A DNA stretch of 63,953 bases, filler included, from Folioceros fuciformis (lineage: Eukaryota): NCBI GenBank assembly GCA_049999805.1. It is 11 parts of 11 records of this genome, joined end to end, with 100 filler letters (N's around TTAATTAATTAA, not from the genome) between each part and the next. Parts side by side here need not be neighbours in the genome. Positions count along the whole stretch, not along the records: positions 39,274 to 44,018 come from JBNGIO010001853.1; 10 more parts are not named here. One strand, written 5' to 3'. Below the pieces are notes generated by a model. The model saw only the letters and a program-made list of their open reading frames with translations. It made no database searches and was not told the DNA's origin. This document shows, one piece after another, positions 1 through 63,953 of this stretch. The translations under genes were made by a program, and so were the position numbers. Numbering within the stretch: position 1 is the first letter of the stretch; every line of letters begins with the position of its first letter.

Positions 1-390
1 AGGATAAGTACTCCAGGATATCGAACTCGAGGATTCACCACGAAGATCTGCAAACACAAATCCAACATACAACTGTACAATCTCACACAATCGCTACAAA
101 CACTCAATCTCTTATTAATCTCTTGCGCTTCTGCGCTCTCAATATCACAATCTCAAACCCTCCACGGGTCACCAATGTCTCTCTCTCTCTCTCTTGTGCT
201 TTCTGTGAAGCCCTCTCTGAGCTCACAATCTCATAATAAATTAAAACTATCAAAACGCTAGCTTATATAGTAGCCAACCCTAGCTAAACTGCAAGTTAAA
301 AGTTAACCCAATGCGAGTTAAGCTTAATCTAATTAAGTAATTAAACTTTGATCTTCACTTAATTCTTCCGCTTTAGCTTATTCTTGAACA
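1..390 (-). mobile_element. Probable LTR fragment of a retroelement inserted into a Copia RT region
   Basis: Non-coding, with a CT microsatellite and a TATA-like 'cttatatag'. Ends in ...CTTGAACA at 390 (TGTTCAAG on minus), exactly where the Copia RT frame begins. Confidence 0.4.
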
Positions 391-391
391 T

Positions 392-1123
392 TATTCCGCT
401 GCATTAGATCTTGCAAAAGAGTGGTCAACAGTTCCGTATGCTCAGGCTGTAGGTTGTTTAATTTTTCTGGCCATCTGGACTCGCCCTGATATTAGCTACT
501 CTATTAGTGTGGTCTCGCAGTTCATGAAGGCACTTGGCAAAGCACATTGGGGTGTCGTTAAACATATCTATCACTATCTTCGAGGGACAATGCAATATGG
601 CCTACACTACACCAGAACTAGCAAGCTTGAGTTTGACTTATCTGCATTTGCTGATGTTGATTGGGCGTCTGATGTGGATACTAGGAAAAGCCTATCAGCT
701 CATGTTTTCTTGCTGGCACAAGGTGCTATTAATTGGTCTTGTAAGAAGAAGACTTCTCTTGCACTGTCCTTGACTGAAGCTGAGTACAAGGCCCTAACAG
801 ATGCATGTAAGGAATTAGAATGGGAACGACAATTTCTAGATGTTGTTCACTTACCATAAAAGGAGCCAACTTTGCTGCTCTGTGACAATATGTCAGCTAT
901 TGCCTTGGTGTCTAACCCCCGCATCCATGCTAAAACCAAGCATATTGAGTTGTATCACCACTACATTCGAGATGTTGCGGAAAGGGGCATAGGCGAAGTC
1001 GAGTATGTCAGTACTGAAGACAATATTGCTGACATTCTCACAAAGGGCTTAAGTACGCCAAAGCACTACAAGCACCTTGCAGCCTTGGGGCTGAGGGTGT
1101 TCTCTATGCCTACTGCAACCTAG
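392..1123 (+). mobile_element. Ty1/Copia pol remnant (RT C-terminus + RNase H), one in-frame stop
   Basis: VPYAQAVGCL..TRPDI, ADVDWASDVDTRKS, SLTEAEYKAL, CDNMSAIAL..HAKTKHIE, NIADILTKGL. ORFs 509-859 and 872-1123 share one frame. Confidence 0.93.
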
Positions 1124-2127
1124 AAATCCACTAACCTATGCCAGCAAGTGCTACAGCACAAGAATAGTGGCATGTTCTCGTAGGGATTACTTTACAACCT
1201 AGGTTGTTGGCACTCTCGTGGACAAACATTCCTTTATGCTGTTACTATGTTGTATGTAGGTTAACGAATATGTGTGGCACCAGGTGGTATTTTTCAGGTT
1301 TGTGCAGCCTTTCCATCTGCACACATAAACAGTATCACTCAGTGGATGAAGCTAACAGTACAAAATCCAGTCGTGAGCTGTTCCTGTATCAACTACCAAC
1401 ACAAATAGTGGCTTTGTCTTGCTTACTATGCTGTGGAGGAAGGCAAAGTTTTTATGTTGGCCGTATACCAAACTCATTGTCTCCAAGTGTGCTCTCGAAG
1501 CCCATATTCTTCAGCTCCTTGACCATCTGCTGGATCTCAAGGACTATAAGTGGAAACATGCAAGGAACGCGAGCAGGGATTCTACCCACCAGTTCCTCCA
1601 GCTCGAGTCGAGTGACTTCAGTTTGGCTAACTGAAGATCGTGGTCAAGCTCCTCCATCTTCTTCAGGGTCAGCATGAGGTGTGAGAGCAGATTTATGTCT
1701 GCCTGTGTTGGCCACCCTACCAGATGCCTAGCTCTCTCTATGGCACAGTAAGGACTTGAGTCGGCCATCATCGTCGAAATTCCTGAGTTCATATCCAAGA
1801 ATCGAGCCGCTCTAGCCTTGGTGATGGTCATCCCCTCCTTGGTAGCCAGGTTCCGCTTGCACCATTCCTCCATGCTGCTGTCTGCCGCTATGCTCTCAGC
1901 TGTGACGATGCACAAGACCACAAGCGCAAGCTCACTATTTGTCTTCATGGCCAAATAGCCGGACATCGCCTGTTCCTTGCGCTTATGTCCTAGCCTGTCA
2001 TGCATGCAACTCAACAGCCGCTCATTGTTCGCTTGCCTGCTCAGTCTGAAATGACTTTGAAACTGAAGGCAAGAGCTAGCCCTAACACCGTTTTTAATAG
2101 ATCCCGTTATGTTAACCCTGTTCGATT

Positions 2128-2445
2128 AAGAGGGAGTGTTAGGGTTATTTAGTAAAGACTAGTTAACCTCACTTGGTTAACGTTTGGGTTACATAAGTAT
2201 TTAAGACAATTTTGTATTCTACATTTAATGAATTCGTTCATTCTTTTGTGCACTTGTGTGTTTGGTGTACGAGAGCTTCCGCTTTATTTTATTTACAAGC
2301 TTTGGTACTCATTCTCCACCGCAAGCTGCCACTTGGAGGATTCAAGGCCATAGAAAGCTTGGGTAAGTGCGGTGGGCTCCTCCGGCAGTGAAGGTGGCGA
2401 GGAGTGAGCTGCAGACAGTTAGCCAAAAGAGGTCTTGAAGTCAAC
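2128..2445 (+). mobile_element. Polypurine tract and 3' LTR of the upstream Copia element
   Basis: AAGAGGGAG (2128-2136) is immediately followed by TGTTAG at 2137 and an AT-rich LTR-like tract. The right end is approximate. Confidence 0.55.
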
Positions 2446-4026
2446 TAATTGGTAAGGGGGCTCAGCCCACTGTGCTGGCGGCGGTCGGTGATGAGCGCTG
2501 CGATGCAGGCCAGGGGGAGGCCCACCTTTAGGAGGCGGCACCTCAACAACAGGCAAGAGCTCAGTCGGTGGCTCATCAGCAACAGTCTCGTGTGGAGCAA
2601 GGGGATCAACTGGTATGGGATCCAGGGGCGCTTCATAAGGCTGTTGGTCAGTTGGGGGAACAAGGGCAGTGTCTTCTCCCTCCTCGTCTGGCAGAGACCA
2701 AGAATCGCCGCCCTCGCCCTCGGAGTTGGTATCCTCAAGAGGATCGCCATCGCCCTGCAGGAAATGTGAAGCGGAGTCAGGCTGGTGGTGACTCGCGTGG
2801 GTCGTGAGTCGGCCACAGCTCCCTCTGAGGCTAGCCGCATGAGTTCCAGGAACATAACATTGCGAGCCAGGATAATGCTGTGATCTTCATGATCAAACAA
2901 TTTGTAAGCTTTCACATTCTCGCTATATCCAACCAGCAAGAGCTTTCGCGACGTGTCCTCCAACTTTCGGCGCTTGGTCTTTGGTATGTAGGCATAAGCT
3001 GTAGAACCAAAGACTCGAAGGTGGAGGATGCTAGGTTTTCGATTCCAGAAATCCTCATACGGGGTACGCCTGGGGACAGCGCCAGTGATGACTGGATTGA
3101 GGATGTAGGTGGCAGTGACAATGGCTTCTACCTAGAAGCCCTGAGGAAAGCCAGCCCACAACAACATGCTTCAGGTCATTGAGAGCAGGGTTTGATTTTT
3201 GCGCTCTGAAACCCCGTTTTGCTATAGGGTATAAGATACGCTAAGCTGCCTCTCAATACCTCGCTCCCGCAAGAAGTCATCAAAGATGTTATTCACAAAT
3301 TGTGTTCCATTGTCACTTCTCAGGATTTTCAGCAAGTGACCTGTTTGTCTCTCAGCAACCTAGAGCCAATCTCGGAAGTAAGTGAGCGTGTCACTCTTGA
3401 GGTGCATGGGATATGTCCATGAGTACGTACTAAAATCATCCGTAAGGGTGAGGTAGTAGTGTGCTCCCCCTAGTGATGGTTCATGGATCTTTCCAGAGAT
3501 GTTTGTATGAACCAATTCCAAGGTGGTAGTTACCCTGTGAGCGTGCTTGGAGAAGGGGAGTTCTTTCTGCTTCTCCAACACACAAGATTCACACACGTGG
3601 AGGTGCCGAAAACACTTAGGTAGGGGCTCCATATATAGGTTTTGTGACGCCATGGATGTAAGCTTGTTTTTGTTAATGTGTCCCAACCTTGCGTGCCACA
3701 GAGATGCTAGGCTGTTGGAGGATGACAGCGGCAGTCCGGCAGTGAGGGCAAACGGTTCGCTCCCATCGGCAAATGAGAGCCTGTATAGGCCGTCTTGGGG
3801 CACAGCGATGAAGAGGCACAAGTCAGGATTTGTGGTCCTGGAAAAACAACATGATCTCCTTGAAGCGAGCATCTCAAGATCGCCTTGCTTGAGCAGCTGG
3901 GTCATGGAGACTAGGTTCTTGCCCATCTATGGGACGAGGAGCACAGGCTCCAAGGTAAGCACCGAACCATTCCGAAGGGGAAATTCGCAAGTGCCTTGTC
4001 CCATGATAGGTAGACTTGATCTACTC
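2445..4026 (-). mobile_element. Ty1/Copia pol remnant (protease end, GAG-pre-integrase, integrase core, SH3-like region)
   Basis: KNLVSMTQL, LWHARLGH..CESC, LELVHTNISG..YYLTLTDDFSTYSWTY, LLVGYSENVKAYKLFD..ARNVMFLE. Contains stops and frameshifts. Confidence 0.92.
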
Positions 4027-4818
4027 TATCGTGCTAGGGCAATGTTGTGATGAGTCGAGTATTAAGCCTGGCCAGCACCACTTGAAGCTTGGGGTTCCGA
4101 CTTGCACATGCAGCATTTGTACCTGTATCCTAGTGTTGTTTCCCACTGCTCTCCATGTCACAAATTGCAGCACAATTTGCTGCAAGTGAGGACAGTCCAT
4201 GTCCAAAAAATGGAAGATTCTGATTCGAAGAGATTGCAGCAAAGACTTGCAGCAATCTGGGTTTGAAAGGAGCTGCGTGACACACGCAGCTTGGTGAGTC
4301 AGTAAGTTACGCCATGAACTACAACACTGGAATCAAAGGCACTGAAAATGTTCTTCATCCTAGCTCCCAATTCTTGAGAACACAAAACATGGTTTGAGCT
4401 GCCTTCCCCAAGTTTAAGCGCTGCGCGGCGCAACTTCAACAACTATCGACTTCTGCCCTGGCTACCCCTTTTGCCTAGCGCCAGCCATCTTCATGATCTA
4501 GCGTCCAGCTGAGTTGGCTTCACGCCCTTGCATCAGCGCTGCTCCTTCCATGATGCCTTGCTAGTGTACCATAAGTTCTGCTGTTTTCCCACGTTTGGCA
4601 GCAGGGTTACACCAACAACAAGTTGGGAAATATCCAACATGTGTTTCGACTCAACTTGCCTAGAAACATCTAACTATTTCTAAGCTAGTTTGCGAAATAT
4701 CTAGCTAAGCTAGGTTCATTTATCCTAGCATTGGTTTACTTAAGACATATATTTGCTATCCTATTCTCAACAACATTGGCTGAGGGTTCTCACCTAATCG
4801 GCGGTCACCTTCATGACA
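4027..4818 (-). mobile_element. 3' LTR (~790 bp) of the PHD-integrase Gypsy element
   Basis: Minus strand begins TGTCATG (4818) and ends CACGA(T/C)A (4027), i.e. imperfect inverted termini. It interrupts the Copia protease frame. Confidence 0.65.
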
Positions 4819-4820
4819 GC

Positions 4821-5020
4821 TGTCGTGCTAGAGAAATGTTGTGATGAGTCAAGTCCTGAGCCTGGCCAGCACCACTTGAAGCTTGGGGTTCCGGCTTGCA
4901 CATGTAGCATTTGTACCTGTATCCTAGTGTTGTTTCCCACTACTCTCCATGTCACAAATCGCAGCACAATCTACTGCAATTAAGGATAGTCCATGTCCCA
5001 AAAATGGAAGATTCTGATTC
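4821..5020 (-). repeat. Second, partial copy of the last ~200 bp of the same LTR
   Basis: Direct repeat of 4027-4226 (tgtcgtgctag...ggaagattctgattc) with scattered substitutions. Lies between the G-run PPT (5020-5030) and the full LTR. Confidence 0.85.
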
Positions 5021-6269
5021 CCCCCCCCCTAGCTGATTGTGCCATAGTTAGAACTGGTGCAGCATAGCGAGGGCAGTACCAAAGCTGCTCAAGAAACTCC
5101 GAGAGAGGTGGATTGAGACAGAACAAATGGTAACCACCGTTGTAATCGTCACAAAGTAGCATCAACTCAGCGTCGTCAATCCTCCGGCATACGTGGCATG
5201 GGTAATCTCGAGGAGGAATCAAATCGGCGGTGACGATGGTTGGGTCCAGGTTAGGAAGGTGGCAGGGCGCGCAATTCTTCATGTGGTTTGTGATGGTGTG
5301 CTCATCTGACCCTTGCAGTAGCAAGACCCCATTTGGTCGAACCTCCCTGACTCACAGCACATGATGGCTACTGATAGTGTCTAAAGTGTCCCCTGTTTGC
5401 CGTTGCAAGTATACGAAATCCCTCTCTTGAAATTTCTTCAGTTTGGGTCTGAAACTACCACTACGAGTCTATGCATACCGCAATGTGTCCCGGTGCTGTG
5501 CAATGCAGAGATTGTCCATTGCCATGGGCATCACTTGCCTGAACAATGCAGCCCTCTCACCAATAGCACGTGCCCAAGCAGCAGGATCATCCAGATCCAA
5601 AACTTTTGACATTTGCTTGGCAATAGCATTGGGCGGTATGGGCTCCCTCCCAAACAGCAAAAAGTAGGGACTGAAGTGAGCTAAGGAGGCATGTTTGCTG
5701 AGCTTGTACCCCATGGCAATGTATGGTAGGGCCAAATCCCACTCTGCCTTGGGCATCCGTAAGCACAGTTTCCTCAGCCCCTTCTTAATTGTTTGCACCA
5801 TACGCTCTGTGAGACCATCGCCTTGGGGGTGGTCTCGACTAGTCCTGTGATGGTCAATCAATGCTGCATCTAGCAGCTCCTCGAAATTCAGAGCCTTGAT
5901 CTGTCAAGCACTCAGCACAACTTCCAAAGCGTGCTAGCACATTCTGAAGGAAAGCTTGCGCTGTGCTTTTGGATGTCTTATCAAGAAGGGCCACCACATT
6001 GATCCACTTGCTGAAATGCTCTATCATAACAAGCACGTAGACATTGCCCCTTGGTGTACGAGGGAGTTCCCCAAGCAGGTCACAAGACCACCAAAAGAAC
6101 AGACCCATGATGGGCAAAGGCTGTAGCTGTGGATTCTGAATGTTGAAGGTGGTTTTAACTTTGTCACACTCCACACAACGCCCCACTTGTTGCTTCACCT
6201 GGGCATGCATCCCGTACCAATGAAAATGTGGAACCAAGAGGCTGTAGGTCTTTTTGACACCAAAGTGAC
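5021..6269 (-). mobile_element. Ty3/Gypsy integrase (zinc-binding end, DDE core, C-terminal PHD finger) plus PPT, decayed
   Basis: HFGVKKTYSLL..CVECDK, WSCDLLG..YVLVMIEHFSKW, LTDQGSEF, HPQGDGLTERMVQTIK, SPYFLLFGREP, then CHVC..MLLCD..GYHLFCLNPPL..WYCP, followed by AGGGGGGGGGG. Confidence 0.9.
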
Positions 6270-6903
6270 TATGGAATGCCGGTTTTTGGCAAGTACCCGC
6301 AGTAGGTAGGGAGCGGCTTATAACATTTTCAGTTTTGTTTGGTCTTGTTTGGTAGGTTAGATGAGTGGCGATAATAAGGGGTAGTATTATAAAGAAGTTA
6401 ACTTCTTTGGGATGGTTACCTATAGGGAGGTATGCCCACGTAGGGAGGATATCTCTGTGGGAGGTAGTACCTTAATAAGAAATATAGTTGTGAAGGGCAA
6501 GCTACCTACAGAAAAGGGGACACCTGTGTAGGGTATTTATTAAGGGCAATAACTACATATAGAAGTATACCTACGATAAGAGGGTATTTAAAGGGGTCCC
6601 TACCTAAGGTGTCCCATCAACGAAGGGTGCTCACCTCCACGTAGGGAACTACATCTACCTACATAGCGGGGAATAAGAAAGTGGTTGTGCGACAAGACAC
6701 CTATGTCGGGGACCTACTTGTTGTGACCAAGCGGACTCAAAGCGAGAGAAAGGGCTTTGCCGTGGTGAGAGCCATAGGGAGGAACGATGCAAGGGACATG
6801 AAATCAACTGGACAGAAGCTGGGAGTAGTTGCTTACGGAGGTAGGGGTATAACCTTGCGTAAAGGAAGGCAACTGACATTCTTGGGGTTTTGTTCCATCA
6901 ACT

Positions 6904-9432
6904 ATGGCGCGGACCTCCATCAATACTCAGGTGGGTTTCGGTAGTAGGGGACGACCCACGAGAGCAGCCAGCTCTCCCCGAACCAATGTTCCATCATTTT
7001 CTTGCTTTGGGGGCCAACTGAACTCAAGGGATTTGATAGACCTACGGACTGGGGCATGTGACGCAAACATCAAGATTGACTGGATATATGGCAGACACTG
7101 GTCGTATGTTCATGAAGGCTTGGTGAAGGAGTGCTATACCAACCTACAGCAATCGAAGGAGGAGTTGGAAGCCCTACCTGAACAAAACGCGAGGATTGAC
7201 CCTCGGTGTTGGACTGTCTGGAGCATCCGACAGGTGTACGGTAGGTTGGAAGGGGAGAGCGATGGTATTGGGATCCTGGATAAAACCATAGATGGGCAGA
7301 GGTCACCCAGCACCACCCTACCATCTGGGGCACTAGAATTGCTATTGGGAGGGGAGCAAGCAAGAACCAAGAACGGGTGGAGGACTGAGAGGATCAAGGA
7401 GCTCAAATGGCGGTTGTTCACTAAGGTGGTTCTTGGATTGGTGAACTATCAACGCACCTCATATTTCAGCAATGCTTTCCTCCACTTCCTTTGGAGAGTG
7501 ACTCAAGGAGCAAAGCCAAACTGGGGGTTAATTATGTATGAGGCGTATACCTACCACAGGGAGAAGTTGATTAAGCCAAACGGTAGGGAGGGGGGGATTG
7601 CACGTCCTTGCTACCTCTTGACTTATTTGGTACACTTATGGAAGACAGAAGGGTTGTTAACACAAGAGGAGTTGGAGGAGGCGGAACAACCTTTTGTAGT
7701 TATCCCGTTGCAGGGGGATGCTTTTATTTCTAGTGGAGTGTTGACCCCTCTTATGGATGAGGAGTCCCCACTTGATTCTGAATCAGCCATGGCAGCCTAT
7801 GATGAGTCTGATGAAGATGACACCCTGTTGATACGGAGACCTAGGGAGCAGCAAAGAGACCGAAGGCTACCATCAATCACCACCCCCGCAGCCCTAGATT
7901 CCACCCCAACTGAGATGGAGACAGTGAGGGATCCTGGACCAATCCAGCCAATAGTTGAAGTAGGGTACTAGGTAGGGGATTTGGCGATGACACCAGTAGT
8001 GCACGCATAGAGTGGAGCACCAGATTTGGGGAGAAGGAGCCCAATGAATTAGGAAGCAGCTCGACGAGCACACGCCACAAGCCAAGGTAACGATACTTTG
8101 TTGGGAGTGTGGAGCAACATCATTCAGCATGGCCAACAGCTACAACACATCAATTGGGGAGAGGCCCGTGCATTGATTGCAGCCCTACTACAAGAGGACA
8201 TAAGTCGGGATGCAAACCAGGCATGACTAGCATCCAAAGTGCAGGAATTGGAAAAGGTTCGAGAACAGTATCTCCTCAAGGATGGTGAGCAAAGGCAACG
8301 ACTGGAGAAGTTGACCCAGCAGGTGACCACGTTGCAGACTTCCCAACAAGATTTATCACATGAGATCATTGCATGTCGAAGGGACCTCGCCCAATCTGAG
8401 GAAACTAGGAAGGTGGTGGAGGAACAGCTACGGGAACAAGTCTACATTGCAAAGGATTTACAAGGCAAGCTAGATGAGTTGGAGGCACAGAATGCTAAAG
8501 CGAACCCGGAGCTCCAGCAATGACTTGAAGCAGGGCAACGAGAGCGAGTGGAGAGGGAACAATTGACCATCCAATTAGAAGACCTTCGGCAGAAGAAAGC
8601 ACAACAAGAAGCTGAGCACCATACCAAGATTCACAGGATGCTGGTGGTTCGAGCTCGTAGGTTTTATGCTGACTATGCCTACTTGACGGGGTGCATGACC
8701 AAGCTTCATGCAACTCATCAAGAAAACCTTGACCTATAGTTGAAGGTAGGCGCGATGGAGGCTGAACGGGATATCTACAAGAGTAGATGCGAGGGTGGCG
8801 ATTGGGTTGTTGACATGGATACCATAGATTTAGCTCAACAGAATCGCAACCTCCACCTACACCAACGTCTACTCGCTCATCACAAGGAACTGGCAGCATT
8901 GGCAAGGCGAAGGTATCTTGGGCCACATGATGACGACCGTGAGGCCCTAGAGACAATGCCCCTACCAACAGACTTTCAAGAAGACAATAGTATGGACCTA
9001 GAGAGCTCGCAATGGGAACCTGAGGAGCTGCTATGGGCTAGGAAGAGCACGCAACAAGGGGTACCTACTTCCGTAGGGAACCTACCTACGAGAGGAGGGG
9101 TAGGGAACCTACCTACAAGAGGAGGGGTAGGGAACCTACCTACAAGAGGAGGGGTAGGGAACCTACCTACGAGAGGAGGGGAAGGAATGGTAGGTACCCT
9201 ACCTACGAAGGGAACATCTCCACCCTACGTAGGGAAGGAACCTCAGGTTGAGGAACAAGGGGAACCCTCCCCTACCAAACTTGTAGGTGGTGGTGAAGGG
9301 ATAACCCAAGAGATCCACACAGAGGAAGGTATAGTGGAAGCTCGTGGATCCAAAAGAAGACGAATCCCAATCATGGAGGGGGGCCCAATGGCTCAACCTT
9401 CAAACTCTGCCTCCCTCCAGGAGCCATCCTAG
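6904..9432 (+). pseudogene. Retroelement accessory ORF (~840 codons: globular N-terminus, acidic linker, long coiled coil, repeat tail), six in-frame stops
   Basis: ORFs 6904-7971, 8239-8523, 8548-8739 and 8740-9432 are all one frame. The stops are TAG/TGA, consistent with CAG/CGA deamination. Confidence 0.8.
9073..9180 (+). repeat. 27-bp tandem repeat x4 encoding VGNLPTRGG
   Basis: gtagggaacctacctac(g/a)agaggaggg repeated four times. Confidence 0.95.
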
Positions 9433-10467
9433 CCATACCTTTTTGAAAAGGGAGGTCAACGAATCTTCCATGGCGGCACCGACAGTCCTAATCTTCATCG
9501 GGGCGCATTGCCTTAACAACTATTGGTAGGTCTTAGCCTCTTGGTAGGTGTGCGTAGTTAAAGCTGGCCGAGGCTAGTGGTAGGTAGGAAGCCATCTGCC
9601 ATCCTATATAAGTAGAACGAAGAACTTGAGCCAGGCCCCCGTTCTTTGATTGTAAGTGTTTCGTAACAAATAGAGAACCAATTTTCGTAAGCCAGCGTGG
9701 ACATCCTGGCGGAAGGGGGAGCTGCGAGTGCCCTTTCTATTGCCAATCATAAAGGTTCTTGTGATGTCTGGTTGGGAGTCTTGAACGTAGGGAAACGCGG
9801 AGTTGGATTGTGTAGAAGGTGTTGTGAGGAGACTTGTGGGGAAAGTCGCTGGGTGTAGGTAGTTGGAAGTTGGTAGGGGGAGGTATTGGGGCCTTTCCAA
9901 ATGAAGGAATGGTGCCTTCCTACTGAGTGGACGTGTTGAAGGTACGCGGGAAAGGTTGAATGTCATAGGCGAACGATAAACAGAGTTGGAGGGAGCGGAG
10001 TAGGCTCGGAGGAAAACTTGTTGGTCGCTGGGCGTAGGGAGACGAGCAGCTAGATTGTGGGTAGAGGACGGTGTTGTAGGTAGCCTTGTGAGGAAAAGGT
10101 ATTGAGTGTAGGGAGGTAGAAATCGGTAGGGGAGGTATTGGGGTCCTTCCAATTGAAGGAATGGTGCCTACCTACTGACGAGACGTGTTGCAAGATTGGT
10201 AGGAACGTGATTGGAAGGTAGAAATCGGTAGGGAAGGTATTAGGGTTCTTCCAAGTGAAGGAATGGTGCTTACCTATTGATGGGACGTGTGGCCAGATTA
10301 GTAGGTATGTGGTTGGGAGAGTTGACTAGTGTAGGGGAGCGATAGACGTAGCTGACCAGGCTCAGAGGGGAGCGATTCCGGGGAAGCCTACAACGACCGT
10401 GGGATTGATGTGGCCACGATACATGTGAGCGAGTGCCTAGCAGGGATACCATGCCCGCTTGCCCACA

Positions 10468-10870
10468 GTGACCCATGTCATCATGGACTTGACAAATCAA
10501 TTGCTCCCTCTCAGCTGGTGGAGGCACAAGACGTTCCACTCTGTTACCCAACCTTCGCAGCAAGTAGTTGTCTCGCCAGTAGTACAGCTCAGCACGTTGA
10601 CGGATCCGCTCCTGGATTGCTGGCTTTAGTGACGTGTCCAGCTGTCTAGTTTGCACAAAGTGCAAAGTCTCAACATCCTCTCAGATGTCCTTGGGCCTGG
10701 TAGTACTTGCATTAACCTCCAGCTGTCCCAAGCATATAATGGCCACCAGGGCTACCACATCAAGACCCTCTGCCTCATCGCTATCCAGATCCTGTCGGGC
10801 TGCGGTTACATCAACATGACTGTCACTAGGATTCCTAGACAAGGTGTCGGCATTCTGGTGTTTCACGCTT
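10468..10870 (-). mobile_element. Upstream part of the same Gypsy pol (RNase H end to integrase zinc-binding domain)
   Basis: KHQNADTLSRNP ... RLVPPPAEREQLICQVHDDMGH, which joins 6269 across the insertion. Confidence 0.88.
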
Positions 10871-11488
10871 AAGCTTTTATCACCTACGAGGAGGACCGAG
10901 AACAAGCCTTGGAGGAGACACATAGGATACAAGAGCAAAGGAAAACCTGCCACGATGGTAGGTTGAGGAAGAAGGAGACCATCGTACAGGGTGATCTGGT
11001 GCTACTGTATGACAGTAGGTACATGGATTTCCCAGGTAAGCTGAGGCTAAGGTGGATGGGTCCTTACAAGGTGGAGGAAGTGTTTGAGAATGGGTCTGTC
11101 CAGTTGAGGGTATTGGATGGTGATTTGTTGCCAACTAGGGTCAATGGTTGGCAAGTCAAGAAGTACTATCAGCCCTGAGAGGGTTAGTTGTTTGCGAGGA
11201 CGCAAACAGCTGAGAAGGGGGGCATGTGAACCTCCAAAGTTTGGGGTAGTAGTTTGTTTTGGTTGAAAAAGGGTTAATAGTGGTATGGTTTGGTTTTCTT
11301 TTTCAACTTATTTTTCCTAATTTTCCTTGATTTTCTGGTTACTTTTCCTATTTTTCTTTGTGCTAATTGGGTTAATTGACCAGGAAATAGTGGGTTTGGT
11401 TATAAGAGTGGGTATAGGTTTGGTCCCAGAGCTGGGAAGGTTTAGGTTCGGTACCAGGCCATAGGGTTGGGTGATTAGTTTAATATTA
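10871..11488 (+). mobile_element. Athila/Tat-like Gypsy 3' end: integrase GPY/F tail (to 11178), PPT (11212-11222), 3' LTR from 11225 (cut by contig end)
   Basis: GDLVLLYDSR..FPGKLRLRWMGPYKV..VNGWQVKKYY. GAGAAGGGGGG then TGTGAACC. The same LTR recurs inverted, ending at 63035. Confidence 0.88.
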
Positions 11489-11588
11489 NNNNNNNNNNNN
11501 NNNNNNNNNNNNNNNNNNNNNNNNNNNNNNNNTTAATTAATTAANNNNNNNNNNNNNNNNNNNNNNNNNNNNNNNNNNNNNNNNNNNN
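11489..11588. other. Artificial contig spacer (also at 20293-20392, 24649-24748, 31142-31241, 37620-37719, 39174-39273, 44019-44118, 51699-51798, 54413-54512, 62146-62245)
   Basis: Identical 44N-TTAATTAATTAA-44N linker with stops in all six frames, present ten times. Confidence 0.99.
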
Positions 11589-11822
11589 CACTACCAACTG
11601 CTGCCATTCGGAACAGGACGCAGAGGTTGCCCAGGGATAGGTCTGGGCCTCACGATGGTGCAATATGGACTTGCCAGGCTTGTTCAAGCTTTCGACTGGG
11701 CCCCTCCCAAGGGCTTGAAACCAGAGGACGTGGACATGGATGAAGTTTGGGGACTCACCCTTCCCAGAGCCCACGCCTTGGAGGCAGTACCAACTCCAAG
11801 ACTGTCACCACACCTGTACTAA
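11589..11822 (+). CDS. Cytochrome P450 (CYP71 clan), 3' end only
   Basis: Not in the ORF track. Manual translation: HYQLLPFGTGRRGCPGIGLGLTMVQYGLARLVQAFDW..DMDEVWGLTLPRA..PTPRLSPHLY*, containing the heme-binding PFGxGRRxCPG motif. Confidence 0.93.
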   Translation, partial: HYQLLPFGTGRRGCPGIGLGLTMVQYGLARLVQAFDWAPPKGLKPEDVDMDEVWGLTLPRAHALEAVPTPRLSPHLY

Positions 11823-12829
11823 TAATTTCATCTCAACAGCCTGGTGGCTTAAAACTCATAACAGTTGTGTTTCTCCGTGTCCGTATGTGTAGATGTAACC
11901 CGCTTGTTTTCGAATCATTCAGTGGGTATGTCCACTCTTTTAGGTTTGACGCTGCCAGGCCTTTTCCTGCTAGTCCTGCCACACAGCCGATGGTGATTCG
12001 GCTTGCTCTGTCTTCATCCATGTTTCTTCCTTAGCATTCAATAGAGTATGTACTGTGTATAGCAAAGCCACAACATGCAGGACTGCTGCCTTACCCAGGT
12101 CTCCTTGTCACCTTGTTTTCTTCACAATTGATGTACTGGTCGTCATCTCTCCAGGTCCAAGATGAAACAGGCATGACGCTGCTATAGTAGGAAGACATAT
12201 AATCCTTGCCGCACAAGCCAAAATGCTGGAAATCGCCCCAGATCACGCATTACAGCAACTGTTTCCTATGTACATAATAGGGCGTGTCATTGTTGTGCTT
12301 TTGTGTTGTATTTGGTTGAGACAAGCCATCGTACGATACTTACGTATTAGATCAAATATGTAAGTATTTGGGCTTCACCCAATCCACTATGGGGTATCCT
12401 AATAGATTTCGCTAATGTGGAATACTTCGTGGACTCATACGCCACCAGCCATTCCATTCCCATGTGACCAAGGTGCGACCCACCGTATACATGCCATGTT
12501 GCTTATCACCCTCGCTCTCCCTCCAAATTGCTTTTGCTTGGATCCCCCTGGACTGCCCACCTTCCAATGCATCACTGAATGGCTTGCCAAGAGTTTGGTG
12601 TCGATTACTTTGAGTGTTGTGGCCCATCACTATGCCATACCACTCTCTCCTAAGTAATTTTTGTTGAACTTGGAGGAAGTTATGGCCATTACAAGTTTGT
12701 TCAAAGACACTTCAAAGGAGAAGGGTTCGTCACATGAGGAGAAAACTCTCTGTGATTTATATATGCTTGCTCAAGCATCTTGATTTGTGAATGTGAAAGG
12801 CAAACGTCATTGTCAAACAATTGCTATGT

Positions 12830-13098
12830 ACGTCACATCGCCCCTTGTACTTGTGGTCATCTACACTTTCTAAGATGCATCCAGATGAGTTCAAACAATT
12901 GCTACATACGTCACATCGGGGTTTTAAGTCACTCTGCACCCTCGCTAGCAACAACCAAGTTTTCTTTAACAACTCCAATTGTTCTCAAAGTCAAGTTGCT
13001 TAGCAATTGGGAGTTACTTTATGTAGATTTGGAGCTATAGGAAATGGAGCAAGCATTGGGAAAATATGTCAACTATTTCATATTGGCCATGGCATCGT
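12830..13098 (+). mobile_element. PIF/Harbinger DDE transposase N-terminal (HTH) remnant
   Basis: DEFKQLLHTSHRGFKSL..VFFNNSNCSQSQVA*QLGVTLCRFGAIGNGASIGKICQLFHIGHGIV, broken at 13099 by an LTR-type insertion. Confidence 0.7.
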
Positions 13099-16000
13099 TG
13101 TAAAACGGAATGTGGAGTTGAATATTGTACCTGGGGGTACCACGAGGTTCACACAAACCCTCTTTGTCGTTATAGCACTGGGATTCGATCCCAAGGGAAT
13201 GATTTGTGTCAAACTACATAGGTTTCCTCTCAAAATCAGTTACTACCCTAAGGGTACTTAACTCCCCAGGACCCTCACTTCTCACGTCCCAGCTACCCAA
13301 GTCACACATGGATGCTCCTATTCTTCCAGTCTCCTTAACGACCCCAGCTCCGGCCACTTCTTCAATCGCCTCAATCACTCCGTCGCCCCTACGATTACTT
13401 CTGTTCAGAACTACCTCCGTTTCCCTCCGGACAACCCCCGTTCCTCTCCGGGTAGCGGTCGCCCATCCGGCTACTCTAGTGGGTCCCACTTTCTCTCCCT
13501 CTCTCTCTCTCTCTCTAACCTGGATTCACCCTCTAATACTTACTTACTAATTCTTTGCCTTCCAAAACCGCCAGCAACTTACTCCTCGTCGCGCTCACCT
13601 GCGAACTCACAGACCTCCGTGCTTACTCGCGCTTACTCGCCAGTTCTCCCGTGCCTCGACCAAAACGCACCAGCGTCCGTCATGCACATCGGCACTCAGA
13701 AAGTCGCGAAGGGACCTCGGGCAGTACAGACCCCAGTCTATCCACGCAACCCCAGCCCGATCCCAGACCGTTTTACACTCAATCGCCTTTCAGCTACACA
13801 CGCACCAAGGTTCTGTCGGCGTTCAATCACTCCGACTTAGCGACTCCACTTCCATGACTCCTCTTTTCCTCACACTCCGGACACTCGTCCATGGTTCGCA
13901 GCGCCCCATCCGCGACGCCTCTAAAGGTTCCCTTTTCGATTATGGTCTCCAGTCCACTCCTCTCTCACATGGGCCTTGGTGGCTTCCACCATGCAGCCAT
14001 CTCGTATTTCTGCCACCACTCTTCACCTCTCACATACACACCCCCAGTGGCGCAGTCCTGTCCTAACGACCATTCAACGTCATGCACTCACTCTCGCTGT
14101 CCTTCTCGATCTCGCTTCTTCACCTGTTCACATTTTCTCGACTCCACACTCGGACTTGCCCCTCCGGGCCTTCTCCTATGAAATTAAGGAATGCTAAGAC
14201 ACCAGGGCTAAGGGAAGGGATACCCGCTTCCACTCTGAACTCGCGGATTCGGCTCCGACGTCTTCACCACCCCACTTGATTGCCCCGAGGATAGTTGGGG
14301 AGCACGTCTCCCACTCGGCGAGGTTCCACCTCCCGATTCGTCCCCGGGCTCAGTCACGGAGCGTCCACCACCTGCACCCACAACCCCAGATCACCACATG
14401 CGCTCGCTTGCCTAGACCTCCTATCCAGCAACGGCCATTGCTAGTTTCCTGCAAGGTTGAGTGGTTGGGCTGATTTTTGCTAATTTTCCAGGGCCTCAAA
14501 CTGGCCTCTTATACACGGTGGTGGCGGTCTTTCCGCTATAAAGTCTATCAGGGGTCAGTCGACGCTCTTAAATTCCAAGCAACTCAAGTCCAAGTAAAAG
14601 CATTCCAAAAAGAACACTATCCTAGCCTGCAATTACTATCGCCTCTCTCCACGCCTCTGGCGCCTTCCCCCTGGTCTGCGCTCGCCTCCTCTCACTGGTC
14701 CCCCTCTTGCTCTCCTACCCCTCCGCTGATCGGGCAGATCTTCCCACAGGATCTCTACGTCACTACTGCTGCTGGACCTTTTCGGCGGCAGCGTAGGTGG
14801 GCCCCGCCGCTGAGAACCACTGTTCCCCCTCCTCCTCTAGTTACTGAGGATGGCAACATGCTCCCGTTCTACCCATCGTTGGGCCTCTTCTTTCGTCAGC
14901 TCCTCCAGGACTGCCTCCGCGTAGCAATGGGGCAGGCATGTCATCCACCAGTTGTTGCGGTAGAGTCCCTTGCGGGTCCTCAGATGCAGGCCATAGCCCC
15001 GTGTCCCTCCTGCGCGCATACGTACATACAGAAACAGTTTAAGAACTCTGGCCCCTTCCACATAAATACTGCAGCACAACCCGACCTTCTGTCATAAAGG
15101 AGGTGCTTACCCCTTCCTCCCTTGGGCTACCTTGGGCTGTTTGCTCCCCATCTTTCTGGGGTACCTGAAGGTCCTTCACCCGTCTAGCTGTTGCTTCCTC
15201 CGACTCTGTCCTTCTGGTGTGGATCAATCTCCTGGAGTGCCTAAGCTCAGGTGCCTTCGCTGTTTCTTCCTTGGTTCTCAGGGCTGGTCCTTCGGCTCCT
15301 CTGGGCTCAGCCGGGCTACCGGTAGCCCTAGCGACTACTCGGCTACCAGTAGTCCGCTCTACTACCAGTTCCCCTGCTCGACTACCGGTAGCCCCTTCAG
15401 CTACCGGGGTCGCCGTTTGACTTGGGCGCTCAACCTTACCCTTCCCCTTCACTCTCTCTCTGGCTTCGTCTCGCTCCCGCTTGTACCTGTCAGCCAGCTT
15501 CTAGGCCTGTTCCACGGCTGCTATCTCCAGCTCCTGCGCCTTAGCCATCTCCTGTTGTATCTCCAGGTTAGTCTCATAGGCCTCCCTCACCTGAGCTAGT
15601 AGGATCCCTTGTTGCTCCCTTAGTGCTTGGACCTCGGCCTTCGCCTGGCGTGCCTCTTCCTCAGCCTGTGCCCTCTCCTTATCCAGGACCCGCTATCTCT
15701 TCTCCAGCAGTTGCCACGCCGACTCTGATTCTGCCAGTAGCCTCTGGGCTTCAGCCTCCTGCTGGCATGCCTCTGCTTCCTTTCCTCGGGCCTCGGCTTC
15801 CCGTTCCGCCTACACACTCAACCAGGTCAATGCCCTAGCAGCCTGGTCCAGGAGATCTGCTTGGGCCTGCTCCATCGCGGCAGTCAGCCCTGACAGATCC
15901 ACCTCCTGCGTTTCTCCAACAGTCATTCCTATCGCCGTAATCTGCTTGTCAAGAAACTCCCTCAGCTTCTCCAGGTCTCCCACCTGCAGCCTGTCCTTCT

Positions 16001-16757
16001 AAGAAATGCTCCTGAAGATTTCCTCCCATCCTGAAAAAGCTCCTTGCGCCGAAACGTGCCCTAATTCGCTCTCATGCCTAGGAGGAATTAACTCGGCGGC
16101 TAATGTCTGCTTCTGAGGCTCTTCCAGTCCTGCTTCATCCTGCCCCTACTCCTCCAATCCTTGATCCGTGACTCCCTGGTCAGCGAGCTCTTGTTCTACC
16201 TCCTGTTCCTATACAGCCCGCTTCTCTGTCTGACCTTCGGTTCGCTCCAGGGCTGTCTCCGATGTCTCCGGCTACTTCCTCCTCTCGTGCTCTGCCCGCT
16301 GACCCATCTCCTCTTAGCAAGGGTCTTCCTCTGAGCTGCTATCCTCTTCTTAGGCCTGACGAGAACCTCCCCCTCCGAGCTGTCCCCACTCCCCGACACC
16401 CAACTGCTGGAGTCAGCCTTCACTGGCTCAATAGGCTTCCATTTTACATCCCTAATTGGCCTCCACATGTGCAGTGAGGCCAACACCTCCAGTTTTGACA
16501 CCAGGTTAGCATAACTATAAATATGAACTAGAAACGGGGAAATCATCGAGGGCTGAGGAGAGGGCAGGGTCAGATTCTGCCTCTCCTCATCCATCCTGGC
16601 ATACAAAATTTTTCCCCAATCAATCTTGGTCCCCTTCACTACCTCATGCACAAACAGGAGCATCTGGTCAGATAGATAATCCTGTTTGCGAACCTGGAGA
16701 AAACTAAGAAACCACCTGGCTAGACCCATCAGCTGCGGGCTCGCCATGTCGCGTACT
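13099..16757 (-). mobile_element. Long LTR-like segment carrying a decayed accessory ORF (16747 to ~15039), 5'-truncated
   Basis: Minus strand ends ...CCGTTTTACA at 13099. The ORF has IDWGKILY..SPFLVHIY, an acidic/basic linker, an E/A/Q/R coiled coil and ATGS repeats, the same layout as 6904-9432. Confidence 0.65.
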
Positions 16758-16789
16758 AGCTAGAAACTATGAGAGAGATGTACTACCGT

Positions 16790-18070
16790 TAACTCATGTA
16801 TGAACTTCTACTCTTGAACGGCTATCTACAGACTCTTATCATTGCCAAAATTCTTCTCGAACTTCTAAATGATGTCTTTCATTTCTTCGCGATCCAGCTT
16901 TGCATCAAGAATAGAATTCCCCATCTCCATTTGCTTCATGTCAAGCTTGGTTTTGTTGTCCTTTTTGGCAATTTCTAGTTTCAAATGTTTCTCCTCCCGT
17001 TGTGCAACTTGTTGTGATTCTCTCTCCTCTCTCATTGCAATTTGTTGGACTTGGAATCTTCTTTCTCCCACGCCAACTTCTCTAACTCTATTGCTTGTCG
17101 CACTTTCATTACTGGAGAAATTATTACCAACAAGTGCTTCCAAGCCACAACTTACTTTGTGCTCTGGCCTTAGCAGCCATATGGAGAGAGTGTGCAAAAG
17201 AGTTGGTGCTTTTGTTATCACGTGCACTTGGACCTACATCAAGTTTGGCCGGTGCCCTCCTGCTATCTACTTTTCCAGCATCAGCCTTCGATTTGTGTGA
17301 ACTAGTGGATGATGGAGAGTGCAAACTATTTCGTTTGCTCCCGACTTTAAGTCCCTGTAGTTCATTGTCACCAAGTTCCATAGAAGCACCAATGATGGCA
17401 TCATCCACAGCTAGAGAATCAAGATCTACTACTTCATGATCCTTATAAATGCTATCCAAATCTTCTGTAGCATTAAGCATACTAGTGAAGCATTCTACAT
17501 CTCTTGCTGTATTTTCAAGTTGTGAGGGCATAGTAAAACCTTGTTAGGTGCCCTCTAGGTTCTACTCAAGATTATTTGCATTAACCTCAGCTTCAGGGAG
17601 GATTGGCATGCCTTCATCCAAGGAACGATGCAGCTGACCTCCTTATGTGCCTTCAACCCCCTGATTGTATTCAAAATGAGGCCCAATGTTTGCCCTACTA
17701 CCAAACAGTTTGTCCATTCTATAAAAAAGAGGATAACATTTCAACCTTTCGCTCGTGTAAATCCCTTTAGCTCTATTAGATTCATCCAAACCAAAACCGG
17801 TTTTGTCAAGAAGGGCCTTTGTCTTTGTGTATCTTTGCTTGTAAGTCTTGAAGCTCCCTCGCGTAGTTGTATCATTTAGCATAAGGTGACCCTTGCTAGC
17901 TAGAGTGACATGATCAGCTAGTTTTTTGTATCCTAGAGTAGCTGGTACACAGGTCATCCCAATGGAAGTCTTACCTTGCTCTCCCCTAAGCATGCTTTAT
18001 TAGTCAAATTTTCTAACCATATCACAATTGTAGCATAATCTGTATAGCTAAGATGCGCCTTTTTGTTAAT
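16790..18070 (-). mobile_element. Harbinger-associated Myb/SANT-like partner gene, decayed
   Basis: GYKKLADHV..FKTYKQRYTKTKAL..TGFGLD..CYPLFYRMDKLFGSRANI, followed by a low-complexity linker and charged coiled-coil tail. Convergent with the transposase remnant. Confidence 0.6.
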
Positions 18071-18386
18071 ATATAATTGATGCGTCATTGGGCATACCCT
18101 TCTTCCGAGCTTGTTTTTTGGTAGGAGGCTGAGTTAAGCTTGTTTTTTGGCTTGTTTTTTGGCAGGAGGCTGAGTTAATGGGTTTAGCAAACTGTCCATA
18201 CTTGCATTGCAATCTTGCCCACAGAGAGTCCTGCTAGGTACTTGCACAAAGAGAGAGGCCACAACACCGGATTGAGACATGGCAAGTAGACGACTCTGTG
18301 CACGTACTAGTCAATTCGCCACTTACCACCAAACAGCTCCCCAACTCTAAGAAAGGCACATACAACAACACCTGGATCACGCACTG

Positions 18387-18467
18387 GAGGTGATGAGCTC
18401 ATCATGAGCCTACGAGGTGATGAGCTCATCATGAGCCTACGAGGTGATGAGCTCATCATGAACCTAG
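18387..18467. repeat. 27-bp tandem repeat x3 containing the perfect palindrome TGATGAGCTCATCA
   Basis: gaggtgatgagctcatcatgagcctac repeated, with a partial fourth copy near 18505. Confidence 0.92.
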
Positions 18468-19504
18468 GGGACTGTAACATGGGATTTCAGCGCAGGCAGG
18501 CTAGAGGTGATGAGCTCAAAGGTCTTCAACAATGAGCCGACTCGAAGGTCTTCGGCTGGAGGTGATAAGCCTGAAGGTCTTCAATGATGAGCTGACTACA
18601 TGTTGTATAGTGTAATCGAGATCGAATCACCCATTTGTTTGCTTCATACCCAGAATGCACTATAGGAACCCTCGAGATGCGCACGTTTTTTAATGGTGTG
18701 ACCATACATATCCTACAGGATATGCCTTGGGGCCCGTATCTCGGGGATGCAGTGTACCTGATTTCATGAAACTGCAAGAATGACACACCCTAATGTACAG
18801 ATGTCGTTGGTGCAGCTCCATGGGCCCCATCATGCAAAGCTAGGAGTGACACCTTCTTCCCAATGCCTAGCTCTGGGATCTTCACGATCTTTTTATCCCA
18901 TAACAGCATGTGTATAAAATCCTTTCAGGAGAGGAGTGGCTCACACGATTGCCGGGTGGTCCCGATCCTAACGTCATAATAAGGGTGGAGCACGAAAAGC
19001 TTATGCTAGGAGTTTATAAATTCCAACTACCCCGAAGGCTGTGGCTGGTACTTTCTTGCTTGCATATTCTACTAAGGCAATCTACGAAGATATGCTCTGA
19101 TACCATAATAAAATATAGTTCTACATAGATCAATTAAATGCATAATTACATAATTTATAAAATACATAAGATCAACAACATATGTTCTAATTATTGTTGT
19201 CATAAAACTGGAACTTAAAGTTCATGCTCACATGGTACCAAAGCAACCTACTTCACCAAGCCAACAGAATCCACAATGTGCTCCTTTCGACAATTGGACC
19301 TTGTTCCTGGTGGCCGCTAGGTTTGCTGAAGGGACACCCGAAGTTCCAACTTACCACAAAATTGTACTAATAGCATATCCCTTAGCTTGAACTTCTGGTT
19401 AAGTATATTTTTCTTAAAGTTAGCTTTAATGTTAAATAGTGTTTTAACTTATCTTAGAAAAAAAAGATGTAACTACCCTAAACACTAAACCCTAAACCCT
19501 ATCC

Positions 19505-20292
19505 TTTCTTCTTGTTTTGCACGGCGACCAGGTTACCTCACTAGAACTGTTGCGCCTTCTCCATTTTTCTTATCAAGTCTTAGGAAGTTTGACAACCAAG
19601 TTATGCAGGCTCTTGGGAACATCATAGGTCTGGGCACCTTCGAGTATGCTGTTGGTGATTTGGGTCGGAAGCAGGCTTCTTTGCCAGTAGCCTTTGGAGG
19701 GGTTGGTCTTTTGGCCATAGAGGCCTTTGCCCTAGCTGCCTTTCTCGGCAGCTAGGACCTCTCAGCTCCAATTTTGGCCTCTCGTTTTTTGCTACAAGAT
19801 TCCCCTGTTCTTGAAAGTTTTATTTCAGGTGTTGAGGAGGGCGTTTTCCCTTTACAGGTATCTCTTAGGCAAGCGAGGGATTCTCTACCTTTGGAGGCTC
19901 GTGAGGCTCTACCTCCTTTCACCTCCTGTTCTAAGGAAGGGTTGAAGGGTCTCCAAGCCTCCCTCCTAGGAAAGCAATATGGTCAAGCACTAAGAGCCCT
20001 TCTTTCAGACTCATCCATCCCTAGGTCTTCTCGAGCTTATATTCAATCTTGTTCAAGTAAATGAGCGGGCTCTTGGCTTTTAGCTCGACCTTGCATCCAA
20101 GCGTTTCGAATCGCACCAGCAACTTTAGTCACCGCGATGACATTTCGCTTAGGTTTGGCCCACTCCTTGGCTTTTTCTCTCTCTACATGCAGTTGTGGGG
20201 TTGCCATTGTTGATACAGGGTCCCATTTGGCACGTTGTCCCGTTGGGGGACATCGCATTGCCACTCATGATGCAGTTTGAGATGTCATGTTC
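19505..20292 (+). mobile_element. Non-LTR retrotransposon (RLE/CRE-like) 3' region, decayed
   Basis: QASLPVAFGGVGL..AAFLGS, AGSWLLARP, FRLGL..CSCG..HLARCPVGGHRIATHDAV (zinc knuckle plus the RH-like motif that precedes an RLE domain). Confidence 0.75.
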
Positions 20293-20392
20293 NNNNNNNN
20301 NNNNNNNNNNNNNNNNNNNNNNNNNNNNNNNNNNNNTTAATTAATTAANNNNNNNNNNNNNNNNNNNNNNNNNNNNNNNNNNNNNNNNNNNN

Positions 20393-23300
20393 TGCTATTT
20401 AAGGGAGACAAGTGCATAATTGTTGACAGTGTGGATTCATATGCTGTACTTGCAGAAGGGTTTCCAGTGAATGATATATACCAACTGAGCCTTCAAGGTC
20501 GTAGCTTGCCAATGCTGAATGTTGTTGGTATTCCTGCGAATCTCACACCTAGTGAGACAGCTATGTTGTGGCATCTGCGCTGTGGACATGCACATGGTAG
20601 AAAATTATCAGCAATGTCGAATAGCTCTTTGTATGCTGATGGGATACCTGGTCAAGTGGGGGACTTAACGCTATGTGAGTCGTGCATCTATGGGAAACAT
20701 CATGAGGCTGCTTTTGACAAGACAGGTGCTCATCATGCCTCCACACCTCTAGAACTCGTGCATACGGATATCTGTGGCCCGATTTCAGTACCTTCCATTG
20801 GTGGTGGGTCGTATTTCCTCACTTTTATCCATGACTGCACTCGCTACTGCACTCTGTACATTCTGAAGTACAAGAGTGAAACCCTTCAGCACTTCAAAGA
20901 TTTCCTGCACATAGGTGAGCGGGAAACTGGTCATAGTTTGCGATGCCTCTGATCCGACAATGGTGGGGAGTACATCTCTGGTGAGTTTTAAGCATATTGT
21001 TGGGATCTTGGCATCACGAGGCAACTCACAGTCCCCTACACAGCTCATCTCAACGGCGTCTCAGAGAAGAAGAATCAGCTGTTGCAAGAAACTGCTCGGG
21101 CTTTGCTTAAGCAAGCTAGGCTTCCTAGGCGATATTGGGATGAGGCCATGAACACTGCTAATTATCTACTCAATAGGTTACCAACTCGAGTGTTACCTGG
21201 CAAGATGCCATTTGAGGCGTGGTGGGGACGAAAACCAGCAATACAGCACCTTCGCATTTTCGGTGCTCCAGCATATGCGTTTGTTCCAAAGCCTAAAAGG
21301 AAAACGAAGCTGCACGACAGGGCACACAAGTTAGTGTTCATAGGTTACACTGATGGCATCAAAGCTTATAAGCTTTATGACCCTGAGGCATGCATTGTCA
21401 ACCATGCGCGTAGTGTAGTTTTTGATGAACGACGAGTGATGCATTCCCTACTGCCTCCATTACGTCGGATAGAAGTAAAAATGTTCTACTTGAGACTGTT
21501 GAGGACCCTGACGAGGATGATCCAGTTGATGGGGCACCCATTCTGAGTCATGCTGATGTAGATCAGTTTGAATTTTCATATTTTGGTTAATCTGGCGAGG
21601 ATGATGATTGTCATGTTTTTTATCCTGCAGTCGAGGGTGATAGTATATCACCTGACACCTATACAGAAGAATTGGAAGCAGCATAGCCCATAGAGGAGGT
21701 GCCCATTGCTGATGTACCTGCTTCACAAGTGAGAAGCTCATATAATCTACGTGAAAGAAACAGGCCACGGAAGTAGCCTCCCCTCGAGATCGAAGACTAG
21801 AGGCCAGCTAGGGGGACTAAATTACATAAACAAAAGGTAGACAAGTCAAATGCTTGTAGTGTTGTTACCTTGGAAGTGCCTGCAGTTGAGGCACCTGCAC
21901 CAATACCAGCACCTACTGAGGTGGACAGTGAAGATGTATTTTCAATTGGGCATGCAACCCCGTCCACGTAGTTTGTCCAAGCTATGGTGGCATCCACCTT
22001 CGATCCTGATGAACCAATCTCTATGCAACAAGCATATTCAGGACCTGAGGCAAGACAGTGGAAGAAGGTAGTAGAAGATGAATATGCATCAGTAGTTAAA
22101 AATGGAACCTGAACATTGGAGGAGTTGCCAAAGGGTAGAAAACCTATCTCAAGTAAATGGGTCTTCAAGCGAAAAATGAAAGCTGATAGCAGCATTGAAC
22201 GTTACAAAGCCAAACTAGTGGCAAGAGGGTTTTCTCATATTCCTGGCATAGATTTTACTGACACATTCGCTCTAGTTGTCAAGTTCTCAACCCTTCGGAT
22301 GATTCTTGCCCTAGCTGCACATATGGACCTGGATTTAGAGCAAATGGACGTTAAGACCACTTTTTTACATGGTACTCTTGAAGAAGACTTGTACATGGTG
22401 CAACCTGAGGGCTACGTGAAGCTAGGGACAGAGCATCTAGTTTGTAAGCTAAAGAAAACCTTGTATGGACTTAAACAAAGCCCTAGAGCTTGGAATCAGC
22501 GGATAGATACTTATCTTAAATGGATGGGCTTCAAGCAGGGTGATGCTGACCCAGGACTGTATGTCATGACTGAGGACAAGAGTTTCCTGATACTTCTGTT
22601 CTACGTAGATGACTTAATTATGGCTGCAACCATAGGCAAAGGGAGCTTAATGCAGAAGGTTAAATCACTTCTCAAAAAGGAATTTGAGATGACAAAGTTA
22701 GGGGAACTTACATGGTGCCTTGGAATTGAGATTGCAACAGATAGGAAGGCAAGAAAACTTTCCATCTCGCAGCTTAAGTATGTCAGAGATTGCTTGAAGA
22801 AGTTTAACCTCGAGAATGCGAATGGATGTGCCACTCCGTTGGCCACAGGGCTGAAACTGATGAAGAGCCTGGTTCCCATGTCACCTGAAGAAGCTGAAGA
22901 GATGTCTAGGACACCATATCGGCATGCAGTAGGGACCCTAATCTATGTGTCAAACGTTACACGACCAGATATTGCCTTCCCTGTAAGCCTGGGGTCACAA
23001 TTCTTAGAAAATCCTCACCCTGAGCATTGGAGCCAAGTAAAAAGAACTTTCAGATACCTGAAATCCATCCCGACACATGGAATTACTTATACTGGGACAG
23101 AGGAGGAGCTTTTAACATTGGAGGGCTTCTGCGACTCAGACTGGGCGTCTGACTTGGACAGCAGGAAGTCCCTATCAGCCTTCGTGTTCTTGTTGGCAGG
23201 AGGTCTGGTCGCCTGGACAAGCAAGAGACAAGCAACTATATCAACTTCCAGCACGGAAGCTAAATACAAAGCACTTACAGTAGCTGCGAAAGAAGCAATT

Positions 23301-23561
23301 TGGATCAGGAGGAACCTATCTCATGTTGGGATGAAGCAACCAAGCGCCACCATTCTTCAGTGTGATAATCAGGGCGCCATTGCGCTATCAAAAAGCCCTA
23401 TTTTCCACTCTAAGGTGAAGCATATGGAAATACATCACCATTTCATAAGAGAAGTGGTGAGCAACGGTCAGATGTCAATCCAGTATATTCCTACAGCTGA
23501 GAACCCTGCAGATCTACTAACCAAAGCCCTGCCTAGAGAGCTGCACAACACATGCAAATAG
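20393..23561 (+). mobile_element. Ty1/Copia pol (pre-integrase, integrase, RT, RNase H) with several stops
   Basis: LWHLRCGH..CESC, LELVHTDICGP, SDNGGEY, KWVFKRK..YKAKLVARGF, QMDVKTTFLHG, LYGLKQSPRAW, YVDD, DSDWASD, CDNQGAIAL, ADLLTKAL. Confidence 0.96.
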
Positions 23562-23981
23562 GCTGGGCATAGTAGCCTGTGAGAAGTAACAGCAGACTAT
23601 TTGCCTACACGCCATCCATCAACAAACTGTCAGCTGTGTAGAAGTTTTCCAATTGGTGCCAGGTGAAGTTTCGTCATCAATTCCCACTCACAAAAGGTAA
23701 AACCCTGTCTTCCTGCAGATGAAGGGAGGAGTAGCTTCTGCCTGAATCGTGTCGGAGAGGCTGGCGGCTGAGGGTTTGAGTGGCGGCGGGTGATCATCAA
23801 CATCTGATGTTTGTAGGGCAGCTTCAAGCTCTGCAACTACAGTGTCGAAGATTGTAACAACCCAAGCTAGCGCCACAATCAAGGTCTTAAGCGATTGGCG
23901 GATCAAAAAAAGAGTGAAGCGTAAGATTGACATTAGAAGTTTTTTTAATAGTATAAGATAGGACCTCAAGTGGGGGACCTA

Positions 23982-24388
23982 TGTTGACATATTTGGTCCA
24001 TCTTATTTAGCATATAATAATGTCAAACTTCTAACCTAAAATAAGTAGTTAGGGTTAGAAGGTAGTTACACAAATAATTGTCGTGCGTCACTTGCGCGTG
24101 GGTACACGAACCTACAAGAACTATGTGCGCTATCTTTTCGTTTTTAATGAAGAATTATGTGAAATTGACAAATGAATTAAATTGAACAATTACATTGTAT
24201 ATATATTTATTGTTGTTGTTATTGTGTATATGAAAACTGACTTATAATTAAATCAAGTGATGAGATACTAAGCATCACGTGAACTCCTAAGAGTCACAAC
24301 CTTTCAGAAAGGGTATTAGGTGTCTAGACCTAATTTTTACATAAATATATTTAACCTAGGTAACCCTAAATCCAAGCATGAGTCAACA
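23982..24388 (+). mobile_element. 3' LTR (407 bp) of this Copia element
   Basis: Preceded by PPT AAGTGGGGGA. Perfect 7-bp inverted termini TGTTGAC...GTCAACA. Confidence 0.85.
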
Positions 24389-24440
24389 CTTATCCATAAT
24401 TAACATTTATTTCTTCATTTAATGCAACTTTGTATACACA

Positions 24441-24648
24441 GTGTCACTTCGCTTCTTGGACTTTCCCTTTGAAATGGACCTTCCTCTTACCATGAGGCCA
24501 TTGGAACCTTTCGAAGGTTCCATATTCTTCCTATTCACCTCCTCTGTTAACAGGCTACCTTCTACATTTACAACGGTAAGCCCACTGGCAGAAGCGGAAT
24601 TACTCAGAGCTATACGAAAGGTGTCCCAGCTCTCTGGTAATGTGACCA
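24441..24648 (-). mobile_element. Copia gag (UBN2-type) fragment
   Basis: Manual translation VTLPESWDTFRIALSNSASASGLTVVNVEGSLLTEEVNRK..LMVRGRS resembles Tnt1-type gag. Confidence 0.75.
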
Positions 24649-24748
24649 NNNNNNNNNNNNNNNNNNNNNNNNNNNNNNNNNNNNNNNNNNNNTTAATTAA
24701 TTAANNNNNNNNNNNNNNNNNNNNNNNNNNNNNNNNNNNNNNNNNNNN

Positions 24749-25872
24749 ACATATTCAACCACCATCTTCCTTGATTTCTCCTCAAGTGTCATGTGTGTCA
24801 AGAATGCGGCCACTTCTGAGATGACGTCATCCTTGGATCTTCCTACAAGTAAAATGCAAGGAAGCTCTGAGGAGAAGTTTGGCACGGTTTGATGGAGGTT
24901 GATAAATACTGTTCTTTCTGGCTCAGTTTCCAATGACTGTGAGCTCCGCTGCTTGATCACTCCTTCCAGGTGCGCAACCTTTGTGAACAACGCATTCAGA
25001 TCATGAGACAGATGTTTGGATCTGCAATTGATGTTGTCGACTTTGTTGCGGAGGCGCTCCTCCTGAACCTCACGAATCCGCCAAAAATCGCACAGTGTTG
25101 CGTGCGTGTGACGGCGCTCCTCAGCAAGCAAATTGTGGACAGTCTTCAACGCCGGCTCTATCTGACCAGGCGTGGTTCCAGGTGCGGTCGCAAATGGACG
25201 CAGGTGTGCACTTCTTCCACAAGTATTGCAAGAACTCACAGCTTGGTAGGTGCAGGGTGACGGATGTCCGCTACACTGTGCGACGTCCGCTACACTGGCT
25301 CTTTGTGGATTGAAGGTGCGCCTTGAGCGGCCATTACGAGGCATTGCTTAGAATAGCAGTCCAGTCATTCACCTATCTTGTGCAGGCCTATGGACTGACT
25401 CCTGTGTGCAGGGATACCCGGTTATCATCACCTGTTTCCTAGTGTACATGAGAACGCGAAGAAAGACGTGTAGAAGATCTGGTGTTCCTACACAAGCTTG
25501 TTTCCTACAGTGGATTGAGTCTTACACAAACAGTGAACTAGTTGCATACCATGCTAGAAGTGTACTGGGCTGATCATACTGTGCAGGACAGAGACTGAGG
25601 TGACGATCTAGCAATTTGCAGACGCAGGTTCAACAGGGTGGCTCAATGTTCCTTGGCGCCAGGTACGCAAATGCTACGCGTAGTAGATATTGCCGATCTC
25701 CGCGAAGAAGGCTTCCGCCATCACGTCAAACCGGGTGAGTGAGAGTCTGAGTGCATGAATTGCAGCTCGAAAAATTTTCATGTGTCAGAGTCTTAATGCA
25801 GGACTCGGATTTACAGATCTCACACACACTAGGAGGCGACATGACGGAGTCCATTGACGGGCTCTGATACCA
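24749..25872 (-). mobile_element. 5' internal region of a reverse-transcribing element: tRNA-Met(i) PBS, leader and first ORF (25344 to contig end)
   Basis: TGGTATCAGAGC at 25872-25861. Downstream ORF of ~200 aa with a coiled-coil segment and no recognisable domain. Confidence 0.65.
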
Positions 25873-26089
25873 TAACGTGAACGGGATCGATAGGGTAGGA
25901 AAGATGAGTAATGAATGAATTCTTAAAAATGTGTGAGTGTGTGAGGCCTTTATGGCCGTGTCCCGTGAACCTATACGACGGTTGACGGGTAATCGTTCTT
26001 TAGGGCACGGTTCGTGCCTGTTCGTATTCTATATGTATATTTAACTAAGGACTACGCTTAGCGCCGGGAAGCGGGATATATTAGGGCAA

Positions 26090-26645
26090 CCTTATTTCGT
26101 TAGTTCCCAATTGAATCCCTTAGGTGTTGGTGGCTAGTAGGCTGCTAGTGTTGGAAAAATCGTGGAGGAGGTGCTTCTACACCTTATTAGCCGAAGTATC
26201 GTAATTCAACTTCAGAAGCACTTCTAAGCGCATCTTACACCCCACCAATTTGGGATTGCTAGCCTCGATGGATGTGAATCTGCTGCTCTCGGCATCCAGA
26301 TGGCCTTCGAGTTACACCCTCACTAGGTAGCTTTGCAGGATGATATCGAGAATGCTTTCAACACCACCTGCCAGTGAGTCTTTCGTCCCTACGAGTGAGT
26401 CTTCAGTGTTCTTGTGGGACCTTCTCATTTTGTTTCTAGGTTTGTGGACGCAACGTTGGATGAAGATTTGGCTCATATCATGGACCTCTAGCAAATCGGT
26501 GACCCTGAAATTGTGTTTGGTATTCTTTTTTCTTATTTTGCGTGGCGACCAAGTTACCTCAATATAATTGTTGCACCTTCTCCAATTTTCTTATCAAGTC
26601 TCAAGAAGTTCCACAATTAAGTTATGTAGGCTGCTAGGGACATCA
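26090..26645 (+). mobile_element. Second fragment of the same CRE-like LINE family (RT region, internally deleted)
   Basis: PHQFGIASLDGCESAALGIQMAFELHPH*VALQDDIENAFNT. 26535-26645 is nucleotide-similar to 19515-19625. Confidence 0.75.
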
Positions 26646-28670
26646 AGGTCCCCGCACCATAGGGAGGATGAAAACGGGGTCAATCCTGTTCGCAACAACA
26701 ACAATCATAATAGTAGTTGTCAGAGTAACATACATATCAACACTTCCTATAGCAATAATCACAACAACACTTGCCATAGCAACAATCAAAGCAACACTTG
26801 CCATAGCAACAATCATACTAGTAGTTGCCATTGTGGCAACCTGAACATTATGGCAGCATTCAATAGGCTTTTGCATCTACAAGGTGATATGAGAGTTTTG
26901 CTTGGTGGGCGATTAAGAAGTTATAAGTGGTTGACTATGTGATGGACATACTATTTCTTGAGGATTCTTAAGGAGCATATGCCTAATTTGAGGCTAGAGC
27001 TTACTAGGAAGTATTGGAGTGTAAGAAGTGGAGTTATGGCTGCGAAGGGTGAGAATTGTGAAGGGATACATTTCCAGCTTGCACAACTACATTTGTAAAT
27101 TGATCATGACTGTAAAGCATAGAGCTGCAAGTGCTAACAGAAGGTCTTGAGTGGCAATTGCACTTATGTGTTAATCAGATGATTTGGGTTGGATCATGGA
27201 GGATGAATCGTGATGTGTTAATTCTTCAAGAAGGTGGAAATTGTAGCATGGCTAGGAGTATATGTGAAGGGACACTTTAGATGAGACTCATCCATTATTC
27301 ATAATTGAATGGTAGCTTGGATAAAGTCCTTTTGGAGGAGTAGGTTTAAACATGTGCATTGGTGGGGGGTAAGTAGAGCCATAGTAGTGGTAGGGGCCAT
27401 TAAGACAAGAAGTGATAAGAGGGTTAGGTAGCTAATAAGCGCAGTAGGTAAGCCTTAATGACTACCTACTTAATACTAAAAATTGGTTAGGAATTTGGCA
27501 CAACCAATAGTCATCTAGAGGAGGGTAAAGGCAAGAGCTCTCTATGACCTACAAAAAGGAGCATCTAAGAATGAGAAAGAATTGCATCTTCAAGCACTCT
27601 TTGCCCATGAGCCCTTTGCTAATTGTAAAATGTGTTTGTGCAGGCTTTAGGTTAACACAATGTAACTTTGGAAAGAAAGAAGTTGTAATGGTTGAAGTTC
27701 TGAATGGATATGAACCTACTTCTTGTAGGTGCCTCCACATATTGCTTCCCTTGTGAAAGATGAATCACTTTGCTTTGGGTGGGTGGCACTACTCAAGGAC
27801 TGTTAATAGCTTGAATGTATACTCCAGGAAAAGACTATGTGAAGGTTATCGTTGTGTGATGCAAACTATATAGCAATGGGCCTAAAGAAAAACTTATTGA
27901 TTTGGGTGGACCTTAAGGAAGTTGTGTCATAAGGGACTGCTTAAATAACTAAGCTTGAGAATGTTGTTAGAGCATGAGATAAGAATTGGAGAAGTTGAGA
28001 TGTTCAGGTTAAAGAATGTTGTCAAGTTGCTAAGAAGAGAAATGAAGAATAGGTAGTCAGTAGAAGGTCCAAGTCAGAAACTATAGGCGTAATCCTCAAC
28101 ATGAAGAAAAAAAGGAGGTTGGAAAGTGCTAGAGCATCAAGGTTTAAACAAAGCTTAAATAAAGTGGCAAAGCTGTCTAGTGGTGCAAGGGATCTTTATA
28201 TTCTACTAGCAAAACATGGTGGAGGAGTTATGCAAAGGGTGGTTAATTTGCAAAGAATGACTCGGAGCAATTGCTTAGAGCAATTCTTTTCTCAGGGTTC
28301 TATACTCTAAACCCAGAGTACTAAGTTAGAATGGAATACCTGTGGCTCCTCCACGGTGAGCTCAAGGATCCCTAAGTTAAAACCTTGGAGTTTGTCTTCC
28401 AAAAAAACAAAAACACTATGGTAGAAGCTTTTTAGTTGACAACTAAAATGAAGAAAAATTGATAATAAACACATCATGATACAATGTGTAATGACTTCTT
28501 TGTAGTCTCAAAGACATTACAAATACAACTAGAAACGCTTATACCATAGTTTGTATTGTTGATTCCCATGTCTTGGATGACCATTAGGACGTGTAAACTT
28601 TTGAATGCAATTCTATATGGATGTGCATTTATTTGTGGAATCCAATGCAACTATAGAATCTAGGGCAAGG

Positions 28671-29979
28671 ATGAGTGATTGCAAACTTATTCGAAGATCA
28701 ACTATGAAGCTTTATAAAAAAAGGATTCAATCTTCTAACCATTGGAGAGTATTTTTGTTGTCCATTTCAATCCTAATTCTAGCTTTCCCCATCATCTTGC
28801 ATACTTTTAGCTATGAATTTCAAGCCAATTATAAAGCTTCTCCAATCTATCTTAGATATGTAGGTTTTTTTAGGCCATTATGGGCAACTCCTCCTAAACC
28901 TTTTGAATACATTGTTCATTTCTATGGAGAAGATTTGAGTCGTGAGCAACTATGTCTCTTACATAATTGGAAACCTCGTAGCAAACCTCGAAGGGTTTTT
29001 GATGCTATTTTGTTTGGTAATGAAGTGGACATTCTTGAGATAAGATTACGAGAACTTCAAGATGAAGTGGACAAGTATTTTCCTTTCATGGTTGAAATGT
29101 TTGGTTGTGGCATTCATGCGGCTACTTTAATTGATGATCACCTTCCACTTTTATTTCGAAAGCCTTTCCTTACTTAAGGTAACTAAACATTAATAGTCTA
29201 TGTCATGCAGATTTATAATTATGGAATCCCATACAACTTTTACAGGAGTAGCTAAAAACTTATTTTTTGTGGACAATGAGGAGCGATATTCATTTGCAAA
29301 GAACCACATTATACACAACTCTACTTTAGGACACAAGCTAGGAAAACATGATCATGCTTTTTACCAAGAAGATGAACAAAGGGATGCAATAAATAACTTA
29401 TTGAAAGCACATGGGATTAAAGATGGGGATCTGTTGATAATGTCAGATGTAGATGAAATTCCTAGCAAACATACAATCAATTTGCTAAAATGGTGTGACG
29501 AAATCCCGTCCATCACGCACTTACAATTGAAAAATTATTTATACTCATTTGAATTCCTAATAGATAATGGAAGTTGGAAATCGTCTGTGCATATTTTTCA
29601 ATCTGGAGTTACGTCATATGGCTCACGTGAAAGACGAACTGATGTAATATTAGCCGATGCTGGTTGGCATTGCAGTTTCTGTTTTAGATATATAGAGGAT
29701 ATTCAATTTAAAGTTAAAGCTTACAGTCATGCAGATAGATTGAAGTATCATCCCCATGTGCTTGATTTGGCTCACATACAACAACATGTTTGCAATGGAG
29801 TTAACTTATTCCATAGCTTTCCTCAAGAGTATACTTATAGAGATTTGATAGGTAAAACGGGTCCTCCGAATCCATCATACTCAGCAGTAAATTTGCCTTC
29901 TTGGGTTGTGAAGAACCCAGACAAATATAAATTCCTTCTACCCAAAAATTGCATTCGCAACCAGCCTTCAATCTTGTAG
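28671..29979 (+). CDS. Glycosyltransferase family 17 (beta-1,4-N-acetylglucosaminyltransferase III-like), 2 exons, intron 29075-29210
   Basis: N-terminal TM, RPLWATPPKPF, RRVFDAILFGNEVDILEIRL, MSDVDEIPS, DAGWHCSFCFR, AYSHADR, KYKFLLPKNC. The GT..CAG intron restores VDK|FIIMES. Start could instead be 28605. Confidence 0.92.
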
Positions 29980-31241
29980 TCAATGATTTTCATTGGCTTT
30001 CTACTCAAAATAATGAATTGTTATCATAAATGTACTTGTAGAAGATAGAATTAGCTATTTTTTAACATGGTCATCAATATTGAAAAGAGTAAGTTATTGA
30101 AATTTTGGAGAACCAATTATTTCAAACAAAGAACAAGTATGTTATGGCTTGTACATTTTAAGTTTCTTAATATTAAAGGTTACCATAGATTATTTTTCTA
30201 TTATTGAAAAAGAGATGGAAAGTTCTATCTACTCCAAAGATCAAGAAATAGCCGAAGCAAGGCCAAAGACGAAAAGGGATCCTAGCCTCTTCAAAGAGTA
30301 AAGGTAAAGATCAAATCTATCAAAAGAATTAGACAAATGTGTTCATCAATCCATGTATTATATGTTTATTATGTAATATAAATATTCAATTGATTTCAAT
30401 CACATTTATTTTTCAAGTAGATAATTAATTTATGAACCATTAATTACTTTGCTTGATATATGTGTTACTTCTATAATGCAATCTAAACTTTTGGGTATAA
30501 CATTTCAAGATAAGAACCTTTGGCTTTGTATGATATGCCATTCAAAATGATTTTGACACCACATTATGAACTCATGTCGTTATAATATGTCTATGTTTTT
30601 GGCATAATGTTTTAGCAAACAAAAGCATCCCTAAGATATTTGAATATATTACAAGTAAAAAATATATTTCGACAAAGAATTCTCGTTATGCAATAACTGT
30701 TTTGTTCTTAACATTGTATGGCATTTCAAGAAATAACCTTCTTTATTTGTGTTTCCCTCAAAAAGTGTACAGAAAATTAGAGGACAACTTTAAGTGGATA
30801 GATATTTAAGACGGGGACAAAAGAAGGTCTCAATATACTTCCATTTGTGCAAATCATTGGTTTTGTTTACCTATTTTTTATTACAATATAATATTAATAT
30901 AACTATAAAATATGATACTATAATCTGAATGAAGTTTATGAAGTTTTAAGTTAATTAAAATAAAGTATTATTGTATGTTCTATAAATAATTTTAAATGTA
31001 CACAAACTTACAAGGATTAATGACTGCTGATGAGATCTACCTAACCGAACCCAAACCCAGGTAATAATTCCGTGTGGCAAGCCAAATGTGGCAAATGTTG
31101 CAGGCGTCTTCTCCACCTTCACCTTCTCCGTCCAGATGGACNNNNNNNNNNNNNNNNNNNNNNNNNNNNNNNNNNNNNNNNNNNNTTAATTAATTAANNN
31201 NNNNNNNNNNNNNNNNNNNNNNNNNNNNNNNNNNNNNNNNN

Positions 31242-31288
31242 AGAACAGATACTACACTTGATCTTAGCCAAAAGGCCGAGAAAGGTAT
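31242..31288 (-). ncRNA. U2: U2 spliceosomal snRNA, 5' 47 nt (cut by contig end)
   Basis: Reverse complement reads ATACCTTTCTCGGCCTTTTGGCTAAGATCAAGTGTAGTATCTGTTCT, the plant U2 5' end with the GTAGTA branch-site pairing sequence. Confidence 0.96.
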
Positions 31289-31310
31289 GAATTGCATAAA
31301 GGGACTGGGG

Positions 31311-31362
31311 GATATATGTTCCAATATCGTGACCTGGTTTCTTGCCTTTGCAATATGGGGTA
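31311..31362 (-). promoter_or_regulatory. Plant snRNA Pol II promoter: USE-like TACCCCATATTG (31362-31351) and TATA box (~31316)
   Basis: TATA at about -28. The USE lies 34 bp further upstream, the spacing expected for Pol II snRNA genes. Confidence 0.7.
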
Positions 31363-31944
31363 TACATTTTCTTGAACAGACTTCCTGTGAGTTTAAGTTG
31401 GGGGAGCGGAGCTTGGAACACCCCAGAATACTGAGCCGTGCAAACCCGCCGATAGATCCACAACGTTTGGATTCGTGATTCCGTTGCTTTAGCCGCCTTT
31501 TCTCGCTGACGCTGGCGGTCGGGTTGCCTCCCCCTAAACAGCCTTCCTCTTCACATTCCTTCCACATTTCTCTTCTCGCTGTTAGATGCGAGTGTGCTTG
31601 TGTGCATTCCCAACACAAGTGACATCCTAAGCAGGATCAAACCTTCTCTTTATTCCGGCGCAGGGAAGGTTCTGAGATGTCCGCTCTGCTTGTAGGGGAT
31701 GGGAAGGGAAGACGATTGTTGGCACGCCATGGTGAAGCGCAAACAATGAAGCTCATTAAGTGGAACAACGATCGAACACCAGCTCAGCCATCCAACATCC
31801 GAATCGAAGGATGAAAAGTATCTCGACATCAGAGTCATCAACCGAACCCCAGACTGAGTTGCTGCACGAGTAGGAGCGAATTAATTGAATTCTGCAGGGA
31901 CTTCCTAATTACAAAAGTTCTCCAACGTCGGAATTTCGGTCCTG

Positions 31945-34902
31945 TCAAGAGGTAAGGTGTGGCAAGTACAATTCGCGATTCACTTTAAAACAAAGCTGTT
32001 CCAAATTCTGCCTGCCTTCAATATTTTGATGCTTCTTGTAACCAACCAGAAAACTATGCACAAGTCCATCCATGTCTGTCCACCAGCTCTGGCCTGGGTG
32101 CTTCCACGCCCGAACTGTTATCCTCCTCGCCTGCAACTCCTGTGCCTGCACCCACAGCGCCGCACTGCTGTATATGTTGGACATCAACACATATGCCGTA
32201 GCATTTTTCTTGTCTAGCTTCACTGCTTCATGGAAAGCATGGCGTCCTAGCTCCACGTTGCTCCACTTCAGACAAGCACCCAACAGGGTGTGCCAAACTG
32301 CCGCATCAGGGGGCGCAGTCATTCTCTTCACTAAAGCTAGAGCCTCATCCAGTTGTCCAGCACGACCCAGGAGACTCACCATGCATGTGAGGTGATCCGT
32401 CGTTGGGGTGATGCCATACCGTCCACTCATAGCCTCAAAGTACTCGTGCCCCTTGTTCACTAGACCTGTATGACTGCAAACTGTTAGTACGGCAATGAAG
32501 GTGATGCCGTCTGGTTTTATGTCGTCTTCTGTCATTTTAAGAAACAAATCGAAGACCTCTTCACTGTCTCCTTGACGGCTGTATCCTCCAATCAGCGCAT
32601 TCCACGGGACAATGTCGCGCTTGGGCATTGTCCCGAACACCTCATGTGCATCAACCATGCTACCGCACTTTGCGTACATGTTGATCAAACTGCCGGTTAC
32701 AAGCATGTCAGTCTGAAGCCCTTGCTGTTTAATTTGTACATGAAGCTGGCTTCCCAGGTGCAAAGCTGCCACACTTGCACATGCTTGAAGGAGACACACA
32801 AACGTCACTGCATTGGGTGCAACAATCCCTTCCTCTTGCATGGCCCTGTAAAGACGGAGGGCGTCGTGCCCCATTCCCTGCTTGGAATATCCTGCTATCA
32901 TGGCACTCCAGGTGACCACATTCTTCTCACCAAGCTTGCCAAACACAGCCTGGGCATCCTCCAGGCTGCCGCACTCTGCATACATGTGTATCAGACTGTT
33001 GGCTACAAAGACATCAGCTTCAAGATTTTGCTTCCTGATTAGTGCATGAAGCTGTCTGCCCATGTACAGAGCCTGGGTGCCCACACTTGCACATGCCTGC
33101 AGGAGAGACACGATTGTCACAGAATCAGGCGCTGCTATGCCCTCTTGTTGCATAGACCTGTAAAGATCAAGGGCTTCCTGCCCCATGCCCTGCTGGGAGT
33201 ATCCTGCTATCATGGCACTCCATGTCATAGCATCCCTGTGAGGAAGTCCATTGAAGATGCCTCGGGCAGCCTCCGGGCTGCCACACTTCACGTACATGCT
33301 TATCAAACTGCTGGCTACGAACACGTCAGCTTGGAGCCCTCGTTCTGTTATCTGTCTGTGAAGCTGCTTCCCCTTCTCAAAAGCAGGCGTGCCCACACTT
33401 GCACATGCCTGCAGGAGGCACACAAATGTCACAGCATTTGGTGCAACAAAACCTTGTTCTTGCATAGCCGCATAGAGACGAAGGGCTTCCTGCCCCATGC
33501 CCTGCTGGGAATATCCTGCTATCATTGCACTCCACGTCACCACATCTTTCTGAGACAGTCCATCAAACACTCGTCGAGCATCATCCAGGCTGCCACACTT
33601 TGCATACATGTTTACCAGGCTCCCACCTACAAGCACTTCTGCCTGAAGTCCCCGTTCTCTAATCTCTGCATGAAGCTGCATCCCCTCCTCCAATGCCGAG
33701 TTGCCCAGACTTGCACATGCCTGCAAGAGGCACACAAACGTCACAGAAATCGGTGTAAAATTGCTGCCTTCTTGCATCACCCGGTAAAGCTGCAGGGCTT
33801 CCAGCCCCATACTCTGCTGGGCGTATCCTGCAATCATGGCATTCCATGTCACCACGTTTTTGTGCTCAAGTTCATCAAACACCTCCCGTGCAGTTTCTAG
33901 GCTGCCACACTTTGCATACATATTAACCAGGCTGCCACCTACCACCACGTCTGCCTGAAATCCTCGTTCTTTGATGTGCGTATGAAGCTGCTTCCCTTTC
34001 TCCAAAGCTGGTGCGCCCACACTTGCACACGCCTGCAGGAGGCACACAAATGTGACGGAATTGGGCGCAACGAGGCCTTCTTCTTGCATAGCCTTGTAAA
34101 GATGAAGGGCTTCCTGCCCCTTCCCCTGCTTGGAATATCCTGCTATCATGGCACTCCATGTAACCACATTCTTGTGAGGAAGCCGGTCGAACACTCTTTG
34201 AGCGTCGTCCAAGCTGCCGCACTTTGCATACATGTCCACCAAGCAACTACAAACAAACGCATCGCGCTCAACGCCACTGGCCAAGAGATCAGCATGCACC
34301 TGCTGCCCAGATTTGAGGTCTGCCCCCCTGGCACAAGCCTGCAAGGCAGCCACAAACACATGGCCATCGGGCTTCACACGTGACCCGAGCATCAGATGAT
34401 ACAATTGCATGGCCTGCTTCTCTTGTCCATGCTTGACAAGCGCAGAGATTATAGAGGACCACATGAAGGCATCCGGTTGAGGAACCACAGTAAACAAATC
34501 CAAGGCTTCTTGCAACTTGGCATGAGAAGCATACATTCGCAGAATGTGGTTGCACAGGAACGTGTCCGACTCATATCCCCTCTTGACGCTGAGAGCATGA
34601 ACTCGGCGACCCAGAGCCAGATCCTTTTTACTCATACATTCTCTCAGGACCTTGTAGAAAAGAGATCCGTCAAGCTGACAGCCAGTGCGCACCAGGCCTC
34701 CCAGGGCCTCGACGGCCTGAGTGAGGTGGCCAAGCTGACATAGCTTGCTCACGGTCTCACCCGTGACGCCTCCCCTTTCATATCCTGCAGCCCCACGGTC
34801 ACTGCGCTTGCTCCACAGCCGCACATCCACAGAATCCAGTTGCACATCCACCGACGCTATCATGCATCCATTGTTGAGCCAGAGGACATCCCTGGACTCC
34901 AT
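31945..34902 (-). CDS. PLS-class pentatricopeptide repeat protein with E/E+ extension, no DYW domain (organellar RNA editing specificity factor)
   Basis: Intronless 985-aa ORF with repeated SLVNMYAKCGSL..A..VF / VVTWSAMIAGY / PN.VTFVCLLQACAS triplets, an E domain (WHTLLGAC..AYVLMSNIY) and PGQSWWTD..VHSFLVG. Confidence 0.96.
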   Translation of the reverse strand: MESRDVLWLNNGCMIASVDVQLDSVDVRLWSKRSDRGAAGYERGGVTGETVSKLCQLGHLTQAVEALGGLVRTGCQLDGSLFYKVLRECMSKKDLALGRRVHALSVKRGYESDTFLCNHILRMYASHAKLQEALDLFTVVPQPDAFMWSSIISALVKHGQEKQAMQLYHLMLGSRVKPDGHVFVAALQACARGADLKSGQQVHADLLASGVERDAFVCSCLVDMYAKCGSLDDAQRVFDRLPHKNVVTWSAMIAGYSKQGKGQEALHLYKAMQEEGLVAPNSVTFVCLLQACASVGAPALEKGKQLHTHIKERGFQADVVVGGSLVNMYAKCGSLETAREVFDELEHKNVVTWNAMIAGYAQQSMGLEALQLYRVMQEGSNFTPISVTFVCLLQACASLGNSALEEGMQLHAEIRERGLQAEVLVGGSLVNMYAKCGSLDDARRVFDGLSQKDVVTWSAMIAGYSQQGMGQEALRLYAAMQEQGFVAPNAVTFVCLLQACASVGTPAFEKGKQLHRQITERGLQADVFVASSLISMYVKCGSPEAARGIFNGLPHRDAMTWSAMIAGYSQQGMGQEALDLYRSMQQEGIAAPDSVTIVSLLQACASVGTQALYMGRQLHALIRKQNLEADVFVANSLIHMYAECGSLEDAQAVFGKLGEKNVVTWSAMIAGYSKQGMGHDALRLYRAMQEEGIVAPNAVTFVCLLQACASVAALHLGSQLHVQIKQQGLQTDMLVTGSLINMYAKCGSMVDAHEVFGTMPKRDIVPWNALIGGYSRQGDSEEVFDLFLKMTEDDIKPDGITFIAVLTVCSHTGLVNKGHEYFEAMSGRYGITPTTDHLTCMVSLLGRAGQLDEALALVKRMTAPPDAAVWHTLLGACLKWSNVELGRHAFHEAVKLDKKNATAYVLMSNIYSSAALWVQAQELQARRITVRAWKHPGQSWWTDMDGLVHSFLVGYKKHQNIEGRQNLEQLCFKVNRELYLPHLTS

Positions 34903-37719
34903 ACAGCTCTTATTCCTGTGCCCACTGTCCCACCAAAGCGTAGGCTACAGGACACACCGTGGCTCGTCGGCAGCCGGACATCCTCGTAGTGAGGCAGAAT
35001 TCCAGCACCTCGCGGCTTCGTTTGTTTGCTACGAGTTGCGTCCTGGAAGGCAGATGAGCGGCGGGAGGTCTTCCCAGACACCAAGTTGCTGGGTCCGCCA
35101 AAACTGATCGCTCTCGCCCTGATGGCCATCCCCTGACCCAATTCCCACCCTCTACCCAGCCATGGCTGATAGGAGCAAAGTTTGAGCTTGGCCCCACTGT
35201 GTCACGCGTTTCAATGAATCGGGTAACGGGGTGGTGGACCTAGCCACGACCCGCCTAGCCTAGGATGGGACGAAATTCCCAGGAAAAGGTCCTGCTGATC
35301 GTGGAGTTATGGAATGGACGTCATCCACACTCAAATTCGTGTGACATCGTACAAAGCATGTGCTTCACCATATCTATCCGGAACATTGGTACATACATGC
35401 CGCGCAAACGTGAGACGACAGAGCTACTTTTTGTGCAAACGTTGGGTCTGTAACCCAAGATTGCACAGGAAAACAGTATCGTTGCCCTGAAGTACATCGC
35501 ACATTCCACCTGAAAGAACGTTGTTGGGAACAGCAGCACAAGGAGAAGACCACGGCATTAGATTTAGTAGCTTGCAAACGGTGTGATACCTATTAAAGTA
35601 CTGCATTTGGAGCACCCTCTTAGAGTGTGGCAAATGCAAGCCTCCTGCCATGGCTTTTCCTTGTGCACGGGCTTGATTGTGGCTCCATACATACAGTCGA
35701 GCCGGGGCCCCGTCATGGGACACACATCACGTCATCCCAATCTAGCGCTCCAACCGACAGGCCATGGCGAAGCCGGCAGGACTGAGGAGGCAGCCTGCAG
35801 CAGGTGGTGGAGAAGGCCTGGTGGTGTACATCCCATGAGATCATCTTCCAATGCGAGGCAGCCGCCCTGAATGAGACAGGGGAAGAAGCATGACAGGGAC
35901 GTGCGTGGTGCCAAGTCTCACATCAGGCTCAATGAAAGTTAGGGTACCGTTGCTTTCATGCTCCAACTCCATCGCACTCGCCACTCACCCTCTGTCGCCC
36001 TGGAGACACCGAGCGATGATCCCATTTTGGAGTTGTGCATTGCATGACAGCAGTGGCGTGTGTCCAACATGGTCCCTCCAAGTCCGTACCAGTCCCCGGG
36101 CAAGCTGCTGCCCCCTTCCGCCAGTCCACCGTCGGCTCAGACTGCCCCTCAAACCATATACATACATATAACCCATATGGCCGGGGTACGTTGAGCAGCC
36201 AGAGTGGGAACCAGAAGTAGAAGGAAGCATCGAATTCCGCGCGAATCGACAGAGCTTCTGAGTCCTTGTACGCACGCGCAGGGGAGTGGGCCAGAGTGCA
36301 TGCCAGGACCAGGGTCAGGGTCAGGGCGAGGGTCAGGCCCTGGCTATGGTTGTGGATGTGGCCGTGGCCCTGGTACTCCCAACTCCCCCAGCTCCATCCC
36401 GTTGGGGATGGCGGGCGCGTACGGTGGCGCAGCGGCGAGGCGTCACGTCCGGAGGGCCGGCCCCGCAGCGCGGTGCAGTCATGATCGATTCCCTTTCTCT
36501 CCTCTTGCACTGATAGCCGGGGCCCGGCGCAACAGAGGTGATATGCCCTTTGCCTTTTCCGCGGCAAGGGGATCATGCCTCGAACTGCCTGTAAGCGCTC
36601 CTTCCCCTTCCCCACTCTCCCCCCTCTGTTGCTGATGCCGAGGATGCCACCGCCCCCGCGCACAGCCTGCCCGTCACACGCAACAAAGCTCGGGTGCGTG
36701 TAGACACCTGATTGGTGGCCTGGGAAGCGTGAGTCAGATCCGGGGCGGGCCGCTCTCTGGCACAGCAGGCCCGAGTGCAGCTCATCTGCTGCAGCACCAG
36801 CGGATACAGCAGCAGCCAGCGCGTCCCCTCCACGTCCACTGCGCAGGCACTCTCTGTTGCGTTGTGTTGTCTTGTGTTGTGTTGTCTTGTGTTGTTGCAG
36901 TGTGTGGGAGGAGTCTGCAAAACCCTCCCCCATACACATACATGATACGACGCCGGCGAGATACGGCTACGACCTGGCTGCCAGGCAGCCGCACGTATGT
37001 ACATACAAGGCACTGGATACATCCTCCAGATCAAGACCAGGGGCAGAGGCAGGGGCCGCGGCAGCGACCGGGTCCAGTAATGGCGAGCCGATCAGGTGAA
37101 TCTTCCGTAGCCCCCCGCAGCCACGGCCAGTGGCTGCTGCTGCGGATGCGACTGCAGCAGCTCTAGCTCATCAGAGGGCTGGCCCAGCTCGGGGTCGTTG
37201 GACTGGAGGGAAAAGGACGCCATGCGAATTGGCCGCGAAAAAACTAAGGGCACCGAGAAAGAGAAAAAATGAAAAAGCAGTGGCAGTTCCGGTCCGAACG
37301 GCAGCGGAGCGTCCTCACCTGACGCCGTCTCTTTCGCCGAGCCCGTCAGGTCAGGCCCAGCACGTCCGCATACATATGTATACTACTACACTCTTGTATG
37401 CACATGGACCATAAAATAAAAAGCAGGCGAGGCGAGGCTGTGTGTCACACCGACACGCCCCACCCTGCCGGTAACGAAAGGCAGCATCTGCTAACTGCCT
37501 CTACAAAACCGGGGGGTGAGCGGTAGGTATTGCGGTTGGGACTTGAAATGGCCGGCCCGCCATGGCAAGCTCCATGCGCCATGCTCCATGCCCCATGCCC
37601 ATTCCACCCGCCCCCATGCNNNNNNNNNNNNNNNNNNNNNNNNNNNNNNNNNNNNNNNNNNNNTTAATTAATTAANNNNNNNNNNNNNNNNNNNNNNNNN
37701 NNNNNNNNNNNNNNNNNNN

Positions 37720-39173
37720 GCTACCTGGGAGCGGGCGCATTCCCGCACTGTGACAATACGGTCTTGTTCCGGGTGGAAGCACATGCCGACTTTGCCCATA
37801 GGCTGAGGGTCCGTCACGGACGTCGGGAAATTGCCTTCCCAATCGAGACGTCCAAACAGGCCCTTCCATTGATTATGTCGGGCGGCAGTATTGGGAAGAC
37901 ACCACGGGATCAGATCCACCAAGGCTCCGGTTGACAGTTTCACCTGCGAAGTTCCAAGGATTTCCCTCGTTACGAAAATCTCTGGATGTGATTCACGTTA
38001 CTGTCTCTCCAGTTTGTCTGTCATCAATTCGTCATTGCGACAAAAACGCGTCCTTACCTTTTCCTCCGGCAGATCACGCCAATCCGCTCCTGGACGCTTG
38101 GGGATGCGTTTGCACCTGATGTGATTCAGCTCATTCATCTCTTTGCAGATGTGATCCTGGAGAACGTTCTGATCTCCTCGTACTTCTTTCTGGAACCATG
38201 ACTCCGGATTGTTTCCATACTGCACACCAACTAGGGTGTTAGATACAGAAGCACCTACACCAAAGACCAGATAGCAATCTAGTAGGCTACTAAAATTGGC
38301 CTATCCTCCGACCCAAGAAGGCGCGATCCCTTACCGCCATTTCCTCAAGTTTGGCACCATTGCTGACAGCAGGAAGGTCTCCGATGGTGTCCCGAACTGT
38401 GATTGATCTTAATGGAGCACCCAAAGCAGCGTCCTCTACAGCTGCATACTGCAAACCTCCTGGCAGTGAGATCTTCAACTGTGAGTTGCCGAACACATGC
38501 AATGGCTCCGGCCATTCCGGCAGTAGTTCCTCAGGAGAGGCTGCCCAAATAAAAGCTCGTTTTCGCGACTGAGGAACGCCATAGTTGCCCGCCTCAAGGA
38601 CACCAAACCTTACCTGCAACCACCGATTGGGCTCTAAACATCTAAATAGCTGGACAACCGAAGTACAAGGACATAAAATTGCGACGCCAGTTGAGTCACA
38701 ATACCTGATACCCCATCTCAAGAAGTGTCGCCAAAGTAAGACGGAAAGTTTGCCCCTTATTGAAGGATACAAAATTCCGCACGTTTTCCAGCAGGAAGTA
38801 CCGTGGTCGATAATAGTCAGCATACCCAAGAAACGCAAGTATCATCTCACATTGGATTTTGCTCCAAGCTCTGTTACTGAACCTATTCATTCCGGAGAAG
38901 CCCTGGATGGAGTCGTGGAAGCATGTGAAGCATCAGCGAACACCCTCAACTCTCAATGGCACCTTCACATCACAAGGACTCGTAAAGAAAAGTACCTGGC
39001 AAGGTGGTCCACCGTTAATGAAGTCAACTTCACCAGGCAGTGGTAACTTCTTTATGACGTCACTACTGAGCTGCTTGGACAATTCCGCAGCTTCAGGTGT
39101 GGAATTACAGTCATCGAGGTCACCACCCTTCTCCATAATTGATCTGCCAAAAGGACAACACATGAGATGGGGT
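37720..39173 (-). CDS. MET1: DNA (cytosine-5)-methyltransferase 1, internal multi-exon fragment of the catalytic domain
   Basis: [92 protein letters not shown], with GT-AG introns. Confidence 0.96.
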
Positions 39174-39273
39174 NNNNNNNNNNNNNNNNNNNNNNNNNNN
39201 NNNNNNNNNNNNNNNNNTTAATTAATTAANNNNNNNNNNNNNNNNNNNNNNNNNNNNNNNNNNNNNNNNNNNN

Positions 39274-40031
39274 TATATATATATATTAATCATAACCTTA
39301 ATCACTCTTACCACTAATTAGTACAAACTCAATAAGCTGGATTAGCACTAATTAATATCAACATTAATCATGCTTAACACCCTCCATCAGTCTCCACTCT
39401 CTCGTCTCCCTGGCGCCACCTTCCGCTCGGTACTGGCACGCTCCGCGTTGCCCCTGGTCCGCTCAGTAGCCACCGCACTTAGGCGCTGCCTGCACCCCGT
39501 TCACTTGTCTCCTCCTCGGATCCCGTCCACCACTTCCGCTCCTGCCGTGGTTGCGCTCCACTTCAAAATTACCCCTGGACTCCTCGAGTCCCTACTTGGA
39601 GTTTCTAGTTGCTCCCGCCGCTTCGATTCCACTATCCCGACGGGGTTCCGCTACCGGTTTTCCTCTCCACGATGGCGGTCCGCCTTCCTCAACCATTGCT
39701 GAGTCACAACTACCCCACTTTCCGGCCTAAGTCCACAGCTCTCTTCTCCCAGCGGGTTGCTCCTTATTCTCTAACTATAGAGGGGGGGGGGGGAGGGTCC
39801 TTATATAGGCTTCCTAGAGTTTATTCAAACATCGAGACCCAAGGACCAAGTAGCACCTGCCCCGATTTGATCCGTGGACCAATTATTGGTCTATCTTAAA
39901 ACTTCAAGACCTAAGGAGGTCTTGAACAAAAATACCCCGGCCTATTCCTAACTTAAGTCGCATTCGTATCCATCTCACCAAAAAACCAAAAAACCACCAA
40001 GTCTCGCCCTTGGCGAGGGGGTTTCTAAACA
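39274..40031 (-). mobile_element. LTR fragment inserted at the end of the methyltransferase-bearing element
   Basis: Minus strand starts TGTTTAGAAACC at 40031, contains a TATA-like CCTATATAAGG, and shows an abrupt compositional change against the flanking decayed ORF. Confidence 0.55.
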
Positions 40032-40071
40032 TTTTTTCGTCTACACCATCCTTACTTGCTTCACATAAACT

Positions 40072-41100
40072 TCAATTTGCTATTCTTGCATTCAAAATAA
40101 TTTTCCATTTCCGCTTCCATTCCTGATAAACTTTTATTGACATCATAAGCCTCTTAATGGTATTCAAATCCATAGCTTGCCCAAGCTTTTTATTCCTATG
40201 TTCGGATGTTATTCCCTCCATATAAGTGTTATTAGTATCAAAACCCATTGCCCTTTCTCTCTCCATGCATGACGGAACATCCCACATATTCTTTCTCGTA
40301 TCAAATATCATATCTGGTCCCTCTCCCTTAAATGAATTAGCCTTTTCAAAGTTGACAAATGTAAGAAACACCCTCATAAGCTCACCCTTTCTGTTTGCAC
40401 AATAAAAGCACTATCTATTATCGGAAGTCACTCGCCTACTTACTTACCCTTCATCTAAAATCTGACCAACTGTAAACTCCTCATTCCTCTGCCACTGATC
40501 TGCATGCCTTTGTAACAAATGCTTAAGCATCATGTTATTCTAGAAACATCGAAGTTTATGAGCTTTTGATCCAAATTGCATCATATCCAACTTTATAGGT
40601 TTCTCTAAATAATACTTGATTTCCCCAAAATCCTACCTCAGTAGAACCTTCCTATCCATTTTTGAGTCCACATTTTTAATTAAATACCCATATTTTATCT
40701 TTTGATAGTTTTGTATAAATTTTAAAACCCTTACTAGCTAATAAAATAACATAAATCTATAATCCAACAACTCCTTTCCTTTTCCTGACATTGAGTGACC
40801 CTGACCCTCCCAACCAATGATTATAAGATCAACTTCTTCTACCATCCTAAACTATGTTGACCCAACAAGCCTAACATCTTGTGGCTATGTAGAAAACAAT
40901 TGCTTCACAGCTTCCACTCTCAACTACTTTGGATACTTCTTACACAACTTAAACAATCTAGCCTTTGCAATTGCGTGACAAACTTCACCTAGATCACAAT
41001 AAATGTAGCGCTTAGCTACATTTATTGTGATCCAATCTACAAACCATATGCAATTCCAGCAATTAACTCAACCACGACCAATCCATATACAGATGAACTC
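40072..41100 (-). pseudogene. Retrotransposon-encoded C5 cytosine DNA methyltransferase domain, decayed
   Basis: Manual translation in motif order: I VVVELIAGIAYGL; II RYIYCD; III PQDVRLV; IV VDLIIIGWEGQGHSMSGKG..LLDYR; VI YGYLIKNV; VIII QFGSKAHKLRCF*NN; IX ERERAMGF; X LGQAMDLN. No introns, 8 stops, 1 frameshift. Confidence 0.85.
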
Positions 41101-41172
41101 AAAGTCACGAGTTTATTATAAATAGGTTCCAATTTATAGACTATCTGCTTTGTACAAGGTTGAACCTTATCA

Positions 41173-42720
41173 TCATACATCCACACCTCCTCTTTGCAAA
41201 AACAAAGCTTTTGTCCCTAGAATGACGTCAAAATTTCCACACTTAACAATCAAACACGTCATTCCAACTATAGTATCCTTCTCTATTCCAGGTTGAAAAC
41301 ACAACTGTAACTTTTCCTTTGTCTCCCCCATCACTGCCTCCAGACCCCCATTGGCCATTCGGATCTTCCATTTGGTCTCTTGAATATCCCCTCTTCTCTA
41401 CCCCATCGCATACTGGTCATACCAAAATGTATCAGAGGAGGTTGGGCTCCTGAATCAAACAATACTTTTGCTGGTGCAAAACCATCTATCAAGAAGTCTT
41501 GTTTGCTATTATCCAAAATGCGATTTCTGGCTTAACTTTCGCTTTGTGTTCATAACTTCTCTATTCATTTTCTACACAGAATGCCAGAGTTGTGTTCAAC
41601 GCATCACTTTCTTTAGGTAGAGATGCAGCCACTTCTTGTAAAAGTTCTTAGATTTTCACCATAGCTACTCCTGCTTTAATGCACAACTCCAACATGTTTC
41701 TAACACAAAACACCAGATCTCCTTGCAAGGCTTGTACCTTTCTACTTCCTTGCCTTTCTAACACCTCTTTTGTCCTTTCCTTTACCTTCATATTAAAGTT
41801 ATTCATATCCACGTCCATAACTTCAAATAACTATGGGTACTTCCATCCTGACACAGATGTCTCCACATGATCCTTGCCTTTGTCTCCATATCTCGTATTG
41901 ACTCGCCTTTACATGACCTCCACATTCACCACCATCTCAAAGCCCACCTCACACACAAATGCATCCATTTGCAGTTCTTTGTAGGCCTCTTTCTTCTCAA
42001 TCTTTCCTTTCTTCGTTTCCATTGTTTTAACCTCTTTGATCTTAACTCCATTTATCTAAATATTGGCAGCCTTTAGCCTATCTATCTTAGCTTTCAAATC
42101 CAATATATGCAGTTCTAGCAACTTGTGAGACATTTCCACACGACTATTAGTCGGCTCTCCACGTATCCCCACCAACCGACTACTTCCAGCTCTCTACACC
42201 TACCTAACATTCTTAACATTCTGTCCTTTTTGGCCAAACTTAGTACGTCTAAGGGACGGATGCTTCTACCAACAAATTCTTTCCAAGTGTCCTTTCTTCC
42301 TACAATGGTTACAACTTACATCCTTCTTAACCATGCACTCCATCATCACGTGCATGCTGCTCCCACATAATAATTATTTTATCCCCTTGTCTGACTCCAC
42401 GTTCATGACCAGTTTCATATATTTGTTATCCACACTAGAGGTATTTACTTGTTGTTGCCAACCACATGTCTCCATCTGGGCAAATAATTATGTATGGGTA
42501 CCACTACTGAGAATGAAACTCCTTTTCTATCAACCCCAACTTTTCTACCCATTCCCTTCAACGATGCTCTTACTTGTTCATGCTTTTCTGCAATTGGAAA
42601 ACCTTGGTCCAAAGTATATGTTTTTCCATACAACAATGTTAGCTCCCTAAAAACATCCTCCCTTATATCTTCATCCAAATTATAAATGTATTTGAAACAC
42701 ACTTTCATCTCATTATGCAT
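41173..42720 (-). mobile_element. Gag (CCHC knuckle) and aspartic protease of the same Gypsy-type element, decayed
   Basis: CNHCRKKGHLERIC (~42315-42270), AKVLFDSGAQP (~41470), MANGG..FDVILG. All on the same strand, directly upstream of the methyltransferase. Confidence 0.82.
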
Positions 42721-43459
42721 CCCTTATCCGTCACCAGTAAAACATAAGTGCTATGTCATCAGGTCATGAAGAATCCAATGTTTTATAATGTACTTCTCAA
42801 CTAGTATCCATTGAGGGGTGCGGCCAATCAATGTCATTGATGGAGCTCTCATAGACCAAAGCATGAAGAGTTCATATATTATAATATACTTCTCACCTAT
42901 TATCTATTAATGGCCACACCTGATACATTCAATTCCTCAAGACTTAGATTCAGAGGGAAAAGCCATGTTTTCAAGCTGAAGCCTATGGAGTATAAACCGA
43001 TGTAGAAGATGTATGCAATAAGCACCCAAGAAGGAAGGAAGCAATAAGCAAAGTGAAGCTCCAGTCACAAGCTGAAAATTGTTATGTCTTTCTTAATGCA
43101 AAGTAGAGTGTACACGAACTTTCGCGTAAGCATGACTCATAGTGAAAGTACTTGATTGCTTTTGAAGGGCATGACTCTCATTGATTAGGCAACAATACTC
43201 TTTTGAGAGTACTCGGTTCTTGAATACATGATTATGGCAACTAAGAGGGAGTAAATGAAATGATGGTTTAAATATAGTTTTATAATAATTATATTTGAAG
43301 TAACTATTTTAGCATGTATAAATAATTTTGGTGTGATAGTAAATAACTAATTTTCCTTTGTTTTTGCTTGCTTTCTTAGAGCGCGAGCATTTCTTTGCAT
43401 TAAACAAGAGCTAAGCACTCCACAATCTAAACGCTCAACTTTGATTGCACTCAACGTTC

Positions 43460-43990
43460 AAGACACAAGATTGGGTTGTAAGCAACCTACCATCCACTAA
43501 GGACTTCTATAACACTCAATTGTTATGACACAACATTGGGTTTTATGTAACCTACCATCCACTAACAACTCCTACAACACTCAACTATCATGACACAACA
43601 TTGGGCTTTCGGCAGCCTACCATCCACTAAAGACTCCTAGAGCACTCCATTGTCATCACACAACATTGGGCTTTAAGGTAAGTAGTCTACTATCTACATA
43701 CGACTCATAAACTACCTCCTCAAGATGCTCTCTTTATTCAAGAATACTTCCAATAAAGTCTTGTGCCATAACACTTGGTTCCAAGTAGCTTACCAATCAC
43801 TAACAACTTGCAATTCAAGGATACTTCCTATTAAGTTTGGTGATACAACATTGGGTTCTAAGTAGCTGGCTAACCACTAAGAAATCGCAAACTACCTCTT
43901 CAAGATGCTGCTCTTTATTCAAGAATACTTACTTATAGTTTGGTTCTTTATTTAAGAATACTTATTTATAGGTTGTTTTTTTATTCAAGA
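43460..43990. repeat. Degenerate ~59-bp tandem repeats grading into ttattcaagaatactt repeats
   Basis: Recurring cacaacattgggtt...ctaccatccactaa...acactcaa units. Confidence 0.75.
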
Positions 43991-44118
43991 ATATTTACTT
44001 ATAGTCTGGTTCTTTATGNNNNNNNNNNNNNNNNNNNNNNNNNNNNNNNNNNNNNNNNNNNNTTAATTAATTAANNNNNNNNNNNNNNNNNNNNNNNNNN
44101 NNNNNNNNNNNNNNNNNN

Positions 44119-44800
44119 GTGCAGGCGAAGTCAACCCGGGGGGTGCCCATGCTCGCGCACTGCGTCCACTTCCCCGTGGTGCAGTCCACCGAGAACACCT
44201 CCCTGCGCATCTCCACGTCCGTCTCCACGAAGCCGTTCTGGTTCGGGCTCCGGTGCGAGGGGTCAATCTGCTTCTTGCACAGCCGGCCCCCTATCACGTA
44301 CAATCGCTGGTCCGTGGACACGAAACCGAATCCTGTCACCCAACTCCGTCAGCCATGGCAAGCCCACTGAAATGAAACAATGCCTCTCTGCAAACCAGCG
44401 ACGGCTCACCTTTGAGGATCTCGCAGGGGCGGAGGCCTGGGATGGTGCCCATTGTGTGCCAGACGTTATTCTTGGGGTCGTACGCGGTCACCCAGACATT
44501 GTGCATCCAGGCCGGTAGGGGCGGGGAGGAGGGCGGGAGCGGAGCTTCACTCGGGCACCGGCGGCACAAGGAGAGGTAGATCCAGGTCTCCTGCAGGCCT
44601 AGCCGGCGACGGAGGCAGTAGAGCTCTCGCGATGCTAGCGCACGCCTCCAGGCCCGGCTGACGCACCTGAGGGTCGAATGGGACGATCTGGGGACGTGCG
44701 CCAGGCAGCGCAGCGCCAAAGCCGCGTCCTTCAATCCCGGTATAAGGCTGGTTGCCTCAGTCGGGTCCGGACTCTCCATTGACGCTCCTGCTGCGACCAT
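44119..44800 (-). CDS. F-box/kelch-repeat protein, 5' part (intron ~44336-44409)
   Basis: LIPGLKDAALALRCLAHVPR..LRCVSRAWR..RRRLGLQETWIY, AYDPKNNVW, LYVIGG, WTQCASMGTPRVDFAC. Confidence 0.88.
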
Positions 44801-45383
44801 CCCGTCTGCATCTGCTGGGATGGGACAGGATGGGATGAACTTGGGCTGGGAGAGAGCGGCGCAAAAAGGGAGCGGGCACGCTCGCCTAGTGGCTATCTCG
44901 GCTGCCCTGGTTACTTTGCTTCCATCGCTCCTTCCATGGGCGCACCAAGGTGCCATTTGTCGCTACAGATCCGCCTCACCTTGTCCGCCCAAACGGACAC
45001 ACCAACCACGGAACTGAAAAAAAGACAAATCGCACACTTCCAATCTTGCGAACAAATTACTCCATACACAGGTGTTTTGCGAAGGGGGAGTAGGGTGGTG
45101 CGACTGCATATTTCGTAAATGGCGCACACAAAAAAATGGCTAGACTGCCTAGGATTGAGACTACTGACACCAGCTACAGTCCATGGCAGCTCTTATGGGA
45201 GACTCCGTACGTCAGAACAACAGCTGCCTTTCCTCTCCACGTGCACTTGGCAAGGGGCCAACAAAAGCCTGAGGGAGAGAAGGCACCTGCTTCAGCCTCC
45301 AACCCTCTTTTCCAGCTTTGTGGACCCAGCTGTTATACAGAAACACCGTCACCTGCTTGGACAACGTCTTCGATAAGCTTGAG

Positions 45384-48300
45384 CTAACCGATCGTCGAGA
45401 CTACCGGTGCGTCTTCCACGGGGTTAGCAGCTGCCTTTGTTCTGCGAGTGACGGTCATGTGCAAGCCCTCTGAAGTGTGGATGGTGGCTCCTGTAGTCAT
45501 GCCAACCTGAAGCAAGAGGCGAAATAAGAAAATAACGAATCACTGACCTGATGACAACTATCACCAGAGAAGTATTACCAAGAGGAAGTCATCGCGATAC
45601 AAGTAAACCAAAGATATCACTTACTGCAGGGCCTCCGGGGGTTAGCTCAAACTGATACCGTCGGACGAGCATGGCAACGGCGGTGATGTTCTGCACGTTG
45701 TTGCCATGCATAGATGAGCAATGTTCCAGGACGGCAGGGTAAAAGACTGTCAATTCCACGCGTCATACCTCAAACGTTGCAAACGTATCACCGACACATT
45801 TACGAGGCCCCCCTCCGAAAGGCAAATACCTGCAAGCGATCAAATCTATGATGAACACAGTGGCAACACATTACCGGAATATTTCTTCGAAAGCAACTTC
45901 CAGATGATTACCGGAAGTTCTGGGTAACCTCAGTAGGATCAGGCCCATCCACTGCCCATCGTTCTGGCCGGAACTCATCAGGCTCATCCCAAAGACGCGG
46001 ATCGCGGTGCAAATTCCACACGGATAGGAAAATATCCTCCCCTCTGCACATACGAAGCACATATACCTCCAGTGAATAAAGAGAATTGGCTTCATGTACT
46101 AAATTCAGGGGCATTCGTGAGACACGTACGGTCCGATTGCATATTTGCCGAGCTCGTCGTTTTCGAGTGATCGTCTGATCAGCACAGGTGGTTGTGGGTA
46201 TAGCCGCATGGTCTGATGGTTGGGGTAAAACGGTTAGCAAATAAGACACTACAAAAGTCATGGCTCATCAGGTCGTACCTTCACGAGAAATAGCGGAGCG
46301 GTATGTTCGTGCATACCTCATTGATTACTCTGGTTGTATACTTCAGTGCTTTCATATCATCTATAGTTGGTAACCGGTCACCTAGCACAACATCCACCTG
46401 CAAGGAATGTTCTACTAAGCAAAACAGCCACCTTTCATCTGCGAATTTTTGACCTGCCAAAGCTATGAACTCACACACGAGCAGATGCAGCTACTAAATA
46501 GCGTTCATGTGCTTTACCTCTTCCTGCAGCTTCGCAGTCACGCTTGGGTTCTGTGGAACAGAAGATAAGAGTCAAACCCCTCCAAAGGAAAATCATAACT
46601 TACTTTGAAGGCAGCATGCATGAACGACTTTGTTACCTTTGCAAGAAGGTAGAACGTCCAAGTAAGAACAGCTGCAGATGTCTCATGCCCTGCTATCAGA
46701 AGTGTCATCAAGTCATCGCGCAACTGCTTGCTTGTAACCTGCTCCACAATTTCGGAGGCATTTCATTTAGCTAACTGCAGGGAGTCACTCTCATTTTCTG
46801 AAGGGCCTATAGGTCTGTACTAACATCATCACCAGATGCCACCAAAAAGTGCAGTATACTCGGATCACGTTCACTGATGAACTCCTCGTGAAAGCTCGCG
46901 TTCTCCTCATCAACGATTTTCTGTTACCATGTACGTTGGATTGAGAAGAAATCAGGGGTTAGAGGACAAGCACATCTGAAAATGACCTGTGTCCAGAAAA
47001 ACTGACTCAGCTGAACATGTACACACCTTACATCTGTCAATGAGAAAGTCCAGTGTTTCATTGATCAGCTTCAGGGAAGCTCGTACTTTCTGTTGGCGTG
47101 GTGAAAGAGCAGCGAGAGGAGGGATATTCCAGTAAGGAAACAAAGCTGTGCTCCGAAACTCTGATTCTCTTAATGCTACGTACACGGCCTGTGATGCGAA
47201 TTAGGAAAGGTTAGCTAACAGCCTGCAACTGAAAAGAGTGGGTTGCCACCGAATGTCATGTACCTCAACAATTCCCCTATCATTTGAAAGGGAGTCAAAC
47301 TCATAGTTGAACACCGCCTTGCCAATCACGTCCAGAGTGAGCCGGGAAAACAGTGACTCCATCTCCACATCCTCGCCTTTGGCAGCAGCAACATCAAGCT
47401 TCTTGCAAAGATTCTCGGTTGCAGCTGAAAAGTGGTCAATCATCTTGACCACAAACTGAAACAGACCTTGTCAATTGTCAAAGTTCGAACGGAGCAAAAG
47501 CACAGAGGAGTAACCAATCGGTAGGAGACACTAACAGTGCGTAGCCCGACTAACCTTCCTATGTAGAGATGGAACAATTACCCGCCTGCGCACTTTCCAT
47601 ACCTCGCCATCTGCAGGGATAAGACCTTGGCCCATGACGAATTCCAGAATTTCTGCGAGAATACCCTACAAAAGAGAAGCTGAACGTTAGTGTTCGAGGT
47701 CCACACCATGGAACCAGAACACGTCAACAGCAGGAACAACCCAACATGTCCTATCAGGAGTGTTGCATGAGGTCTGCCTGTTCTCCCACAACGAAAATGC
47801 CAAGTCACCTTGGAGTAAGCCTTGGAATTGTCCTTCAGCAGACGCTTCACGTTTTCTGGATCTGAAACAATAACGAATGACTGGACATTTGACCGAAGAA
47901 TCAGTGCGAGAGCACCAGAAAAATCAAGAGGACTTTCATCCCGAGTGAAAAATGTGAGATACGATGTGAATGGACGTATACTCGACAATCAGAGACCTAC
48001 CTTGAAGGGTCCAAAAGTCAGCCTGAACGGTGAGCCATAAGTCCTGAAGAGATTATACAGGGGGAAAAAAAAAGGTTGGCCCAGAATGCTGGTAACTTGG
48101 CCAGTTGTCTCGGGCATTTTCTTCGATGCCTCTCTTTCCCAGTCCCTCTCTAGCTCCGCCAAATATCTTGCCAGTGCACGTCCAGGAGGTCCTGCATTCG
48201 CCACCACAGACCGAAGACCCCGCAGGAAGACATACCTGCAATCAAAGGCCTGGTGAGCACTAGAGCTTCTAATCCCTCGTCGGCAGCTGCAAACCAGCGA

Positions 48301-48795
48301 AGGGCTCACCTGTCTCCATCAGTCCTGGTGAACTCCCCAGACAGAATCCGTTCATTGATCTCAGCCTGTCTCAGTGCCAACAGCTCTTGCTCCAGACTCT
48401 CAGCTGTTTGATTCTCCTCCGTGCTGCCGCCCTTCCTGCTATCCCCATTCCCAATGGCCGAGACAATCCAAAGTGATTTACACTTGTCTGCAACAGAAAC
48501 AGGAAGGTGGTGCAGTCAGCTGACATCCGCGATACTCTGCTTGTCAACCTCATACAAGCTGCAGCAGCAGGAAACAGAGAAGCGAGCACGGCCCCGACGT
48601 ACTTCTGGACACGGGAATTCGGGAGATTCTCAGGTCAAAATCCACCGCCCCAATGCTGAGCTGCTGCCCGAATCCCACCTGCTGCCTCCCAGACAGGATG
48701 GCGGCTGCTCTGCCACCGCCATTGTCGGTCAGGGACAGGCAGCTGGTGATCGCAGCTGCAGAAGGGCGGCACGCGGCGCTGGTTGCTGCAACCAT
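45384..48795 (-). CDS. CYP97A: Carotenoid beta-ring hydroxylase P450 (CYP97A / LUT5 type), multi-exon, with plastid transit-like N-terminus
   Basis: [100 protein letters not shown]. Confidence 0.93.
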
Positions 48796-50165
48796 GGCTG
48801 GTTCTACGTTCTGTGGCCCAGCGAAGAACTTGTGACCGGCGGAAAGGGGGCGAGCCACTCTTCTCTCGAATGGCACGCTCCGTCCATCAGCTGCTGCGTT
48901 GCTGACGAGGCAATGATTCCTGCCTCATACAGTGACCAACAGCGGTAGCAAACAAACGGCCTTCGAGGCATTTCAGCATAAAGCTGAGCGTGTGATACTC
49001 TTGAGCTTGCCAGCGCACCTCTTCGTCATTGATTCTCGTAGCAATACAACAATTAGTACTGTACCAGCTAATAGCGGCGGCTTTTAGGAGAGCCAATGCC
49101 CTGCTGCCTGGGGCCTCGACCCTGATCTTGTCGATGTATTTTCCTGTTTTGATTTTCGCCGGTGAATGTCCATAAATGTTGGCGCATCCCGGTCGTCCCC
49201 TACTTTTGATGCTTTGCTGCCCAGGCCGCAACTTGCCAAGCCTTCTTCTGTGCGTGTTGGCACATTATGTCGGGCTCGTTCTCCCATTGGATGCTTTCCT
49301 GCTTGAGGCCGCAACTTTGCCATCTCTCGTGCATGTTGGTGCGTGCCTTCCATACATATATACATATTTCCAGGCTTTCCTCTCAGTTATCCAGAATTTT
49401 CCTTCATCCCGCCATCTCATCAAGATTCTCGTCCACCTTGTCGGCAGGAAAGGAAAATGAGGTCAGAAGTTAAATCTTTCTGAATTGCGTGGCCGCGCCG
49501 AACACGAGGCTCTTACGCCGGTCAGGAACTATTACATGCATAGGCAGCCAAAAACAGCGCTACATCTTGCTTTTGGGGGAGAAGGAGGAGGGCATTCATC
49601 GGACATGCAGCACACCGACGTGATATTTACCATCGTGATTTCTTCTATTGCCTGTTCATCAGGAAGGTCGTTACACATGCTTTTCGAGCTACAACAACCC
49701 TACAGCAACTCGTACAACAAGAGCGTTATGCAAACCGGTAGTAGTGTCTAATGAAGGACAGCCGGGTGTCCTGCGATGTGAACTCCGCTAAATGTTCCAC
49801 AGGAAGGTTTGAAGTCCTCCCAAAGAATGAAGGGTCCTTTGCCGCGAGCAGAGGTAGAAGACGGACGAAGAACTGCTCCGCAAGCAAGGTTTTAAGTACT
49901 CCCAAGACCAAAAAATCTGCTACGAGCTGGAGGAGTGACGAAGGACTTCTCCGCTGGAAAGATTTCTCGCCTTACCTCTCGCGAGCTTGTCCGCACGCAT
50001 CGTTTCTCGGCTTACCCCTTGCAAGATTGTCTGCTTGCAAGATTTCTCGCCTCACCCCTTGCAAGATTATCCGCTTGCAAAACTGCTCAAGTCAAACTTC
50101 AACCTCAAAATTTCCCACCTCGCGCGACATGGCTAGTCTTCACAGCTGCAAGACATAGCTCGCCT

Positions 50166-51428
50166 TCACGCTTGCACAATCGCTCCGGCTCTGTACCAGC
50201 AAGAACCGAGGAAAAGGCTGTGGATAATCACATCTGCGTGCTCACCAGCCGCGGCGCGGGCTGGCCCGGCCATTTCCCCTGTCAGCACGAAGATCTCGTT
50301 CTTGTGCCCGAACGCCCGAGGGGCATGGATGTTGAAGGAGTCCTGGACAGGGGTGCCGGGGCCGGCCACGTTGTGCCACTTCCCGGACTTGAAGCTAAAT
50401 TGTTGGAAGGAGTGTGTGAGCGTGAGGTTGAAGATGCAAGAGTCAGTGGCCACCAACTCCCCATCCTGCAACCCGGAGCTGCTCATCTGGATGTCCCGGT
50501 GCCAGACGTCCGCTACGGGATCATATACCAGCACCACGGTTTGCTGCGACTCCATGAGGAAGCCCTTGACGAAGAGCTTGCCTTGGAAAACGAGGTCACA
50601 GTCGATGGTGTCCAGCGGCACTGGCATGTCGCACGCCTTCCTCCACTCGTCCCTCCGCACGTCGTAAACATCGGTGCAGATCTCCACCTTCCCGCGAGCG
50701 CTGTACCCCCCGGCGATGTAGAGGCAGCCGTCGATCACTCCGCATGCAAAATTACTCCTAGGAACACGCATGGGCGCGCCCTGGAACCACCTGTGCGTCA
50801 CCGTGTCCAAAACATGGACGTGCCCCGTCCGCGAGCGGCTCCCGTAGAGGGACTTCCTTCCGCCGATGAGGAGCACGGAACCGTCCACGGCCGCGAGCCT
50901 ATACCCGTCCAGCCCCGCCTCCTGCGACAAGTTGCAGGAAGGGGGCAACGAGACCTTGCACAGCATCTGCCTGGTGCTCAGGTCATACACGCAGCACGTA
51001 GCCTGGGGCGAGGCAGCCACATCCGTGCACAGCACGAAGAGCCACGCGTCCGAAAACCCCAAGGCCTTCCGGTAGCGGTAGAAGTCGAGGCAGGTGAGCA
51101 CCGAATTCCAAGTGCTGGACACGGCCCGGAGATTGCCGTGGTGCAACCGGGGCACCCGCAGCAGGCACAGCAAAGCAACATGGTCGGGCAGCCCAGGAAT
51201 GATCTCCGGCCTCTCCATCAGCCCTAGCACCTCTTCGCACATTCCACACAAGCACGCACACTGCGTCCGAGGTTCGATCTCCAGGTCTTCACCGGCTCCT
51301 ACACCAGAGCTACAAGTTCCAGCTCCGACTCCTCGCCGCATGCTCCTGCTCCAGAGCTCCAAACTCAAGCTCCAGCGGTTGCATCCTCCGTCGGCGCGCT
51401 GGACCCTCAAGAGAAGAGGCAAATCCAC
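50166..51428 (-). CDS. F-box/kelch-repeat protein, intronless (true start may be further downstream)
   Basis: IIPGLPDHVALLCLLRVP..VSSTW, VLLIGG, W.QGAPMRVPRSNFACGVIDGCLYIAGG, VYDV..DEW. Confidence 0.9.
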   Translation of the reverse strand: MDLPLLLRVQRADGGCNRWSLSLELWSRSMRRGVGAGTCSSGVGAGEDLEIEPRTQCACLCGMCEEVLGLMERPEIIPGLPDHVALLCLLRVPRLHHGNLRAVSSTWNSVLTCLDFYRYRKALGFSDAWLFVLCTDVAASPQATCCVYDLSTRQMLCKVSLPPSCNLSQEAGLDGYRLAAVDGSVLLIGGRKSLYGSRSRTGHVHVLDTVTHRWFQGAPMRVPRSNFACGVIDGCLYIAGGYSARGKVEICTDVYDVRRDEWRKACDMPVPLDTIDCDLVFQGKLFVKGFLMESQQTVVLVYDPVADVWHRDIQMSSSGLQDGELVATDSCIFNLTLTHSFQQFSFKSGKWHNVAGPGTPVQDSFNIHAPRAFGHKNEIFVLTGEMAGPARAAAGEHADVIIHSLFLGSCWYRAGAIVQA

Positions 51429-52294
51429 ATCGGGTCAAGCTCCAACGATAACGAGGCGACGTCCAATTCATGTCCCCGGCACACCACTGCCGCAACGCTA
51501 GTCTTTGAAGACGAGCAACCAAATCCGACATCGCAGATCGGACCCAATGCAACGCTGGCGCGCACAACCGGACCAGGAGGCTCAACTAGGCACAAGAGTA
51601 TCGCCCGGGCAGCGCCAGATATTTCGATTTGATTCAATTCTATTCGATGCGGGCTTTCCCAATAGGAGGTCGGGCAGATATGGAGTTAGCCTGTCACGNN
51701 NNNNNNNNNNNNNNNNNNNNNNNNNNNNNNNNNNNNNNNNNNTTAATTAATTAANNNNNNNNNNNNNNNNNNNNNNNNNNNNNNNNNNNNNNNNNNNNGC
51801 TCAGATGTGGGACGATGAAAGTGCAGGGTAGGAGATGTAGGTGGAACAACTAATTGAAATGGCTTCATCGTCCAGTCGCAAAATGCGACGGTGGCGCATA
51901 GCAGCGTGGACTTGAAGTCGCAAGTCTGTATGTACCAGCCCGCCGTCGTTGCTGCAGGTTCATGGGGCTCTGGAGGATTCAGGAGGACGCTACGAAGAGT
52001 GAAGAGTTTGCGTGATGTGATGCTCTGTCTGACCTACATTCGGTACGAGGCACTCCCAAAGATCTAGGACTGTCCGTCCTACTTCTCCTACAAGTCCTCT
52101 ACTGATGTTATCGCCCGAGATTTCCTACTTGTCGAGGTGAAGGAGTGTTCCAGGCACTTCCCCGAGTTTCATTCCTACTGGAAGTTATGAACCCTCTCCA
52201 CAATGCAAAAACATCAAAACAATGATATGAGGGAGCTGGATCTTGGTCCAGGAGCTAAAGCAATCCTCGCCACGGGATTTTCTGTCTTAGCCTC

Positions 52295-53386
52295 GTGGCA
52301 AAGTGCGTGATCCTCTGGAAGTGGCCGTGCTCAGGATCGATTCCCGATTCCCTGTCGCATCTTCGCGTGGGGTTTCTGGACATGTCGTTCAACCGGCTGT
52401 CTGGACAGATTCCGGAAAACCTGGGGTTCGGAGGTCCTTACTGGATCACAGCTGGTGCGGGGGCGACTGTGGTGACCGCATCCTCAGACTCAACAATAAC
52501 CAGCTCTCAGGAGTTCTGAATCTTCCGTCGCTGTGGGGGATCGGGTACATCCACCTCAGCCACACCGTGCTCACCAGTTGGGCAATGGGAGCGTTTCGCC
52601 CATTTGCATTGTAGAGAGCTTGGGCTCTCCATGCAAGACCAATGGCATCACCACGCAGCGCATGGAAGTTCAACGTTTTACTGTAGATGTACACTCCATC
52701 GTGTGCAAGGTTGACACGCACTCCAGGTGCACTCTATGACTGAGCGGGTCAAATCCCTCCATGGGTGTTCCAGCTCTACAATGCAGAACCCCTTCATCTA
52801 TCCCAAAACAGGCTCACCAAGTTGCCTACATTCGACGGCCTGCTGAGACTACTCCACACCAATCTCTCTGCCAACGCCATCACCGGGGAGATTGCACAGG
52901 AATTTACTTGGCTTCGGCGTGTCGAGGTCTTGGACCTGCACAAGAATCAGTTCACGGGGTCCAACCGCACAGCACAGGCTTTGGTTCGGAATCGTCGTGC
53001 CTCCTTCGCTTCCTCAGCTTTGGCGAGAATCACCTCACAGGTTCCATCCCCTCACACATCTTCAACGCTACCAGCAAGACACTCAGCTTCAACAAGAACA
53101 AAGTTGTCGAGACCCATCCCAGAATGTCACGAGTGCGTCTTCAACCAATAATGCGCTTTTCTCCGACAACGAGCTCACCGGCCCGCTCCCAGCTTCCCCT
53201 GTCACTAATTACAGTGCGACGGCATTGAAGGTGGGCAACAAGAACTTCACAGGGCCTATCCCCGACATCAGCACTGCTTGCCACAACACGGCATCGCACA
53301 ATTTCGTAGTGGTACAAAACCTGCTGACAAGCTCGATCCTTCCTGCCAGAGCGAAGCTCTGCTGGTACTACGCTCTGAGGGTTTAA
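52295..53386 (+). pseudogene. Plant extracellular LRR (RLP/RLK-like) pseudogene with multiple frameshifts
   Basis: SGSIPDSL..LDMSFNRLSGQIP, LRLNNNQLSG, NLSANAITGEI, LDLHKNQFTG, LSFGENHLTGSIP, spread over three frames. Confidence 0.8.
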
Positions 53387-53690
53387 CTCATACTTCGGGT
53401 GATTATTTTGTTGTGTAATAAAATAAAACTTTTTTTTTTTTTTAAGTGTGACAACTCATACTTGGATGATTTTTTATTTTTGTAATAAGATTTTATTTTT
53501 TTTTCCCATTATGACAACTCACCCTTGGTTGATTTGTTTTGTTGTGCGATAAAAACTATTCTTTTTTCCATTGTGATAACCCACACTTGGGTGATTTATT
53601 TTGTTATGCAATGAAACCTATTTTTTTCCCATTGTAACAACTCATACTTGGATGATTTATTTTGTTATGCAATGCAAAACCTAGTGTTTT
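53385..53690. repeat. AT-rich ~62-bp tandem repeat x5
   Basis: acaactcatacttggatgatttattttgtt..aataaaa..ttttttcccattgt repeated. Confidence 0.85.
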
Positions 53691-54512
53691 AGATTATGAA
53701 AACGTTCACTTGGGTAATGTTCTACTTCGCCTTTTGTATGCAGGCTTATTATAGACTTTTGAACCATTTATAAAGGTGATGACTCGACCTTTTGTCCAAA
53801 ACAAATGAATGAGAAATCTATCTACCCCATAACCAAGGGGTGCGCAATGCAACGAACTACGCCAAGCTAGGGTAACTAGCAGTGTAATCAAGAAACTCAA
53901 AATTACCAAAACTACTAATAAGTGGTGTCATGGCTTAGAAAGTCTGTTAGAGTTTTGCATTTGTGTGAACTTGTTGTGCAGATCGGTACCACATGAGTTG
54001 ATCACTCACGGCAAATATGTGCGTAGAAAGGGTAAATCCCTTGCGTTTTGACTAAAGAGACAGTTAATGGATGAAAAGTTCTCACACAAGAACGGTTGGA
54101 GAGTACGGTTTTTGGTGGTTAACTTTGTGCACAGTTTATACTGGTTTAGGAATGTCCATCCAGGTAGTTGGTAATGGAATAGTGTAAGTATATAGTGATC
54201 AAGAAAGAATGATTGGGCATTCTTTTGATAGTTCGCTTAGAAAGCTTGATGAAAAGGGAATGCACGAAGTGCTACGGACCATTCGATTTCAATTGAGAAG
54301 CTTGTAGTGAATTGAACAATTGAATCAAAGCTTTTGTGTTACAAATTTGCGTTTGCATGTATCATTGCATTTGAAAACGTGGCAATGGTGTGACGTAGAG
54401 CACCGTCGGACTNNNNNNNNNNNNNNNNNNNNNNNNNNNNNNNNNNNNNNNNNNNNTTAATTAATTAANNNNNNNNNNNNNNNNNNNNNNNNNNNNNNNN
54501 NNNNNNNNNNNN

Positions 54513-54590
54513 CTGGGCTGGGCTGGGCTGGGCTGGGCGGGGCTGGGCGGGGCTGGGCGGGACGGGCGGGACGGGTGGGACGAGGCGGGG
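54513..54590. repeat. (GGGCT/GGGCG)n microsatellite at contig start
   Basis: Directly visible in the sequence. Confidence 0.9.
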
Positions 54591-54830
54591 CCGGGATCTG
54601 TCTGCCCAGACAGGCCGGATCTTGGCGGCCTGGATCCGGCCGGAGCCAGGAATCGCGTCTCGTCCGCTGGAGACGCGTCTCGCTCACGTTCTTGGGGGAA
54701 TTGGCACAACCTGCCGATGCAAGCCGTGCAGGAGCAGGCTAGGCCACAGATGCGGCTGCAGCAGCAGCGGCGATGAGAGCCAGGCCATGGACGCTGGCAG
54801 CCAAGGCGTACATTTAGGATTGTGGCTGAC

Positions 54831-57553
54831 ATGATCGGGGGTTCGGGAAACCGGACCCATTCCGCGCGCAACGTCGGCAGCAATTCATGGCACCAGCAGC
54901 CTGCTGCCGCGCCAGGCCTCCCTGCGCACCATGGCAGGGCGTTTGCCAGGCAGAGCAGGGGACCCTGGGGCCTGTTGCAGCAGTTTCGCTGGAGTCCCAA
55001 GCTCTTCCGGATGCTCAGCTCCCGACGCCTGCTGGCCTTGTTGCTCGTCCTTGCGTCGATAGCGATGTTCGTCACCTACACCGTGGTCGTCTCCGGCGGG
55101 CATCCGCAAGGTGCGCGCGCTTTCGCTGCTTCGTTTGGGACTGTCAAGTCCTGCTTTGCTGCGGGAAGAACAGGTAGGATCTCCCTGGCGCGGATGGACG
55201 GATCGCTTCACCTGGTGTGGGAGAAAGAAGCTAGGGTTCTGTGCTTCGTTTTAGTAATCGTGTCGGTGCTTCTCTCACGTTCTGGTGAACGGAATTTCAG
55301 ATCGAGAGGTGGCCGCCAGCATTCACGAAGCCTCTGTCACCAGCATTCTCGAAGGGGAGCCTTCGTTGGAAACCAATCTGTCCTTTTTCCGCCCGGCGCA
55401 TCGTGTTCCTCCGTCCCCTTTCCTATTCTTCTGGGATCAGTCGCTGCCTCCGGGCCATCCGTGTCAAGATTTCACTTTGCCGCCACCTCCAGCTGATAAG
55501 AAGCGCACAGGACCTCGTCGTAAGTATGCGGCCTTCTGGATTTGCTCAAGTCTCTCCGTGCCTTCTGCGGACCTTGTTATGCTTATGGCCCTGCTTCTGA
55601 TGGTACAGCATGTCCGGTGTGCTACCTGCCCGTAGAGCAGGCAATGGAAGAAATGCGCAGACCTCCACGGCTTGATGCCCCAGTTCTGAAGCAGCTGTCT
55701 TACGTAACGGACCTCAATATCCAACTAGTCCCCAAAGGGAAAGGGGCTGCAGGCTCTAAATTCGGGGGCTACCGAACGCTAAAGGACAGAGAGATGTCGT
55801 TTGATATCAGAGAGTCAATGAATGTGCACTGCGGGTACGTTTTCTGCCTGCACGTCCTCGTGGTTGGGTTCTCATAGCATCGATGGTCTTGATTCTTGAT
55901 GGTTTTTACAAGGTCGTGTCCCGCAGATTTGTTCAGGGTAGATATCCAGGAGTTGGAACGGGTTTTGATATAAGCTCAGAAGATTTAGATGATATGATGG
56001 CATGCAGGGGAGTTGTTGTCGCTTCTGCCATATTTGGTAAGCTTGCAGCAGCTGATCCTTCGTCTATTTTTGGCAGGCCATGCCCTGTGTGGGATGGTTG
56101 AGCTGCAACTATTTCTGGCTGGTGCCAACTGCATTAAACTAGTCGCGTGCCCATATGCAGGTAATTATGATCAGATGCAACAGCCAAAAAATATTAGCGA
56201 GCAAGCTAGGAAGAATGTTTGTTTTTTCATGTTTGTAGATGAGGAAACCGGGTTTGCCATTTCGGAAGATGGCACAATAGAAGTCCCAAAGAAGGTGGGC
56301 CTGTGGAGGGTGGTTGTGGTGCACAAGTTGCCGTACAAGGATGCACGACGTAATGGTAAGGTACGTTTCTATCGTTATCAAACGCTGTTGACACTTATGT
56401 TTCTGTCCCATGAGTGTGGGGTTCATCTAACCTCCGTTGTACTAAGAGTCGTACACTGCTACCTGAACATGCTTGGGCAGATACCTAAGTTATTGATCCA
56501 CCGGCTTTTCCCCAATGCACAATACTCCCTGTGGCTGGATGGTAAGCTCGAGCTTGTGGTCGATCCTTACCAAATTCTTGAGAGGTAACCGAACTCCTCG
56601 GCTCGTGTTTTCTCAAGGTTGAAGTGTCATCTCCCTGTGGTTGCTGACTACACCAACATGGTGCCAAAATACATTTTTGGTGACCAATCAGATTCCTCTG
56701 GAGAAGTAGGGATGTATATGCAATTTCAAAGCACTACAAACGCTTTGACGTATTCGAGGAGGCCGAAGCAAATAAGGCCGCTGGGAAGTATAGAAATGTG
56801 TCCATTGATGAGCAAGTGGAGTTCTATCGCCAGGAAGGGATGACCCCTTACACTGATGCAAAGCTTCCCATTGTGAGTGGTACGTATGGTGTTGGAAACG
56901 TGAAGTTCTCTTTCAGTTTTCATGAGTTGGGGGAGTATTAAGACCAGTTGATTCATATGCAGACGTACCTGAGGGTTGCGTTATTATCCGTGCACATACA
57001 CCTCTAGCGAATCTGTTTTCATGCCTCTGGTTCAATGAGGTCGATCGTTTTACTTCCAGAGACCAGTTGAGTTTCGGTATAGTGAGGGATAAGCTGATGG
57101 CAAAAGCTCCTTGGAGGGTCAACATGTTTCTTGATTGTGAGCGAAGGAATTTCGTTGTGCAGGTACGGATGCCTATGTATTGTTTTGGTGCTTGTTTGGT
57201 CTCATCCGTCGCTGCTTGCATTGTCTTCGGTTCTGTTTGTGGGGTTGGGCCCAACTTACGCAAATGTTAGTTTTTGAGTTCGTCTCGTCTCTCGTCCTGT
57301 TGGAACCCCAAATAATCGTTCAGGCTATAGAATTTCAGTTCAGGTGGATCTTGCGCAGGGCTATCACAGGGAGTTATTGGAACAAAAATTGGCCTTACAA
57401 ACTGTCCAAAACGCCACGGTGGCTGGCATGCAAAGTGCTTATGCTAATTTATTGGAAAGTCCTGCCCTTCCAGTGTATAGCCCTCCTCCGAGACCTCGGG
57501 CCCCTCCCTCACGAATTACAAAAAAGGGGACCAAGCGCCGTCCAAAGACGTAA
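54831..57553 (+). CDS. DUF616 (MUCI70-like) putative glycosyltransferase, multi-exon type II membrane protein
   Basis: TM segment, PPPPADKKRTGPR/CPVCYLP, MNVHCGF, VVVASAIFGNYD, CFFMFVDEET, DARRNGKIPKLLIHRLFPN..WLDGKL, FTSRDQLSF, NMFLDCERRNFVVQ. Confidence 0.93.
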
Positions 57554-58144
57554 GGAGCTGGTTGTGGCGCTGGCAAAGGATGCCTTCTTACGAAGGTTCT
57601 AAGGTCTGCGCTAAGGGAGGTCCCGTAGCAAGACAACAGGAATGGAGGTGGCAGGTGATTCAACCCCCGGCAACTGTACTCGTGACTTCCGAGTAAGACC
57701 TGCTGGAACCTCGGTGCAGCGGCTACAGGGCTGGTTGTCGTCAGGAGAGATGCCAGCACTGCGGGCATCTTGAACATAAACGAACGCAAGCCTGAGTAGA
57801 TGCCGAGCACTGTATATGGAATTGTTCGGCGTACTAACCAACTAATTGAAGTAGGATGAACCTCAGCTCCCTCATTTACTGGAGCTTTGCATTCAATTCC
57901 CGAAAAGGGCTTATTCATCGGAAATTAGTTCCATTCCTCTTGGAATCACCTTGAAGAGCTGTCTTATGGCCAACTGCTACGTTTACGACTACCTTTCCGC
58001 CCCACAGGATAAGCTACGCAGATTTTTCGCCTCAGGACACCTCTGATGCTATATGATTTTACTTAAACCTCATGGCGATTTTATACCGGACAACTATACA
58101 GTGTGCCGTGAGCCTCGTTTGTTCATGAGGTAATTAATGGAAAC

Positions 58145-58290
58145 GCAGTTGCTGCGAGGGAGCCAAAGCTGTTGTTGCCATGGAGCCAAAGCAGTTGTTG
58201 CCATGGAGCCAAAGAAGTTGTTCTCAGGGAGCCAAAGCAGTTGATGCGAGGGAGCCAAAGCAGTTGTTGCCAGGGAGCCAAAGCAGTTGC
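58145..58290. repeat. ~21-23-bp tandem repeat (ggagccaaagcagttgttgcca)
   Basis: About six degenerate units between two convergent genes. Confidence 0.88.
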
Positions 58291-58407
58291 TGTCAGCAAG
58301 CCGAATCAAAACTAAACCACTTCATCACCTTGTGAAGAAGATACAGAACGGTGGAGAGCTACTCCTCCTCTCCTCTCCTACAGCAGCCCAGTTCTCACCG
58401 GTATCTA

Positions 58408-59672
58408 TCACGCACTCTTCTTCTTCCTCCTGGGGCTCTTCTTTGGGGTTGGATTGTTGTTGTTGTAGCTGTTCATGTAGTTCTCCTTGTAGTAGTTGTC
58501 ATAGTACTCGTCAAACATGTCATTCATGTTGTAACCGTATGGGTCACTCGAGTCCCCCTTCTTGGAAGACTTCCTTGAAGCCTTGGTGAAATTGTCCATC
58601 GCTTCCTGGAGAGTCTTCATAGAAGCTCCTAGCTCTCCGGCAGTTTTCTGCCTGAGGTACTCTTGGCCATCCTCTTCATAATCACTCAAAAGCTTGTTGT
58701 ACTTCATGAAAGCCGTAACCACGTCATTCAGAAGCTCCGGAGGCAAAGTGTTGGACTGCAGACAGGGCAAGAACAAATGCGACGATCAGAGCAGGCTCTT
58801 AGCAAGAGAGCCAACAGCAGAGCCACACACAAGGAGGTAGGTAGGCACTCGCACCACACGAGCCTCGTCCAATGCTTTGGTCAGCTTCTGGAAGCTTTCG
58901 TAATACTTGAGCACGTCGTGGTAAGCATCCCAGCAGTCCAGCAGCGTACCGTTTCTCGTTCCCAAGGCAGACATCACTTTGGACTTGGTCTCCAGATCCA
59001 TATCCGTCCACTTTGCATTGATCAATGCCATGAAAGCATCTCGAGCTTCTGGAACGGGGATATGCGGAAGTTTGATTGAAATCTTAGGGGCCTCCTCTGG
59101 CTTCTTCTCGCCGTCTTCCGCTTCTTCTTCTTCACCATCATCAGCTCCTTCAGCCCTGACATCAGAATCCCCTTCCACATCCTCAAACTCCGCCTCCTGT
59201 ACCTCAGAAAATTCCCCTCCGAACCTGCTGGCATCTATTTCCTGATCTCGAATTTCCGGAACAACGACATTTTCGGCTTCTTGGACCGGAGCAGACTGAC
59301 TCGAGACCTCTTCCGCGAGCTTAGCAGTGACAGGCACATCCCCCTGCGCCTGCGCCTGCGCAACGTAACACCTACTCCTGCCTCTACAGCCGGCAGGCCA
59401 GACTCGACACACCGCTAAAGCAGGCCTGCTGCTTCTCCGTCCTGCACCAACACATCACCGCATTTCCCCGTCACAACAACAAAAATTGTTTCAGTCAGCA
59501 AGCACATTGTTGGCACGGCAATGGAGACGCGAACACCGAGACCCGTGAAGAAAGGCTTCGCCTCTGGCCGCCGGAGAAACAAAGTCCGAGCATGCGTTTG
59601 CCTCAATGGCACCCGAAAAGTACCGCCACCCACTGCCAAGGCTGCAAAGCAACGACCGAGTTTAGTGGCCAT
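58408..59672 (-). CDS. Divergent SDH5-like (plant succinate dehydrogenase subunit 5-like) protein with organelle-targeting N-terminus, 3 exons
   Basis: LPHIPVPEARDAFMALINAKWTDM and LPPELLNDVVTAFMKYNKLLSDY..YLRQKTAGELGASMKTL align by eye with the two helical blocks of plant SDH5. Plausible GT-AG introns at ~59540-59443 and ~58855-58757. Confidence 0.6.
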
Positions 59673-61493
59673 GGGCAGACTGACACCCTCAACTCGCGTA
59701 CACGAGACGAGCCACCGGATCGCTCCAACCACCCCAAACGCTCACAGGGCAATCGCCGTCCGAAATGGAACCCTAATGGAAACTACGCAACAACACGTTC
59801 TCTTTCCCTTGCTGGTGGAATCATCTAGAAGCTGTCATCTCGTTACGAGAATCTGGATGTAACCCTAAACGTGGAAGGTCAAGCTTAGTTAACTGACCTG
59901 TTACAACTAATTGCAGTATGTTGCTAGTTGCACCAACGTATGTACATTCCATGCCTGTGCATTCCCGTTTCTGAGAGTCTTGTGCGCTGATATCTCACTG
60001 ATCATGGTTCAACTGAGTCTGGTCCTTCCATCTGATTTGTTCACAGGTTCCGAACACACGAACACGAGGTCGGAACTTCTGCGTACATTCAACAAGCAAT
60101 GGGTAAAAGGTGACGGAGGAGGTCGGCAGGACCTGAGAAGAAGGCCTGCGATCCTCATGGAATGCAATGCGTTGCTCTGGTGGATTGCGGGGCACATGAG
60201 ATCCGCAAGCTCTAGAACGCCACTCCTACTGTCAACATATTCGATGCTGACCACGTTCCCTATCGCTTTGGAGCGGTAGGGATCAAGGAAATCCATCAGC
60301 TTCAATAGAGGAAAGGTTTTGAGGCACGGCTTCGCTAGACCGGAATCCTGAAAATGTTCATCATAAGTGACAAACCCGTGAGAATATGTCACGGATCGGG
60401 TGCGTCCCAAGAATTCACGTTACAGCTGTGCTCAATCATTTGAAAGAATTCTGAAATCAAGAAGCCGCATGGAATTCAGTTTCACGGATGCTATCAGCCA
60501 AGCGTAAGACGTGATATCAGAGCTATGAACCTCGAGGAGATTGCCAGCATCATGGTGGCCGGATCGGGACGCGCGCATCAAGGCAGCCACTGCGACAGTC
60601 ATTGCGACCTTTTCGGGGAGCAGCTCCATGGCAAGCTTGCCAATTTCCCCATCCTGTGAATCGTCAAGACCACCTGCTGTGGAATATGGTATCGAAGTGT
60701 GATAAGTCGATACATCTAGTCATTGCTGAGGTTCTCTGACTTCAGAATTTGTCTAAGGCTTCCACAATTCAAAGGAATGGCATCCCTTGAACAGCTCCCA
60801 GCACCTTCTCGGAGGCTGTAAGAGCCTGGAGGAAGGAGATGCGAGGGACAGCCGGCTGGACCAGGTGTACAGTTTCCTGTGTGTCACGATCCGCCCTGTC
60901 CTTCTCAGCGCTTGCAAGATCCGATGCTGACACTTTGTTGCCAACTGCAGTAGATGCACGATCTTGTACCACCACCGGGCCCCTTGCCCAGGCTGGCCTC
61001 GTGCACCAGCACGAACCCCCGCCATGGTGAGATTTCAGATCTAAGATCATCCTTGTCTCCAGCAATCAGCTCAGAATGATGTTTTCTTGCATCGTGCAGG
61101 CAGGAAAATTCCGCCAACACTCGTTCCGGTCTGATTATGCAAAGCTGCGTTCCTCTGCCAACAGTAGCATGGATCCACTCTCCACGACCGGGGGATAGCT
61201 GGCCAGCCTGTCCGCTGAGGGATAGCTCGTATTATGTGCATCCGCTTTCACACTTGCGTACGTGTTCTTTTACGCGCAATGTTTATTACGAATACATGAG
61301 GCCGAGCAATGGGTGAATACCTGATGAATTCATGAATGAGTAGATAATGTGTGTGTGTCCCGATTGGAGGCATGGCCAGAAATATCACAAGGAGGAAAGG
61401 AAAGATCTGGAGATGCTGGCGGGTGAGATTTAGTGGGCGTTTCGGCGGCGGGAACGTAGGGTGTGTGGAAGGAAGAACGGACCAAGGCTAGGA

Positions 61494-62039
61494 ATGGAAG
61501 CGGGCGCCGGGGAGGATGCTCTGAAGGAGCTCGAGAGGAAGGTGTATAATCTCATTGACAAGCAGCTGAGCAAGGCTGCTGATTCCGACGTGGTTCCTAC
61601 AGCTGCCGCTGCCAACGGTGGCGGTGGGGGTCGGGAAGCTTCCGAGGACGGGGGTTCTGGCTCGGACGAGGAAGCGGAGCGGCTCATCGACGCGCATGTA
61701 CGCAGGGCTATCGACAGCCAGGTGCACCGGGAGATAGAGCGTCAGCTGGACAATCAGATATTCCGGCAGCTGTTCCGGGAGAATGAGAAGGAGCTGGCCC
61801 GGCAGGCGGATGCGGCGTGGAACCGGGAGGTGTTCAAGGAGCTGCAGCGGAGCTTGGACAGGGACATCATGAAGGAGATGGAGAGGCAAGCGGACGCAGA
61901 GTTTGATCGGGAGCTGGAGAAGCATATGAGGCGGGAGATGAAGGCCAGGGAGCGGAAGGGTAGATTTGAGCCGGAAGCTGCGAGGAGGAACTTGGATGAC
62001 CCGATGCGGCCCTTTAGTTTGACGGATGGGAGGTGCTAG
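61494..62039 (+). CDS. Unknown E/R/D-rich helical protein with ~12-aa internal periodicity
   Basis: Intact ORF with strongly GC3-biased codons (gag/cgg/cag/ctg) and repeats ERQLDNQIFRQL / ARQADAAWNREV / ERQADAEFDREL. Confidence 0.6.
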   Translation: MEAGAGEDALKELERKVYNLIDKQLSKAADSDVVPTAAAANGGGGGREASEDGGSGSDEEAERLIDAHVRRAIDSQVHREIERQLDNQIFRQLFRENEKELARQADAAWNREVFKELQRSLDRDIMKEMERQADAEFDRELEKHMRREMKARERKGRFEPEAARRNLDDPMRPFSLTDGRC

Positions 62040-62245
62040 GACGCCGGGGTGTTGCAATGGCGGCCTGTTGTGTCGTTGTTGCTTCGTCGTGTTTGGCAGT
62101 TCCGAGGATTGGCCGTCGGGTGAGGTCTGCGGTTGTAGGTAGGGTNNNNNNNNNNNNNNNNNNNNNNNNNNNNNNNNNNNNNNNNNNNNTTAATTAATTA
62201 ANNNNNNNNNNNNNNNNNNNNNNNNNNNNNNNNNNNNNNNNNNNN

Positions 62246-63035
62246 CGGGGTAGCAGCGGGGGTGGTAGATCTAGCAATGGGACTACGGATTGGGGAGGAA
62301 ATCAGGACAGGGCAGGAGGGGAACGGGGCAAGAAATCTGTGGGAAGAAGAAGAAGGCAGGCCTGGTCCTGCATTGGCCGAATCCTCCAACTCGCCTCAAC
62401 CTCCTCTTGTGCACACATTTAGTCCCATCACCGGCGATCCCTCCTCCTACTTGCAATGTGAATCCAAACAAGCAGGACAAAGAGATGGAGAAGGAAGGGG
62501 AAGAAGAAGAAGAGGGGGCAAGAGGAAAATGAAGGAGGAAGGGAGAAAGGGAGGGAGGAATAGGAACGGCCGCAGCCCCTGCCCTAGCTAGGGCACAGCC
62601 TCCATGGCCGTTTAGGCCAGCTAGACTTGATATAGACTTTGACCCCCTGACATACCCCAGATTCCCATTGCTAGGTTCAAACCATTATTTTATTTATTAT
62701 ATTATTATTATATTATTATTTAATCATTTAATTACTATATATTTTTAATTAATAATAAACCAAATCACTAAACCTAGACTCAAACTTTCCCGACCCTATG
62801 ATCTGGTACCGGACCTAAACTTTCCCAGGTTTGGGAACAAACCTATACCCACTCTTATAACCAAACCAACTATTTCCTGGTCAATTAACCTAATTAGCAC
62901 AAACAAAAATAGGAAAAATGACCAAAAAATAAAGGAAAATTAGGGAAAAGAAGTAGAAAAAGAAAACCAAACCATACCACTATTAACCCTTTTTCAGCCA
63001 AAACAAACCACTACCCCAAACTTTGGAGGTTCACA
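62246..63035 (-). mobile_element. LTR of the same Athila/Tat-like family as 11225-11488
   Basis: Reverse complement from 63035 reads TGTGAACCTCCAAAGTTTGGGGTAGTGGTTTGTTTTGG..., colinear with 11225 onward for ~250 bp. Confidence 0.88.
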
Positions 63036-63953
63036 CAAGCCCAAGCAACTCCCAACACCTTGGGGCATGGCTTGCAAAACCGCAGCAATCAGGTGCTAGT
63101 GCCAAGGTGCTAGAACTCTCGACGAGTTCTAATTAGGTCCTGGCCAGGAAGAACCAAAAGGATGCAGGGGCGAGGAAGGCCAGGAAACTAGGTGAATCTC
63201 TGTTGCGTAAGTCACAGGACAGATCCACCTTTAGTTTGTAAGGACCCTGTTGCCGGTTTTTCTCCTTGCCAAGAGGACGTGACTAGAGTGATGGTTAGCT
63301 GCCTATCGGGATGGCCAACGGAGCATGCGCATTTGGATGGGACGAGCTCAAAGGCTGGAGAAGGAGATTTGGGTCACCACCTCTCCGGTGGGGCATCTGA
63401 CATGCTGCTGGCTAGAACACTTGGAGGCGCTGCTCACTCTCCTTCAGGGAGGGGAGGCCACGAGGATGGTAACAACGGGGAGGTTCTCGAGTTTGGGGCT
63501 AACAAATGGTGTGATCCGCAATGGGGTGGAGTGGCAGATGATGAAGAACAGCTCTTGAATCGGCCCCAGTCCCTGATCTTGATGCAAAAGGGACCCCAGA
63601 GGCCGGCGGAGGGTGGAATGAGTTTGGGCAGCGAAAGTGCGGTGCTACTCAGCGAGTTCGGCTGGCCTATGCAATTCTCGGGTGTGGTAGGAAGCTTGGA
63701 TCAGCAAGAACAGGTGAAGCTCCTCTTGAAGTCAAGAATTCTCGTTGAACTCGAACGAAGGAGGTTGGCTGGTGCTAGCGTGGTGTAGGATGAAACCAAT
63801 TCTCGGCAGTGTCCCGGTAGCGACTTAGGAGAGAGGTTGAAGGGAAGGCAGAGGGTTTCTAGTTCAGGCGGTGGGCCAACAGGGTTGCTTATGCCCCCCC
63901 TCCCCCTTCGCATTGGAGGAGACTAACCCAGGCAATCGCCAGCAGCTCAGGTC

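Follow-up and report, generated by a model that had tools for sequence, protein, structure and literature searches.

A contig of 4,745 bp (positions 39274-44018) carries on its minus strand a gag CCHC knuckle, the remnant of a retropepsin and a C5-methyltransferase domain. It is one of the 11 contigs, unlinked to each other and joined by N44-TTAATTAATTAA-N44 linkers, that make up the window, i.e., the whole stretch of 63,953 nucleotides analysed from the Folioceros fuciformis assembly GCA_049999805.1. Following the minus strand, the 5' part of gag is a stop-free ORF of 91 aa (42445-42720) that draws no Pfam family at E<=10; beyond it, a gag/nucleocapsid frame of 308 codons (41564-42487) with 5 TAG and 3 TAA in frame was chosen for its low stop density and the knuckle that it contains, and not on the basis of homology. 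The knuckle itself, of the form CX2CX4HX4C (CNHCRKKGHLERIC, 42272-42313), scores 18.8 bits with Pfam zf-CCHC (E 0.0017), under the cut-off of 20.8 bits. A retropepsin-like protease remnant (41176-41531) is spread over two frames, with VLFDSGAQP at 41439-41465 and FDVILG at 41215-41232 in different ones; a Pfam search finds no match in it, and three of the 17 relatives tested by tblastn match it (P0005 at E 1e-6, P0023 at 2e-4 and P0161 at 3e-3), residues 1021-1042 of P0005 falling on 41474-41409 and residues 1048-1111 on 41391-41200, again in different frames. Motif I of the methyltransferase (VVELIAGIAYGL, 41040-41075), aligned by eye with the VVELFSGL / LLDLFSGIG of the relatives, lies one frame off the rest of the DNMT3-like domain, whose motifs II-X occupy a single frame of 323 codons (40075-41043). 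Under the names customary for C5-methyltransferases, motifs I, IV, VI, VIII, IX and X stand in canonical order in an alignment with 14 relatives, and the domain is intronless and in line with gag and protease on the one strand. Residual polyprotein homology continues past a TGA (40072-40074) over 39997-40074, the tblastn alignments of P0003 and P0155 extending to 39997 and that of P0009 to 39919, after which no reverse transcriptase (RT) follows. Knuckle, protease and methyltransferase motifs are all present, on this strand, where the original prediction had placed them.

The window copy does not show the hallmarks of a Ty3/gypsy element, namely RT-RNase H-integrase along with LTR, primer-binding site and polypurine tract. 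None of 17 relatives matches RT, RNase H or integrase sequence on the contig by tblastn; no direct-repeat pair is found between the two flanks of the element and no evidence of an LTR in the 5' flank; and a search of the contig with a tRNA-iMet-type motif yields no primer-binding site within 2 mismatches. The designation gypsy is thus drawn from the relatives. RT had been expected to be cut off by a putative LTR and by the contig end: its absence stands, and the end in question lies at 39274, with linkers between the contigs. The 3' flank (39274-39990), which runs to that end outside the coding region of the element, is unrelated, repeated and GC-richer (50.5%), and no similarity was found between it and the upstream flank; the 5' flank (42772-44018) is AT-rich and mostly single-copy, with tandem repeats of 65, 77 and 33 bp and a CpG o/e of 0.32. 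No tRNA genes or RNA families were found on this contig, and blastn and tblastx detect no further copies of the element in the window outside it.

When the 323-aa read-through of the methyltransferase was compared by phmmer with 1.84 billion representatives, 550 matches were obtained at E<=1e-3, 283 at <=1e-10 and 25 at <=1e-30, the best being to a transposon-borne relative (E 4.3e-46, 174 bits) and most being long Ty3/gypsy polyproteins. This homology is far above chance, and the number of matches makes the element type much commoner than published. By tblastn, the window DNMT is matched by all 17 clade-A proteins, i.e., those of the order protease (PR)-DNMT-RT, at E 2e-48 to 3e-23. The Pfam DNA_methylase profile (PF00145) gives the 323 aa alone 14.7 bits (E 0.021), which fails the cut-off of 22 bits, and three 910-aa read-throughs return no Pfam family at E<=1; the domain assignment thus rests on homology to relatives, which themselves clear the threshold (P0001 with 63.7 bits, P0003 with 46.1 and P0005 with 45.5). 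The lack of a DNA_methylase profile hit had been named beforehand as counting against the assignment, and formally this is almost what was found; Pfam alone misses decayed copies. A word-indexed search of proteins of near length gave 373 candidates, none at E<=0.01, but the same index missed P0001, which was in range, and hence its blank carries no weight.

The phmmer matches, mostly from environmental assemblies, fall in two architectures. Among 156 proteins examined, 20 have protease or CCHC knuckle before or RT after the DNMT and 81 have RT or RNase H before or integrase after it, the remainder consisting of 54 with DNMT alone and one without DNMT. The window order of knuckle, protease and DNMT is that of clade A, as seen in the intact relative P0003 with zf-CCHC (530), Asp_protease (796-888), DNA_methylase (978-1226), RVT_1 (1421), RNase H (1638) and integrase (1895-2061). 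With FastTree (144 rows), the window falls with support 99 in a set of 34 rows, of which 19 are PR-DNMT-RT and 14 DNMT-only, the RT-RH-DNMT-INT architecture being absent from it; a quick IQ-TREE run (56 rows) separates the two architectures at SH-aLRT 97 and places the window with K. nitens GAQ93235 in a 15-row group (support 88), both trees being built without host DNMT3, DRM, MET1 and CMT references. The window row has a long branch (1.53-1.58) and an odd composition, so that its exact position inside the clade is unsure, and its DNMT is at most ~35% identical to any relative. Thirty relatives were looked up, and the 11 with an organism name are all algae (Closterium 9, Klebsormidium 1, Cymbomonas 1); the clade spans Klebsormidiophyceae and Zygnematophyceae. 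Searching metagenomes for sequences close to the window DNMT produced 41 pattern matches, none of them confirmed, and a protein cluster search with P0001 returned generic DNA_methylase clusters only, one of them labelled Streptophyta. Grouping as it does with DNMTs that lie between protease and RT, as in P0003, the window methyltransferase is best read as belonging to a retrotransposon, in keeping with the original prediction, and not as a nested host pseudogene.

The clade can be described as DNMT3-like by sequence profile and by modelled fold. Its profile, window row included, matches DNMT3A at 2.7e-22, DNMT3B at 2e-19, DRM at 1.5e-12 and M.HhaI at 2.4e-10, and no DNMT1, MET1 or CMT appears among the solved chains at E<=0.01. 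Modelled structurally (pLDDT 86.6), the closest relative P0001 finds its best counterparts in DNMT3A/B/C (TM 0.66/0.74), which fill ranks 1-49 of the fold search. The window domain by itself reaches the best solved DNMT3 (DNMT3B) with 17.6 bits (E 0.021). The cellular DNMT3A/3B/3C of solved structure, the best match of the clade in both profile and fold, have the normal motif order, whereas that of DRM is rearranged; the clade domain differs from them in being devoid of the PWWP/ADD region and embedded in Pol.

The favored reading, to which a probability of about three in four might be attached, is that 39997-42720 (minus strand) represents a decayed, truncated copy of a Ty3/gypsy LTR retrotransposon of the Gypsy-DNMT3 kind, probably in a land-plant genome. 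In intact relatives a single polyprotein reads gag(CCHC)-protease-DNMT3-like methyltransferase-RT-RNase H-integrase, such that the methyltransferase is made together with the replication enzymes and would be freed, or carried along, as the protease processes Pol. By homology, the enzyme is an AdoMet-dependent cytosine-5 DNA methyltransferase of the de novo (DNMT3) type, with a putative role, suggested by the literature, in marking the new DNA of the element or its surroundings. The window copy is nonfunctional, with its catalytic residues replaced, 16 stops, at least 2 frameshifts, and neither RT, RNase H and integrase nor LTRs, and belongs to a family of which the sequenced DNA contains many diverged copies.

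That the family is multi-copy, with diverged copies, is seen in contigs from the sequencing runs. At 80% identity or more, 358 related contig pieces from run X1 and 277 from run X2 fall on the element's contig, and 67 of the 358 are 95-99% identical to the window copy. Over the DNMT bins the depth sums to 31-181, compared with 9.09 in the unique flank (3-20x), variant contigs covering the DNMT positions. Between the bins 42613-42771 and 42772-42930 the summed depth falls from 128.9 to 9.09, a drop upstream of the gag ORF which indicates that the repeated family ends near 42720; the 5' flank stands at 9.09 (X1) and 9.25 (X2) in the bins 42772-43089 and 43408-43725, and the 3' flank (39274-39990) at 38-75 against a unique depth of 9, rising to 56,231 over its final, AT-rich 159 bases. 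Judged by depth, neither end of the copy is complete. Runs X4-X6, which bear the same species label, contain next to none of the sequence words.

As to the genome in which the element resides, the other contigs of the window speak for a land plant. The contig 31242-37619 codes for a 985-aa PLS-class PPR protein (Pfam E_motif, 50.1 bits), and PLS/E PPR proteins are a land-plant marker; among its best 120 matches every named organism is a land plant, the named best ones being Diphasiastrum, Cryptomeria, Adiantum, Ceratopteris, Calypogeia, Typha and Amborella. The original prediction had the lineage persisting into bryophytes: a land-plant origin of the host contigs in the window is upheld, persistence by vertical descent and not by horizontal transfer would be conjecture, and a bryophyte origin is not supported, the nearest named relative of the PPR protein being the lycophyte Diphasiastrum (44-49% identity), with the liverwort Calypogeia at 40-43%. 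An F-box/kelch ORF has one match, also in Diphasiastrum (30% identity). A contig neighbouring that of the element, though unlinked to it, carries a host MET1-like fragment. Most probably, the element resides in the land-plant genome to which these other contigs belong; since all 11 named relatives are algal, such residence is short of proven, and since no host gene lies on the element's own contig, an algal contaminant has to be reckoned with. In that case, genuine Gypsy-DNMT3 DNA of a green alga, streptophyte or otherwise, that lived on or inside the plant would have been co-assembled with the plant genome, which appears improbable but well worth weighing. Besides the 11 of 11 algal names and the unlinked contigs without a plant gene next to the element, it would account for a GC content of 36-38% on the element's contig against 50-55% on the gene-bearing ones; however, another window contig, bearing a GT17 gene of plant type, is just as AT-rich (38.8% GC), and the transposon-rich window contigs are similarly CpG-depleted (0.46-0.56 vs 0.42). 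Further, the closest relative, algal or otherwise, reaches just 33-35% identity, which leaves no known alga as the source; hundreds of diverged pieces mark the family as both abundant and old in the sample; and the depth of the contig is similar in three libraries (8.7-12 in X1/X2 and 7-19.5 in X3). None of these counter-points is decisive.

Far less credible is the chance neighbourhood of a host pseudogene, of DNMT3 or another methyltransferase, and an unrelated gag-protease fragment. Non-angiosperm land plants do keep DNMT3 genes (PMC12344493), the domain is dead, and the MET1-like fragment attests to host methyltransferase sequence on a neighbouring contig; that fragment, however, is of another class and on another contig, and the window domain scores 174 bits with transposon-borne relatives against 17.6 bits (E 0.021) with the best solved DNMT3. 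It also has motifs specific to the clade (e.g., GWECQGHS, DAAxFGSxAHRxRxYWTN and EPxAxERExAMGF), whose members show the same protease-DNMT adjacency as the window, is devoid of introns, and is itself multi-copy in its DNMT part.

The decay of the copy can be followed residue by residue. The DNMT frame holds 7 TAG and 1 TAA in its 323 codons and an uninterrupted ORF only over the last 101 aa (40072-40377), which bears out what the original prediction had described for motifs II-X, i.e., a single frame with 8 stops and an ORF of that length. Motif IV reads GWEGQG (40798-40815), where GWECQG is found in 5 and GWPCQG in 4 of 14 aligned relatives: the catalytic Cys kept in all 14 is replaced by Gly, coded by GGT, and the earlier remark that a Cys codon is one base away is arithmetically correct. 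Motif VI reads KNV in place of the ENV of 11 relatives and the EMV or EHx of the other 3. Along the gag-PR-DNMT path there are 16 in-frame stops and at least 2 frameshifts supported by homology. The copy is dead and unable to work, as the original prediction had it, given the Cys to Gly and ENV to KNV replacements, the stops and frameshifts, and the missing RT, RNase H, integrase and LTRs. A variant genetic code with TAG and TAA as sense codons would make the domain less broken, and the coding path of 922 codons does hold 12 TAG, 4 TAA and no TGA where a model of single-step mutation, applied to these codons, predicts 38/34/28% (TAG/TAA/TGA), the DNMT frame, which terminates at TGA, having 7 TAG vs 8 and 8 in the off frames, no TGA vs 11 and 9, and 1 TAA vs 10 and 14; but this can be rejected as very remote, for the TAG codons face different residues in the relatives (Q/L at 40, a near-invariant L at 53, E/D/H at 102 and W in 13 of 14 at 168), so that no single reading fits, the reading frame still breaks within the protease and again from motif I to motif II, the Cys and the Glu of ENV are replaced under any code, homology continues beyond the TGA, the window's host ORFs make normal sense under the standard code, and the sample of 16 stops is small.

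The retrotransposon copy can be set beside several known systems, of which the nearest is KnitGypsy-Dnmt3, described in K. nitens (de Mendoza et al. 2018, PMC5890265) and sharing with the window an intronless DNMT3-like domain of normal motif order embedded in a gypsy-type polyprotein. GAQ93235 of K. nitens (knuckle 290-320, DNMT 830-1147), which falls in the window's clade and 15-row subgroup, may from its species and architecture be inferred to be one of these published copies. The window copy is ~29% identical to it, with GWE-x-QG against FPCQG in motif IV, and unlike KnitGypsy-Dnmt3 comes from a land-plant assembly, is dead, and has neither RT, RNase H and integrase nor repeats. That the element may have methylated its own cDNA, as the original prediction had suggested, is speculative; in yeast, the K. 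nitens domain gave no methylation, a result that its authors call inconclusive (PMC5890265). The polyproteins of Closterium spp. (CAI7855100.1, GJP34393.1; Zygnematophyceae) belong to the window's clade and share its order, as does P0156 with knuckle-PR-DNMT-RT-RNase H; at 29-36% identity to the window, Closterium forms a subgroup of its own, and its GWECQG can be seen as the ancestor-like reading of the window's motif IV. A literature search found no paper describing these Closterium polyproteins. The gypsy polyproteins of the order RT-RNase H-DNMT-integrase(-PHD) (81 of 156, including Cymbomonas tetramitiformis KAK3250090.1) likewise carry the DNMT in a gypsy Pol and match the window at E down to 3.5e-41, but their domain follows RNase H and not protease, some have a PHD finger, and they form a sister DNMT clade split off with support 97-99; Cymbomonas elements with a DNMT4-like module are described in a preprint (10.64898/2026.05.21.726589). 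The dinoflagellate SymbioDIRS-Dnmt3 and SymbioLINE-Dnmt are also retrotransposon-borne cytosine methyltransferases, the former DNMT3-like with de novo CG methylation in yeast, but are of another class (DIRS/LINE) and, per their authors, captured independently (PMC5890265).

Transposon-borne cytosine methyltransferases, documented in dinoflagellates and Klebsormidium (PMC5890265), reverse the usual picture of the host methylating its transposons. According to an opinion paper, DNA-methylase-encoding transposons are absent from land-plant genomes, and an argument on antiviral defence is built on their loss (PMC6338049); a copy resident in a land plant, even if dead, would contradict that statement. 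A literature search found no land-plant retrotransposon bearing a cytosine methyltransferase, though the supplements of PMC5890265 may list further taxa, and the present one is probably the first Gypsy-DNMT3 element from a land plant. Were this true, the element type would predate or span the origin of land plants, in view of the presence in the clade of Closterium, of the algal sister group of land plants, and it would be shown where intact copies could be sought. A bolder proposition, which at present must be held doubtful, is that the family was recently active in the land plant, that its intact copies encode a working DNMT3-like enzyme in Pol, and that the type was inherited from a streptophyte-algal ancestor; recent activity would imply land-plant retrotransposons that write 5-methylcytosine themselves, the type having been kept across the move to land. 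The hints in its favor are the 67 pieces of run X1 at 95-99% identity to the window copy and the span of the clade over Klebsormidiophyceae and Zygnematophyceae.

Run X3 offers a view of the methylation of the locus itself. For 6 of the 8 pieces, the differences per contig match in number the CHH cytosines of the minus strand (28/28, 36/36, 21/22, 15/16, 69/73 and 95/97), and the G>A places listed are CHH in 32 of 32. Drawn from contig summaries and not from reads, this pattern is one in which the locus appears to carry CG and CHG methylation, as silenced plant transposons ordinarily do. The KnitGypsy-Dnmt3 copies of K. nitens are likewise methylated, at CHG and CHH (PMC5890265).

All of the features listed in the original prediction are found on the minus strand of the 4,745-bp contig at 39274-44018. 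Along that strand, a gag ORF of 91 aa, identified by ORF call, opens at 42720 and is followed by a canonical CX2CX4HX4C zinc knuckle at 42272-42313 (18.8 bits against Pfam zf-CCHC, under the cut-off of 20.8), a retropepsin remnant whose D-S-G (41439-41465) and ILG (41215-41232) lie in two different frames, and a cytosine-5 methyltransferase (DNMT) domain. Motif I of the latter (41040-41075) is in another frame than motifs II-X, which share a single frame of 323 codons at 40075-41043; the predicted count of eight stops in this frame is exact, and only its last 101 codons stay open as an ORF. The order kept by the element itself is knuckle, then protease, then DNMT.

Taken by itself, Pfam would have led to the rejection of this methyltransferase: long read-throughs gave no DNA_methylase match at E<=1, and the 323 residues scored 14.7 bits, below the cut-off of 22, so that the domain assignment of the original prediction found no backing from the profile and stood on strong phmmer homology instead. 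A word-indexed protein search with the DNMT read-through also returned no match. Phmmer against 1.84 billion representatives recovered 550 proteins at E<=1e-3, of which 283 reach <=1e-10 and 25 reach <=1e-30; the top match has E 4.3e-46 and 33% identity. The Pfam DNA_methylase threshold is passed by all five relatives scanned, and in an alignment with 14 relatives the element's motifs fall in order, with the clade-specific signatures GW(E/P)CQGHS, DAAxFGSxAHRxRxYWTN, EPxAxERExAMGF and LGxAMD. A profile built from the element row and 12 short proteins of clade A, i.e., the relatives with a CCHC-PR-DNMT-RT-RH-INT arrangement, matched among solved structures DNMT3A (E 2.7e-22), DNMT3C (1e-20) and DNMT3B (2e-19), followed by DRM (1.5e-12) and M.HhaI (2.4e-10), and no DNMT1, MET1 or CMT chain at E<=0.01. 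The fold of the clade-A methyltransferase is DNMT3-like: for P0001, the nearest relative, an AlphaFold model (pLDDT 86.6, pTM 0.88) has DNMT3A/B/C at every rank to 49 among the matches listed (TM 0.66/0.74). By itself the element's sequence scored no better than E 0.021 against DNMT3B, as compared with 174 bits to the transposon clade; its domain is thus far closer to the latter than to cellular DNMT3. Five of the 14 aligned clade-A relatives (P0003, P0166, P0023, P0156 and P0009) have Glu rather than the usual Pro before the catalytic Cys (GWECQG), and these include intact polyproteins of 2,100-2,300 aa.

We consider the element probably resident in the plant genome, at a probability of roughly 0.8. 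That the assembly comes from a land plant is indicated chiefly by an intact, intronless PLS-class PPR protein of 985 aa on the contig at 31242-37619 (31945-34902, minus strand; E motif 50.1 bits), for which all organism-named matches among the best 120 are from land plants; to this may be added an F-box/kelch ORF with a single match, at 30% identity, in the lycophyte Diphasiastrum. The highest named identities of the PPR protein are to Diphasiastrum complanatum (44-49%), with the liverwort Calypogeia at 40-43% and two Logan proteins at 50-54%, and these matches by themselves do not point to a bryophyte; the database searched lacks the proteome of this plant itself. An origin of the element's contig from an algal contaminant is suggested by its lack of a host gene and by the organism-named relatives, 11 of the 30 looked up, which are all algae (nine Closterium, one K. 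nitens and one Cymbomonas). Such an origin is nonetheless unlikely: the closest alga stands at no more than 35% identity, the element family is abundant in the sample, the depth of the locus is alike in three libraries, and the CpG depletion of the contig resembles that of other transposon contigs of the window. Nor is low GC peculiar to this contig, since an intronless plant gene of glycosyltransferase family 17 (29200-29979, plus strand; 353 bits) lies on an equally AT-rich one (38.8% GC).

The element's contig is present in X1 and X2, two sequencing runs of one sample, at 0.94 and 0.90 of sampled words, and 358 (X1) and 277 (X2) contig pieces align to it at 80% identity or more. Those of X1 comprise 82 at >=99%, 67 at 95-99%, 52 at 90-95% and 157 below 90%. 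Depth summed across the DNMT bins amounts to 31-181 versus 9.09 for unique sequence, and DNMT positions are covered by variant contigs and one deletion variant. Hence, the DNMT part belongs to a repeat family with both old and fairly young members.

That the methyltransferase is borne by a retrotransposon, as originally predicted, agrees with both domain order and tree placement. The 2,188-aa relative P0003 carries, by Pfam, zf-CCHC (530), Asp_protease (796-888), DNA_methylase (978-1226), RVT_1 (1421-1575), RNase H (1638-1766) and integrase (1895-2061). Six probes cut from it were used to survey 156 proteins (150 listed of the 550 matches and six cluster mates): 20 are of type A (protease/knuckle before DNMT or RT after), 81 of type B (RT/RNase H before DNMT or integrase after), 54 have DNMT alone, and in one no domain was located. 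In a FastTree of the element and 144 domains with a minimum length of 220 residues, the two types separate; the element falls in a 34-row set (support 99) with 19 type A, 14 DNMT-only and no type B members, and among the remaining 110 rows, 79 are of type B and none is of type A. A quick IQ-TREE run on 56 of these rows (the element, 30 of the first set and 25 of the second) recovered the split (SH-aLRT 97) and placed the element in a 15-row group with Klebsormidium nitens GAQ93235 (support 88). Given the long branch (1.5) and odd composition of the element row, membership of the type-A side is the safe claim. Of 17 type-A proteins used as tblastn queries, all matched the DNMT region of the contig (E 2e-48 to 3e-23); three also matched the protease. 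As knuckle-protease-DNMT is the architecture of the clade that holds the element's DNMT, chance nesting of a host methyltransferase beside a gag-protease is ruled out. In type B, a second and larger architecture (P0002, P0008 and 79 others), the DNMT belongs to a sister clade and sits between RNase H and integrase; P0002 and P0008 have a PHD finger after the integrase, and the only organism-named member among those looked up is Cymbomonas tetramitiformis.

The copy is dead and truncated, as had been proposed. Motif IV reads GWEGQG, with Gly in place of the relatives' catalytic Cys, motif VI reads KNV instead of ENV with loss of the Glu, and stops in the DNMT frame replace, among others, a Leu that is nearly invariant and a Trp that 13 of the 14 relatives retain. 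Along the coding path (40075-42723, minus strand) there are 16 stops in 922 codons, two homology-supported frameshifts (within the protease and between motifs I and II, respectively) and two more inferred from frame maps. The same 17 queries, several of which carry RT, RNase H and integrase, matched none of these domains on the contig and nothing downstream of 39919; searches of the contig for an LTR pair, a primer-binding site, tRNAs and RNA families were all negative. Judged by the summed depth of related contigs, the repeated stretch appears to be bounded at around 42650-42770 and 39990-40070, with a mostly single-copy AT-rich flank upstream and a different repeat downstream. The AT-rich contig end at 39274-39432 (summed depth 56,231 in X1 versus ~9 for unique sequence) consists of simple or satellite-like sequence present in very many copies. 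The in-frame stops comprise 12 TAG, 4 TAA and no TGA, against 38/34/28% expected under one-step mutation, and in the off frames the three are about equally frequent. The TAG excess may owe something to deamination at methylated CAG; a variant genetic code does not fit, since relatives have Q/L, L, E/D/H and W at the TAG positions.

In X3, a third run of the sample, differences over 39353-44017 comprise G>A at 309 places, C>T at 103 and A>G at 7, and it looks like a chemically or enzymatically (bisulfite- or enzyme-) converted library. In six of eight pieces, the number of differences matches that of the minus-strand CHH cytosines, and all 32 G>A places listed are CHH. With conversion confined to CHH, the CG and CHG cytosines of the locus would be methylated; these contig summaries, as distinct from reads, suggest that the dead element is CG/CHG-methylated like ordinary silenced plant transposons.

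Elements of the Gypsy-DNMT3 kind are already known. Intronless Dnmt3-related domains are described by de Mendoza et al. 2018 in Pol of a K. nitens gypsy element (PMC5890265), and the DNMT3-like assignment of clade A agrees with this domain of KnitGypsy-Dnmt3. In the yeast assays of that paper, no methylation was seen with the K. nitens domain on its own, a result the authors call inconclusive, and CG was methylated by the DIRS domains of dinoflagellates (PMC5890265 section 10); methylation by an element of its own new cDNA is the authors' suggestion (PMC5890265 abstract). Intact elements would presumably make an active de novo methyltransferase together with Pol. In the literature searched, mainly the main texts of openly available papers, such elements are reported only for K. 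nitens, termed 'streptophytes' in two later texts, with no land-plant report of a DNMT-bearing retrotransposon; Morozov et al. 2019 state that land plants lack transposons which encode DNA methylases (PMC6338049). The finding would gain sharply in interest if intact copies were located on plant scaffolds.

The window consists of 11 separate contigs of 1.5-11.5 kb, merely joined by N44-TTAATTAATTAA-N44 spacers (11489-11588, 20293-20392, 24649-24748, 31142-31241, 37620-37719, 39174-39273, 44019-44118, 51699-51798, 54413-54512 and 62146-62245), so that adjacency across a spacer has no genomic meaning; within the window, blastn and tblastx found no sequence shared between the element's contig and the others. 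The adjoining contig (37720-39173, minus strand) carries exon pieces with GGPPCQ and ENVRNF, matching Pfam DNA_methylase weakly (20.1 bits), which we take to be MET1/DNMT1-like, i.e., from a host maintenance-type methyltransferase. Their position beside the element's contig is a coincidence that could mislead, as they are unlinked and of another methyltransferase class. Elsewhere, an uninterrupted Copia-type RT/RNase H ORF of 481 aa (22116-23561, plus strand; Pfam RVT_2 229.8 bits) and two exact matches, off the element's contig, to the tRNA-iMet primer-binding motif (19094-19105 and 25861-25872, both minus strand) indicate that ordinary LTR retrotransposons are common in the assembly.
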